Virus record (IMG/VR): IMGVR_UViG_3300045988_007046
Coordinates: 1-51,479 of that record
Length of the DNA stretch: 51,479 bases
Source: a virus
Taxonomy: Duplodnaviria; Heunggongvirae; Uroviricota; Caudoviricetes
Reading direction: 5' to 3' (one strand)
The position numbers and the translations under genes were made by a program. Below are positions 1 through 51,479 of this stretch, piece after piece. The number at the start of each line of letters is the position of its first letter. Position 1 is the first letter of the stretch. Under the pieces are notes generated by a model. That model made no database searches and had not been told where the DNA came from. It saw only the letters and a list, made by a program, of their open reading frames with translations.

Positions 1-68
1 AAAATATTGTTATCTTAGAACTCGATATTCCAGATGATGAGCTAAATGATGATTATTCTTGTGATAAT

Positions 69-323
69 ATGTCGAGTGTAGCAAGTTTTACAGAGTACTT
101 TGATGAAAACTGGATTAAAAAGGTCTATACAACAGAGTTTAACGCTATGTATTCGCCTTTTTGTCTTCCTTCACTGGATAACCCAAATATGAACTATCTT
201 GATGAGACATTAGAACTACTTGCTAAAAGTGTTCAACAGTCGGACAGTATTCAGGTTTTTTGTGACATCATAGATACACTGACAGGAAACATTGCAGAAG
301 AGGATTTAAAGAGCTTTTTCTAA
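69..323 (+). CDS. hypothetical protein (small early-region ORF)
   Basis: 84-aa ORF in a co-oriented run of small ORFs; followed by a GC hairpin plus T-run at 356-376. Confidence 0.45.
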   Translation: MSSVASFTEYFDENWIKKVYTTEFNAMYSPFCLPSLDNPNMNYLDETLELLAKSVQQSDSIQVFCDIIDTLTGNIAEEDLKSFF

Positions 324-355
324 AAACCTATGCAATCACCTTATAAACACTAATC

Positions 356-376
356 AGCCCCTTGTAGGGGCTTTTA
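356..376 (+). terminator. rho-independent terminator-like hairpin
   Basis: AGCCCC-TTGT-GGGGCT stem-loop followed by TTTT. Confidence 0.5.
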
Positions 377-389
377 GAGGGCTTAAATC

Positions 390-623
390 ATGCTTACAAC
401 CATTTATCTCATCCTCTCAATTTGTAATGGCCATTCATGTGACTTTAAAGGGCTTGAAGAGTTTACAGGAAGTAAAGAAAATGCTATTCAAGTTTGCCAG
501 ATAGCAAGGCAAGACTATCCCGCCAGTGATGATATACAATGTTACTTTAAGACAGAAGATGACGACGGAATCTATTTCGACAGTGTTGACGGTCAATATG
601 AAATTATCATTGAAAAAGACTAG
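390..623 (+). CDS. hypothetical protein
   Basis: 77-aa ORF; hairpin/RBS cassette follows at 636-714. Confidence 0.45.
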   Translation: MLTTIYLILSICNGHSCDFKGLEEFTGSKENAIQVCQIARQDYPASDDIQCYFKTEDDDGIYFDSVDGQYEIIIEKD

Positions 624-635
624 ACAAGCCTGATA

Positions 636-714
636 AAAGTCTGTAAATTGTCAATCAACGGGGAGGGAATGACCTTCCCCACTAAATAAAACCCTTAAAC
701 TAGGAGATTCAAAA
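636..714 (+). repeat. conserved intergenic hairpin+RBS cassette, copy 1
   Basis: AAAAGTCTGTAAATTGTCAATCAACGGGGAGGGAATGACCTTCCCCACTAAATAAAACCCTTAAACTAGGAGATTCAAAA directly upstream of ATG at 715; GGGGAGG/CCTTCCCC hairpin plus AGGAG Shine-Dalgarno. Confidence 0.7.
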
Positions 715-1056
715 ATGGCTTATGTAACCGTAATTACCGATAAAGCTGGCGCATCTTGGTCAACTCAAGTAAGTGATAAGATGTCACCTATGCAGTGCCT
801 AAAATACTTTGAACAGTGGAACAAAGGCGAGGACACAAGCCCCTTTCAAGTGATGCAGATTATCCATGTAGATAACGAAGGGAATAAAACGGTTTTAAAT
901 AGTGAATACTACGCAAGCCGTTTTGAAACGAGAAGTAAAACAATGAAGCTTTTACGTGAATCCGGTTATGCCCATATCGCCGCGTTAATCTGGGATGACC
1001 TGCTAAAAAACCAACGTATCAGCTATGTAAAGCCTGAAAAAATATTCATCAGTTAA
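715..1056 (+). CDS. hypothetical protein
   Basis: 113-aa ORF; start sits at the fixed distance from the AGGAG of the cassette. Confidence 0.55.
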   Translation: MAYVTVITDKAGASWSTQVSDKMSPMQCLKYFEQWNKGEDTSPFQVMQIIHVDNEGNKTVLNSEYYASRFETRSKTMKLLRESGYAHIAALIWDDLLKNQRISYVKPEKIFIS

Positions 1057-1080
1057 TCAATAACTTACAAAAAACTTTTA

Positions 1081-1125
1081 AAAAAGTGTTGACAATACCC
1101 CTTGACATTGGTAACTTTGTTCGAG
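1081..1125 (+). promoter_or_regulatory. sigma70-like promoter candidate (AAAAGTGTTGACA family)
   Basis: TTGACA at 1089-1094 preceded by an A-tract; second TTGACA at 1102-1107; the -10 is ambiguous. Confidence 0.35.
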
Positions 1126-1207
1126 GGGGTTTATCTAAAAGGGATTCACTTAAAAGATTCTTTATAGATAAGCTCAAAAAATTACTTGCAATCAACTATC
1201 AAAACAA

Positions 1208-1276
1208 GTAAATTACTAATCAACGGGAAGGCAATAACCTCCCCACTAAATAAAGTCCTAAACTGGAGATTCTAAA
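1208..1276 (+). repeat. conserved intergenic hairpin+RBS cassette, copy 2 (diverged)
   Basis: GTAAATTACTAATCAACGGGAAGGCAATAACCTCCCCACTAAATAAAGTCCTAAACTGGAGATTCTAAA upstream of ATG at 1277. Confidence 0.65.
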
Positions 1277-1807
1277 ATGAACAAATTTCAAGCTATCAAC
1301 TTCATTCGTTCAAATGCTGTAATGTCTAAGCCTGTAAAAGATACATACGAATTCCGTTGTAATGGGGTACATTTCGCAACAATCACCAAATCAGAAAACG
1401 GGGCTTATTACGTTCATCGTCGTAATGTTTCCACTGTTGTAGTCTCTCACTTTATGCAAGCTGTAGCGGAATTATTACCGTTATTCTTAGAGATTTACTT
1501 AGATGAGTGTAAAAACGTTCACAACCACGTTAAAAACCTTTTAAACGGTTATAAAATGGCTTATGAACGTTCTATCAAGTCCTTAAACAAGTTCTATAAA
1601 GCCCCTGAAAACTCTGTTGCTTCAGCCTATGGCGTAGGCGGTTGGACTGTTAGTCTCTTCGAAGTGGAAGAAATCGAGCTTTACGACCATCGACCTAACG
1701 GTTACTCTAAGACTCTCGGTGAAGGTTTAACGTTCAATATCAAGAACTTAGAAAAAACTTTAAAAGATATTGAAAAAGATATTGACGAGACAATAAAAAG
1801 TCTGTAA
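1277..1807 (+). CDS. hypothetical protein
   Basis: 176-aa ORF preceded by cassette copy 2; its 3' end (AAAAGTCTGTAA) is itself the start of cassette copy 3. Confidence 0.6.
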   Translation: MNKFQAINFIRSNAVMSKPVKDTYEFRCNGVHFATITKSENGAYYVHRRNVSTVVVSHFMQAVAELLPLFLEIYLDECKNVHNHVKNLLNGYKMAYERSIKSLNKFYKAPENSVASAYGVGGWTVSLFEVEEIELYDHRPNGYSKTLGEGLTFNIKNLEKTLKDIEKDIDETIKSL

Positions 1808-1873
1808 ATTGTCAATCAACGGGGAGGGAATGACCTTCCCCACTAAATAAAACCCTAAACTGGAGTTATCAAG
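1797..1873 (+). repeat. conserved intergenic hairpin+RBS cassette, copy 3
   Basis: Nearly identical to copy 1 (AAAAGTCTGTAAATTGTCAATCAACGGGGAGGGAATGACCTTCCCCACTAAATAAAACCC...), upstream of ATG at 1874. Confidence 0.7.
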
Positions 1874-2137
1874 ATGGAAAACGTAGAATTAACCACACTT
1901 TTACAAATTGCAACTGACAAAGAAGATGTAGCACTGTTTCACCGTATCGAAAGCGATTTATTCAATGGTGAAATCATCAAAGAGTCTTACGAAGTTGTCG
2001 GATTCAAAGATGGTAAAGCGTTTGGCTTTTTTGACCTCGACAAAGGCAACGCTGTCACAAAGTATGATGTCGTATCTTGTGAGATTCTTACAAAATACAA
2101 CGAAAAAAGGCTTGCAACATACGCCAATATGCAGTAA
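1874..2137 (+). CDS. hypothetical protein
   Basis: 87-aa ORF preceded by cassette copy 3. Confidence 0.55.
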   Translation: MENVELTTLLQIATDKEDVALFHRIESDLFNGEIIKESYEVVGFKDGKAFGFFDLDKGNAVTKYDVVSCEILTKYNEKRLATYANMQ

Positions 2138-2203
2138 ATTACTAATCAACGGGAGGCGATAACCTCCCCACTAAATAAAACCCTTAAACTAGGAGATTCA
2201 AAA
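2137..2203 (+). repeat. conserved intergenic hairpin+RBS cassette, copy 4
   Basis: GTAAATTACTAATCAACGGGAGGCGATAACCTCCCCACTAAATAAAACCCTTAAACTAGGAGATTCAAAA upstream of ATG at 2204; GGGAGG/CCTCCC hairpin. Confidence 0.7.
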
Positions 2204-2452
2204 ATGGCAACTATCCGCGCTACTGTCAATGCCTATGGCTGTTATACTCTGGACGTTAAATTCGATATTGGTGGAACTGATGAGTGTTTTTCATTAGTGA
2301 AGACAGTTATCAAACAAGTTATTCCAGATTATAACCCTACTGATGACTTCTGGAAAGATGCTGTAAAAGAGGCATTAAACGACGAGCATCACTATCATTA
2401 CTGGGGTGACTTGATTGTTTCCCTGTACTACAATAAACAAGGTTACAACTAA
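2204..2452 (+). CDS. hypothetical protein
   Basis: 82-aa ORF preceded by cassette copy 4; terminator downstream. Confidence 0.55.
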   Translation: MATIRATVNAYGCYTLDVKFDIGGTDECFSLVKTVIKQVIPDYNPTDDFWKDAVKEALNDEHHYHYWGDLIVSLYYNKQGYN

Positions 2453-2490
2453 TCGACGCAGCGGGGCTAAATAGCCCCAGATACCTCAAC

Positions 2491-2517
2491 AGCCCCTATT
2501 TAAAGGGGCTTTTTTAC
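2491..2517 (+). terminator. rho-independent terminator
   Basis: AGCCCCT-ATTTA-AGGGGCT hairpin followed by TTTTTT; a second GGGGCT/AGCCCC hairpin sits at 2463-2480. Confidence 0.6.
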
Positions 2518-2519
2518 GT

Positions 2520-4100
2520 CTATTGAATCCTTATACAATCCCTTTCCAGAATCTTATCAGACCTTAAAAGCAATAACTCTATAGTCTACTCTATAACCTC
2601 TTATCAAATCAACTTAAATAAAAGCCAATAACCCCCAGAAAGGGGATGGCCCATTTAAACGCTCTATAAAGCTCTATAACAGCCTTATCAACCTAACTTA
2701 AGGGATTGCATTAACCAACCTTAAAAAGCTCTTTACAGGGCTTTATAGAGACTTAAAAGAATCTTATAAGGGTGTAAGCTTTATCATCTCGTTAGTATCT
2801 TGTGAATAACTAAAAAGGGCTATGAGATAGGAATCTATCGAATCCTATTGTTAGTGTCTTAAAAGTATGTTATAGGGGCTTAAAAGTTACTTCAAAGTTA
2901 CGTAAAAGGGGTTATAAAGTTACGTAAATGCTAACCCCCTTAACAAATTCTTAACAATCCCTACATAGTTATGCTTGTTAGAGACTTGTTAGCCACTTGT
3001 TAAATCTCTGTTAAGACCACGTAAAAGCCTTGTAAGAGTCTTTGACATAGCCTTAAAAGTTCCTGTAAAGCCCTATAAAGAGGTGTCTGTATAGTTGGGG
3101 TGTAACTACTAGGAAGAGACTTAAAAGGGGCTATACAGAGCTATAGAGAGCTTTTAAGAGGTATGTTTAAGGAATCACTAAGAAGGGAAAGGGAACGATA
3201 AGAAAGAGATAGTGACCATGTTAATAGCTTGTTAAAAAGATTAAACACTTGTTAGAGACTTGTTAATTATCTTAACAAAATAACTCTTAAAAATTAACTT
3301 GTTAGCTCTTGTTAGTCATCTGTTAAGATTCTGTAAAGCCCATGTATCAACTGTTAAGAAACTGTTAAGCCCTTGTTAGTTCTGTTAAGAATCTGTTAAG
3401 ACCTATGAAGAGTTGTTAAGAGCTTGAGAGAGTTGTTAAGAAATTGTTAAGGATATTTTAAAATTTTGCAAAGTACTTGTAAGGGAGTTGTTAAGGGCTA
3501 CCAAGCAGATATACACCCTATTCAGATATTTTTGAGTTCCTTCAAAGACCCTAAAAAATGACTTGATAGTCCTATTTTATAAAAATTTTAAGATTCTGAA
3601 TAATTACCTAGACAGTCTTTTAAAAATACAGGTAATAACAGGCTTATAAGATACCTTGTTAGTACCGTGTTAGACCTTGTGAGATAAGGTCTGTAAAGAT
3701 ATTCCTGTTAAGTTTGTTAAAACAGTCTATATAGAGGCTTAGTAATACCTAGTGAACACCTATAGAGAGTAACATAGCTGACATAGAGATTAAGAGGTGT
3801 ATAGGAGCTTCTAAGAGGGTATAGAGAGATGGTTAAGGTGATTGTATAGGTTGTTTAGAAGGCTTGTTAGAAGAGTGTTTAGAAGGGCTATTTAGAAGGG
3901 TTATACAGAGGGCTATTAAGACCACTAGATAGTTACTAAGATACTATATAGTACTATATAACTATATAGAGAGTAAGATTAAGAAGGTTGTTAAGAAGGA
4001 TAGATATTTTATTCACATATGATGGTGACCAAGAGGTTGGGACAACCGATAAAATTTTATAAAAATTAAAAAGCCCCCAATTAAGGAGGCTCTTAAGATA
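2520..4100. repeat. 1.6-kb ORF-free iteron-rich region
   Basis: No ORF of 60 aa or more on either strand; dense degenerate direct repeats CTTGTTAG/CTGTTAAG/GTTGTTAAG (densest 2960-3050, 3216-3500, 3650-3730), tandem GTTTAGAAGG x4 (3863-3912), ACTATATAG x3 (3936-3965). Confidence 0.7.
4061..4091 (-). terminator. rho-independent terminator-like hairpin (minus strand)
   Basis: On the minus strand, AGCCTCC...GGGGGCT hairpin followed by a T-run, directly downstream of the 4103-4726 ORF stop. Confidence 0.4.
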
Positions 4101-4102
4101 TT

Positions 4103-4726
4103 TTAAATCAGTGTTTCCAGAACTGTCTTCAGTGATGACTTGGTTGTCTGATAAAAATGAGTAAATCCATTGTTGTTATCGAATATCTGCATCATGATAT
4201 CATCACCCTTGATTGGGTAAACTCGGATATCATAGTGAAAACCATTAAAGACACAAGAGCCATTACAGAATGCACTAAAGTCATCAACTGAGATATACTC
4301 TTCATGTCCTGTGATTTTTATACAAACGCCTTTACTCGGTCTCTTAGGGTTGATATCTTCCATCACAGACATACTCTGTCCACCAAGAGATACCATAGTG
4401 ACCACTTTACGGTTCTTCTGTTTAAAGTACATCTTAACTTTCTGCAAAGTGTCTTCATAGAATGGATAAGACTTCTCTACAAAGATTCCTTCAAGTGGCT
4501 CTTTACCATTTTCAACTTCTCGGTTATGCCGTACTGCAAAGATAATTTGTTCGAACCAGTCAAGATTTTCTTCGGAGAGTGCTTCCCGAACATCCTTCCA
4601 GTCAAGTACTAAGTAGTTACCTTCAACTTCTTTTAAGTTATCTTTTTCCATATCTATCACACCATTATCGTAAAACTTGATATTCTGGTACTGCGAATTT
4701 ATTACTATTATTCTTGATGAGGTCAT
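4103..4726 (-). CDS. hypothetical protein
   Basis: 207-aa ORF; overlaps the upstream gene by 62 nt, so the true start may be the internal Met near 4651. Confidence 0.5.
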   Translation of the reverse strand: MTSSRIIVINSQYQNIKFYDNGVIDMEKDNLKEVEGNYLVLDWKDVREALSEENLDWFEQIIFAVRHNREVENGKEPLEGIFVEKSYPFYEDTLQKVKMYFKQKNRKVVTMVSLGGQSMSVMEDINPKRPSKGVCIKITGHEEYISVDDFSAFCNGSCVFNGFHYDIRVYPIKGDDIMMQIFDNNNGFTHFYQTTKSSLKTVLETLI

Positions 4727-5129
4727 CCTCTGAAACTAAAAATGTAATACCACATAAGTGTCTGTAACGACTATCATACTCGAATATCTTAAACAGATAT
4801 TTACCATCATGATAAACCTGTTGCACTTCACCTTCTGCAACAATCTCGCCTGTAATAAAATTTTTTAGTTTATACACATTACCAACCTTAGGTACTGTTT
4901 TCATCTCAGGCTCTTTTAGTGCTACACCTATTTTTACATCACCGAGTAAATGAGAACTCTCAAAAGCTACGTGTTTCATATAGGCTTCTGAGCATTCCCA
5001 AATAAAACAATGTACAAGAACCTTAGCAGCATGTCTTGAGCAGTTCAACTTATCACAAATTTCTGTGTACATCTCATCTTTAGTAGAATTGTCAAGCATT
5101 GCTCTTTGCACTACTTCTTTAATTTTCAT
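4665..5129 (-). CDS. hypothetical protein
   Basis: 154-aa ORF in a co-oriented compact block. Confidence 0.5.
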   Translation of the reverse strand: MKIKEVVQRAMLDNSTKDEMYTEICDKLNCSRHAAKVLVHCFIWECSEAYMKHVAFESSHLLGDVKIGVALKEPEMKTVPKVGNVYKLKNFITGEIVAEGEVQQVYHDGKYLFKIFEYDSRYRHLCGITFLVSEDDLIKNNSNKFAVPEYQVLR

Positions 5130-5547
5130 AAGCTCTCCGAATAACCCTATTAAGCATCTCTAAAGTCAGCTTTCCAGATTCTAAATGTGGCATAACAAGC
5201 TTTAAAGCTTTTTCAACATCATGCACAACATCTATTATACCTTCCGCGTAGGCTTCTACAAGGATATCTTTTACATTTTGTGATTTACCTTTTTGTGGTA
5301 TCACTAGACGCATATCAAACTCATTTGCTTGAGGATGGTTCTTACCACGCCAGAAACCGTCCTTATCAAAGCTTATAAAGTTATCCTCATTAAAATTAAT
5401 ACCACAAACCTTAAACTTATCTAAAACTATGCAGTTGAGAGGGTAATCATCACTTGCATCATTCATTCCAAGAAACTTAACAGTAGCTATATACCTCTGT
5501 GTCTTTGCATCTACAACGTCAAGCTCTTTACCTATAAGTTCTTTCAT
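5119..5547 (-). CDS. hypothetical protein
   Basis: 142-aa ORF; 11-nt overlap with the downstream gene suggests coupling. Confidence 0.5.
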   Translation of the reverse strand: MKELIGKELDVVDAKTQRYIATVKFLGMNDASDDYPLNCIVLDKFKVCGINFNEDNFISFDKDGFWRGKNHPQANEFDMRLVIPQKGKSQNVKDILVEAYAEGIIDVVHDVEKALKLVMPHLESGKLTLEMLNRVIRRAYEN

Positions 5548-5600
5548 TTCGCTACCTTCTAAGTTCCTACAAAGGGGCTATCAAGTAACCCCTCAAGTTA

Positions 5601-5825
5601 TTACTCAGATTTTTCAGTCTTCTTATCAGATTTCTTACTAGTCTTCTTCTCAGCTTTCTGTTCAGGCTCCTTCTCAGAAGTTGCCTTAATAACCATATCA
5701 AGAAGCTCTGATAAGTCACTCTTCAGAAGTGTTACAGGCTGCTCGTTGTAGAAGTTTTTGTCAAGATAAACTTTGAATTCTTCTATAGAAGGAAATCCAA
5801 AAATTGGTACAGGTGTCTTAATCAT
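5601..5825 (-). CDS. hypothetical protein (Lys/Glu-rich C-terminus)
   Basis: 74-aa ORF; C-terminal KKTSKKSDKKTEKSE tail. Confidence 0.4.
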   Translation of the reverse strand: MIKTPVPIFGFPSIEEFKVYLDKNFYNEQPVTLLKSDLSELLDMVIKATSEKEPEQKAEKKTSKKSDKKTEKSE

Positions 5826-5901
5826 TACTTAGTCTCTCCATAGGCATCTTTTAAGATTGCCTTGTTAATCATTTCAGCGATTGCAAAACGAACACATACA
5901 G

Positions 5902-6435
5902 CTATAATTGTAGGTTGCATTCTTTACTTACCTCTTCAAGTTTAACCTCAGAATCCTTAAGTCGTTTCTTATGAACTCTGAATCTTAGTAGTGAGATAAT
6001 GATACCAGCTAAAGGAACAGCATACAAGTACCATACATCATATACCTTTGCAGTAATCTGTGTGATAGTTAAATCTTGAGCTATGTAGCTGATTGCTGAT
6101 ACTGCCAGTAACATTGCTAAGAAGAACGCCAGTACCATAACAATACTTAGGCAGCCTCTGGCATGGTGTTCATGCTTAATACACTTATTCTTCTCTTCAA
6201 CAACCCTGTTGTAGTCATTTGTAAAATCTCTGTAGAAAGCTTTCAAGTATTCTTGAGTGTAGCCTTCAAAGCAACCTGTACCGTACCAATAATCACCACC
6301 AAAATGTGCTATGATACCAGTATCCCCATTTGGTTTGGTTACTCTTAGTGAAGTATGATGACCAGTCTTCTGATAATCTATCTTGTATCTTTCTTCGTAA
6401 ATCATTTCCCAACCCCTCTCAATCGTTTGTTCCAC
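5902..6435 (-). CDS. hypothetical membrane protein
   Basis: 177-aa ORF; hydrophobic stretch LSIVMVLAFFLAMLLAVSAISYIA consistent with one TM helix. Confidence 0.5.
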   Translation of the reverse strand: MEQTIERGWEMIYEERYKIDYQKTGHHTSLRVTKPNGDTGIIAHFGGDYWYGTGCFEGYTQEYLKAFYRDFTNDYNRVVEEKNKCIKHEHHARGCLSIVMVLAFFLAMLLAVSAISYIAQDLTITQITAKVYDVWYLYAVPLAGIIISLLRFRVHKKRLKDSEVKLEEVSKECNLQL

Positions 6436-6620
6436 TCAAGGTCAACAAGCCTTTGCAGGACTTTACCTCTAGGTGTTACACCTTTTAAATCTGCATCGTA
6501 GCAACGGTAAAAGTCACCTTCAGCGTGTTTACCGTAGCATTTTCTGATATTCTGGCTCCTACGATACTGCTCTAACAGGGACAGTTTGTAGTAGTCTTCA
6601 ACTGTAGTTAGTTTTTTCAT
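6402..6620 (-). CDS. hypothetical protein
   Basis: 72-aa ORF overlapping the downstream gene. Confidence 0.4.
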   Translation of the reverse strand: MKKLTTVEDYYKLSLLEQYRRSQNIRKCYGKHAEGDFYRCYDADLKGVTPRGKVLQRLVDLEWNKRLRGVGK

Positions 6621-6703
6621 TCTTTTACCATGTCTCTTATCTAGAAACTAAAAAGGGAACTACCTCTCGATAGCTCCCATCATAATCAGTGTTGTATACT
6701 CGG

Positions 6704-7285
6704 TCAAGAGTATTTTTTAGGCAGCAATGCACTGCGCTTGTTACTCTCTTCACTCAATAGTGCAATGAAATCATCACTTTTACCTTTCCACGGGCTGAAT
6801 GAAGGGATATGTTCGCGGATAGCCTCAATCACTGTTTTAAGTGCTGTGTTCTTCATCCACCAATCAGAATCTGCTGATGCTACCACGTAGTATCCACCGT
6901 CATCAGTTAAAATTGGCTCTGAAATACATGGTGAAATCAAAGTGGTGATGATTGAACCGTTGTTCATGTAGTATGTGCGCTTCATAACCTTTTCAAGAAG
7001 CTTGTGAAGGTCACCAAACAGTGTTACAAGTTCTTTGTGGTCGATGTCTTTTTCGAGGCTTGCTCGGTACTTCAATAGTGCGGCATCAACCTCTCTGTCA
7101 TTGAACTTGAAATATTGAACTTCTTCAACAAGGCAAACACTGATGTTGTTAACATTCATAGTCAACTTACAAACTTTTACAGGAGAGTTGATATTTGGTT
7201 GAAAAAGTGCAATACACCCTTCAATATTTCCAAAATGCTGTACCAGTGTTACTTGTGGAGTGATATTCTGTTGCTCTTCGGACAT
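6704..7285 (-). CDS. hypothetical protein
   Basis: 193-aa ORF. Confidence 0.5.
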   Translation of the reverse strand: MSEEQQNITPQVTLVQHFGNIEGCIALFQPNINSPVKVCKLTMNVNNISVCLVEEVQYFKFNDREVDAALLKYRASLEKDIDHKELVTLFGDLHKLLEKVMKRTYYMNNGSIITTLISPCISEPILTDDGGYYVVASADSDWWMKNTALKTVIEAIREHIPSFSPWKGKSDDFIALLSEESNKRSALLPKKYS

Positions 7286-7629
7286 TACAGTTTCCTCATT
7301 AAATACTTTTTAAGTTGTGTGTTTGGTTTCTCAAAAACTTCTATAGAAGATATCTTTACAGATTCACCACGCATACCAGTATGTTTGAATATATAGTACT
7401 CTAACATCCCTATGTACTTTGCTGGCAAGTCATACTTGACATACACCGTTACAGAATCTTCAAACTCAACAACCTTTGTACCATCTTTGTAGTTAAACTC
7501 TTTAGGATGGTTGTAGTTGTCTATATCGTACATTAAGAAGAGTCTTTTACGTTGTAAGTCAAGCTTATTTGTTAAAGACTCTTTAATATCTGAGAAGTTT
7601 TTGTAAACTGTGACATGGAGCTTACTCAT
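7285..7629 (-). CDS. hypothetical protein
   Basis: 114-aa ORF; 1-nt overlap with neighbour. Confidence 0.5.
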   Translation of the reverse strand: MSKLHVTVYKNFSDIKESLTNKLDLQRKRLFLMYDIDNYNHPKEFNYKDGTKVVEFEDSVTVYVKYDLPAKYIGMLEYYIFKHTGMRGESVKISSIEVFEKPNTQLKKYLMRKL

Positions 7630-7915
7630 CGTTAAACTCTCTGACGAAGAAATAGTTGACTTTATTATTACCTACCATAAGGTCAAAGCAGGTGTTCTCA
7701 AAAGGCTTGTTGTAGGCATCATATGAAGTGTACGTATCAGCTACTTGCTTAGTAGTGAGCTTTTTACTTGATGGATTTAAGAGGCCACCATACAGTTTCT
7801 TGATAGCCTCTTCTACAACAGACCATATAATTTCGTCAGTAATTTCTTCGTACAGGTCAAGTTCACGCTCTAGTGAGAAGTCACAAATAGGGAAAATAAC
7901 CTGTACTTTACTCAT
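7622..7915 (-). CDS. hypothetical protein
   Basis: 97-aa ORF; overlapping start/stop with neighbours. Confidence 0.5.
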   Translation of the reverse strand: MSKVQVIFPICDFSLERELDLYEEITDEIIWSVVEEAIKKLYGGLLNPSSKKLTTKQVADTYTSYDAYNKPFENTCFDLMVGNNKVNYFFVREFNDE

Positions 7916-8313
7916 TAACGAATCACCTGTGAGACTTGAATTGCTTCAGTTACTGACAAGTCACCTACTTTCTCTTCTTTGATAAAGGTGAAGGTAAGTT
8001 CAACAGGCTCTCGCTCTTCTTGCTCAACTGGAACACCATTAAGCTCATCAAAGATTGATTGGGTTGTCCAATCTTCACCACCATCTGGGTAGTGGATTGC
8101 GTAAAGAGGGAACTCCCTGTCAAACCAACCAAATACAGGACAACCATCTTCATCATCTCGTACTCGATGAAGTGTGCTTCCAGACCCTGTAAACTGAAGG
8201 AATAAATCTCCGTTGCACTTGTATATTACTGCATCGGCAAAACCTATATCTTCTCGACCATCATGGCCAAACGTGTCAACTTTTACTTGGATATCTCTAA
8301 CATCTTTATTCAT
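7915..8313 (-). CDS. hypothetical protein
   Basis: 132-aa ORF. Confidence 0.5.
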   Translation of the reverse strand: MNKDVRDIQVKVDTFGHDGREDIGFADAVIYKCNGDLFLQFTGSGSTLHRVRDDEDGCPVFGWFDREFPLYAIHYPDGGEDWTTQSIFDELNGVPVEQEEREPVELTFTFIKEEKVGDLSVTEAIQVSQVIR

Positions 8314-8704
8314 AAAAACCTCTCTCTGCTTGTTCGATTTTTGCTTTTAGAACTTCACACCGTTCAATGTGATATCTGGCTTCATGCTCATGTGTCGCCA
8401 AAGTTCTTTCAAGAATGGTTTTATAGTAACCTGCAAGTTGCTCTCTTGTCAATGGGTTCTCTGAAATAATATCGAGACCACTTTCACCTAGAGTATTAAA
8501 CTGTCCATGCTCATTTACATGGTAAGTTTCAAACTTGAATAAACCATTATTAGCAGACTCAATAGGCGATAGTTCAACCAACTCAACAGTAAACCTTGTA
8601 TGTACCCTATCTCCAACTGTAACAACGTTACTTCCAATGATACGTACAAGCGAGCCGTTACGAGTGTACTTAAAAGTTCCAAAGTCACTAGCCCAAAGCT
8701 TCAT
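8306..8704 (-). CDS. hypothetical protein
   Basis: 132-aa ORF. Confidence 0.5.
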   Translation of the reverse strand: MKLWASDFGTFKYTRNGSLVRIIGSNVVTVGDRVHTRFTVELVELSPIESANNGLFKFETYHVNEHGQFNTLGESGLDIISENPLTREQLAGYYKTILERTLATHEHEARYHIERCEVLKAKIEQAERGFYE

Positions 8705-8722
8705 AGTTTTCTCCTTAGAAAA

Positions 8723-8746
8723 TAAAAAAGGCTCCCGAAGGAGCCT
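8723..8746 (-). terminator. rho-independent terminator (minus strand)
   Basis: Minus strand reads GGCTCC-TTCG-GGAGCC followed by TTTTTTATTTT, immediately downstream of the lysozyme stop. Confidence 0.65.
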
Positions 8747-8755
8747 ATGAAGATA

Positions 8756-9220
8756 TTACTTTGGGTATACACTGTCAAGATAAATGTCAGCTTCCATTCT
8801 ACGTCTGTTTTTCAGTCCGTTTGAAGTGACCTTCTGACCTTTGACTGTAACCTTGTTCCACCACTGCATAGCTTCTGCACAACCTACCTTATTACCAGCA
8901 TTGTGGCGCTTGATAAATGTAGAATCCTGCATAGCTGTGATACCGATGTTGTATGTTTCACTTACAAGTGCATCGAACTCATTCTGAGAAGTTGGAACCT
9001 TGATGGCTTTGTTCACTGCTACAACGAACTTTTCAACATCTGCGAGAAGATACTGTTCAGCTTGTTCAGCAGTAATTTTCATACCCATCTTAACAGGTTT
9101 TCCGTCAATACGGATTGTCCCATACCCAATTGTTGGGATTCCGGCAGAGTCTTCGTAAGCCTCTAACTTCAGACCTTCGAAGAACTTAATAGCATCTAAA
9201 CCTTTTCTTGAGAGTTGCAT
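8756..9220 (-). CDS. lysozyme / endolysin (glycoside hydrolase family 24, T4-lysozyme-like)
   Basis: N-terminal FEGLKLEAYEDSAGIPTIGYGT motif typical of GH24 lysozymes; 154 aa; terminator downstream. Confidence 0.8.
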   Translation of the reverse strand: MQLSRKGLDAIKFFEGLKLEAYEDSAGIPTIGYGTIRIDGKPVKMGMKITAEQAEQYLLADVEKFVVAVNKAIKVPTSQNEFDALVSETYNIGITAMQDSTFIKRHNAGNKVGCAEAMQWWNKVTVKGQKVTSNGLKNRRRMEADIYLDSVYPK

Positions 9221-10104
9221 TATGCCTCCCCTGCTGGATTAACTGTAACTGTTGCTGCATTAGATGTTACAGAGCCACCTGCGCCAGTAACTACACAGGT
9301 GTAGCTTCCTGAATCAGCAGCGGTTGCTCCTTCTTTGGTGTAGGTTGCAGTAGTTGCATCGAGGATGTCTTCCTCATCTTTCTTCCACTGATAACCTGTC
9401 GCACCTGTTGCCACAACATTCAGTGTTAAGGTCTCACCTTCAGTGATTTCTTGATTGGTTGGTTGCTGAGTGATGACAGGAAGTGCATTCACAGTCACTG
9501 TTGCTGCATCTGAGGTAACACTTGTTCCACCCTCTCCAGATACAACACAAGTGTATGAACCAGCATCAGAAGGTGCTACTGACTGTTTTGTGTAAGTTGC
9601 AGAATTGGCACTAGGGATGTCCTCACCATCCTTCTTCCACTGATATCCAGTGGCGTTAGTTGCTAGAATGCTTAGAGTAAGTGTGCCACCCTCATTGACT
9701 GTTTGACCTGTCGGTTGCTGAGTAATTGCTGGTGACTTAATAGCATCCTTCAACTTAGCATTCAACATTGAGAACGGCTTAACTCTTGCCAACCATTCAC
9801 AGTAAATTGTGTCAACATCTTTACCATTGATGATTGCATACTGCAAATCCATGAAGAAATCAGCAGTTCTCATCTGTGCACCAACACTGTAAAGCAATTC
9901 ATCACTAAATGGAACTTTGTAGTCTGGTTTGTAGTCAAACTTCTCAACTTCTGCAATATCAGCTTCAGGCCAATATGAACTATAGGTAAGTGGTAAAATA
10001 GCCTCTTGATATGTTCTAAAATCATACCTCTTACCAGCCTTTACATTTGCAATGAAACCCTTCACAAACTCTTTGAAGTCTGGGTAAGTCTTTGCTTTAA
10101 TCAT
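9220..10104 (-). CDS. Ig-like-domain protein (two tandem I-set-like repeats after an N-terminal domain)
   Basis: Two repeats of the pattern ATGYQWKKDGEDI...ATYTK...DSGSYTCVV...AATVTVN; N-terminal 125 aa is paralogous to the adjacent 10101-10472 product. Confidence 0.65.
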   Translation of the reverse strand: MIKAKTYPDFKEFVKGFIANVKAGKRYDFRTYQEAILPLTYSSYWPEADIAEVEKFDYKPDYKVPFSDELLYSVGAQMRTADFFMDLQYAIINGKDVDTIYCEWLARVKPFSMLNAKLKDAIKSPAITQQPTGQTVNEGGTLTLSILATNATGYQWKKDGEDIPSANSATYTKQSVAPSDAGSYTCVVSGEGGTSVTSDAATVTVNALPVITQQPTNQEITEGETLTLNVVATGATGYQWKKDEEDILDATTATYTKEGATAADSGSYTCVVTGAGGSVTSNAATVTVNPAGEA

Positions 10105-10472
10105 TTCTTTTTAGCCTCTAAATGTGCGTTTAGTCTAAAATAACCTTTGTGATGCGGAGATACATCACCAACAACAATACCTTTAACCTTATAACCTTTA
10201 CCAATTACATACTGGATATACATAAGGAATCTTCCAAGTCCAACAATATGGAACATTGGATATAATAGGTTCTCAGAATCTGGAATATTGATTTCAGGTT
10301 TGTAGGTACGCTGTTCGATTGTTGGTGTAATATCTTCTTCAGGCCATTTGCTGAGTCTCCATGTCAAAGGTGTTGGGATAACATCATTAAGGTTGTACCT
10401 TTCACCATTTTGCACGGAATTGATATAGGATTGTAGGAAGCAATAAAAGTCTTTTGCACTCTTAGCTTTCAT
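10101..10472 (-). CDS. hypothetical protein, paralogue of the N-terminal domain of the Ig-like protein
   Basis: Shared pattern MKAK..DF..F......V..G.RY...........WPE.DI.....YKP....P....LLY with 9220-10104. Confidence 0.55.
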   Translation of the reverse strand: MKAKSAKDFYCFLQSYINSVQNGERYNLNDVIPTPLTWRLSKWPEEDITPTIEQRTYKPEINIPDSENLLYPMFHIVGLGRFLMYIQYVIGKGYKVKGIVVGDVSPHHKGYFRLNAHLEAKKK

Positions 10473-10519
10473 TAAATATCCTTATAAATAGTTAAAGGGG
10501 CATCAGCCCCTATTCACAC

Positions 10520-11110
10520 TTAAGCTTTGGTCTTAAGTAGGTTCTTAAGTTTTTTAAGATTCATACTCTCATCAAACTTAAAACCAAATCCATTGACATA
10601 ATCAATGAACTCGGATTTCTTACTGAGTGACAATGCGTAACTCATATCAAAGTTCTTACTTGTTTCTGCGTCTGGACTAGAGTTCACATCAAATGAAATT
10701 TCTGTAGGCTCTTGCTTACTTTTTCTCATATTATCAACCAACAAACATGTATAGTTTGCTGGATAGAAATTTACACTACCATCAACGTAGCTGTACTTAT
10801 TATTATGGATAAGGTTGGAAAATACCTTAAGGAATGTTTCTGAGTCGTGGCAAACAAGTTTGAATTGGCTGCTCTCTCCAAGCGCAACTAATGAGTACGG
10901 ACTTTCACTATCAAAGTCATAATTTTGATTCGATGCCGTTACTGTTACACGCATCAAGTTATTAGCAATAGTCTTCTGTTTAAAAGAATTTTGAACATAG
11001 TGAAGACCTCTATCACACTGATTGACTAGCTCTTTAAGCAGGTCATTTGCATATGGTGAATTAATTGATACAGAGCCATCACTATTGTAATTAAAACTTA
11101 CTGTTAACAT
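10520..11110 (-). CDS. hypothetical protein
   Basis: 196-aa ORF. Confidence 0.5.
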   Translation of the reverse strand: MLTVSFNYNSDGSVSINSPYANDLLKELVNQCDRGLHYVQNSFKQKTIANNLMRVTVTASNQNYDFDSESPYSLVALGESSQFKLVCHDSETFLKVFSNLIHNNKYSYVDGSVNFYPANYTCLLVDNMRKSKQEPTEISFDVNSSPDAETSKNFDMSYALSLSKKSEFIDYVNGFGFKFDESMNLKKLKNLLKTKA

Positions 11111-11337
11111 TTTTCAGTTCTCCTGCGGTTTATAATTTTGCTGCAATAGAGAAACGAAGTAAACTCACTGGAAGAAACCATTAAGTGTTGTTCACTAGAT
11201 TGAGCCATTGCCCTGAAATACATTCCAGTCAAAGCATCATAGTGACTATTCTTTCCAATTGAGGTTATATAGCCATGACTCTTTGCAGTTTGATATAAAT
11301 CTATAATATCTGCGATTTCTAATTGGGAACTACACAT
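11104..11337 (-). CDS. hypothetical protein
   Basis: 77-aa ORF overlapping the downstream gene by 7 nt. Confidence 0.4.
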   Translation of the reverse strand: MCSSQLEIADIIDLYQTAKSHGYITSIGKNSHYDALTGMYFRAMAQSSEQHLMVSSSEFTSFLYCSKIINRRRTEKC

Positions 11338-11570
11338 AGATAATCCTCTTGTCTTCTGTAATTTTGAAAGAACAGGTACAGACCAATTTCAGAGGATGAA
11401 TAGTAGATTAACTCTACCCTTTTTGATTCCTTACAGTGATTGGTATTCTTACCTTTCTTCGGTTTATTTGATTTTCTCATTAAGTCTCCTTTGTAGAACA
11501 AGGCAGACCTACAGCTTTAAGTAAGATGGTACAGTAATCCATACAACAAGTCAAGAACTATTGCAAGTTA

Positions 11571-11615
11571 AAAAAGTTGTTGACAAAGTACTTGACAAGG
11601 TGTAGGCTTATAAAT
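11571..11615 (+). promoter_or_regulatory. sigma70-like promoter candidate (AAAAAGTTGTTGACA family)
   Basis: A-tract plus TTGACA at 11579-11584, second TTGACA at 11592-11597, TATAAAT downstream; sits in the divergent region upstream of 11730. Confidence 0.4.
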
Positions 11616-11729
11616 ACTTAGAAGATAACTTAAAAGGTTCCTCTAAAAAGGCTATTTAAACAGATATCTTTCTGGATATCTATCTTTTATCTTAAAAGCC
11701 TTTTAAGAGGTCTTATAAGAGGCATACCA

Positions 11730-12101
11730 ATGAAAAACAGAACAAACAAAGGCCAGTTTAAAAAAGGCCAGTCTGGAAACCCATCTGGAAGACCAAAAGG
11801 CTCTCGTAACAAAAGCTCACTTGTAAAAGCTCAACTGACCATTGATAATTCTGCTGAGTTTGCTGCAAAGTTGTTTGAGGCGGTTGTTACAAGGGATGCT
11901 GCTAAGCTTGCAGAGTTCGGTTTGACGACTGACGATGTAAACCTGAAGTCGATGATGGAGGCTGGTAAAACCATCATGACTCACTCAGCAGGTGAGATGA
12001 AAGCGATTGCAGCAGACACTAAGAAGACCCCTGATAATGGTGGTCAGTCTCAGACAGATAACAAACCAACGTTCTCTGCTGTAGCGACTCTCAAAAAATA
12101 A
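11730..12101 (+). CDS. hypothetical small basic protein (possible DNA-binding)
   Basis: 123 aa; N-terminus KGQFKKGQSGNPSGRPKGSRNK is strongly basic and Gly/Pro-rich. Confidence 0.5.
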   Translation: MKNRTNKGQFKKGQSGNPSGRPKGSRNKSSLVKAQLTIDNSAEFAAKLFEAVVTRDAAKLAEFGLTTDDVNLKSMMEAGKTIMTHSAGEMKAIAADTKKTPDNGGQSQTDNKPTFSAVATLKK

Positions 12102-12105
12102 TTTT

Positions 12106-12150
12106 AAAAGGTGTTGACAGACTCTACAAAGTTGCTCTAAAGTCTGTCAC
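12106..12150 (+). promoter_or_regulatory. sigma70-like promoter candidate overlapping an 8-bp inverted repeat
   Basis: AAAAGGTGTTGACA with TTGACA at 12114-12119, TAAAGT about 18 nt downstream; GACAGACT...AGTCTGTC inverted repeat spans the core. Confidence 0.45.
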
Positions 12151-12182
12151 ATCAACAAACAAATGAGAGAAGAGAGTAAAAT

Positions 12183-13598
12183 ATGAGCGAATTATTTAAA
12201 CATGCGCACCTTCATGCAGGTCGAACTGAAAATGGTGCTGTAAACCATACTTCATCAATGTCTGCTCTTGTAGACTTTTACAAAGCTGCTGGTTCAAGCC
12301 GTAGCAACGTAGAAATCTTACCAGACCTGTTCTACAAAGCTTTGCGTGAGGATGTTGATGTTGCAGTTCGTATTTTGCTTCATATGCGAGATGTACGAGA
12401 AGGTATGGGTGAGCGTAAAGCCTTCAGAACTGTTTTACTTCAAGCGATTGAAGACAAAGTTTTAGAGCCTACGCAGGTTCTTCGCATTATGGATAAGATT
12501 GCAGAACTTGGTCGTTTTGATGACTTCAAAATCTTCGTAGGTACTCGTTTCGAGACAGATGCCTTCAAACATCTAGAAGCAGCATTACTAGACCCTGCAA
12601 CAGCAGGTTTGGCGGCTAAGTGGTTACCACGAGTCAAACCACGTCATAAGCAGTTTGTAAAACGTTTCTGCAAGTTTGCCAACTTGAGTGAGAAAGAGTA
12701 CCGCACACTGTTGTCTGCACTATCTGATACAGTTGAGCAAAAAATCTCTGCTAATGAGTTTGGTAAGATTGACTACAGTAAGATTCCTTCACTTGCTGCT
12801 GCACGTTACCAAAAACTGTTTAACCGCAAAGATGGAGAACGCTACAAAGCTTACATCGAGTCCTTATCAAAGGGTGAGACTAAGATTAATGCTGGTGCTG
12901 TTTACCCATACGATGTAATTAAATCTGTTAAGCATGGTAATGCAGATGTTGCTAATGAGCAGTGGAAAGCACTACCAAACTGGATGGCAGAGGGTGAAAA
13001 CATCTTGTGTATGTCTGATGTTTCAAGCTCAATGTCTTGGGTGAATTTTGGTTCAATTACTGCTCTTGATATTGGTGTTTCACTTGCATTGTATGTAGCA
13101 GAACGTAATACAGGTTGCTTTAAGAATGAGTTGATGGTTTATTCAACAAACCCTCACTTCATCGAACTGAGTGGTGATTTACGAAACCGTCATCGTCAGG
13201 TGATGCGACACGTTGAATATGGCTCAACTAACTTACAAGCAGCTTTTGACCGTATTCTTGAAACAGGTAAAAGAAACAACTTGACTCAGAAAGATATGCC
13301 AAGTAAGCTTATCATCTTCTCCGATATGGAGTTCAATCAGGTTGATGGAGCTAACGGTCGTACAAACTTTGAAGCAATTCGTAGTAAGTACAAAAAAGCT
13401 GGATACGAAATGCCTCAACTGGTATTCTGGTACTTAGCAAACCGTAATGGTACTTGCGAAGTGTCTGTTAAGGATAACGGTGTAGCAATGGTATCTGGTT
13501 TTTCTCCAGCTACTTTAAAAGCTCTGCTTGGTGGTGAGAAGTTTGACCCAATCAGCGTAATGCTCAAAGCAGTAATGATTGACCGTTATATCTGGTAA
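12183..13598 (+). CDS. vWA-domain protein, possibly Ro60/TROVE-like RNA-binding protein
   Basis: 471 aa; MIDAS-like D-x-S-x-S (MSDVSSSMSW) followed by vWA-like strands (ELMVYS, GSTNLQAAF, KLIIFSDMEF, GVAMVSGFS) whose order resembles the Ro60 C-terminal vWA domain; helical N-terminal region. Confidence 0.4.
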   Translation: MSELFKHAHLHAGRTENGAVNHTSSMSALVDFYKAAGSSRSNVEILPDLFYKALREDVDVAVRILLHMRDVREGMGERKAFRTVLLQAIEDKVLEPTQVLRIMDKIAELGRFDDFKIFVGTRFETDAFKHLEAALLDPATAGLAAKWLPRVKPRHKQFVKRFCKFANLSEKEYRTLLSALSDTVEQKISANEFGKIDYSKIPSLAAARYQKLFNRKDGERYKAYIESLSKGETKINAGAVYPYDVIKSVKHGNADVANEQWKALPNWMAEGENILCMSDVSSSMSWVNFGSITALDIGVSLALYVAERNTGCFKNELMVYSTNPHFIELSGDLRNRHRQVMRHVEYGSTNLQAAFDRILETGKRNNLTQKDMPSKLIIFSDMEFNQVDGANGRTNFEAIRSKYKKAGYEMPQLVFWYLANRNGTCEVSVKDNGVAMVSGFSPATLKALLGGEKFDPISVMLKAVMIDRYIW

Positions 13599-13609
13599 AA
13601 AGTTTTAAA

Positions 13610-13646
13610 AAGGGTATTGACAATGTGTTTGATGCCCTTTAATATG
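13610..13646 (+). promoter_or_regulatory. sigma70-like promoter candidate
   Basis: AAAAAGGGTATTGACA with TTGACA at 13617-13622, 17-nt spacer, TAATAT at 13640-13645. Confidence 0.5.
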
Positions 13647-13699
13647 TTCTACATAGAAACGAAACGAGAGCTTTTCTAAGATACTGAAAAATATTTTAA

Positions 13700-13738
13700 A
13701 AAAGTTCTTGACAACCACTAAAAAATAATGTTAAAGTG
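13700..13738 (+). promoter_or_regulatory. sigma70-like promoter candidate upstream of the tRNA array
   Basis: AAAAAGTTCTTGACA with TTGACA at 13708-13713, TAAAGT at 13732-13737. Confidence 0.45.
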
Positions 13739-13763
13739 GTTACATAGAGTTTGAAAAGTTTAT

Positions 13764-13840
13764 CTCTGTTTAGCTCAGCTTGGTAGAGCGTTCCGTTTGG
13801 GGCGGTAAGGCCGGAGGTTCAAGTCCTCCAACAGAGACCA
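13764..13840 (+). tRNA. tRNA-Pro (anticodon TGG)
   Basis: Hand-folded: acceptor CTCTGTT/AACAGAG with C1-G72, T-arm GGAGG-TTCAAGT-CCTCC, anticodon loop TTTGGGG, CCA encoded. Confidence 0.65.
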
Positions 13841-13847
13841 AATTAAT

Positions 13848-13925
13848 GTTCCAGTAGACAAAATGGTAAAGTCACCACTCTTTCAAAGTGGATATCTGAG
13901 GGTTCAAATCCCTTCTGGAACGCCA
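13848..13925 (+). tRNA. tRNA-Glu (anticodon TTC)
   Basis: Acceptor GTTCCAG/CTGGAAC, anticodon arm CCACT-CTTTCAA-AGTGG, T-loop TTCAAAT, CCA encoded. Confidence 0.75.
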
Positions 13926-13930
13926 GTTTT

Positions 13931-14004
13931 GACAGAAGACCAATTACAGCAAACTTAATCTACTCATCTGACACGAAATCGGACAAAGAAGATATTTGGT
14001 CTGG
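13931..14004 (+). ncRNA. structured spacer element E1 (CAGAAGACC...GGTCTGG family)
   Basis: 5' GACAGAAGACCAA pairs with 3' TTGGTCTGG; conserved internal ACAGCAA. Confidence 0.35.
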
Positions 14005-14015
14005 TCATTGAGAAT

Positions 14016-14092
14016 TGCGGGTATAGAGAAAGGGCGTCTCACATGTCTCATTAGCATGGTATCGGCAGGTTCGACTCCTGCACCCGCCTCCA
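14016..14092 (+). tRNA. tRNA with CAT anticodon (Met or Ile2), with a 1-72 mismatch
   Basis: Acceptor TGCGGGT/ACCCGCC (U1 opposite C72), anticodon arm CATGT-CTCATTA-GCATG, T-arm GCAGG-TTCGACT-CCTGC, CCA encoded. Confidence 0.55.
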
Positions 14093-14097
14093 ATTTT

Positions 14098-14158
14098 GCA
14101 GAAGACCGTATTCAGCAACAAAATACTTTTTGCGGATAAAAGAAAAAACACGGTCTGG
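14098..14158 (+). ncRNA. structured spacer element E2 (CAGAAGACC...GGTCTGG family)
   Basis: 5' GCAGAAGACCGT pairs with 3' ACGGTCTGG; internal TTCAGCAA. Confidence 0.35.
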
Positions 14159-14169
14159 CAATGTATTAA

Positions 14170-14246
14170 GGTTAGGAAGCACATAAGGTATGTGCGGTCG
14201 CCTGTTAAGCGAATGGCACAGGGTTCGAATCCCTGACTAACCGCCA
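14170..14246 (+). tRNA. tRNA-Asn (anticodon GTT)
   Basis: Acceptor GGTTAGG/ACTAACC, D-arm GCAC/GTGC, anticodon loop CTGTTAA, T-arm CAGGG-TTCGAAT-CCCTG, CCA encoded. Confidence 0.7.
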
Positions 14247-14255
14247 AATTTAAAT

Positions 14256-14343
14256 GTGTCGTTATCCCGTAGATGGTAGCGGTGGGGACTGTAAATCCCT
14301 TGTCATTGAGACTCGGTAGGTTCGACTCCTACACGACACACCA
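14256..14343 (+). tRNA. tRNA-Tyr (anticodon GTA), long variable arm
   Basis: Acceptor GTGTCGT/ACGACAC, anticodon arm GGGGA-CTGTAAA-TCCCT, long variable arm, T-arm GTAGG-TTCGACT-CCTAC, CCA encoded. Confidence 0.75.
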
Positions 14344-14348
14344 ATAAA

Positions 14349-14426
14349 GGTTATGTAGTTTAATTTGGTTAAAATACTCCCCTGTCACGGGAGATGATGA
14401 GGGTTCAAATCCCTTCGTAACCGCCA
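14349..14426 (+). tRNA. tRNA-Asp (anticodon GTC)
   Basis: Acceptor GGTTATG/CGTAACC, anticodon arm CTCCC-CTGTCAC-GGGAG, T-loop TTCAAAT, CCA encoded. Confidence 0.75.
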
Positions 14427-14432
14427 ATTTTG

Positions 14433-14478
14433 AGAGGGCTATTTAGCCCCTCCCTTAAAGAGTTCTTACGAGTATTCT
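14433..14478 (+). promoter_or_regulatory. paired hairpins in a tRNA spacer (possible processing or termination signal)
   Basis: GGGCT-ATTT-AGCCC hairpin followed by CCCTTAAAGA...TCTTTAAGGG inverted repeat enclosing GTTCTTACGAG. Confidence 0.4.
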
Positions 14479-14487
14479 TTAAGGGAG

Positions 14488-14561
14488 CAGAAGACCAAAT
14501 ACAGCAAGAATGTATGAAATTTCAAGCCAATTTAATTTTGAAAATTTAAAACTTGGTCTGG
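14488..14561 (+). ncRNA. structured spacer element E3 (CAGAAGACC...GGTCTGG family)
   Basis: 5' CAGAAGACCAAA pairs with 3' ACTTGGTCTGG; internal ACAGCAA. Confidence 0.35.
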
Positions 14562-14574
14562 CTCAACAAATTTA

Positions 14575-14706
14575 CAGAAGACCGTTTACAGCAAAACTTA
14601 AACAATCTATTTCTCCGGTAAAGAAAAGGCGAAGGTTCGATTCCTTCACTCGGCAGATGTCGAGTTGGTGTAATGGTAGCACTTAAGATGATAAACAACG
14701 GTCTGG
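14575..14706 (+). ncRNA. structured element E4: CAGAAGACC...GGTCTGG closing helix enclosing a tRNA-like module (Y-RNA/YrlA-like candidate)
   Basis: Closing helix AGACCGTT (14579-14586) with AACGGTCT; inside: perfect T-arm GAAGG-TTCGATT-CCTTC (14631-14647), 7-bp hairpin ACTCGGC-AGAT-GTCGAGT (14648-14665), D-arm-like GTGT-AATGGTA-GCAC (14668-14682). Confidence 0.4.
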
Positions 14707-14707
14707 T

Positions 14708-14851
14708 AATTATCTTTGTAGATAAGTTATTAAGCTTACCTGTGAGTATGCGACCACAAAGGGTGAAAGGGTAAATTCTAGATTTAAACCCAAAAAGGCA
14801 CATCGCTACAGACCTTAAGCAAGTCTGGGTAGCTTATCTACAAAGATAATT
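14708..14851 (+). repeat. 19-bp perfect inverted repeat enclosing a ~106-nt segment
   Basis: AATTATCTTTGTAGATAAG (14708-14726) is the exact reverse complement of CTTATCTACAAAGATAATT (14833-14851); interior holds a CAGAC...GTCTG hairpin. Confidence 0.6.
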
Positions 14852-14855
14852 TAAT

Positions 14856-14931
14856 GGAAGTGTAGCAGAATGGTGATGCGGCAGACTTTTAATCTGACAG
14901 GCGATGGGTTCGAATCCCTCCACTTCTACCA
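14856..14931 (+). tRNA. tRNA-Lys (anticodon TTT)
   Basis: Acceptor GGAAGTG/CACTTCT with G1-U72, anticodon loop CTTTTAA, T-region ATGGG-TTCGAAT-CCCTC (only 3 clean T-stem pairs), CCA encoded. Confidence 0.6.
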
Positions 14932-14936
14932 AAAAT

Positions 14937-15013
14937 GGTTCAGTCGCAGATAAGGTAATGCAAGGGTTTCATAAGCCCTATGAATGTGGGTTCGATTCCC
15001 ACCTGAACCTCCA
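14937..15013 (+). tRNA. tRNA with CAT anticodon (Met or Ile2)
   Basis: Acceptor GGTTCAG/CTGAACC, anticodon arm AGGGT-TTCATAA-GCCCT, T-arm GTGGG-TTCGATT-CCCAC, CCA encoded. Confidence 0.7.
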
Positions 15014-15014
15014 A

Positions 15015-15090
15015 GCTGGTATAGTTAAGAAGGTTATAACACTCCCCTGATAAGGGAACATCGGTGGTTCGATTCCACCTACCAGTACCA
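15015..15090 (+). tRNA. tRNA-Ile (anticodon GAT)
   Basis: Acceptor GCTGGTA/TACCAGT, anticodon loop CTGATAA, T-arm GGTGG-TTCGATT-CCACC, CCA encoded; starts 1 nt after the preceding tRNA. Confidence 0.7.
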
Positions 15091-15097
15091 ATTTCAA

Positions 15098-15136
15098 TAA
15101 AGTTGTTGACATTGAGATGTGACTACTTTATAGTAA
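15098..15136 (+). promoter_or_regulatory. sigma70-like promoter candidate inside the tRNA array
   Basis: AATAAAGTTGTTGACA with TTGACA at 15106-15111, exact 17-nt spacer, TATAGT at 15129-15134. Confidence 0.55.
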
Positions 15137-15294
15137 CCTTAGTTTTCGTTGCGTAGCGTCTATTTTGCAAATTTAAAATAAATGCAAACGACAATGTTTT
15201 TCTGGCAGTAGCTTGATAGGCTAAACACCAGTGAGGTCTTCCAATCCCTCATCAAAGAATTTGGCGTACTCGCCCACGGTATGATTAATAAGGT

Positions 15295-15336
15295 GGGCAT
15301 CTTTAAGGGCTTTCTAAGAGAGTCTTTAAAGATAAT
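15295..15336 (+). promoter_or_regulatory. spacer hairpin (ATCTTTAA...TTAAAGAT inverted repeat)
   Basis: 8-bp inverted repeat enclosing GGGCTTTCTAAGAGAGTC; related to other spacer hairpins carrying TTCTTA/CTAAGA motifs. Confidence 0.35.
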
Positions 15337-15338
15337 TA

Positions 15339-15420
15339 CGGGGCGTATCTCAGCGGTCTTCTAAACCGCCGTTAACCGAGTAAGTGGAGTATGCGGGTTC
15401 GAGTCCTGCCGCCTCGACCA
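15339..15420 (+). ncRNA. atypical tRNA-like element (possible aberrant tRNA-Arg TCT or pseudo-tRNA)
   Basis: Good acceptor CGGGGCG/CGCCTCG, T-arm GCGGG-TTCGAGT-CCTGC and CCA, but the only anticodon-like hairpin GCGGT-CTTCTAA-ACCGC lies 7 nt after the acceptor (no room for a D-arm) and is followed by a 23-nt extra region. Confidence 0.3.
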
Positions 15421-15563
15421 ATTTAGTTAGCAGATTACTTAGACGACCTAAGCGTGTCTTCCTGTAAGGAGGTGGTCTGTATCTCATGTTTTCCAGAACA
15501 TGTAAATAATCTGAGAAGGGGCTTTACAGTGTTGCGAAAATACGGTAAGCTTCGAATTACAGT

Positions 15564-15646
15564 ATGGGACGATGTTAAGACTCTAAGGCATGAGCAACGG
15601 CCTCCAAAACCGTTTCAAAGGGGTTCAACTCCTCCGTCCCATGCCA
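15564..15646 (+). tRNA. tRNA-Trp-like (anticodon CCA) with extended D region
   Basis: Exact acceptor ATGGGAC/GTCCCAT, anticodon loop CTCCAAA (identical to canonical Trp loop), T-loop TTCAACT, CCA encoded; about 7 extra nt between acceptor and anticodon stem. Confidence 0.4.
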
Positions 15647-15659
15647 AAGTCTTATTAGG

Positions 15660-15750
15660 GGTAGGTAGCGGCTAATGGTAGCCAAACTGTCTTGAAAACA
15701 GTTGCCACTGTAGAGATACGGTGAGGGTTCGACTCCTTTACTTACCGCCT
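15660..15750 (+). tRNA. tRNA-Ser (anticodon TGA), long variable arm
   Basis: Acceptor GGTAGGT/ACTTACC, anticodon arm ACTGT-CTTGAAA-ACAGT, long variable arm, T-arm GAGGG-TTCGACT-CCTTT; 3' CCA only partly encoded. Confidence 0.65.
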
Positions 15751-15900
15751 AATAAGATTTACACCGTCCATGCTTGCTCGCATTTTCGGTTTATCCCTCG
15801 TGTATTGTCGTACACTGATAAAGCACCTAGTAGGTGTCACGGAGAAGAGATAATATCAAGCTCTCCAAAGGTTCTAGTCACCGGATTAAACAAGACTATG

Positions 15901-15925
15901 CAAAGACCTATTTAGGTCTTTTTAG
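15901..15925 (+). terminator. terminator-like hairpin inside the tRNA array
   Basis: AAAGACC-TATTT-AGGTCTTT followed by TTTTA. Confidence 0.4.
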
Positions 15926-16003
15926 AGGGCTTCTAAGGTTATTAGTCGCTTGTTGTGGAACCTTGTTGCTCAGGTTCTTAGAAGTTCTCTAAAAAGATTT
16001 AAT

Positions 16004-16082
16004 GGGAGATTGACGGCAACTTGGTAGACCTATCTCGCTTAGAACGAGATGCTTGAGGGTTCGAATCCCTTGTCTCCTACCA
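16004..16082 (+). tRNA. tRNA with Leu anticodon TAG but short variable arm (atypical)
   Basis: Acceptor GGGAGAT/GTCTCCT, Leu-like D-loop CAACTTGGTAGAC, anticodon arm ATCTCG-CTTAGAA-CGAGAT, only ~4-nt variable region, T-arm GAGGG-TTCGAAT-CCCTT, A73, CCA encoded. Confidence 0.5.
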
Positions 16083-16089
16083 AATTAAT

Positions 16090-16165
16090 GCAGGTGTAGC
16101 AAAATGGTTATGCGGCTGACTCTTAATCAGTAAGACGATGGGTTCAATTCCCTCCACCTGTACCA
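16090..16165 (+). tRNA. tRNA-Lys (anticodon CTT)
   Basis: Acceptor GCAGGTG/CACCTGT, anticodon arm GCTGA-CTCTTAA-TCAGT, T-region ATGGG-TTCAATT-CCCTC (same pattern as Lys-TTT), CCA encoded. Confidence 0.65.
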
Positions 16166-16171
16166 GACATT

Positions 16172-16247
16172 GGGGATGTAGTTTACATGGTTAAAACATA
16201 AGTTTTGCAAACTTAAGTACAGGGTTCAATTCCCTGCTTCTCCACCA
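16172..16247 (+). tRNA. tRNA-Ala (anticodon TGC)
   Basis: G3-U70 pair present; D-arm GTTT/AAAC, anticodon arm TAAGT-TTTGCAA-ACTTA, T-arm CAGGG-TTCAATT-CCCTG, CCA encoded. Confidence 0.75.
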
Positions 16248-16253
16248 ATTAGT

Positions 16254-16328
16254 GCATCCATAGTTTAAACGGGAAAATTACAGTCTTCCAAACTGAGGTT
16301 GAGGGTTCGATTCCCTCTGGATGCTCCA
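16254..16328 (+). tRNA. tRNA-Gly (anticodon TCC)
   Basis: Exact acceptor GCATCCA/TGGATGC, anticodon loop CTTCCAA, T-arm GAGGG-TTCGATT-CCCTC, CCA encoded. Confidence 0.7.
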
Positions 16329-16335
16329 AATTAAT

Positions 16336-16411
16336 GCTCCTATCGTATAATTGGCTATTACGGTTGCCTTGTAAGCAACTTATCAGGGTTCGAATCCTTG
16401 TGGGAGCACCA
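16336..16411 (+). tRNA. tRNA-Thr (anticodon TGT)
   Basis: Acceptor GCTCCTA/TGGGAGC, anticodon arm GTTGC-CTTGTAA-GCAAC, T-arm CAGGG-TTCGAAT-CCTTG, CCA encoded. Confidence 0.75.
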
Positions 16412-16414
16412 ATT

Positions 16415-16502
16415 CAGAGGTCAAGTGAAAGACCGCTGGTGTCAACTGAAGACCGTAACAAATTCCACGGAGTTGAGTTAGCGGCACAACTTCAGACCTC
16501 TT
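16415..16502 (+). ncRNA. structured spacer element E5 (AGAGGTC...GACCTCT closing helix, internal GAAGACC motifs)
   Basis: CAGAGGTC at 16415-16422 pairs with GACCTCT at 16496-16502; interior has GAAAGACCG and TGAAGACCG plus CCGCT/AGCGG complementarity. Confidence 0.3.
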
Positions 16503-16506
16503 TCAT

Positions 16507-16581
16507 GCTCGCTTAGTTTATATGGTAAAACATCACCCTTACAAGATGAAGAAAAAGGTTCAAGTCCTTTAGTGAGTACCA
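16507..16581 (+). tRNA. tRNA-Val (anticodon TAC)
   Basis: Acceptor GCTCGCT/AGTGAGT (with G-U pairs), D-arm GTTT/AAAC, anticodon loop CTTACAA, T-arm AAAGG-TTCAAGT-CCTTT, CCA encoded. Confidence 0.65.
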
Positions 16582-16582
16582 T

Positions 16583-16660
16583 GTTCCAGTATCCCAATTG
16601 GCAGAGGATGCAAGCTCAAACCTTGTATTAGTGACGGTTCGAATCCGTCTTGGAACACCA
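16583..16660 (+). tRNA. tRNA with Leu anticodon CAA but short variable arm (atypical)
   Basis: Acceptor GTTCCAG/TTGGAAC, D-loop CCAATTGGCAGAG, anticodon arm GCAAG-CTCAAAC-CTTGT, short variable region, T-arm GACGG-TTCGAAT-CCGTC, A73, CCA encoded. Confidence 0.5.
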
Positions 16661-16665
16661 ATTTT

Positions 16666-16741
16666 GCAGGATTAGTTCAAATGGATAGAGCAACAGTCTA
16701 CGAAGCTGTTAATAGGGGTTCGAATCCCTTATCCTGCGCCA
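16666..16741 (+). tRNA. tRNA-Arg (anticodon ACG)
   Basis: Exact acceptor GCAGGAT/ATCCTGC, anticodon arm ACAGT-CTACGAA-GCTGT, T-arm AGGGG-TTCGAAT-CCCTT, CCA encoded. Confidence 0.7.
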
Positions 16742-16758
16742 GATAAAAAGGTGATACT

Positions 16759-17001
16759 ATGCAAACATTAACAGTAGTTGAACATGAAAACTGTGAGAAT
16801 ATTGAGTTTGTCAGGGTCATTGGTGTTGAACACCACATTTTCTTAAAAGTAGGGTACTTATGTGACCCCGCTAGAGTAGAAAGATTTATACGTGATTGTT
16901 TTGGTGGTAGACAGCTAAAGAGTGTTATTTTTGAGACAGTTTTACCAGAAGGTTTAGAAACGAATAATAACATTTATCTCCTTACAAGGATTAGACGATG
17001 A
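16759..17001 (+). CDS. hypothetical protein embedded in the tRNA array
   Basis: 80-aa ORF starting 18 nt after tRNA-Arg; 4-nt overlap with the next ORF. Confidence 0.4.
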   Translation: MQTLTVVEHENCENIEFVRVIGVEHHIFLKVGYLCDPARVERFIRDCFGGRQLKSVIFETVLPEGLETNNNIYLLTRIRR

Positions 17002-17555
17002 GATATTTAAAATATGCTTCATGGATTTTCCTAGCTTTGCTAGAACCATTAGCAGCAACCTTAGCAGTTATCTTAGCACCTTTCGTAGTTCCATTTTACA
17101 GTGAGAAGAAAGGCCACTTACCTTTCGGATTTAGATGGATGGAGACATATGACAACCCAATTGATGGTGACGAAGGTCATATCGAACGATGGGCTAAGAT
17201 TAGAAAGATTGGTAAGCTGGGTGTCTACATGCAGAGAGTCGGATGGCTCTGGAGAAACAAAGCTTATAACTTCTCTTACCATGTATTAGGAAGAGATGTA
17301 AAAGATGTTACTAAGTGGAAAGGTAATATCAACGTAAGTTCTGACCCTGAAGATAATCAGACAGGTTATCTCCTAATGTGGAACAGTAATGCTTGGGGAT
17401 TATTCGCTTTTATCCCATCAATTAAAGTCTTTGGTAAACAGTTTTACTGGAGAATTTATATTGGATGGAAACTAAAAAGTGTTGTCCCAGAAGAAAGAGC
17501 ATTCTCAAGGGAAAGAGTTATGTTGGCATTCTTTATTCATCCACTGAGAAAGTAA
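16998..17555 (+). CDS. hypothetical membrane protein embedded in the tRNA array
   Basis: 185 aa; N-terminal hydrophobic segment WIFLALLEPLAATLAVILAPFVV; Trp-rich. Confidence 0.5.
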   Translation: MRYLKYASWIFLALLEPLAATLAVILAPFVVPFYSEKKGHLPFGFRWMETYDNPIDGDEGHIERWAKIRKIGKLGVYMQRVGWLWRNKAYNFSYHVLGRDVKDVTKWKGNINVSSDPEDNQTGYLLMWNSNAWGLFAFIPSIKVFGKQFYWRIYIGWKLKSVVPEERAFSRERVMLAFFIHPLRK

Positions 17556-17563
17556 AGATTTAA

Positions 17564-17639
17564 AGGGGATTAGTTTACAAGGTTAAAACCTCGGTCTTTG
17601 AAATCGAAGAAGTTGGTTCAATTCCAACATCCCCCGCCA
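17564..17639 (+). tRNA. tRNA-Gln (anticodon TTG)
   Basis: Acceptor AGGGGAT/ATCCCCC (weak 1-72 pair), D-arm GTTT/AAAC, anticodon arm TCGGT-CTTTGAA-ATCGA, T-arm GTTGG-TTCAATT-CCAAC, CCA encoded. Confidence 0.65.
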
Positions 17640-17641
17640 AT

Positions 17642-17720
17642 GCTCCATTACTCCAATTGGCAGAGAGGCCAGACTTAAAATCTGTGTTATGTATCGGTTC
17701 GAATCCGATATGGAGTACCA
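17642..17720 (+). tRNA. tRNA with Leu anticodon TAA but short variable arm (atypical)
   Basis: Acceptor GCTCCAT/ATGGAGT, D-loop CCAATTGGCAGAG (shared with 16583-16660), anticodon loop CTTAAAA, ~7-nt variable region, T-arm ATCGG-TTCGAAT-CCGAT, A73, CCA encoded. Confidence 0.5.
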
Positions 17721-17725
17721 AATTT

Positions 17726-17801
17726 AGCGGTATAGCATAACTGGCAATGCAACAGTCTCTGAAGCTGTCCTATTAAGGTTCAAATCCTTATGCCGCTGCC
17801 A
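17726..17801 (+). tRNA. tRNA-Gln (anticodon CTG)
   Basis: Acceptor AGCGGTA/TGCCGCT, D-arm GCAT/ATGC, anticodon arm ACAGT-CTCTGAA-GCTGT, T-arm TAAGG-TTCAAAT-CCTTA, CCA encoded. Confidence 0.7.
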
Positions 17802-17802
17802 C

Positions 17803-17830
17803 TTCTAAGGGTTCTTACGAGAGTCCTTAA
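17803..17830 (+). promoter_or_regulatory. spacer hairpin carrying the GTTCTTACGAG motif
   Basis: CTAAGG-GTTCTTACGAGAGT-CCTTAA; same loop motif as the hairpin at 14445-14478. Confidence 0.4.
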
Positions 17831-17832
17831 AT

Positions 17833-17908
17833 GTGGCCTTATCATAAATGGTAATGACCCATGCTGTGAACATGGTCTATACGGGTTCAAATCCCGTAGG
17901 TCACCCCA
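17833..17908 (+). tRNA. tRNA-His (anticodon GTG)
   Basis: Acceptor GTGGCCT/AGGTCAC, D-arm TCAT/ATGA, anticodon arm CCATG-CTGTGAA-CATGG, T-arm ACGGG-TTCAAAT-CCCGT, CCA encoded. Confidence 0.75.
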
Positions 17909-17913
17909 ATTTA

Positions 17914-17990
17914 TAGTCCAAGTAGCTTATATGGTTAAAGCGCGTGTCTGAAAAACATGAGAAGAGGGTTCAAATCCCACTGGACTACCA
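17914..17990 (+). tRNA. tRNA-Phe (anticodon GAA)
   Basis: Exact acceptor TAGTCCA/TGGACTA, anticodon arm CGTGT-CTGAAAA-ACATG, T-loop TTCAAAT; 3' CCA not cleanly encoded. Confidence 0.6.
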
Positions 17991-18006
17991 ATTTCAAAGG
18001 TGCTTA

Positions 18007-18741
18007 ATGAAAGAGATGACAGAACAAGGTAAGGAGATTTTTAATCTCTTAAAAACCGGTAAAGGGTTTTCTAACCCACTTATTACTGGTGCAGCAGTTC
18101 TCGGTGGAACCGTAGCTGCCTCTACATCACTTGTAAGCTCTATTAGTTCTGTAACAGACCCTACAATGCAGGAGAAACTTGTTGCTGCTGGACTTACAAC
18201 AGTCCTTCTAAACAGCTTTACAACAAGCCTTACAAGCACTACAGCAACTACTAAGACCCTGACAGACTACGGTCAAAAGTCTATTGATGAGTTTTCATCA
18301 CGTATGCAGGTAGCAAAGGGATATTCCAATGTTATGAGTGCAGCAGGAGAACAAGTTGGTTGTACACCGTTCAGTGGTATTATGGGTGTTGCTACAGAAT
18401 ATGGTCAAAAAGCTATTGATACAATTAACAGTACACTAGAGAGTGTTAACGATGTATTAAGTGACTTACAAGACGCTATTGATGAGGGTCTTGATACTAT
18501 TTCTGATTTAGCTAATCAGGCTGTTAGTAAGATTAATGAAGGTATTTCAAAGATTACAGCTTATGCAGATGAAGTTGTGCAGATGATTGAAGAAGAAGCT
18601 GCCCTTATTGCAGAGTACCTTAAAACGAATATCAATGGGTTCTTAGCAGGTATCTTACCAGACTGGTTTGACGATGCCTGTAAAACTGGTGTAATTGACA
18701 CTATTGCAACACCAGAAATGAAGAACGCATTACAGAAATAA
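18007..18741 (+). CDS. hypothetical Ser/Thr-rich protein embedded in the tRNA array
   Basis: ORF track gives 17944-18741 but that start overlaps tRNA-Phe; first ATG clear of the tRNA is 18007 (MKEMTEQGKE), preceded by AAGGTG; hydrophobic/Ser-Thr-rich N-half, acidic helical C-half. Confidence 0.5.
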   Translation: MKEMTEQGKEIFNLLKTGKGFSNPLITGAAVLGGTVAASTSLVSSISSVTDPTMQEKLVAAGLTTVLLNSFTTSLTSTTATTKTLTDYGQKSIDEFSSRMQVAKGYSNVMSAAGEQVGCTPFSGIMGVATEYGQKAIDTINSTLESVNDVLSDLQDAIDEGLDTISDLANQAVSKINEGISKITAYADEVVQMIEEEAALIAEYLKTNINGFLAGILPDWFDDACKTGVIDTIATPEMKNALQK

Positions 18742-18743
18742 AT

Positions 18744-18836
18744 GGAAGATTAACCCTAAAAGGTAAGGGAGCAGTTTGCTAAACTGCCAGTAGCTGAGAA
18801 ATCGGTGTACCAGTTCAAGTCTGGTATCTTCCTCCA
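18744..18836 (+). tRNA. tRNA-Ser (anticodon GCT), long variable arm
   Basis: Exact acceptor GGAAGAT/ATCTTCC, anticodon arm GCAGT-TTGCTAA-ACTGC, long variable arm, T-arm ACCAG-TTCAAGT-CTGGT, CCA encoded. Confidence 0.75.
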
Positions 18837-18840
18837 ATTT

Positions 18841-18916
18841 GAATCCGTGACAGAAATGGCTATGTGCCTGTCTGCAAAACAGGTTTATAAGGGTTCGAGT
18901 CCCTTCGGATTCTCCA
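18841..18916 (+). tRNA. tRNA-Cys (anticodon GCA)
   Basis: Exact acceptor GAATCCG/CGGATTC, anticodon arm CCTGT-CTGCAAA-ACAGG, T-arm AAGGG-TTCGAGT-CCCTT, CCA encoded. Confidence 0.75.
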
Positions 18917-18953
18917 AGTTATTTTACTCTCTCTCAATTAAAATAATAATAAT

Positions 18954-19013
18954 GCCCTGCTATAAGTATTCTTCCTTTCGCTACCGAAGAGTATTTTTAG
19001 ACAGGGCTTTTTT
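18954..19013 (+). terminator. rho-independent terminator closing the tRNA array
   Basis: GCCCTG...CAGGGC outer stem with an inner imperfect hairpin, followed by TTTTTT at 19008-19013. Confidence 0.5.
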
Positions 19014-19078
19014 ACAGAGTTATACTTTATAAGAAGGCTTATACAGTATGTCTCTGACGTACATTGTGGTTTCTCCTT

Positions 19079-19104
19079 GACGGTCTCTGTGCCGTCTTTT
19101 TTAA
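19079..19104 (+). terminator. rho-independent terminator
   Basis: GACGG-TCTCTGTG-CCGTC hairpin followed by TTTTTT. Confidence 0.6.
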
Positions 19105-19138
19105 GGAGAAACATGGTTAATTATTTGGAGAAAACATA

Positions 19139-19339
19139 ATGAGTGAGACCGTTTATAAAGAACTTTATGAAGCTAACAAAAAGCTAGAATTTATGCAGAA
19201 TACTATCATGGCAATTGCAGACAGATTGTCTGTAGCAACAGGTATTGATATTAAAGAAGCATCTATGGATGCACTTCTTGATGCTGTTGATGCAAAGTTC
19301 GAAGTTAAGAAAGAAGAGACTGCTACAGACTCTGAATAA
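19139..19339 (+). CDS. hypothetical small acidic protein (possible small terminase or packaging accessory)
   Basis: 66-aa ORF directly upstream of the large terminase, with GGAGAAAACATA upstream of its ATG; function is inferred from position only. Confidence 0.4.
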   Translation: MSETVYKELYEANKKLEFMQNTIMAIADRLSVATGIDIKEASMDALLDAVDAKFEVKKEETATDSE

Positions 19340-19360
19340 TTCTATTTGCGGAGGTGCTTA

Positions 19361-20962
19361 ATGGACTTAAATGCTGTTAAGCAGAAGCGAGTGGAAGATG
19401 TTAGGAAAGTCCTAGCTGGAGAGTTGGGGCTTTCTGATGAAGTAAAAGAAATTATTAAATCATTCGGTAAAGACCCCTCTAAATTCCTTCCAACTCAAAT
19501 TCTGACTTTATTAAGATACACACCAGACCAAGTTCGCCTTATCTTTAAATTGATGACTGATAAGAACTATGTAGCCCCTCAGCCGGGTTCTCAAGAGGTC
19601 TTTTTAAATACTAATGCTGACTTGGTACTCTATGGTGGTGCTGCTGGTGCTGGTAAGACTGCCGCATTGTTAATGGACTCTTTAAGATTTATTGAAGACC
19701 CTAACTATAATGCTGTATATTTCCGTCGAAATACAACACAGTTACAAGGTGGTTTATGGCCTGCTGCAAAGAAACTATTTGGTAAGTTTGGTGGGATTCC
19801 TCACGAGCAGAAAATGACTATCACATTCCCTTCTGGGGCAACTATCAAGTTTACCTACCTAGAACTTGAAAAGCACGCTGAAGGTCATCAGGGTATTGAA
19901 TACTCAGCTATTTACTTTGACGAAGGTACACACTTCTCTGCTTCACAGATTTCATACCTACAAACCCGTCTACGTTCTGGTGCTGAAGGTGATTCATACA
20001 TGAAGATTTCTATGAACCCAGACAGAGACCACTTTATTTACGATTGGGTAGAACCTTTCTTAGATGAAGAAGGTTATCCAGACCCTGAAAAGTGTGGTCG
20101 TATTCGTTGGTATGTAATGAATGATGGTGTGATGGTTTCTGATTGGGAGAGAGACAAGATTCTTGAAATGTTCCCTCTTGAGATTCCTCAAACATACACC
20201 TTCATCTCTGGTACAATTGATGATAACCCAATTCTTGACTTCTTAGAACCTAAGTACCGTGGTAAGTTGGAAAACAACACTCCTGTAAACGTTGCAAGAC
20301 TTCGTTTCGGTAACTGGAAGGCTCGTGCAGAAGGTTCAAATTATTGGCAAAGACAATGGTGTGAAATTGTTGATTCACTCCCAGAAGATGTATTTGATGT
20401 TAGAGCATGGGACTTAGCAGCAACTTTACCATCTGAGATTAACCCTAATCCAGACTGGACAGCAGGTGTTAAGATGGGTAAATCTAAAAAAGACGGTTGC
20501 TATTATATCATTGATGTAGTAAGATTTAGAGATAGACCCTCTGGAGTCGAAACACAAATTAATTTGACTGCTGAAAGTGACGGTAAGCGAACTGGTATTT
20601 TTATCCCTCAAGACCCAGGCGCTGCTGGTAAATCCTACGCAACATCCCTCATCAGGAAACTTGCCGAGAAAGGTTATCGAGCAAGAGCCAAACCAACAAA
20701 TAAAGATAAAGTTACCCGCTTTGCGGGATTTTCTGCTGCTTCTGAAGCTGGACTTGTAAAAGTCTTGAGAGGTAGTTGGAATGAAGCTTACTTTCAAGAA
20801 CTTGAAGGCTTTTGTGGTGACGGTAAAACTAAAGATGACCAAGTGGATGCTACCAGTGATGCTTTCAACAGTCTTAACGAAGTTAAATTATTCAAGCCAC
20901 CATCAATGGGTGCTCACACAGATTTAGTGAGAGGAAACCCATATGAGGGGCTTAGACGTTGA
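19361..20962 (+). CDS. terminase large subunit
   Basis: Walker A motif LYGGAAGAGKT; size and position upstream of portal; ORF track start at 19346 is TTG, the ATG at 19361 with upstream GGAGG is preferred. Confidence 0.8.
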   Translation: MDLNAVKQKRVEDVRKVLAGELGLSDEVKEIIKSFGKDPSKFLPTQILTLLRYTPDQVRLIFKLMTDKNYVAPQPGSQEVFLNTNADLVLYGGAAGAGKTAALLMDSLRFIEDPNYNAVYFRRNTTQLQGGLWPAAKKLFGKFGGIPHEQKMTITFPSGATIKFTYLELEKHAEGHQGIEYSAIYFDEGTHFSASQISYLQTRLRSGAEGDSYMKISMNPDRDHFIYDWVEPFLDEEGYPDPEKCGRIRWYVMNDGVMVSDWERDKILEMFPLEIPQTYTFISGTIDDNPILDFLEPKYRGKLENNTPVNVARLRFGNWKARAEGSNYWQRQWCEIVDSLPEDVFDVRAWDLAATLPSEINPNPDWTAGVKMGKSKKDGCYYIIDVVRFRDRPSGVETQINLTAESDGKRTGIFIPQDPGAAGKSYATSLIRKLAEKGYRARAKPTNKDKVTRFAGFSAASEAGLVKVLRGSWNEAYFQELEGFCGDGKTKDDQVDATSDAFNSLNEVKLFKPPSMGAHTDLVRGNPYEGLRR

Positions 20963-20978
20963 TAGCTAGGTGAGAAGA

Positions 20979-22445
20979 ATGGCAGATATTACAGAAACAC
21001 AAGAAAGCTTACCACCATTTAGAATGGGTGAAGTAGGTTCTTTGGGTCTGAAGGTTAAGAATGGAAGAATCTATGAAGAACCTCGTCAGGCACTAAGGTT
21101 CCCTGAAAGTATTAAAACTTTCCAATTAATGATGCGTGACCCTGCTGTAGCAGCATCTGTAAATATTATTAAGATGTTTGTCAGAAAAGTCAACTGGAGA
21201 TTCGTACCTCCAAAGGGAAAAGAGCAAGACCCTAAAATGCTTGAAAGAGCAGACTTCTTTAATTCTTTAATGGATGACATGGAGCATGATTGGGCAGATT
21301 TTATTAATTCTGTAATGTCATTCTGCACTTATGGGTTTTGTGTTAACGAGAAAGTTTATAAGAAGCGACAGGGTAAAAAAGGAAAGTACCAGTCAAAATT
21401 TGATGATGGTCTAATTGGATGGGCTAAATTACCAATCAGAAACCAATCAACACTTGATAAGTGGTATTTTGACGAAGACTTTAGAAAAGTTACTGGTGTT
21501 AGACAGAATCTGAGAAATGTTTCACATATTGCTGGAGCAATTAATCTTGGAGAAAGACCACTAACAAGAAAACTTCCACGAGCTAAATTCATGCTGTTTA
21601 AGTATGATGATGAATATGGAAACCCAGAAGGTCGTTCACCATTACTTAATGCCTATGTACCGTGGAAGTATAAAGTTCAGATTGAAGAGTACGAAGCTGT
21701 TGGTGTTTCAAGAGACTTGGTAGGTATGCCAAAGATTGGTTTACCACCAGATTATCTGGATGAAAATGCAGAACCTGAAAAGAAAGCTTTCGTACAATAC
21801 TGCAAAACTGTTGTTAATGATATGATTGCTAATGACAGAGCAGGTTTAATCTGGCCTAGATATATCGACCCAGATACTAAAGAGGATATTTTTGAGTTCT
21901 CATTAGTCTCTAGACAGGGTGCTAAAGCATATGATACAGGTTCTATCATTGACAGATATTCCAAGCAAATTATGATGGCATTTATGTCAGATGTTCTTGC
22001 TATGGGTCAGTCAAAATATGGTTCATTCTCTCTTGCAGATTCTAAGACAAGCTTATTAGCAATGTCAGTAGATATTTTGCTGAAGCAAATTAAGAACGTA
22101 ATTAACCGTGATTTAGTTGCACAGACTTATGCTCTTAATATGTGGGATGATGAAGAACATGTACAAATCACATATGATGATATCGAAACTCCAGACCTTG
22201 AAGCAATTGGTTCTTATATTCAGAAGACTGTTGCAGTAGGTGCTTTGGAAGTTGACAAAGAGCTATCTAACAAACTTAGAGAGCATATTGGTCTTCCTCC
22301 TGCTGATGAGTCTCAACCAGTATCTGAAAAGCTTTCTCCAAATAGCCAAAGCCGCTCAGGAGATGGTTATAAGACCGCTGGAGAAGGTACTGCAAAGACA
22401 CCTTCAGCGAAAGACCCAAGCACAGCAAATAAGGCAAATAAATAA
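20979..22445 (+). CDS. portal protein
   Basis: About 490-aa ORF immediately after the large terminase with an acidic, Ser-rich C-terminus; ORF track start 20970 is GTG, the ATG at 20979 is preferred; call is positional. Confidence 0.55.
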   Translation: MADITETQESLPPFRMGEVGSLGLKVKNGRIYEEPRQALRFPESIKTFQLMMRDPAVAASVNIIKMFVRKVNWRFVPPKGKEQDPKMLERADFFNSLMDDMEHDWADFINSVMSFCTYGFCVNEKVYKKRQGKKGKYQSKFDDGLIGWAKLPIRNQSTLDKWYFDEDFRKVTGVRQNLRNVSHIAGAINLGERPLTRKLPRAKFMLFKYDDEYGNPEGRSPLLNAYVPWKYKVQIEEYEAVGVSRDLVGMPKIGLPPDYLDENAEPEKKAFVQYCKTVVNDMIANDRAGLIWPRYIDPDTKEDIFEFSLVSRQGAKAYDTGSIIDRYSKQIMMAFMSDVLAMGQSKYGSFSLADSKTSLLAMSVDILLKQIKNVINRDLVAQTYALNMWDDEEHVQITYDDIETPDLEAIGSYIQKTVAVGALEVDKELSNKLREHIGLPPADESQPVSEKLSPNSQSRSGDGYKTAGEGTAKTPSAKDPSTANKANK

Positions 22446-22945
22446 TGGCTGAAGTTATCTCTATTTCAAATGCTACACGAGTGCATTCGTATAGGGGTGT
22501 CCTTATCATTACTGATAAGTTATCTGTAGAGGCTGGCTCAAGGGTCAGCCTTTCAGGTTATGTTAGTGATGGTGGAATCTCTGACGTTTTCACTATTTGC
22601 AGGTTACTTGATGCACCAATGAGTGGAAAACCGTTTATTTCAGGAAATTGTAGTGAAATTGTTAAAATTCCATTTGACAGTTCATGCCTTTTGGGTGTAA
22701 AGTTATATAACTGCGAGAATAAACGTATCAATGTTAATAGCATTGAAGCCGCTTTCATTACCCTCGATACTGCATTTCAATCTCCAATGACAGTTAATAA
22801 AGAAACAAACAGACTTGAATACATTTTTTCACAAAATGATTACAAAGTACTTGTCAAAGGTAAAGTATATGATATGATTGTAAATGTGGTAGATGAATCT
22901 GGTAACCATTCAACAGTCCTTAAACAAAAAGTAAGGTTTAATTAA
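22445..22945 (+). CDS. hypothetical head-module protein
   Basis: 166-aa ORF with overlapping stop/start to portal. Confidence 0.5.
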   Translation: MAEVISISNATRVHSYRGVLIITDKLSVEAGSRVSLSGYVSDGGISDVFTICRLLDAPMSGKPFISGNCSEIVKIPFDSSCLLGVKLYNCENKRINVNSIEAAFITLDTAFQSPMTVNKETNRLEYIFSQNDYKVLVKGKVYDMIVNVVDESGNHSTVLKQKVRFN

Positions 22946-23277
22946 TGGGAACATTAACTATTGATGGTAAGAATAAAATCCTCGCCACGCTAACCCCAAC
23001 GACTATTATTTTACACAATGTAGACCCAACGGCAGACCCTACAGCAAATAAGGTTACTCAGCCAGTGGCTATTTATTTTTCTGAACCGGATAATGGCTTA
23101 ATTGCCTCAGAAGACACAGTTAATATTACTGTCCCAGCTTCTGCAACGGTCTCACACTATAGCTTGTGGGATGCTAACGATAAATGCGTGGCAACTGGTG
23201 CTCTTAGCAAACCTCAATTCTTTGCTGAAGAAGGTATCTATGTTATCTCTTCAGTCTCTGTAGATTTAAACAAATAG
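22945..23277 (+). CDS. hypothetical head-module protein
   Basis: 110-aa ORF in the tightly packed late operon. Confidence 0.5.
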   Translation: MGTLTIDGKNKILATLTPTTIILHNVDPTADPTANKVTQPVAIYFSEPDNGLIASEDTVNITVPASATVSHYSLWDANDKCVATGALSKPQFFAEEGIYVISSVSVDLNK

Positions 23278-23288
23278 GGTGAGTAAAA

Positions 23289-24635
23289 ATGAGTTCGAAT
23301 ATCTTCAGACTTGCTGATAGATTATTCAACCAACCTTTACTAGCCACTGAATCATTAGCTCACTCAGCAGCAACTTATGTGAATAACAGATTGCTGGGTG
23401 ATGTCCAAGCAGCAGTAAACTTTGATAAACCCAAAGGTGAAGCAAGAAGTCTTTTAAAAGTAAAAGATGACATTGCTATTATCCCTATTATGGGTGGTTT
23501 AACCCATCGTATGACATTCATTGATGCAATGTGTACAGGTGGATTAAGCTCTTATGAAGGTTTGCGTAGAGGCTTTGACGAAGCTTTAGCAGATGAGTCA
23601 ATCAAGACTATTGTTCTGCACATTGATTCTGGTGGTGGTGAAGCTTCAGGTTGCTTTGAATTAGCACGTCACATTATGGCTTCAAGAGGCCAAAAGAAAA
23701 TTATTGCTTATGTAGATGAGTTCGCTTGTTCCGCTGCATACGCTCTTGCATCTTCTGCTGAAGAAATTATTGCATCACCAGATGCAGATGTTGGTTCTAT
23801 TGGTGTAATTATGGTTCATCAGGAATTAACTAAGGCATTTGAAAAGAATGGCGTAACAATTAACGTCATCAAAGCTGGTGAGTTTAAAGGTATGGGTTCA
23901 CCATTCCAAGCACTCTCAGAAGAAAGCAAAGAAAGACTTCAAAAGAGAATTAATGATACCTACGCAACCTTTACAGGTTTTGTAGCCGAATCTCGTAATC
24001 TCTCTGAAGAAGCTGTAAAGAATACTGAGGCGAATGTTTATTCTGCTCAGGAAGCTCTTGAACTTGGTTTAATTAACTCAATCATGTCTCAAGATGATTT
24101 CTTAAATTACTTACAAGGTTCTGAAGAGGCTCCTGTAAGTTTAAACGTTAACAATTCAGGTGAAGAAATGACTGAACAAGAAAAGCAAGAACTAGAAGCT
24201 TTGCGTCTTCAGGTTGCTCAAATGAAAGCTAAAGAACAGGAAGCTGCTTTGTCAGATTTGACTAATAAGATTTCTGCTTCTGCTGAAGCTTTTGGATTTG
24301 ATGCAAAAGAAGCTGCAACGACTATTTTAGGTGCTGGTCTTGATAACCCTCTGAGTGTTCTGTTTATGAATGCTATGGAAGGTGCTAACCAGAAACTTAA
24401 TGAAACTATCGCGTCCCATGCTTCTGCAATGGAAGAAAAAGAATCAGAAATTACCAAGCTGAAAGAAACTGCTGGTGCTGTTCTTGAACATTCCAACGCT
24501 ATGGAAGAAATGGGTAATGACGGCGAAGCTGATTTGGTTGAAGAAGAAAAAGAACCAGCTAAGAATGCTTCCGAAGACACCGCTGAACAACGCAAACTGG
24601 CTCTCCAGAATGCTCTAAAATCTCTTATCAAATAA
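23289..24635 (+). CDS. head maturation protease (S49/ClpP-like) fused to a scaffold-like coiled-coil domain
   Basis: N-terminal region with IIPIMGGL and IDSGGGEASG resembles S49 signal-peptide-peptidase-type proteases; C-terminal 170 aa is Ala/Glu-rich coiled coil; lies between portal and capsid. Confidence 0.6.
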   Translation: MSSNIFRLADRLFNQPLLATESLAHSAATYVNNRLLGDVQAAVNFDKPKGEARSLLKVKDDIAIIPIMGGLTHRMTFIDAMCTGGLSSYEGLRRGFDEALADESIKTIVLHIDSGGGEASGCFELARHIMASRGQKKIIAYVDEFACSAAYALASSAEEIIASPDADVGSIGVIMVHQELTKAFEKNGVTINVIKAGEFKGMGSPFQALSEESKERLQKRINDTYATFTGFVAESRNLSEEAVKNTEANVYSAQEALELGLINSIMSQDDFLNYLQGSEEAPVSLNVNNSGEEMTEQEKQELEALRLQVAQMKAKEQEAALSDLTNKISASAEAFGFDAKEAATTILGAGLDNPLSVLFMNAMEGANQKLNETIASHASAMEEKESEITKLKETAGAVLEHSNAMEEMGNDGEADLVEEEKEPAKNASEDTAEQRKLALQNALKSLIK

Positions 24636-24646
24636 GGAACACAATA

Positions 24647-25024
24647 ATGGCATATCAAGGTTTTACTAAGTTAGGTAAAAGAGAACCTCTGAATGATATC
24701 ATTCTTTGGGAACAGGTTACCCCAACAGGCCACTCTCGTAAAGAGTACACTCCACAGGCATCTACAGAATATCGTGTAGGTGAAGTTCTGAAGGAAGACG
24801 GTACTAAAGTCGCAGCAGGGGAAGAAGCTCAGGCTGATTCTGTATGTATCGTTAACTTTTATTCAGACCTGCAACTGTCTTACCACGGTCAGTTGAAAGT
24901 TGTTGGTATTTACCGTGACGCAGAACTGAAAGACATGCTTACTCTTGAGTCTGGTGTTAATGCTAAGAACGTCAAGAAAGCTCTGGCTGCTAAAGGTATT
25001 GATTTCGTACCAACTGGCCTGTAA
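24647..25024 (+). CDS. hypothetical protein (possible head decoration or scaffold accessory)
   Basis: 125-aa ORF between protease and major capsid. Confidence 0.45.
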   Translation: MAYQGFTKLGKREPLNDIILWEQVTPTGHSRKEYTPQASTEYRVGEVLKEDGTKVAAGEEAQADSVCIVNFYSDLQLSYHGQLKVVGIYRDAELKDMLTLESGVNAKNVKKALAAKGIDFVPTGL

Positions 25025-25057
25025 TAACAATAATAAGACATTCTGGAGAATTTTACA

Positions 25058-26161
25058 ATGTTGACTAATTCTGAAAAAAGCAGATTTTTCCTTGCTGACC
25101 TGACTGGTGAAGTCCAGTCTATCCCAAATACTTATGGGTATATTTCCAACTTAGGTCTGTTCCGTTCAGCACCAATCACCCAAACTACTTTCCTTATGGA
25201 CTTGACTGATTGGGATGTTAGCTTGCTTGATGCGGTAGACCGTGATAGCCGTAAAGCAGAGACTAGCGCACCTGAGCGTGTTCGTCAAATCAGCTTCCCA
25301 ATGATGTACTTCAAAGAAGTTGAAAGCATCACTCCTGATGAAATTCAGGGTGTACGTCAGCCAGGCACTGCAAACGAACTGACTACTGAAGCTGTAGTAC
25401 GTGCTAAGAAGCTGATGAAGATTCGTACCAAGTTCGATATTACTCGTGAGTTCCTGTTTATGCAAGCTCTGAAGGGTAAAGTTGTTGATGCTCGTGGTAC
25501 TCTGTATGCTGACCTGTACAAGCAGTTCGACGTTGAGAAGAAAACTGTTTACTTCGACCTTGACAACCCTAATGCTGACATCGACGCTTCTATTGAAGAA
25601 CTGCGTATGCACATGGAAGACGAAGCTAAGACTGGCACTGTAATCAACGGTGAAGAAATTCACGTAGTTGTTGACCGTGTATTCTTCAGCAAACTGGTTA
25701 AGCATCCTAAGATTCGTGACGCTTATCTTGCACAGCAGACTCCGCTGGCTTGGCAACAGATTACTGGTTCTCTGAGAACTGGTGGTACTGACGGCGTTCA
25801 GGCTCACATGAACACCTTCTACTACGGTGGTGTTAAGTTTGTCCAGTACAACGGTAAGTTCAAAGACAAGCGTGGTAAGGTTCATACTCTGGTGAGCATT
25901 GATGGTGCTGGTGCAGAGGTTGGTGTAGGACACGCTTTCCCTAACGTTTCTATGCTTGGTGAAGCAAACAACATCTTCGAAGTGGCTTATGGTCCATGTC
26001 CTAAGATGGGTTACGCAAATACACTTGGTCAGGAACTGTACGTATTCGAATATGAAAAAGACCGTGACGAAGGTATTGACTTCGAAGCTCACTCTTACAT
26101 GCTGCCATACTGTACTCGTCCTCAGTTGCTGGTAGATGTTCGTGCTGACGCTAAAGACTAA
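25058..26161 (+). CDS. major capsid protein (putative)
   Basis: 367-aa ORF after protease/scaffold; strong codon bias; call is positional. Confidence 0.55.
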   Translation: MLTNSEKSRFFLADLTGEVQSIPNTYGYISNLGLFRSAPITQTTFLMDLTDWDVSLLDAVDRDSRKAETSAPERVRQISFPMMYFKEVESITPDEIQGVRQPGTANELTTEAVVRAKKLMKIRTKFDITREFLFMQALKGKVVDARGTLYADLYKQFDVEKKTVYFDLDNPNADIDASIEELRMHMEDEAKTGTVINGEEIHVVVDRVFFSKLVKHPKIRDAYLAQQTPLAWQQITGSLRTGGTDGVQAHMNTFYYGGVKFVQYNGKFKDKRGKVHTLVSIDGAGAEVGVGHAFPNVSMLGEANNIFEVAYGPCPKMGYANTLGQELYVFEYEKDRDEGIDFEAHSYMLPYCTRPQLLVDVRADAKD

Positions 26162-26182
26162 TATTCTTAAGGAGGGTTATGA

Positions 26183-26632
26183 ATGTGTTATACAGGCGAC
26201 CCAGCCAATAACCCTCTTGATAGAGTAAGAATCCTCTGCACAGACACCAATAATGATGAAATTCTTATTGAACAGTCTGTGCTAGAGTGGTTCTATCTAG
26301 AATCTGGAAAGGATGAAAAGAAAGCAGCCATCAAAGCTCTTAAATATTTACTCTTTCAAGTAGCCAAGATGGGAGATGAGAAGGTTGGTGGTGTTTATTT
26401 ACGTAACTCTTCCAGATTCAAATCTCTGAAAGCTGTTTATGACGACCTTGTTAAAAGCTCTGTTTCAGGACTACCCTATGCAGGTGGTATTAATCAGTGT
26501 GACATTGATATGCGTCGTCAGAATCCTTGCTCTGTCAAGAAATACACAGAATATGGTGATGCTGCCAGATACGAAGGCAGAGATTACTGCAACCGTGTTA
26601 ATGGCGTATTTATTATCGAGCGAGATGAATAA
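26183..26632 (+). CDS. hypothetical head-completion or connector protein
   Basis: 149-aa ORF with GGAGGG RBS. Confidence 0.5.
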   Translation: MCYTGDPANNPLDRVRILCTDTNNDEILIEQSVLEWFYLESGKDEKKAAIKALKYLLFQVAKMGDEKVGGVYLRNSSRFKSLKAVYDDLVKSSVSGLPYAGGINQCDIDMRRQNPCSVKKYTEYGDAARYEGRDYCNRVNGVFIIERDE

Positions 26633-27114
26633 TGGTTAAAAGGGTTATTCACCCCGCTAGAGCAAAATTAGTCGGGGCTATGAAGAACTTGCAAACGGCT
26701 AATGCTCAAGTTGGGTATTTTCAAGAACAAGGTCAACATAGCTCTGGTTTTTCTTATCCTGCTTTAATGTATTTACAAGAAGTTATTGGGGTTCCTTCAG
26801 CTTCTGGTAAAGTATATCGTAGGTTGTTTGAAATCACTATGATGCTAAACAGACAGACCTTGTTAGAGCAGACTAAGAAGAATCTATATAAGCAACTTAG
26901 CAGTCTCAACGTAGACCCCTCAGATACCTTAGAAGCATTTGCAAAGAATGCTCAAAAGGCAATTAAAAGAGGTTTTGGTAATTCTGCTATCCTCCCTCCT
27001 AACGCACCTTCCACAGTCAAGAAAAAAGGCTTTAATGCACCTCTTGTTGAGACAGGTGACTTAAGGGATAACCTTGCTTATAAAATTTCTACTAAGAAGG
27101 GTATTAAGAAATGA
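26632..27114 (+). CDS. hypothetical head-tail joining protein
   Basis: 160-aa ORF with overlapping stop/start. Confidence 0.5.
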   Translation: MVKRVIHPARAKLVGAMKNLQTANAQVGYFQEQGQHSSGFSYPALMYLQEVIGVPSASGKVYRRLFEITMMLNRQTLLEQTKKNLYKQLSSLNVDPSDTLEAFAKNAQKAIKRGFGNSAILPPNAPSTVKKKGFNAPLVETGDLRDNLAYKISTKKGIKK

Positions 27115-27512
27115 GACTCTTAAACAGACACAGCTTTGTAGTAAAGCGTAAAGTCTCTGAAGACGGTTATTATAATGATGATGGTGATTGGGTAGCTTCA
27201 CAAGATATTGTAGAGGTTAACTGTAAAGGTAATATCCAGCCATATATCAAAGGTTCTGTAAAGAATGGTACACAGATTGCTTTACCGGAAGGTATTAGAC
27301 TAACCGATACAAGAATCCTGTATACTACATATAAACTTAGAACTTCAGATGATGTAGAGTGGAATGAGTCTGATATTGTTATGATTGATGGTCATGAGTA
27401 TGAAGTATTTATGACTATGGATTGGTCACAGCAATTAGCCCATACATCCCATTATGAATATATCATTATTAGAAGGGATAAAATGAATGCAGTTAGAAAC
27501 AGCAGAACTTGA
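27111..27512 (+). CDS. hypothetical head-tail joining protein
   Basis: 133-aa ORF with 4-nt overlap. Confidence 0.5.
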   Translation: MRLLNRHSFVVKRKVSEDGYYNDDGDWVASQDIVEVNCKGNIQPYIKGSVKNGTQIALPEGIRLTDTRILYTTYKLRTSDDVEWNESDIVMIDGHEYEVFMTMDWSQQLAHTSHYEYIIIRRDKMNAVRNSRT

Positions 27513-28086
27513 AAAAGGTCTAGTTAGAACCTTAGTGGATGTTATTGGTCACAGATTAGCTCGTGATAAAAATAATAGACCAAACGTAATTAGAGCTTAC
27601 CCTTCTGATAACTCAAATGACAAAGGTTTAAAACCTGACCAGCCATTTATTACCGTATATTGTCAAGATGCTGCAACACCTTATGGTTGGGTTCTTGATA
27701 AGTTTGTTGAAGATGATGTAGTTTGTTACAGAATTGCTTTTCAGATTCCTGTATTAATTACGGTAAATGGGAAAGGTGCTCACAGTATTATGCTTGAGCT
27801 TAAACAACGATTAGAGATGAGTTCAGTCAGGGATTTAATTCTTGAAGAGACAGGAGCTACAGTGCTAGACACTGGAGCCATCCCAAATGACTACACTTAT
27901 CTCAATACAGATTTCGAAAATTCTGCGCCTCTTGTTGTAACTCTTGTAAAAAATTCAGTCCTGAAAGATGAACGCGGAAGTATTATTGAGCGTGTCATTG
28001 TTGATGGCGAGTTGGTTTATGAAGAAGGACAAGAGCCACCAGAATATACTATCCATCTAGATGTAGACTCCAAAGGGGTAAAATAA
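27487..28086 (+). CDS. hypothetical tail-completion protein
   Basis: 199-aa ORF. Confidence 0.5.
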   Translation: MQLETAELEKGLVRTLVDVIGHRLARDKNNRPNVIRAYPSDNSNDKGLKPDQPFITVYCQDAATPYGWVLDKFVEDDVVCYRIAFQIPVLITVNGKGAHSIMLELKQRLEMSSVRDLILEETGATVLDTGAIPNDYTYLNTDFENSAPLVVTLVKNSVLKDERGSIIERVIVDGELVYEEGQEPPEYTIHLDVDSKGVK

Positions 28087-29439
28087 ATGTGGAATCCAAT
28101 TGTTAATGTAGATATTACATTGAACACCGCAGGAACTACAAGAGAAGGTTTTGGTTTGCCACTATTCTTAGCTTCAACAGATAACTTTGAAGAAAGAGTG
28201 CGTGGTTATACTTCCTTAACTGAAGTTGCTGAAGATTTCGATGAGAATACTGCTGCATATAAGGCTGCTAAACAACTTTGGAGTCAGACTCCTAAAGTAA
28301 CTCAGCTTTATATTGGTAGACGCGCTATGCAGTACACTGTATCAATTCCTGATGAGGTTACTGAGAGCACGGACTACTCAATTACTGTAGCTGTCGGTGG
28401 GGGAATGTCACAACCATTCCAGTACACCTCACAAGGTGAAGATACTGCCGAGAATGTATTACAACAGTTTAAAACACAGATTGAAGCTGACCAATCAATT
28501 AAAGATAAAGTTTCAGTCAATGTTACTGGTAGCAACGGTTCTGCCACAATGGTCATCTCCAAAGCTGGTGACAATGATTTCGTGAAGGTAACCACTACAG
28601 CACAAACTGTGTCTATTGCAAGCACAACTGCTGATACAGCGTCAACTGCTCTGGCAGCTATTGAAGCTTATTCTACCGACTGGTATTTCATTGCAGCAGA
28701 AGACAGAACTCAACAGTTTGTTTTGGCAATGGCTTCTGAGATTCAGGCTCGTAAGAAAATCTTCTTCACAGCTAACTCTGATGTAGCAGCACTGCAAGGT
28801 ACAGAATTAAATAGTGCAAATGATGTTCCAGCACAGCTTGCTAAGAGTATGTATACTCGCACAGTTTGCTTGTGGCATCACACAGCGGCAGAAGATTATC
28901 CAGAGATGGCATATATTGCTTATGGCGCTCCATACGATGCAGGGTCAATTGCTTGGGGTAATGCTCAGTTGACTGGTGTAGCTGCTTCTTTACAGCCAGC
29001 TAATAAGAGACCTCTGACAAGCATTCAGAAGTCAGCTTTAGATGTACGTCACTGTAACTTTATCGACCTTGATGGTGGTGTTCCAGTGGTTCGTAGAGGG
29101 ATTACTTCTGGTGGGGAATGGATTGATATCGTCCGTGGTGTTGACTGGTTAGAATCAGACCTGAAAACTTCTCTGAGAGACTTGCTAATTAACCAGAAGG
29201 GTGGTAAGATTACTTATGATGATACTGGTATTACCCGTATTCGTCAAGTCATTGAAACCTCTCTACAAAGAGCAGTCAACAGAAACTTCCTGTCATCTTA
29301 CACAGTTAATGTTCCTAAAGCCTCTCAAGTTGCTTTGGCAGACAAGAAAGCTCGTATCCTGAAAGATGTTACCTTCGCAGGTATCTTAGCAGGGGCTATC
29401 TTGGATGTTGACTTGAAAGGTACAGTGGCTTACGAATAA
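28087..29439 (+). CDS. tail sheath protein (putative)
   Basis: 450-aa ORF immediately upstream of a ~150-aa tube-sized ORF and the chaperone/tape-measure genes; positional inference. Confidence 0.45.
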   Translation: MWNPIVNVDITLNTAGTTREGFGLPLFLASTDNFEERVRGYTSLTEVAEDFDENTAAYKAAKQLWSQTPKVTQLYIGRRAMQYTVSIPDEVTESTDYSITVAVGGGMSQPFQYTSQGEDTAENVLQQFKTQIEADQSIKDKVSVNVTGSNGSATMVISKAGDNDFVKVTTTAQTVSIASTTADTASTALAAIEAYSTDWYFIAAEDRTQQFVLAMASEIQARKKIFFTANSDVAALQGTELNSANDVPAQLAKSMYTRTVCLWHHTAAEDYPEMAYIAYGAPYDAGSIAWGNAQLTGVAASLQPANKRPLTSIQKSALDVRHCNFIDLDGGVPVVRRGITSGGEWIDIVRGVDWLESDLKTSLRDLLINQKGGKITYDDTGITRIRQVIETSLQRAVNRNFLSSYTVNVPKASQVALADKKARILKDVTFAGILAGAILDVDLKGTVAYE

Positions 29440-29454
29440 TAGAGGTAAATTGGA

Positions 29455-29901
29455 ATGGCTATGTATCAGCAATATTCCCCTAAAGACGTTGTATGTAGCT
29501 GGAATGGTATTGCCATTGAAGGCTTTGCCCCAGACTCATTTTTACGTCTACAGAGAACATCACCACTTATCACACCAGTTGTAGGTGCAGGTGGTCAGGT
29601 TGCTCTGACAAGAAATGCAGACAAGACAGGTACTATTGAGATTGAGCTAATGCAGACTTCTCTCTCTAACCAGATGCTTTCTGCAATTCAAGCTAAACAA
29701 GACAACATGGAACTTGAAGAAGATATTTCTTCTAACTTCGTAATCTACGACCCATCAGGCTCTGTTCTGGCAACTGGTATTAATGCTTGGTTGCAGGAAT
29801 TACCACAGATTGAACTTGGGCGTGACCAGAACTCTAAAACTTGGATTTTTGGTTGTGAGAAGCTAGACTACACTTCTACAATTCCAGCGTCAAGTGTTTA
29901 A
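29455..29901 (+). CDS. tail tube protein (putative)
   Basis: 148-aa ORF followed by a strong terminator; positional inference. Confidence 0.45.
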   Translation: MAMYQQYSPKDVVCSWNGIAIEGFAPDSFLRLQRTSPLITPVVGAGGQVALTRNADKTGTIEIELMQTSLSNQMLSAIQAKQDNMELEEDISSNFVIYDPSGSVLATGINAWLQELPQIELGRDQNSKTWIFGCEKLDYTSTIPASSV

Positions 29902-29913
29902 TAAATCCTATAA

Positions 29914-29946
29914 GGGGGAGACTTTAAAAGGTCTTCCCCTTTTTTG
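29914..29946 (+). terminator. rho-independent terminator after the putative tube gene
   Basis: GGGGGAGAC...GTCTTCCCC hairpin followed by TTTTTTGTTT. Confidence 0.65.
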
Positions 29947-29974
29947 TTTCTTTTAAAAGTATTAAGGAATCACA

Positions 29975-30373
29975 ATGAAAACAGAATCTAAAGTAATTAA
30001 TGGTAAGAAAGTAAATATCGTTCTGCTTGGGGCAAGAGATGGGATTAAGATGTCTATGAAGCTGGGTAAAATTGTTGTTCCAACATTTGCACAGATGCTA
30101 TCAAGTCTGACTGATAAAGATAAGAAAGAAGCTCCAATGGTTCCATTTAAAGACCTTGTTGAAGCTTGTTTTGACAGAATTGAAGAAATTAACCTTGAAG
30201 AAATGGCTACCCTGTTATTTCAAGGGGCAACTGTTGATGACTTCCCACTCAATATTGATACATACTTCCAAGCAAACTACGGTGAGTTTATTGATTACTT
30301 AGCATTTGCGCTGGAGGCAAACTTCGGAAGTTTTTTCGAAGCAAGCATTTTCAAAAGCCTAACTTCTCAGTAA
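29975..30373 (+). CDS. tail assembly chaperone (putative)
   Basis: 132-aa acidic ORF directly upstream of the tape measure. Confidence 0.45.
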   Translation: MKTESKVINGKKVNIVLLGARDGIKMSMKLGKIVVPTFAQMLSSLTDKDKKEAPMVPFKDLVEACFDRIEEINLEEMATLLFQGATVDDFPLNIDTYFQANYGEFIDYLAFALEANFGSFFEASIFKSLTSQ

Positions 30374-30375
30374 AC

Positions 30376-30614
30376 ATGGGTAATACTCTACAGACACCAC
30401 TAACTGATGCTGCTGTAGAGGCAACCTATGAAGAAGCAGACGAGATGAAATTTGTGCTTGCTATTTATGGTATGGAAGGGTGTAAAGAAACACTTGACCA
30501 ACTCTTTGCTATGACATTCTCTGATTTATTATCATTGAGACAATTTCTTGAAATTCAGAGGTCGTATAAAGAGGAAATTGCTTACAACGAACTTAGAAGA
30601 GCAGGAAAAATGTA

Positions 30615-30615
<1 letters not shown>
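30376..30615 (+). CDS. tail assembly chaperone, second ORF (putative)
   Basis: 79-aa ORF between chaperone and tape measure, in a different frame. Confidence 0.4.
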
Positions 30616-38631
<8,016 letters not shown>

Positions 38632-38633
38632 TA

Positions 38634-39806
38634 ATGGCAGTAGGTGAAATTCAAATTAGTGCCTTGCCTCAAGCAGCCTTACCAATTGACCTTAGTGATA
38701 TCTTCCATCTTAAGCAGGGTATTGAGGATAAGAGGTGTACTCTTGAGCAATTACTTGCTCCACACGCAAGCCTAAGAAATAACCCTCATGGTGTTACTAA
38801 AACACAAATTGGTTTAGATAATGTTATTAATGCTCTTCAGTTAGTCGCTGCAAATAACTTATCAGATATTGTTAATGTAGCTGAGGCAAGAGCAAATCTA
38901 CAGATTATGTCTTCAGAAGAGGTTAATAACCTTGTCCAGCAACATATCAAGGACAAGAGTAACCCACACAATACAACTAAGGCACAGGTTGGTTTAAGTA
39001 ATGTTCAGAACTGGACAACATCTAATCTGTATAACGAAGATGCAGATAAGTATGCTACAGCAAGAGCAGTAAATAACTTGTACAAGGCTGTTCAGGCTTC
39101 TTATCCAGTAGGTACTATCCATCTTTCTATGAACTCTGCAAACCCTTCTACATACTTAATTTGTGGAGGTACTTGGGAGTTAGTTTCAAAAGGCAGGGCA
39201 TTGGTTGGCTATGACTCTGATACAAGACCAGCAGGTTCTGTATTTGGTGCTTCAACTGTCACTTTGTCAGTTAATAACATGCCTCAACACTCCCACTCTG
39301 TGTCACTTAGTGGTGGTGGTCACACTCATAACGCAACTGTGTCAATTTCAGCTTTTGATTATGGGACTAAGACTACAAACTCTTTTGACTATGGGACAAA
39401 AGCTACTAACACAACTGGTAACCATACACACAGTGTGTCAGGTAACACTAGCACCAATGGTACTCACAACCATGATGTGTATCCTAGAGAAAATGATGGT
39501 ACTGGCAATGCTGTGGCTGACTCTGATGGTGGTGGTGCAAGAAGGACATCAAGGACTTCTAGTGATGGTGCGCACTCACACAGCTTTAACGTCACATCTG
39601 GTGCATCAGGTGACCACAGCCACACGGTTGGTATTGGTGCTCACAGTCATACAGTTGGTATTGGTTCACATACGCATAGTGGCACTGTAACAGTTTCTTC
39701 TTCTGAACATACACATAGTGGCAATACAAATAGTGTTGGTGGAGGTCAGGCAGTTAATATTGAACAGCCATCCTTCGTACTGTATGTATGGCAGAGAACA
39801 GCTTAA
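38634..39806 (+). CDS. tail fibre protein with His-rich (HxH) C-terminal tip
   Basis: 390 aa; C-terminal GGHTHNATVS, NHTHSVSG, GAHSHSFNV, GDHSHTVGIGAHSHTVGIGSHTHSG repeats; C-terminal region paralogous to 39853-42201. Confidence 0.65.
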   Translation: MAVGEIQISALPQAALPIDLSDIFHLKQGIEDKRCTLEQLLAPHASLRNNPHGVTKTQIGLDNVINALQLVAANNLSDIVNVAEARANLQIMSSEEVNNLVQQHIKDKSNPHNTTKAQVGLSNVQNWTTSNLYNEDADKYATARAVNNLYKAVQASYPVGTIHLSMNSANPSTYLICGGTWELVSKGRALVGYDSDTRPAGSVFGASTVTLSVNNMPQHSHSVSLSGGGHTHNATVSISAFDYGTKTTNSFDYGTKATNTTGNHTHSVSGNTSTNGTHNHDVYPRENDGTGNAVADSDGGGARRTSRTSSDGAHSHSFNVTSGASGDHSHTVGIGAHSHTVGIGSHTHSGTVTVSSSEHTHSGNTNSVGGGQAVNIEQPSFVLYVWQRTA

Positions 39807-39852
39807 TTTCTTTACAGGGGCTTTATAGCCCCTTTTAAGAGGAAAATTTATA

Positions 39853-42201
39853 ATGGCAGATTACAAATTGAGTGAACTAAACTCAATCGACACAATCCGT
39901 TCAGATGACCTTCTTCATGTCAGAGTTAAAAAGAGACCTGAAATGCTGGGTGATGAAGACCGTCGAATGACCTATCAAGATTTCTTAGCATCTTTTAAGC
40001 TTGAAAGATTTGTTCAGATTGCTGGTAGCACTATGACGGGTGACTTAGGAATTGTTAAGCTACTTTACGGTGGTAAGGCTGTATTCGACCCCACAGGCTC
40101 TTCTGAGATTACTGTTGGGGATGTTTTAAAGACTTTTAAAATCAACGCAAACGGCCTTAAACTAACTATTGCAGACGCTTCAAGGTCGGCAACTGTTTAT
40201 CATACTTTGAATAAGCCAAGACCTAATGAACTTGGGATGAGAACTAATGAAGAGAATGACGCAAGGTATGCAAGACTAGCCGTGAATAATACCTTTAGAG
40301 GTACTCAAGCTATCCTCTCTGACAATGAAGCGCTCATTATTAAAAATATCACTCAAGGTGCTCCACTCTATCTTCGTGGTCAAGATGCAGATGGTACTAA
40401 CAGATGGTATCTAGGTAATGATAATAGAGGTACAAATAATCTTGTATTGAAGAATGTAAAGTCTGACGTTTCAATTGCTATTTTAGAGAATTTGGTGACA
40501 GTCAACAGAACTCTTCAAATTGCTGGTCAAGTTCAGCCTTCAAGTTTTGCTAACTTAGATGCTAGATATTTTACCCAGACAGCAGCTAATCAAAGATTTG
40601 CACAGTTAACTGCGAATAACACTTTTACTGGCACTAACACTTTCGCTAATTTTGTTGCTAAGAAGAATGCTGAAGCCATCACTCTTCAGAATGTGGACAC
40701 TGCTCCCTCTTTATATATCCGAGCAAGAAAGTCAGATGGGAATTATAAGTGGTACATTGGTAATGACGGTGATGAGAGTATTTTAAAAATCTATAATTAT
40801 CTAACAAAAACACAAGTCTCACTAGGTAACACCATTACCATGAGCAAAACAGTTCAAATTGATGGTCAAGTACAACCTTCTGATTGGACTAATATTGATT
40901 CTCGATACATTCCAGCAGCTACTTTGAGTAATCTTGCTAAACTTAATGTTGCTAATACTTTCACAAATGTGCAGACTATTGTATCAGATAATGAAGGTTT
41001 AGTATTAAGGAGCTTAACACAGGGACAGCCACAATATATCCGTGGTGTTGATACTGCGAATGTATCTAGGTGGTGGCTGGGCGTAGGAACTGCTAATTCT
41101 AACGTGGTAACCTTGAGCAACAGCTTTTCAGGCACTCAAATTTCCCTAGAGCCAACATTGGTTAGTATGAATAAGAATCTGTATATTAATGGGCAGGTTC
41201 AACCACAAAATTGGTCTAACTTAGATGCTAGATACTTTGTTAAGACTCAGTTATTAAATCAATCTTTGATGACTGCATCTGTAAATAATCTTGGAAACCC
41301 TTCAGCATTTAATCTTGGGTATTCAGGTTTTGTCAGAAACAACGATGTGACTAGTGGTCTGAGAGAGTTGGCAATTCATGTTGCTCACTCTAGTAAGACT
41401 GCTGCACACGCAAGGGGTATCTCTTTTGTATACGGTTCAAACGGTTTGGCAACATTCACCTATGCCTATGACAAAAATGGTGACTATGCCGGAGAGGCAC
41501 AGCTTTACACAACTGATTTTAAACCAACCCCTTCAGAGATTGGTGCATATACTAAAGCAGAAACTGACCAGAAAATTGCAACAGCAATTAGTGACTCTAC
41601 AGACCTTAATAAAATCTATCCAGTAGGTATTGTAACTTGGTTTAACAGTGATGTTGACCCTAATACAGCACTACCTGGGTTAACTTGGACGTATCTTAAC
41701 AATGGTGTTGGTAGGACTATCAGGATTGCAGCAGCAGATGGTTCAGATGTTGCTACAACAGGTGGTTCAGACTCTGTGGTGTTATCTGTTGGTAACTTAC
41801 CGTCACACACCCATAGTTTCTCTGCTACCACTTCATCTTTTGATTATGGTACGAAGAACACTAATAGTACTGGTGCTCACACCCACTCAGTTAGTGGTAC
41901 TGCTGCATCTGCTGGGCAACACGCACACAGAATTTCACAGGGTGACAACGCTAACGTTCCATCAGGTAGAGTTGCATCTTCGAACTCTGCTCAGACCCAT
42001 GTTGGTTGGACTGAAAATGATGGTGCTCACACCCACTCAGTTAGTGGTACTGCTGCATCTGCTGGTGGACATGCTCACTCTGTAGGTATTGGTGCTCACA
42101 GCCACACAGTTAGTGGTAACACTGGTGGTACAGGCTCTGGTTCAGCATTTAGTGTTACTAACCAGTTCTACAAGTTAATGGCTTGGGTAAGAACTGCTTA
42201 A
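39853..42201 (+). CDS. long tail fibre protein with repeated shaft modules and HxH C-terminal tip
   Basis: 782 aa; internal repeated modules (LQIAGQVQPSSFANLDARYF / VQIDGQVQPSDWTNIDSRYI / LYINGQVQPQNWSNLDARYF); C-terminal GAHTHSVSGTAASAG x2 and GAHSHTVSG. Confidence 0.7.
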   Translation: MADYKLSELNSIDTIRSDDLLHVRVKKRPEMLGDEDRRMTYQDFLASFKLERFVQIAGSTMTGDLGIVKLLYGGKAVFDPTGSSEITVGDVLKTFKINANGLKLTIADASRSATVYHTLNKPRPNELGMRTNEENDARYARLAVNNTFRGTQAILSDNEALIIKNITQGAPLYLRGQDADGTNRWYLGNDNRGTNNLVLKNVKSDVSIAILENLVTVNRTLQIAGQVQPSSFANLDARYFTQTAANQRFAQLTANNTFTGTNTFANFVAKKNAEAITLQNVDTAPSLYIRARKSDGNYKWYIGNDGDESILKIYNYLTKTQVSLGNTITMSKTVQIDGQVQPSDWTNIDSRYIPAATLSNLAKLNVANTFTNVQTIVSDNEGLVLRSLTQGQPQYIRGVDTANVSRWWLGVGTANSNVVTLSNSFSGTQISLEPTLVSMNKNLYINGQVQPQNWSNLDARYFVKTQLLNQSLMTASVNNLGNPSAFNLGYSGFVRNNDVTSGLRELAIHVAHSSKTAAHARGISFVYGSNGLATFTYAYDKNGDYAGEAQLYTTDFKPTPSEIGAYTKAETDQKIATAISDSTDLNKIYPVGIVTWFNSDVDPNTALPGLTWTYLNNGVGRTIRIAAADGSDVATTGGSDSVVLSVGNLPSHTHSFSATTSSFDYGTKNTNSTGAHTHSVSGTAASAGQHAHRISQGDNANVPSGRVASSNSAQTHVGWTENDGAHTHSVSGTAASAGGHAHSVGIGAHSHTVSGNTGGTGSGSAFSVTNQFYKLMAWVRTA

Positions 42202-42212
42202 TCCCTTGTTGA

Positions 42213-42254
42213 CTGATTGTTAAGATGGTGTTAATATTCTTTATGGGTATTCTC
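42213..42254 (+). promoter_or_regulatory. 9-bp inverted repeat between the tail fibre and the next gene
   Basis: AAGATGGTG (42213-42221) and CACCATCTT (42246-42254); no T-run, so not a classic terminator. Confidence 0.3.
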
Positions 42255-42280
42255 ACCATCTTGGCTGATGAGGTGATTAA

Positions 42281-42475
42281 ATGCCTACAATCCTAGCAAT
42301 TCTTCTAAAAAATCTAGGTAGCTTCTTCTGGAAACTCATTTTATCCCTTCTAAGTGAATACATGATTGAGAAAGTGTTCTTTAAGCTTGCAAGATATCTT
42401 GCGAGTAAAACAGACACACCTATTGATGATGAGTTCGTAGATAACTTAGAAAAAGCTTTTAAGGGGGAGAAATAA
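42281..42475 (+). CDS. hypothetical small protein (holin-like candidate)
   Basis: 64 aa; N-terminal hydrophobic segment ILAILLKNLGSFFWKLILSLL, charged C-terminus. Confidence 0.3.
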   Translation: MPTILAILLKNLGSFFWKLILSLLSEYMIEKVFFKLARYLASKTDTPIDDEFVDNLEKAFKGEK

Positions 42476-42847
42476 ATGAAGTGGCTAGAGGAAGCTTTTA
42501 AAAATAATATTGGTGCAATTGTAGTTGGTATTTTTAGTGTTATTGGGATGTATACCACCATGCAAGTTTCAAGTGGTAAACAAGAAGTGTCTGTCACAAC
42601 AAAGTTACAGCAGCTAGATAATTATTCAAAAAGTAACTATTTAGCTATTCGTGATTTACAGTCTGACATGAGATTGATTCAGCTAGGGATGGAGAACCAG
42701 AAAGTTCAGTTAGAGAATGTTAAGGGCGAAAACGCAAAACTTACCAAAACTCTTGATAAATTCTCTGACAGTGTAAATAATCTGGCTCAATCAGTATCAG
42801 CCCTCCAAGCTATTACTGAGAAGAACACAAAGAATACTGAAAAATAA
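42476..42847 (+). CDS. membrane-anchored coiled-coil protein (i-spanin-like candidate)
   Basis: 123 aa; one N-terminal TM (IGAIVVGIFSVIGMYTTMQV) followed by a helical heptad-like region. Confidence 0.35.
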   Translation: MKWLEEAFKNNIGAIVVGIFSVIGMYTTMQVSSGKQEVSVTTKLQQLDNYSKSNYLAIRDLQSDMRLIQLGMENQKVQLENVKGENAKLTKTLDKFSDSVNNLAQSVSALQAITEKNTKNTEK

Positions 42848-42852
42848 AATTT

Positions 42853-42884
42853 AAGGCTCCCGTAAAAAGGAGCCTTTTTTGTTT
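42853..42884. terminator. bidirectional rho-independent terminator between convergent genes
   Basis: GGCTCC-CGTAAAAA-GGAGCC hairpin flanked by an A-run upstream and a T-run downstream. Confidence 0.65.
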
Positions 42885-43783
42885 TACTTACCTACTGACA
42901 GAGGTGCTTCAATCTTCCCTGCATGTTGGTAGTTGTTAATGCCACCAATAAAATCACTTGCAGTAAGGTGTTTTAAATCACTTAGAGTGTTAAGCTGCAC
43001 ACCAATCTCAAAAGTAGGTGCATGGAACTCTTCATTATTCATCAGTTCATAAACCTGTTTCATATGGTTCTGATAAATCTGAGTATCTCCAAATACACCT
43101 ATCAAGTACCGTGGAGTGTATCCAGTCATCTTGCAAAGAACTTCCAGAATAAAACCATAAGATGCAATGTTAAACGGAAGTCCTAAAAAGGTGTCTACAG
43201 AACGTTGATACCATTGTAAGTCAACTTCACCTTCGTTAGTGATATAAATCTGAAACAGAACATGACAAGGTGCTAAAGCCATTGAGTTAGCTGCAATATC
43301 TGCTGCATTCCAAGCATTAACAAGCATGTAACGGTCTGTGATATCACCTTTCATCTTCGTTACTAAGGTCTCTAACTGGTCTACAACACAACCATTATGG
43401 CCTTCAAAGTTTCTCCACTGAACCCCGTAGATTCTCCCACCTGCATCCTCTAACCAGTCTTGTTCAGAAGAATAGTTAGAGCTTAACCAGCGTTTAAAAT
43501 CATCTGACCAGATAGTCCAGCGTTCCCCATCATTTTCACCCCAAGTACGGTAACGGAGTTCACCAAGTTTATTCTCACCATTTAGGAACCATAAAGCTTC
43601 TCCGATAACTTGCCGTGTAAACACCTGTTTAGATGTTAAGAGTGGGAAACCAGTTCGCATATCAAAACGAAACTGAGGTGGAGCAAATGCAGAGATAACA
43701 TCTCCAGTTCGTGTAGTACGCAGTTCACCAACGGATAAAACATGGTTTAGAATATTTTTGTAACTCAAATCAGCTTGTGACAT
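42884..43783 (-). CDS. thyA: thymidylate synthase
   Basis: 299 aa; active-site region MALAPCHVLFQIY matches the ThyA catalytic-Cys motif. Confidence 0.9.
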   Translation of the reverse strand: MSQADLSYKNILNHVLSVGELRTTRTGDVISAFAPPQFRFDMRTGFPLLTSKQVFTRQVIGEALWFLNGENKLGELRYRTWGENDGERWTIWSDDFKRWLSSNYSSEQDWLEDAGGRIYGVQWRNFEGHNGCVVDQLETLVTKMKGDITDRYMLVNAWNAADIAANSMALAPCHVLFQIYITNEGEVDLQWYQRSVDTFLGLPFNIASYGFILEVLCKMTGYTPRYLIGVFGDTQIYQNHMKQVYELMNNEEFHAPTFEIGVQLNTLSDLKHLTASDFIGGINNYQHAGKIEAPLSVGK

Positions 43784-43784
43784 A

Positions 43785-44330
43785 TCAAAAGTGTCCTTTT
43801 ACTTGTGGAACATAGATTTCAAAGGTTGCTTTACCATCATCCGATGGCCTTGACTGTACCTTTGCAAATACACGGCTATCATACAGCTTATCGAAGAAGT
43901 TTTCAAAAGGTAAATATACAGTGGCCTCTTCAGTAACCTTATGGAAAACTGTATGGAAAACTACACCAGCATACGGTAAAGCATTGACAAGGACACCTGC
44001 ACCACCAATTACAAAGACATCTTCATCAATAGAGCTATCAAGATACTTCAAAAATGCTCCAAAGGATTCTTTACTGGCCTTAGCATACATTACATCATCT
44101 TTGTCAAAGTCTATACCCAAATATAGAACAGAGTTCGTTAAGACGATGTTTGTACGTTCTGGTAATGGTTTGCTACCCAGAGTCTTAAAAGTCTCATTAC
44201 CCATTACTACTAAGTTATCTTTAGTGAGTCTCTTAAACTCTTGCATGTCCTGTTTATGTCGAGGCCACGGCATACCAGTTGGAGTACCGAACTCCCCATT
44301 TTCACCACTTGCAAAGATTAATTTAATCAT
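43785..44330 (-). CDS. folA: dihydrofolate reductase
   Basis: 181 aa; N-terminal MIKLIFASGENGEFG...GMPW...VVMGNETFKTLG matches the DHFR fold signature; adjacent to thyA. Confidence 0.8.
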   Translation of the reverse strand: MIKLIFASGENGEFGTPTGMPWPRHKQDMQEFKRLTKDNLVVMGNETFKTLGSKPLPERTNIVLTNSVLYLGIDFDKDDVMYAKASKESFGAFLKYLDSSIDEDVFVIGGAGVLVNALPYAGVVFHTVFHKVTEEATVYLPFENFFDKLYDSRVFAKVQSRPSDDGKATFEIYVPQVKGHF

Positions 44331-44587
44331 TTTGTAAATCCTTTCTTAATGAACCAGTTGATAACACTCTTCACAACTTTACTACGATGGTAGATAAAAT
44401 GTGGAGAGGGTTGGTATGAACCATAAGCCCAGAAAGCGATAATTTCATTACACCCTGTGCATCGGGTACTTTCTTCAGCAATATGACCGTTGACTATTTC
44501 ACTTACCTCACCTTGTAAGTCTGTACACCCGCAATGTGGACAACGGATAGGTGTTCCATCAGACTCATAGCAGTGTTCAATTTTCAT
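44327..44587 (-). CDS. hypothetical zinc-ribbon protein
   Basis: 86 aa; CPHCGC...CTGCNE four-Cys arrangement. Confidence 0.5.
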   Translation of the reverse strand: MKIEHCYESDGTPIRCPHCGCTDLQGEVSEIVNGHIAEESTRCTGCNEIIAFWAYGSYQPSPHFIYHRSKVVKSVINWFIKKGFTK

Positions 44588-45109
44588 CTATTTAACCTCA
44601 AAAACTGGCTCAAGAACCAATATAAAGTCTACACAGTCATCTTCTTCATCCAGAATACCATCAAAGTTCTTAGGTACAAAGTCGAAGAGGCTCATAGAAT
44701 ATCGGTCAGAAGTAACCCTGATAGTGTTCCCTATATTCTCTACAGTTAATATTGTACGGCTTTCTGTTACCTCACTTAGAAGATTACTCACAAAGTCATC
44801 TAAGAAGTGTTTCATCAGTGACTTGAAGCCTTTAGGGTAATCTGTACCAGAGTATGTTTCAATCTGAGGAACAAGCTTAACATTTATACTAGTCTTTGTT
44901 AAGAACGTTTTAGAGAACATGCTATCAGGTAGCTTACAAACAGTCTTTCCAGTACCTTCATGCTCAATCTCAACAAAACCAGCTTCATCGCCACATGTAA
45001 CTATTTTAAAAGATGCTTCATTCTCATACTGTGAAGCCATAAACTTCTTAAGCATTTCTTTAAGGAAGTCTGCATGAGCATCTTGTAAGTAGATATCAAT
45101 CATAATCAA
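44588..45109 (-). CDS. hypothetical protein
   Basis: 173-aa ORF. Confidence 0.5.
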   Translation of the reverse strand: MIMIDIYLQDAHADFLKEMLKKFMASQYENEASFKIVTCGDEAGFVEIEHEGTGKTVCKLPDSMFSKTFLTKTSINVKLVPQIETYSGTDYPKGFKSLMKHFLDDFVSNLLSEVTESRTILTVENIGNTIRVTSDRYSMSLFDFVPKNFDGILDEEDDCVDFILVLEPVFEVK

Positions 45110-45116
45110 TCACCTA

Positions 45117-45476
45117 TTATGGGAACAAACACTTGATGTCATCGTTTTTGAAAACAAAACTTGTGTAGTTATGACCATCAACATCCAGCCAAACAGCCTG
45201 AACATCTACACCATCAAGATTCTGGTAAAGCTCTTTGATGAAGTGGTCTTTTACAATATGACTGCTAGTGGTTTCCAGCTTAATGTTCGAGATTGCTGAA
45301 CCTACAGCCATATAGCCCATGACACGTTTCTTCTCAGTATGCTTAATCTTACCATCTTTGTAAGCCATAATGAGATTGGAGAGAATCTTCACACCATAAT
45401 ACTTTTCAAGGTGAGTGGGTACGCCATAAAAGCCTAATGCGAAGTTTTCAGAGTGGATAATGTTTTCACGTTTCAT
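45117..45476 (-). CDS. hypothetical protein
   Basis: 119-aa ORF. Confidence 0.5.
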   Translation of the reverse strand: MKRENIIHSENFALGFYGVPTHLEKYYGVKILSNLIMAYKDGKIKHTEKKRVMGYMAVGSAISNIKLETTSSHIVKDHFIKELYQNLDGVDVQAVWLDVDGHNYTSFVFKNDDIKCLFP

Positions 45477-45477
45477 A

Positions 45478-45807
45478 TTAATCTGCCAACCTTAAATTGA
45501 AATTAACACCAAATTTTTCACATACTTCCAACATATACTCAAGGGAAACATTACCAGTGAGGTGGATTATGTTGGATACACGAGCTTGAGAGATACCACA
45601 AATTTTAGCGACTTGCTCTTGAGAAAGACCTCTGGATTTAATCTCTCTCTTAAAACGATGTGCAACGAAGTCTCTCATTTCGTCTACATCCATTGGACAA
45701 ATATAACTCTCCATTTCAGCCTCTCTATCAGCCTCCCAATCATCTTGTGGAGCATAAGGGTCAAAAACCTCATTCATCTTTCTTCTTCCGTTTGCGTGAA
45801 GTATCAA
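45478..45807 (-). CDS. helix-turn-helix DNA-binding protein (XRE-like)
   Basis: 109 aa; LSQEQVAKICGISQARVSNIIH is a classic HTH pattern. Confidence 0.6.
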   Translation of the reverse strand: MILHANGRRKMNEVFDPYAPQDDWEADREAEMESYICPMDVDEMRDFVAHRFKREIKSRGLSQEQVAKICGISQARVSNIIHLTGNVSLEYMLEVCEKFGVNFNLRLAD

Positions 45808-45982
45808 TCAATGAATCTATGTTTGTAGCCCTAACCTTTTCACGTTCATCGTTAAGATAATCATCAAGAGCCTTTTCAATCTGTGAATCATCTTGACAGA
45901 TAACTGTAAAGACTGTAAAGCCGTCTGTATCGTCAATTATCTTACCATAACCGCTTCTGGGATGTAACTTTTTAAGAGCCAT
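45770..45982 (-). CDS. hypothetical protein
   Basis: 70-aa ORF with basic C-terminus. Confidence 0.4.
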   Translation of the reverse strand: MALKKLHPRSGYGKIIDDTDGFTVFTVICQDDSQIEKALDDYLNDEREKVRATNIDSLIDTSRKRKKKDE

Positions 45983-45983
45983 A

Positions 45984-46367
45984 TCAAATACCTGTGCAGC
46001 TTCTGTTTTCTAAGAAATACTCAACACCATACATAGCTTTTTGCATCAAATCTTCTTTAAACTGAATACGATGATTAAGCATAGCCTGTACATCAATATC
46101 ATCATGGTGCTTCTCTTTAATATTTGCAGATTGCAGGAAATACTCTGCAAGAACACGATACTGATAGTCAGTTACCTTGTCAGTCATCTCTGTTAAAGAC
46201 TCTTCAGAGATTGGTTTAAGTAACTCACCATTAGCCAAAGCAACACCTTTAACAATCTGACAAGTGTCTTCTGGAACACCTGATAAGTCCACATTTGGAA
46301 GTTCTGTTGCATTGACTGGTAAATTCATTGCCATAACCATTGCAGCAGCTAATAAAATCTTTTTCAT
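45984..46367 (-). CDS. secreted or periplasmic hypothetical protein
   Basis: 127 aa; N-terminal signal-peptide-like MKKILLAAAMVMAMNLPVNA. Confidence 0.55.
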   Translation of the reverse strand: MKKILLAAAMVMAMNLPVNATELPNVDLSGVPEDTCQIVKGVALANGELLKPISEESLTEMTDKVTDYQYRVLAEYFLQSANIKEKHHDDIDVQAMLNHRIQFKEDLMQKAMYGVEYFLENRSCTGI

Positions 46368-46439
46368 AATGACCTCAAAGTTATATTGAATTTTGTATTA
46401 CATTGAGTATAAAAATAAGCTATAACACCTGACTTGTCA

Positions 46440-46883
46440 ACAGACTTTATAGCTTATTTGGCAGATTTTTTATAAGGCTACTGCCATCCTTCCATACCAC
46501 ACCTCACCCAACCATACCATGCCTTACCAGACCGCACCTTGCCTCATTAAAAGACCCTCTTAAAAGACCTTTTAAAAAGGTAAGTCTCATTTTAATGTAG
46601 CTGAGACTAACTACCCGCACCGAACCTCACCTGACCTAACCGCGCCATACCTAACCGCGCCTTACCACACCTCACTTAAAAACCCTATGAGATACTCTAT
46701 CGAATATAATTTAAAGACTCTTAAGTGATGTAATCGAATTTTTATGTAGCTCCGATTAACTACCCGCACTTTACCAAACCTCACCCTACCCTACCAGACC
46801 TTACCTAACCGCGCCGTACCTCATTAAAAGACCCTCTTAAAGACCTTTTAAAAAGGAGCCTCCGAAGAGGCTACCTAGTCAAC
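46440..46883. repeat. repeat-rich intergenic region: C/A-rich 10-bp-periodic tracts plus a conserved ~70-bp module
   Basis: Strongly G-poor tracts on the plus strand with ~10-bp periodic CC-rich units (46485-46545, 46618-46678, 46766-46822); module TAAAAGACCCTCTTAAAAGACCTTTTAAAAAGGTAAGTCTCATTTTAATGTAGCTGAGACTAACTACCCGCAC at 46546-46618, reused in part at 46706-46770 and 46824-46856. Confidence 0.65.
46846..46872 (-). terminator. rho-independent terminator-like hairpin (minus strand)
   Basis: On the minus strand, AGCCTC-TTCG-GAGGCT hairpin followed by CTTTTTAAAA, just downstream of the 46884-47324 stop. Confidence 0.45.
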
Positions 46884-47324
46884 TTAGAAAGGTTTTCTAC
46901 GTTGCTTGTTAATGTTAGCTTTCATAGCAGCTAAATGGTTTTGCTGTTCAATTAGTCGTGAACGTTCTTGATGGCTAAGTACCATAGTGTTCACATTCTC
47001 AATCGCTTGAGTGGCTTGCTTTAAAGCACGACCAATCTTACCAGACATTTTACGTTTTGCAATAGTTGCTTGATGCTTAGGTTCAACCACACGATAACCA
47101 ACACCCATTGAAGCAACCAGATAAATCTTCTCTTCTTTAAGAAGCTTCTCAATAAACTTCTCAAGTCGATTTAAGCGTGTAAGTGCGTAAGCTTTCATTT
47201 CATCTTCGTACTTAACAATGTCACCTTGATAAGTTGGCTTCACAATACCTAAGAAGGTATCCATCTCAGAGTGTGATACAGTGTCACCGTAACTAAACTT
47301 TGCTGCTAATGCTTTTGTATTCAT
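46884..47324 (-). CDS. hypothetical protein
   Basis: 146-aa ORF with basic C-terminus; flanked by repeat regions. Confidence 0.5.
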   Translation of the reverse strand: MNTKALAAKFSYGDTVSHSEMDTFLGIVKPTYQGDIVKYEDEMKAYALTRLNRLEKFIEKLLKEEKIYLVASMGVGYRVVEPKHQATIAKRKMSGKIGRALKQATQAIENVNTMVLSHQERSRLIEQQNHLAAMKANINKQRRKPF

Positions 47325-47326
47325 AA

Positions 47327-47932
<606 letters not shown>

Positions 47933-47989
47933 TTAGTTGATTGTTAAGTTGTTTGTAAAGAACCCTCAACAGAAGACTCTTTAGAAACT

Positions 47990-48300
47990 TGGTAGATTTT
48001 TAACGTGGCTACTACCATCCACCCACACCGTGCCACACCACACCATACCCAACTCCACCTAACCCTACCACACCTTATTAAAAGACCCTCCTAAAGACCT
48101 TTTAAAAAGGTAAGTCTCATTTTAATGTAGCTGAGACTAACTACCCATACTTCACATCACCGCACCATACTACACCTGACACCACCTTACACCACCTTAC
48201 ACCACCGCACCATACCTGACCAAGCTACACATCACTTAAAAACCCTCTTAAAAGACTCTTAAGTGATGCTGGTGAGTACCCGTTGGTTTATGCTGCTCAG
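47990..48300. repeat. second repeat-rich intergenic region (C/A-rich 10-bp tandem repeats plus the conserved module)
   Basis: Near-identical module at 48071-48146; tandem ACACCACCTT x3 within 48196-48228; G-poor tracts 48021-48075 and 48147-48240. Confidence 0.65.
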
Positions 48301-48332
48301 TATACTCACCAAATTTTCTATGTCAACAACTT

Positions 48333-49469
48333 TTATTCGTAGTCTCGAATAACGAGACCAACAGGCAACTGTAAAGAACCCTTACGAGTCATCTTCTGGA
48401 ACTGAACCGTTAAAGGTTTCCCGATAAACTCTTCAGGATGCTCAGCAAGATACTGTTTCTTCTCATGAGTGGTCTTCCATGAAACATCTACAAAGACGTT
48501 AGGAAGAGTCTCTACAACGAACTTACCGTGACCACGCTTATCGGTCTTGACACCAGTCACTTTAAACTCTTCAGTGTGCATCTTCTTGTGCTTAATCAAG
48601 AAGTAGGAACGGTGACCACACTCATAGAAAGAGTCTTCAGAGATTGAACGGTACATTGCACCTTCAAACTTAGCTTCAACCCACTTATCATGAGCTTCAT
48701 CAAACTCTTCCCAAGAATTTACACGACGAGACTTAACAGGAACAACTTTACAGCCGTCTCTGAAGTCATTCAATGGTGAAGTCTCAATAATATCTCTACG
48801 CTCAGGCCACGTCTTAGTGCTGTCACAGATATCGTACCAGTAGAACTGGAGTAGATGTCGGTCTGGATTGTCAGCATTCTTAATCATAGACACAATATCT
48901 TCTAAGTCCCAACCATGAGCATAAATCTCACCATCAAAGTCTTCTACTTGTGGATGCAATTTAAGCAACAAAAGCAAATCTGGGATTAGTTCTTCTGGGA
49001 CGTTGTAAATAGTATTCTCACGAGAATAAGCCGTGAAGCTAACTAAATCAGCATCTCTTGAAATCCTACAACGGACACCATCAAGTTTCGGTTGAGCATC
49101 AGCAGGGAACTTCAGATACTTTGCATGGCTAACCTTTGCAGCATCATGAGCAAGCTGTACACCTACCTTCTCAGTATTCTGTGCAGACTCTTTTGTGTAA
49201 GAATAACCTTTGCGGTCAACCTGCTTTTTATACTTTGCAGCAACTTCAAAGAGAGCTTGCTGTTCAGCGTTACGCTCATTCTTTTTACCGATGTTTTTAG
49301 GTTCTGCTGTATACTCTTCAAACATCATCTTGCCATTTTCTTTGCCATACGTGGTAACAACTTTGTCACCTACAGCAACGCATGACCAGACGTTAAAAGA
49401 GCCGTCTTTATTTTGTTTGTATAGAATTGTCATTTTTAACCTCTGAGTGATACCAAGTATTGCAAGCAT
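48333..49469 (-). CDS. ATP-dependent DNA ligase
   Basis: Motif I KLDGVR, motif III FDGEIYAHGW, motif IV EGAMYRS, motif V FLIKHKK in correct order; 378 aa. Confidence 0.8.
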   Translation of the reverse strand: MLAILGITQRLKMTILYKQNKDGSFNVWSCVAVGDKVVTTYGKENGKMMFEEYTAEPKNIGKKNERNAEQQALFEVAAKYKKQVDRKGYSYTKESAQNTEKVGVQLAHDAAKVSHAKYLKFPADAQPKLDGVRCRISRDADLVSFTAYSRENTIYNVPEELIPDLLLLLKLHPQVEDFDGEIYAHGWDLEDIVSMIKNADNPDRHLLQFYWYDICDSTKTWPERRDIIETSPLNDFRDGCKVVPVKSRRVNSWEEFDEAHDKWVEAKFEGAMYRSISEDSFYECGHRSYFLIKHKKMHTEEFKVTGVKTDKRGHGKFVVETLPNVFVDVSWKTTHEKKQYLAEHPEEFIGKPLTVQFQKMTRKGSLQLPVGLVIRDYE

Positions 49470-49626
49470 TACATGCGTAAAGCTCTAAGTCATTTTTATC
49501 TGGTTTGTGGAAACAGTTTGACCCACAACGACACCGGAATAGCTTACCATCAACACGAAGAATGAATGTTTCAAGCTCACCATCTTCTGTAAGAACTGCG
49601 TTCTTAAATTTATCTTCTACAGTCAT
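49408..49626 (-). CDS. hypothetical zinc-finger protein
   Basis: 72 aa; CRCGSNCFH...CNACN Cys cluster; overlaps the ligase start region, so one of the two starts is probably later. Confidence 0.4.
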   Translation of the reverse strand: MTVEDKFKNAVLTEDGELETFILRVDGKLFRCRCGSNCFHKPDKNDLELYACNACNTWYHSEVKNDNSIQTK

Positions 49627-49880
49627 TTTCTCTTACCACCAATCTCTACGTCGATAACTTGAACATCGCCAGCAACATCAAACTTATGAATGATGCTTTC
49701 CACAGTGTAAGTCCAACCCTCAATGCGAACCAACTCACCTTCTCGTGGGACGATTGGATTACGTTGAGCTACGGTTGTAGTGGAGTGAACAACATCATAA
49801 CAATAGATGTAGTTTACTAAGACTTCCATCGTGAAAACCTCACTCAATAACCGTAGTGTGTGATTGTCCATTTTTGCCAT
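49623..49880 (-). CDS. hypothetical protein
   Basis: 85-aa ORF. Confidence 0.45.
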   Translation of the reverse strand: MAKMDNHTLRLLSEVFTMEVLVNYIYCYDVVHSTTTVAQRNPIVPREGELVRIEGWTYTVESIIHKFDVAGDVQVIDVEIGGKRK

Positions 49881-50109
49881 AGCTGTAAGATGTTGTTGTT
49901 TGAGAATTTGGACATCTTACAACAACAATATCTCTACTTATAGCATCACCATGTAACTTGTATACTCTGCAATCTTGCATCTCTGGTGGGAGGCTGTAAG
50001 AAGCATTTTTATCTTCATAAGAAGGGTTGCAGCCAGATAGAAAAATAACACCAAGCACAATTACTGCTTTCCACATAACACTTCCACAGAGACTGTACAT
50101 TTTCTTCAT
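49840..50109 (-). CDS. putative lipoprotein
   Basis: 89 aa; signal peptide followed by lipobox-like LSGC (MKKMYSLCGSVMWKAVIVLGVIFLSGC). Confidence 0.55.
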   Translation of the reverse strand: MKKMYSLCGSVMWKAVIVLGVIFLSGCNPSYEDKNASYSLPPEMQDCRVYKLHGDAISRDIVVVRCPNSQTTTSYSYGKNGQSHTTVIE

Positions 50110-50339
50110 AGCAACTCCAGAATATCAATACGCTCACCTTTGAGTACTCCAGTACGGTCTTTTGCAATCTTACCTTCAACAATAAGAATGTGTGCAGACC
50201 TTAAAGTGTCACTGTTAAAGGCTTTTACGAACTTGCTAGGCATCACTACAATACACATCTCCTGAATCAACTCTGGAGTATAGCAGTTGTCGTGAAGTTG
50301 CTGAATAACGTCTGCAAGTGTCATTTTTGATGTCTCCAA
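50106..50339 (-). CDS. hypothetical protein
   Basis: 77-aa ORF. Confidence 0.45.
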   Translation of the reverse strand: METSKMTLADVIQQLHDNCYTPELIQEMCIVVMPSKFVKAFNSDTLRSAHILIVEGKIAKDRTGVLKGERIDILELL

Positions 50340-50530
50340 TACTCAATGTCAATAAGTTCTTGTGCAATGCTTTTCAGATTACCTTTCAAGAAAACCTTCT
50401 CAGAACCTGAAAGAGATGAATTGTCAATTAACCTGTTCATTCTCTCAAACAACTTCTGCTTACGGTTCTTGATAGTTTCCTTTGAAGCACCTTTCATCAT
50501 CGCTGCATGGGTTCTTCCACGGTGGCTCAT
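50321..50530 (-). CDS. hypothetical basic protein
   Basis: 69-aa ORF. Confidence 0.4.
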   Translation of the reverse strand: MSHRGRTHAAMMKGASKETIKNRKQKLFERMNRLIDNSSLSGSEKVFLKGNLKSIAQELIDIEYWRHQK

Positions 50531-50581
50531 AAGCCCTCCTATACAAGATGTAGTATAAGGTACTCTTCCCTGAGCACCTTG

Positions 50582-51145
50582 TCAACTTAGTTTTGCAAAC
50601 TCTCCGTGGAGTTTTACAGCAGCTTCACAGTAAGCTTTATGGGCTTCTTCAGGGGTGTCAAACATACCAAGATGATAGCTTTTACCTTGTAAACGTATCA
50701 TTGCTCGAAACCTTTTACTTATCTTCTGTACACCTTTTGGCATCCCAGATGGGGACTTTCTTGACCGATTGCAAGAGTTTTGTGAAGCTGTACAAACCCT
50801 TAAATTCAAGTACCTATTGTCCCAACCGTCCCCATTCTTATGGTCAACCTGTAAGGTTTTATCAGGTAGATAGCCATCCACATATAGTATTGCTAGACGG
50901 TTAGCTTGGTAGCCTTTACCATCAAGCAATAACTGAACAGACTTGTGACCATCTGTGTTTATCCTATAATTTCCTGCCTTTTTGCCTCCAAAACGAGAGT
51001 TGAAGTTCTTATTGCCTCGTGATACCGGCTCTCTAAACTTCCAAGTAAAGACCCCTGTTTCGGGGTCGTAGTCCAATAACTCCTTAAGACGAATTTCTGT
51101 AATCATTTCAACACCATCAATGTACTTCCAACCAGCTCTTACCAA
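50582..51145 (-). CDS. HNH homing endonuclease with C-terminal AP2-type DNA-binding domain
   Basis: HNH_3-like motif LQVDHKNGDGWDNRYLNLRVCTASQNSCN followed by AP2-like FRAMIRLQGKSYHLGMFDTPEEAHKAY. Confidence 0.8.
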   Translation of the reverse strand: MVRAGWKYIDGVEMITEIRLKELLDYDPETGVFTWKFREPVSRGNKNFNSRFGGKKAGNYRINTDGHKSVQLLLDGKGYQANRLAILYVDGYLPDKTLQVDHKNGDGWDNRYLNLRVCTASQNSCNRSRKSPSGMPKGVQKISKRFRAMIRLQGKSYHLGMFDTPEEAHKAYCEAAVKLHGEFAKLS

Positions 51146-51446
51146 CCTTACCTGTGCCAGTTACAAGCGTCTCACTCTTCAAACCTAAATTCTTAGATGC
51201 CTGACCATACATCCAGTCAGTTATGGCTTTAACTTCTTGAGTCATACTTTCTGGGCATTCCCAACTGTTTTCATCGTGGTATGCCAGCAAAAGCCTAGCA
51301 CCGATTGCTGGTTTTCGTCCATTTAATTTTGTCAATCCTTCTTCACATGCTCTTCTACAAGCAAGGTTAATTGCCTCATTTTGAATCTGAGCCTCTGAAC
51401 CCATGAGCAAATAATTCAACAACTTATGTGGAGATTTACACCACAA
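51117..51446 (-). CDS. hypothetical protein
   Basis: 109-aa ORF overlapping the HNH gene start by 29 nt; lies near the window edge. Confidence 0.4.
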   Translation of the reverse strand: MWCKSPHKLLNYLLMGSEAQIQNEAINLACRRACEEGLTKLNGRKPAIGARLLLAYHDENSWECPESMTQEVKAITDWMYGQASKNLGLKSETLVTGTGKVGKSWLEVH

Positions 51447-51479
51447 CCAAGCTCCAGCAACTTTTACAAAGCCCCCTTT

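Follow-up and report, generated by a model that had tools for sequence, protein, structure and literature searches.

Three protein genes within the tRNA array

The window, by which is meant the whole stretch of 51,479 nucleotides that was analysed, derives from a Felixounavirus and is 99.7% identical to phage ASO1A. On its plus strand, which carries every feature described here, lies an array of 26 tRNAs (13764-18916), 25 of them identified by ARAGORN and one, at 15339-15417, by Rfam only; the array is annotated likewise in relatives, where the Rfam-only gene is given as a tRNA-Arg. Embedded among these tRNAs are three conserved protein genes of unassigned function. The first two, ORF1 (16759-17001, 80 amino acids) and ORF2 (16998-17555, 185 amino acids), follow tRNA-Arg(ACG) (16666-16741, CCA encoded); five tRNAs, Gln(TTG), Leu(TAA), Gln(CTG), His and Phe (17564-17990), separate ORF2 from ORF3 (18007-18741, 244 amino acids), which is followed by tRNA-Ser(GCT) and tRNA-Cys (18744-18916). 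A preliminary description of the window had placed three ORFs between tRNA sub-clusters at these positions, which the ORF list and ARAGORN bear out, as they do the lengths of the first two; for the third it had given 245 residues, one too many.

All three are genuine genes, far beyond what chance open frames would give. ORF1 matches phrog_14202 (E 4e-37). ORF2 belongs over its full length to Pfam DUF7338 (PF24027; phrog_2143), its residues 1-184 aligning with positions 1-176 of the 180-position profile at 209.4 bits (E 4.3e-62; gathering score 27 bits), and ORF3 likewise to DUF7217 (PF23854; phrog_2114), with residues 8-243 on positions 2-238 of 238 at 298.5 bits (E 5.1e-89; gathering score 29 bits). 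Conservation of the reading frames in related phages, on which the preliminary description had staked its proposal, was found throughout: dN/dS lies at 0.15-0.24 for ORF1, 0.05-0.12 for ORF2 and 0.07-0.26 for ORF3, with dS up to 1.1, which indicates purifying selection, and across relatives no stop codon or indel interrupts any of the three. It could be argued that these are non-coding, chance open frames in inter-tRNA spacers, and the small size of ORF1 and the absence of a known function are the only points in favour. However, the selection on intact frames already refutes this, and given in addition the strong Pfam and PHROG matches, homologs in other families at identities down to 26-45%, the confident AF2 models of ORF2 and ORF3 (pLDDT 94.4 and 93.8) and RT-PCR transcripts in Felix O1 (PMC3185647), the notion can for practical purposes be dismissed.

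ORF1 encodes a soluble orphan confined to Ounavirinae, with only three clusters of homologs among 1.84 billion representatives and a conserved C-terminal motif, FETvLPE..T.NN.YLLTRiR. Its 17-nt leader (16742-16758) carries the Shine-Dalgarno sequence GGTGA. The gene was found in 12 of 24 related loci; in relatives that do not carry it, ORF2 is immediately preceded by another leader of 18-19 nt, whose Shine-Dalgarno sequence is GAGG. ORF1 may be described as a fast-evolving orphan, polymorphic for presence and absence, whose translation would be coupled to that of ORF2.

The genes are carried as CDS by RefSeq relatives, for example as FDI04_gp130-132, and in Felix O1 (NC_005282; Whichard et al. 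2010) ORF48 and ORF49 are the same genes as ORF2 and ORF3, with 95% amino-acid identity and the same inter-tRNA positions; their function was left unassigned in that study. Felix O1 has no ORF1, and three HNH endonuclease genes (ORF44/45/47) lie elsewhere in its array. Profile searches of Pfam, PHROG and NCBIfam detected no GIY-YIG or HNH nuclease domain in ORF1, ORF2 or ORF3.

Transcription and presumed processing of the array

The ORFs abut same-strand tRNAs in the manner of a tRNA-punctuated transcript: 17 nt separate tRNA-Arg from ORF1, 8 nt the ORF2 stop from tRNA-Gln, 16 nt tRNA-Phe from the ATG of ORF3 and 2 nt the ORF3 stop codon from tRNA-Ser, and ORF1 and ORF2 overlap in an ATGA that holds the stop of the one and the start of the other. 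The listed frame of ORF3 opens at a GTG (17944) inside tRNA-Phe; the conserved start is the ATG at 18007, preceded by the Shine-Dalgarno sequence AAAGGTG. Across 24 related loci this spacing is invariant, at 16-19 nt on the 5' side of the ORFs and 1-8 nt on the 3' side, and at one locus (L030) the gap after ORF2 is still 8 nt although the downstream tRNA differs. The 5' gaps contain a Shine-Dalgarno sequence and nothing else.

Just before the first tRNA lie two sigma-70-like promoter matches (13617-13645 and 13708-13737, 10/12 each), the second with an extended -10 TG, and within the array lies a third, TTGACA-17-TATAGT (15106-15134, 11/12), identical to the promoter P45 proposed for Felix O1 (PMC3185647). 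The two before the array are consensus matches only, as the sigma-70 scan of the region returned 21 promoter-like sites against 20.9 expected from shuffles. Weak promoter-like hexamers were seen inside the ORFs, at 16941-16968 and 17435-17462. The first strong terminator found by the scan past the array is an intrinsic terminator-like hairpin, GACGGTCTCTGTGCCGTC followed by T6 (19079-19102), which divides the tRNA array from a 66-aa gene and the TerL and portal genes; none as strong was detected between the ORFs and their downstream tRNAs.

Because gaps of 16-19 nt and 1-8 nt leave no room for separate promoters or terminators, the tight spacing strongly implies the co-transcription with the tRNAs that the preliminary description had proposed, and so does a geometry with promoters upstream and a terminator only after the array; judged from this layout, the ORFs almost certainly ride on the tRNA transcript. 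In Felix O1, transcripts of ORF48 and ORF49 were detected by RT-PCR and were maximal at 5 min, a timing that is crude, given that capsid genes were likewise 'maximal at 5 min' (PMC3185647). It is conceivable that the ORFs are independent transcription units with promoters of their own in the preceding tRNA genes or ORFs, tRNA processing being irrelevant to them, since the weak match at 16941-16968 lies upstream of ORF2, others lie elsewhere, and middle or late phage promoters with an unfamiliar consensus would escape a sigma-70 scan. However, this is unlikely, given that the 5' gaps have space for ribosome binding alone, that promoter-like sites are no commoner than in shuffled sequence, that the spacing is kept even where the flanking tRNA differs, and that no terminator parts the ORFs from the tRNAs downstream.

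The explanation preferred here, to which we give a probability of about 0.6, is that the array is a single transcription unit and that three genes of unlinked function are expressed from the tRNA precursor. Host RNA polymerase would transcribe the array as one unit, beginning at the promoters at ~13.6-13.7 kb and 15.1 kb and stopping at the 19.08 kb terminator, and the ORFs would be packed so tightly that the precursor is their only route of expression. With each start placed 16-19 nt past the CCA end of a tRNA and a Shine-Dalgarno sequence between, the mRNA segments would be read by ribosomes while the precursor is still uncut, or else their ends would be set by tRNA maturation, with RNase P cleaving where the downstream tRNA begins and RNase E or 3' trimming acting behind the upstream one. 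Processing of tRNAs by RNase P and RNase E is established biology, and from it we infer the release of the mRNAs by tRNA processing that had been claimed for this locus; the layout may be termed 'tRNA-punctuated', with a presumed processing step. The three genes do not form one functional module and have separate origins.

There is precedent for such a layout. In T4, whose tRNA region gives precursor transcripts that RNase P matures together with other RNases of the host, segB is a protein gene within a same-strand tRNA array, with gaps of 41 nt to tRNA-Ile upstream and 5 nt to tRNA-Arg downstream. It encodes a GIY-YIG homing endonuclease, whereas ORF1-3 have no nuclease motifs, and the Felix-type array is three times the size of the T4 array (which includes the rnaC/rnaD stable RNAs) and embeds three non-endonuclease genes. 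In mitochondrial tRNA punctuation and in the thrU-tyrU-glyT-thrT-tufB operon of E. coli, mRNA abuts tRNAs and processing nucleases set the mRNA ends. The ORF3 stop codon, 2 nt before tRNA-Ser, resembles this arrangement as read here from sequence. In mitochondria, however, polyadenylation completes stop codons, which does not happen to bacterial mRNAs, and in the tufB operon all tRNAs precede the mRNA, whereas here they stand on both sides.

ORF3 and the packaging genes

ORF3 encodes an acidic protein (pI 4.3, 25.7 kDa) for which the AF2 model is an all-alpha helical bundle; it has two invariant cysteines, C119 and C225, an N-terminal GxxFxNPL motif and the Ser/Thr richness earlier ascribed to it (Ser+Thr, 20.5%). 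Pfam describes no function for DUF7217, and a literature search returned no papers on the family, which is restricted to Ounavirinae and Ackermannviridae. In Erwinia phage M7 (Kolesnikvirus) the homolog comes after all 27 tRNAs and before TerL; in Kuttervirus it lies between head genes and a gp3-like tail completion gene, and in Ackermannviridae it lies in the structural region. Judged from this synteny, ORF3 appears to be an ancestral Ounavirinae gene next to the packaging genes, held in common with Ackermannviridae, around which the tRNA array would have grown or rearranged. Of the cargo status that the preliminary description had given to all three genes, what stands is the mobile or variable behaviour of ORF2 and ORF1; ORF3, as an ancestral gene, is no cargo. 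The accompanying suggestion of host-interaction or anti-defence functions found no direct support, with no functional matches in PADLOC, Pfam or NCBIfam: the PADLOC defence HMMs gave zero matches for ORF1 and ORF2, and for ORF3 only a weak match of coiled-coil type to the tail of ZorA (E 6e-5, 19.8 bits).

ORF3 may belong to the virion, as an internal or low-copy protein, or may serve in assembly. Its identity as a virion protein, either internal and ejected or a minor head or tail protein, belonging to the downstream packaging and head module and flanked by tRNAs incidentally, is a real possibility that nonetheless falls short of even odds. In Ounavirinae the gene always adjoins the 66-aa gene, TerL and the portal gene; it has weak PHROG similarity to tape-measure proteins and its two cysteines are invariant; and in Ackermannviridae its synteny with the structural region is joined by the label 'unknown structural protein', which stems from mass spectrometry of LIMEstone1, where ORF129 (25.03 kDa), in the syntenic position, was found in virions from two peptides and in a distant family. 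The Felix O1 paper also gives 'gp49' a virion band. However, that band is of 51 kDa, twice too large for ORF3, and the number was probably a slip, the sheath protein being meant; ORF3 is missing from the Felix O1 virion shotgun protein list; the terminator parts it from the late genes; and the RT-PCR peak of its Felix O1 homolog is early. Furthermore, the DUF7217 profile matches no PDB chain despite the deposited virion models of Bas63 and Sf14, which are compared in the Bas63 virion paper (PMC12609058), while a control query with the major capsid protein matches 9ncf and 9c2d. ORF3 is no ordered capsid or tail component.

The same early peak, together with the acidic, all-alpha character of the protein, could be taken to indicate that ORF3, ORF1 or both are early anti-defence factors, ORF3 for example as a Gam-like inhibitor of RecBCD. 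Such a role would account for the remark in a GenBank entry of 1998 that the homolog from Felix O1 'complements red mutants of bacteriophage lambda', the CDS 'red' of AF071201 being the N-terminal part of ORF49 in an early, frameshifted sequence; and the presence/absence polymorphism and deep allelic divergence of ORF1 are typical of arms-race genes. It is nevertheless improbable, given that the searches showed neither sequence nor fold to resemble Red-beta, Exo, Gam, Ocr or T4 gp2, that the complementation rests on the AF071201 feature note, that the cloned Felix O1 fragment contained tRNA genes too, and that ORF3 changes slowly and in two families keeps synteny with structural genes.

ORF2, a DUF7338 membrane protein

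The Trp-rich membrane protein announced in the preliminary description is recovered in ORF2, which has 10 Trp (5.4%) and a single N-terminal transmembrane (TM) segment at residues 9-27 (hydropathy scan). The AF2 model consists of an N-terminal helix (2-33) and a globular, Trp-rich alpha/beta domain with a five-strand sheet. An alignment of 33 homologs contains the motifs T-x-D-N...G-D, W-L-W-R-N-x-x-Y and G-W-K, and the residues invariant in DUF7338 are T50, D52, G57, W83, W85, R86, N87, Y90, R152, G156, W157 and K158. Given the short basic N-terminus, the acidic flank after the TM helix and the Cys-rich ectodomain of distant homologs, ORF2 is most likely a single-pass inner-membrane protein with the Trp-rich domain facing the periplasm. 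No solved relative of the predicted fold was found for the domain, Pfam describes no function for DUF7338, and the literature search gave no paper that mentions the family.

The distribution of ORF2 suggests a horizontally mobile single-gene cassette. Amino-acid identity is 56-61% to T4-like phages and 80% to one T5-like contig, and nucleotide homology to other phage families stops at the gene borders. Homologs of at least 55% identity have same-strand tRNAs within ~1 kb at all loci except the frameshifted L040, and occupy at least six different tRNA contexts; in T4-like, T5-like and Felix-like phages the gene is always beside or inside tRNA clusters. A second setting is found at more than 25 loci that have no tRNA within 5 kb and adjoin lysis genes instead. 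In small phages devoid of tRNAs the homolog has tail-fibre genes on one side and the holin-endolysin pair on the other; it stands between tail-fibre and lysis genes in L058, L078, L089 and Ah1, and directly adjoins a holin or endolysin gene in L062 and L069. Four endolysin types are involved. ORF2 appears to function in unrelated phages with no co-transferred partner gene and, because of this and of its location between tail-fibre and holin-endolysin genes, is likely to be autonomous on the envelope: most likely it acts there in lysis, as an accessory or timing factor, or in the exclusion of other phages. Such surroundings suggest a role at the cell envelope or in lysis more than any known anti-defence function.

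Like the T4 holin T, antiholin RI and i-spanin Rz, ORF2 combines an N-terminal TM helix with an extracytoplasmic domain of ~150 aa, and like lysis proteins its homologs adjoin holin or endolysin genes in several small phages. This gross topology, the neighbouring endolysin genes (also in Aeromonas Ah1), the GenBank label 'holin' in SLAM_phiST56, ESCO45, HP1 and Yersinia P8, and the fact that the Felix O1 lysin has no holin neighbour raise the prospect that ORF2 is a class III holin resembling T, built of a single TM helix and a large domain in the periplasm. The prospect is, however, poor. No holin family in Pfam or PHROGs was matched at E<=1, while T4 T, taken as a positive control, matched PF11031 (Phage_holin_T) at 1.5e-118; when the DUF7338 profile was aligned with T4 T by hhalign, the probability was 0.1%. 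L062 and L078 have a separate Pfam GTA_holin_3TM gene between DUF7338 and the endolysin (that of L078 also matches phrog_3427), in L089 a homologous TM-bearing ORF, assigned by homology, fills the holin position, and in L069 and L058 other small TM proteins adjoin the homolog. The 5-min RT-PCR peak of the Felix O1 transcript also stands against a holin, as does the membership of the DUF7338-bearing T4-like phages in a family whose holin is T (t was checked in T4 alone). The label 'holin' on DUF7338 is unsupported. The recurrent linkage in Ounavirinae, T4-like and T5-like phages and unclassified contigs might instead reflect a role in tRNA biology (protection, repair or modification), for which ORF2 would travel with tRNA clusters; given the TM helix, the probably periplasmic domain, the absence of any match to a nucleic-acid-related family or fold and the tRNA-free loci beside lysis genes, this is very unlikely.

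An i-spanin (Rz-like) identity was considered and rejected, as the TM helix is present but the domain is globular alpha/beta instead of a coiled coil. A search for lipobox ORFs (o-spanins) inside ORF2 or adjoining it found none in the window, nor in L062, L078, L089 or L069; in L058 one 38-aa lipobox match lies inside the endolysin gene. Ounavirinae carry separate spanin genes (PMC7925395). ORF2 accordingly differs from the lysis proteins in that no lipoprotein partner gene was found and in that it moves with neither a cognate holin nor a spanin partner.

A more far-reaching proposal, which is offered tentatively and is more doubtful than not, is that DUF7338 is a promoter-less hitchhiker of tRNA arrays, gated by ribosome and RNase P, spread by homing, and a novel autonomous periplasmic effector. 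It would have lodged independently between tRNAs in Felix O1-, T4- and T5-like phages because an array of individually processed tRNAs would be the only site at which a foreign ORF gains strong early transcription and leaves the neighbours undisturbed. Competition between ribosome and RNase P at a stop codon 8 nt (for ORF3, 2 nt) from a tRNA would gate expression, homing-endonuclease activity in the arrays would drive the spread, and the product would act on the envelope in exclusion or lysis control.

In summary, the window adds no new kind of element: arrangement and genes are already in databases, annotated in hundreds of related phages, and the finding is real but largely ordinary. What is added is the selection on all three ORFs and the recognition that a widespread 'holin' label on DUF7338 is unsupported. 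The junctions of 1-19 nt, invariant across the genus, offer a clean natural system for studying mRNA translation and tRNA maturation on one bacterial precursor. DUF7338 itself is a single-gene cassette that is shared widely and recurs in two settings, tRNA clusters and the junction of tail-fibre and lysis genes, and its confidently predicted fold has no solved relative; if it is indeed an envelope exclusion or lysis factor, this would be relevant to therapeutic phages of the Felix O1-like and T4-like kinds, many of which are carriers.

Conserved protein genes within the tRNA array

The 5.9-kb region around the three ORFs is 99.7% identical to Escherichia phage vB_EcoM_ASO1A and has matches in over 400 records of Felix O1-like phages (Ounavirinae, mostly Felixounavirus). 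ARAGORN identified 25 tRNA genes on the plus strand (13764-18916), and a 26th that it missed was recovered by an Rfam match (15339-15417, 31.7 bits) and is annotated in relatives as tRNA-Arg. Upstream of the array are a DUF5681 gene and a DUF2828/DUF7788 gene; downstream come a 66-aa gene and the genes for the large terminase and the portal. An ORF listing of the window confirmed all three ORFs where the preliminary description had placed them (ORF1, 16759-17001; ORF2, 16998-17555; ORF3, 18007-18741; all plus strand), with the single correction that ORF3 encodes 244 aa and not 245. The conserved start codon of ORF3 is an ATG (18007), 16 nt past tRNA-Phe and preceded by AAAGGTG. ORF2 is, as had been described, a Trp-rich membrane protein (10 Trp, 5.4%; one hydrophobic segment, residues 9-27) and ORF3 is rich in Ser and Thr (20.5% combined), with a pI of 4.3. 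ORF2 and ORF3 are full-length members of Pfam DUF7338 (E 4e-62) and DUF7217 (E 5e-89) respectively, and ORF1 matches phrog_14202. All three frames are conserved in relatives, free of internal stops and indels even at dS ~1, and pairwise Nei-Gojobori dN/dS values are 0.15-0.24 for ORF1, 0.05-0.12 for ORF2 and 0.07-0.26 for ORF3. Typing phage 1 has all three genes annotated in RefSeq; Felix O1 has only ORF2 and ORF3, as ORF48 and ORF49, the transcripts of which have been seen by RT-PCR (PMC3185647). ORF1, ORF2 and ORF3 are all real genes. The suggestion that they serve in anti-defence is unsupported, as searches of NCBIfam and PADLOC with the three proteins gave no meaningful matches.

ORF1 encodes a soluble protein of 80 aa with a conserved C-terminal motif and is translationally coupled to ORF2, its stop overlapping the ORF2 start as ATGA. 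Its homologs form only 3 clusters among 1.84 billion representative proteins and occur in only 70 phage records, all of them Ounavirinae and always directly upstream of ORF2. Half of 24 related loci lack the gene, and in these ORF2 follows a leader of 18-19 nt that is unrelated and carries a GAGG Shine-Dalgarno of its own. Among genomes with ORF1, those at a dS of ~0.2-0.3 from the window in ORF2 have ORF1 alleles at a dS of ~0.9-1.1. Given this pattern of presence and absence, the alternative leader and the higher dS, ORF1 is a discrete exchangeable module.

Junctions and expression of the array

The encoded CCA of tRNA-Arg(ACG) ends at 16741, leaving a gap of 17 nt, with GGTGA, to the ATG of ORF1; the ORF2 stop lies 8 nt from tRNA-Gln and the ORF3 stop 2 nt from tRNA-Ser(GCT). 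Across the 24 related loci these gaps are essentially fixed (ORF2 to tRNA, 8 nt; tRNA to ORF3, 16-17 nt; ORF3 to tRNA, 1-2 nt), the distance from tRNA to ORF2 being 18-19 nt without ORF1 and 256-257 nt with it, and in the related locus L030 the 8-nt gap is kept though the next tRNA is Ser(TGA), not Gln. Such junctions leave no room for separate promoters or terminators, and the co-transcription of the ORFs with the tRNAs put forward in the preliminary description is therefore sound and the only simple reading. A near-consensus sigma-70 promoter (15106-15134, TTGACA-17-TATAGT) is identical to 'P45' of Felix O1, two further sigma-70 matches lie upstream of the first tRNA, and the first strong intrinsic terminator on the plus strand is found beyond the last tRNA (19079-19096). 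The promoter scan returned 21 sites against 20.9 expected from shuffles, indicating no enrichment, and internal promoters are formally possible.

During tRNA processing in E. coli, RNase P cuts the 5' end of the tRNA, and RNase E or exonucleases act at the 3' end. By analogy, the mRNA segments of the array would be delimited by RNase P at the 5' end of the downstream tRNA and by RNase E or exonucleases at the 3' end of the upstream tRNA. While terminating on ORF3, a ribosome would sit over the 5' portion of tRNA-Ser, which suggests that translation and tRNA maturation compete on each precursor molecule. No Felixounavirus transcriptome was found in the literature.

The spacer between tRNA-Thr and tRNA-Val (16412-16506, 95 nt) is nearly unchanged throughout Ounavirinae, the genes of which differ by 5-20%. 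Its 27-nt core (16441-16467) has exact copies in 24 contigs of Ounavirinae and in a T5-like contig of 121 kb, in which the core comes after an 89%-identical tRNA-Gly. The spacer folds as a long hairpin (-30.7 kcal/mol, z -2.9), the T5-like copy keeping the outer stem with a different sequence, and none of the Rfam families covers it. The spacer is a candidate for a small stable RNA, processed along with the tRNAs in the manner of T4 rnaC and rnaD. The tRNA-Gly(TCC) at 16254-16328 is 89% identical to that at 4574-4648 of the T5-like contig L031, against 61-83% for other shared tRNAs, which suggests that this tRNA and the adjoining spacer RNA have been exchanged together, as a small block, between phages of the Felix-like and T5-like groups. 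Directly 5' of the array (~12180-13600), the DUF2828/DUF7788 gene is a homolog of Felix O1 ORF42 and has a counterpart at 1681-3096 of the related locus L002. Its product is named 'RNA-binding protein' in RefSeq and carries a vWFA assignment in some records; a vWA protein is also present in LIMEstone1 virions. With its gene immediately ahead of a 26-tRNA operon, such an RNA-binding, vWA-like protein may have a functional link to the array.

ORF2 and the DUF7338 family

Homologs of ORF2 occur in nearly all Felixounavirus genomes. Identity is 56-61% to the homologs of many T4-like Straboviridae (Dhakavirus, Mosigvirus, Pseudotevenvirus, Karamvirus-type and others), 80% to that of a single T5-like contig of 121 kb and 26-45% to those of many uncultivated viral contigs. 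The family alignment has invariant residues at T50, D52, G57, W83, W85, R86, N87, Y90, R152, G156, W157 and K158. In a confident AlphaFold2 model of ORF2 (pLDDT 94.4), residues 2-33 form one long helix at the N-terminus, accompanied by short helices and a sheet of five strands; a search of BFVD with this model returned only unannotated DUF7338 members, sequence-profile searches of all PDB sequences matched neither DUF7338 nor DUF7217, and neither family is mentioned in the literature searched. The N-terminus is short and basic, the flank past the transmembrane (TM) helix is acidic and distant homologs have several cysteines in the ectodomain, features that favour a periplasmic domain and hence N-in/C-out topology. 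An apparent fusion of DUF7338 to a tail-fibre Gp53-like_C domain on a 1.1-kb contig (P0035) was treated as a likely chimera.

Loci with at least 55% identity to ORF2 have same-strand tRNA genes within ~1 kb in all cases except L040, a 121-kb contig whose DUF7338 copy (4917-5554, 82% nucleotide identity) is split into two overlapping ORFs, as a frameshifted copy or a pseudogene, and is the only close homolog to lack nearby tRNAs. The arrangements are clearly different: DUF7338 is flanked by tRNA-Asp and tRNA-Ser in L030, by tRNA-Gly and tRNA-Gln in L031 and by tRNA-Phe and tRNA-Met in T4-like phages with 18-19 tRNAs, and follows tRNA-Met-Asn-Arg in JS10 and tRNA-Met-Gly in GAP161. Two loci at 33% identity (L063 and L066) have it 16-20 nt past tRNA-Met. 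Transfer of tRNAs and ORF2 en bloc between families is ruled out, given that cross-family nucleotide homology does not extend past the gene borders (in a comparison with L030 it spans 16990-17561 of the window) and that the flanking tRNAs are 61-89% identical across families, no closer than other tRNAs; ORF2 therefore moves alone. On tRNA-less contigs DUF7338 is found beside lysis genes, in several between these and tail-fibre genes. A GTA_holin_3TM holin and a GH108-type endolysin follow it in L062 and, after a tail-fibre assembly gene, in L078; L089 has the order tail fibre, DUF7338, holin-like TM ORF and GH108-type endolysin, and L058 tail fibre, DUF7338, 89-aa TM protein and SAR endolysin. 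It lies between a 2-TM protein and an amidase in L069, and between gp12 and lysozyme e in Aeromonas Ah1. Inside the endolysin genes of L062 (6192-6377) and L089 (6201-6380), both small phages with no recognisable spanins, there is a conserved alternative-frame ORF of 59-61 aa with two TM segments that may be an embedded lysis gene.

Some GenBank records label DUF7338 'holin'. This label is not supported: holin families gave zero matches to ORF2, a relationship to the T4 T holin is ruled out by an hhalign probability of 0.1%, and separate holins adjoin DUF7338 genes. An i-spanin is ruled out as well, since the coiled coil and the lipoprotein partner are absent and Ounavirinae have separate spanins of their own. 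ORF2 is also found neither in 5,426 complete E. coli genomes nor in PLSDB, which excludes a prophage or plasmid moron for lysogenic conversion and indicates a gene of virulent phages. Given that DUF7338 is present in unrelated phages with no co-transferred partner, and that its sequence is strongly constrained, ORF2 most likely acts autonomously on a conserved host envelope component, either as a lysis accessory or timing factor or as a means of superinfection exclusion. This proposal is the weakest part of the analysis, with the caveat that tRNA clusters and tail-fibre/lysis junctions are general hot-spots for accessory genes.

ORF3, and the array among known systems

DUF7217 is restricted to Ounavirinae and Ackermannviridae. 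In Erwinia phage M7 (Kolesnikvirus) its gene comes after the last of 27 tRNAs, directly past tRNA-Ser(GCT), and is followed by two small ORFs and TerL, a location after the array and not within it; in Kuttervirus it is flanked by head genes and a gp3-like tail-completion gene. These gene orders indicate that ORF3 is an ancestral neighbour of genes for packaging and morphogenesis; tRNA-Ser and tRNA-Cys came to lie downstream of it in Felixounavirus. The case for ORF3 as a virion protein is thin. LIMEstone1 ORF129 (25.03 kDa, 2 peptides in virions) is encoded at the position syntenic to ORF3. In Felix O1 the major 51-kDa virion band was assigned to 'gp49', perhaps the sheath, and the shotgun table of the same study lists gp63 (48.9 kDa) and not gp49 (PMC3185647). 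The DUF7217 protein, ORF49 in the deposited genome, has a mass of 25.7 kDa, and the band assignment was set aside for this misfit, a numbering slip being probable; the inconsistency has spread the expectation that ORF49 is structural. Despite the whole-virion cryo-EM models of Bas63 (Felixounavirus) and Sf14 in the PDB, the DUF7217 profile matched zero PDB chains, which means that ORF3 is not among the ordered virion components that have been modelled. It may be internal, present in few copies or involved in assembly. This tally leaves out the Sajous1 mass spectrometry (PMC10892097), the numbering of which was not matched to the DUF7217 homolog.

The adjacency to gp3 in Ackermannviridae suggested a DNA end protector like T4 gp2; homology to gp2 was rejected. 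In AF071201, an old record of a Felix O1 fragment, the frameshifted N-terminal part of the ORF3 homolog is named 'red', with the feature note 'complements red mutants of bacteriophage lambda'. Neither sequence nor fold support was found for a relationship of ORF3 to Red, Gam or gp2, and the source of the 'red' annotation was not found in the literature; this function is retained as a low-probability lead.

There are well-known cases of protein genes within the tRNA clusters of phages. One is T4 segB, which is flanked by tRNA-Ile at 41 nt and tRNA-Arg at 5 nt and is found beside the stable RNAs rnaC and rnaD. Felix O1 and SLAM_phiST56 have the same array as the window, but with HNH endonuclease genes: three in Felix O1 (5031-5516, 6004-6396 and 7314-7727 of its locus) and one in SLAM_phiST56 (3868-4296), against zero in the window, which marks the array as a homing-endonuclease hot-spot with strain-level variation in presence and absence. 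Given that the genes of the window are 95-100% identical to annotated genes, and that both larger proteins already define Pfam DUFs, the feature is already known and, though real, conserved and accurately described, is an ordinary one. The most useful by-products of the analysis are a correction to the 'holin' annotation of DUF7338, the recurrent association of this family with tRNAs and with lysis cassettes, and an array that provides a well-defined test bed for tRNA-punctuated mRNA expression.
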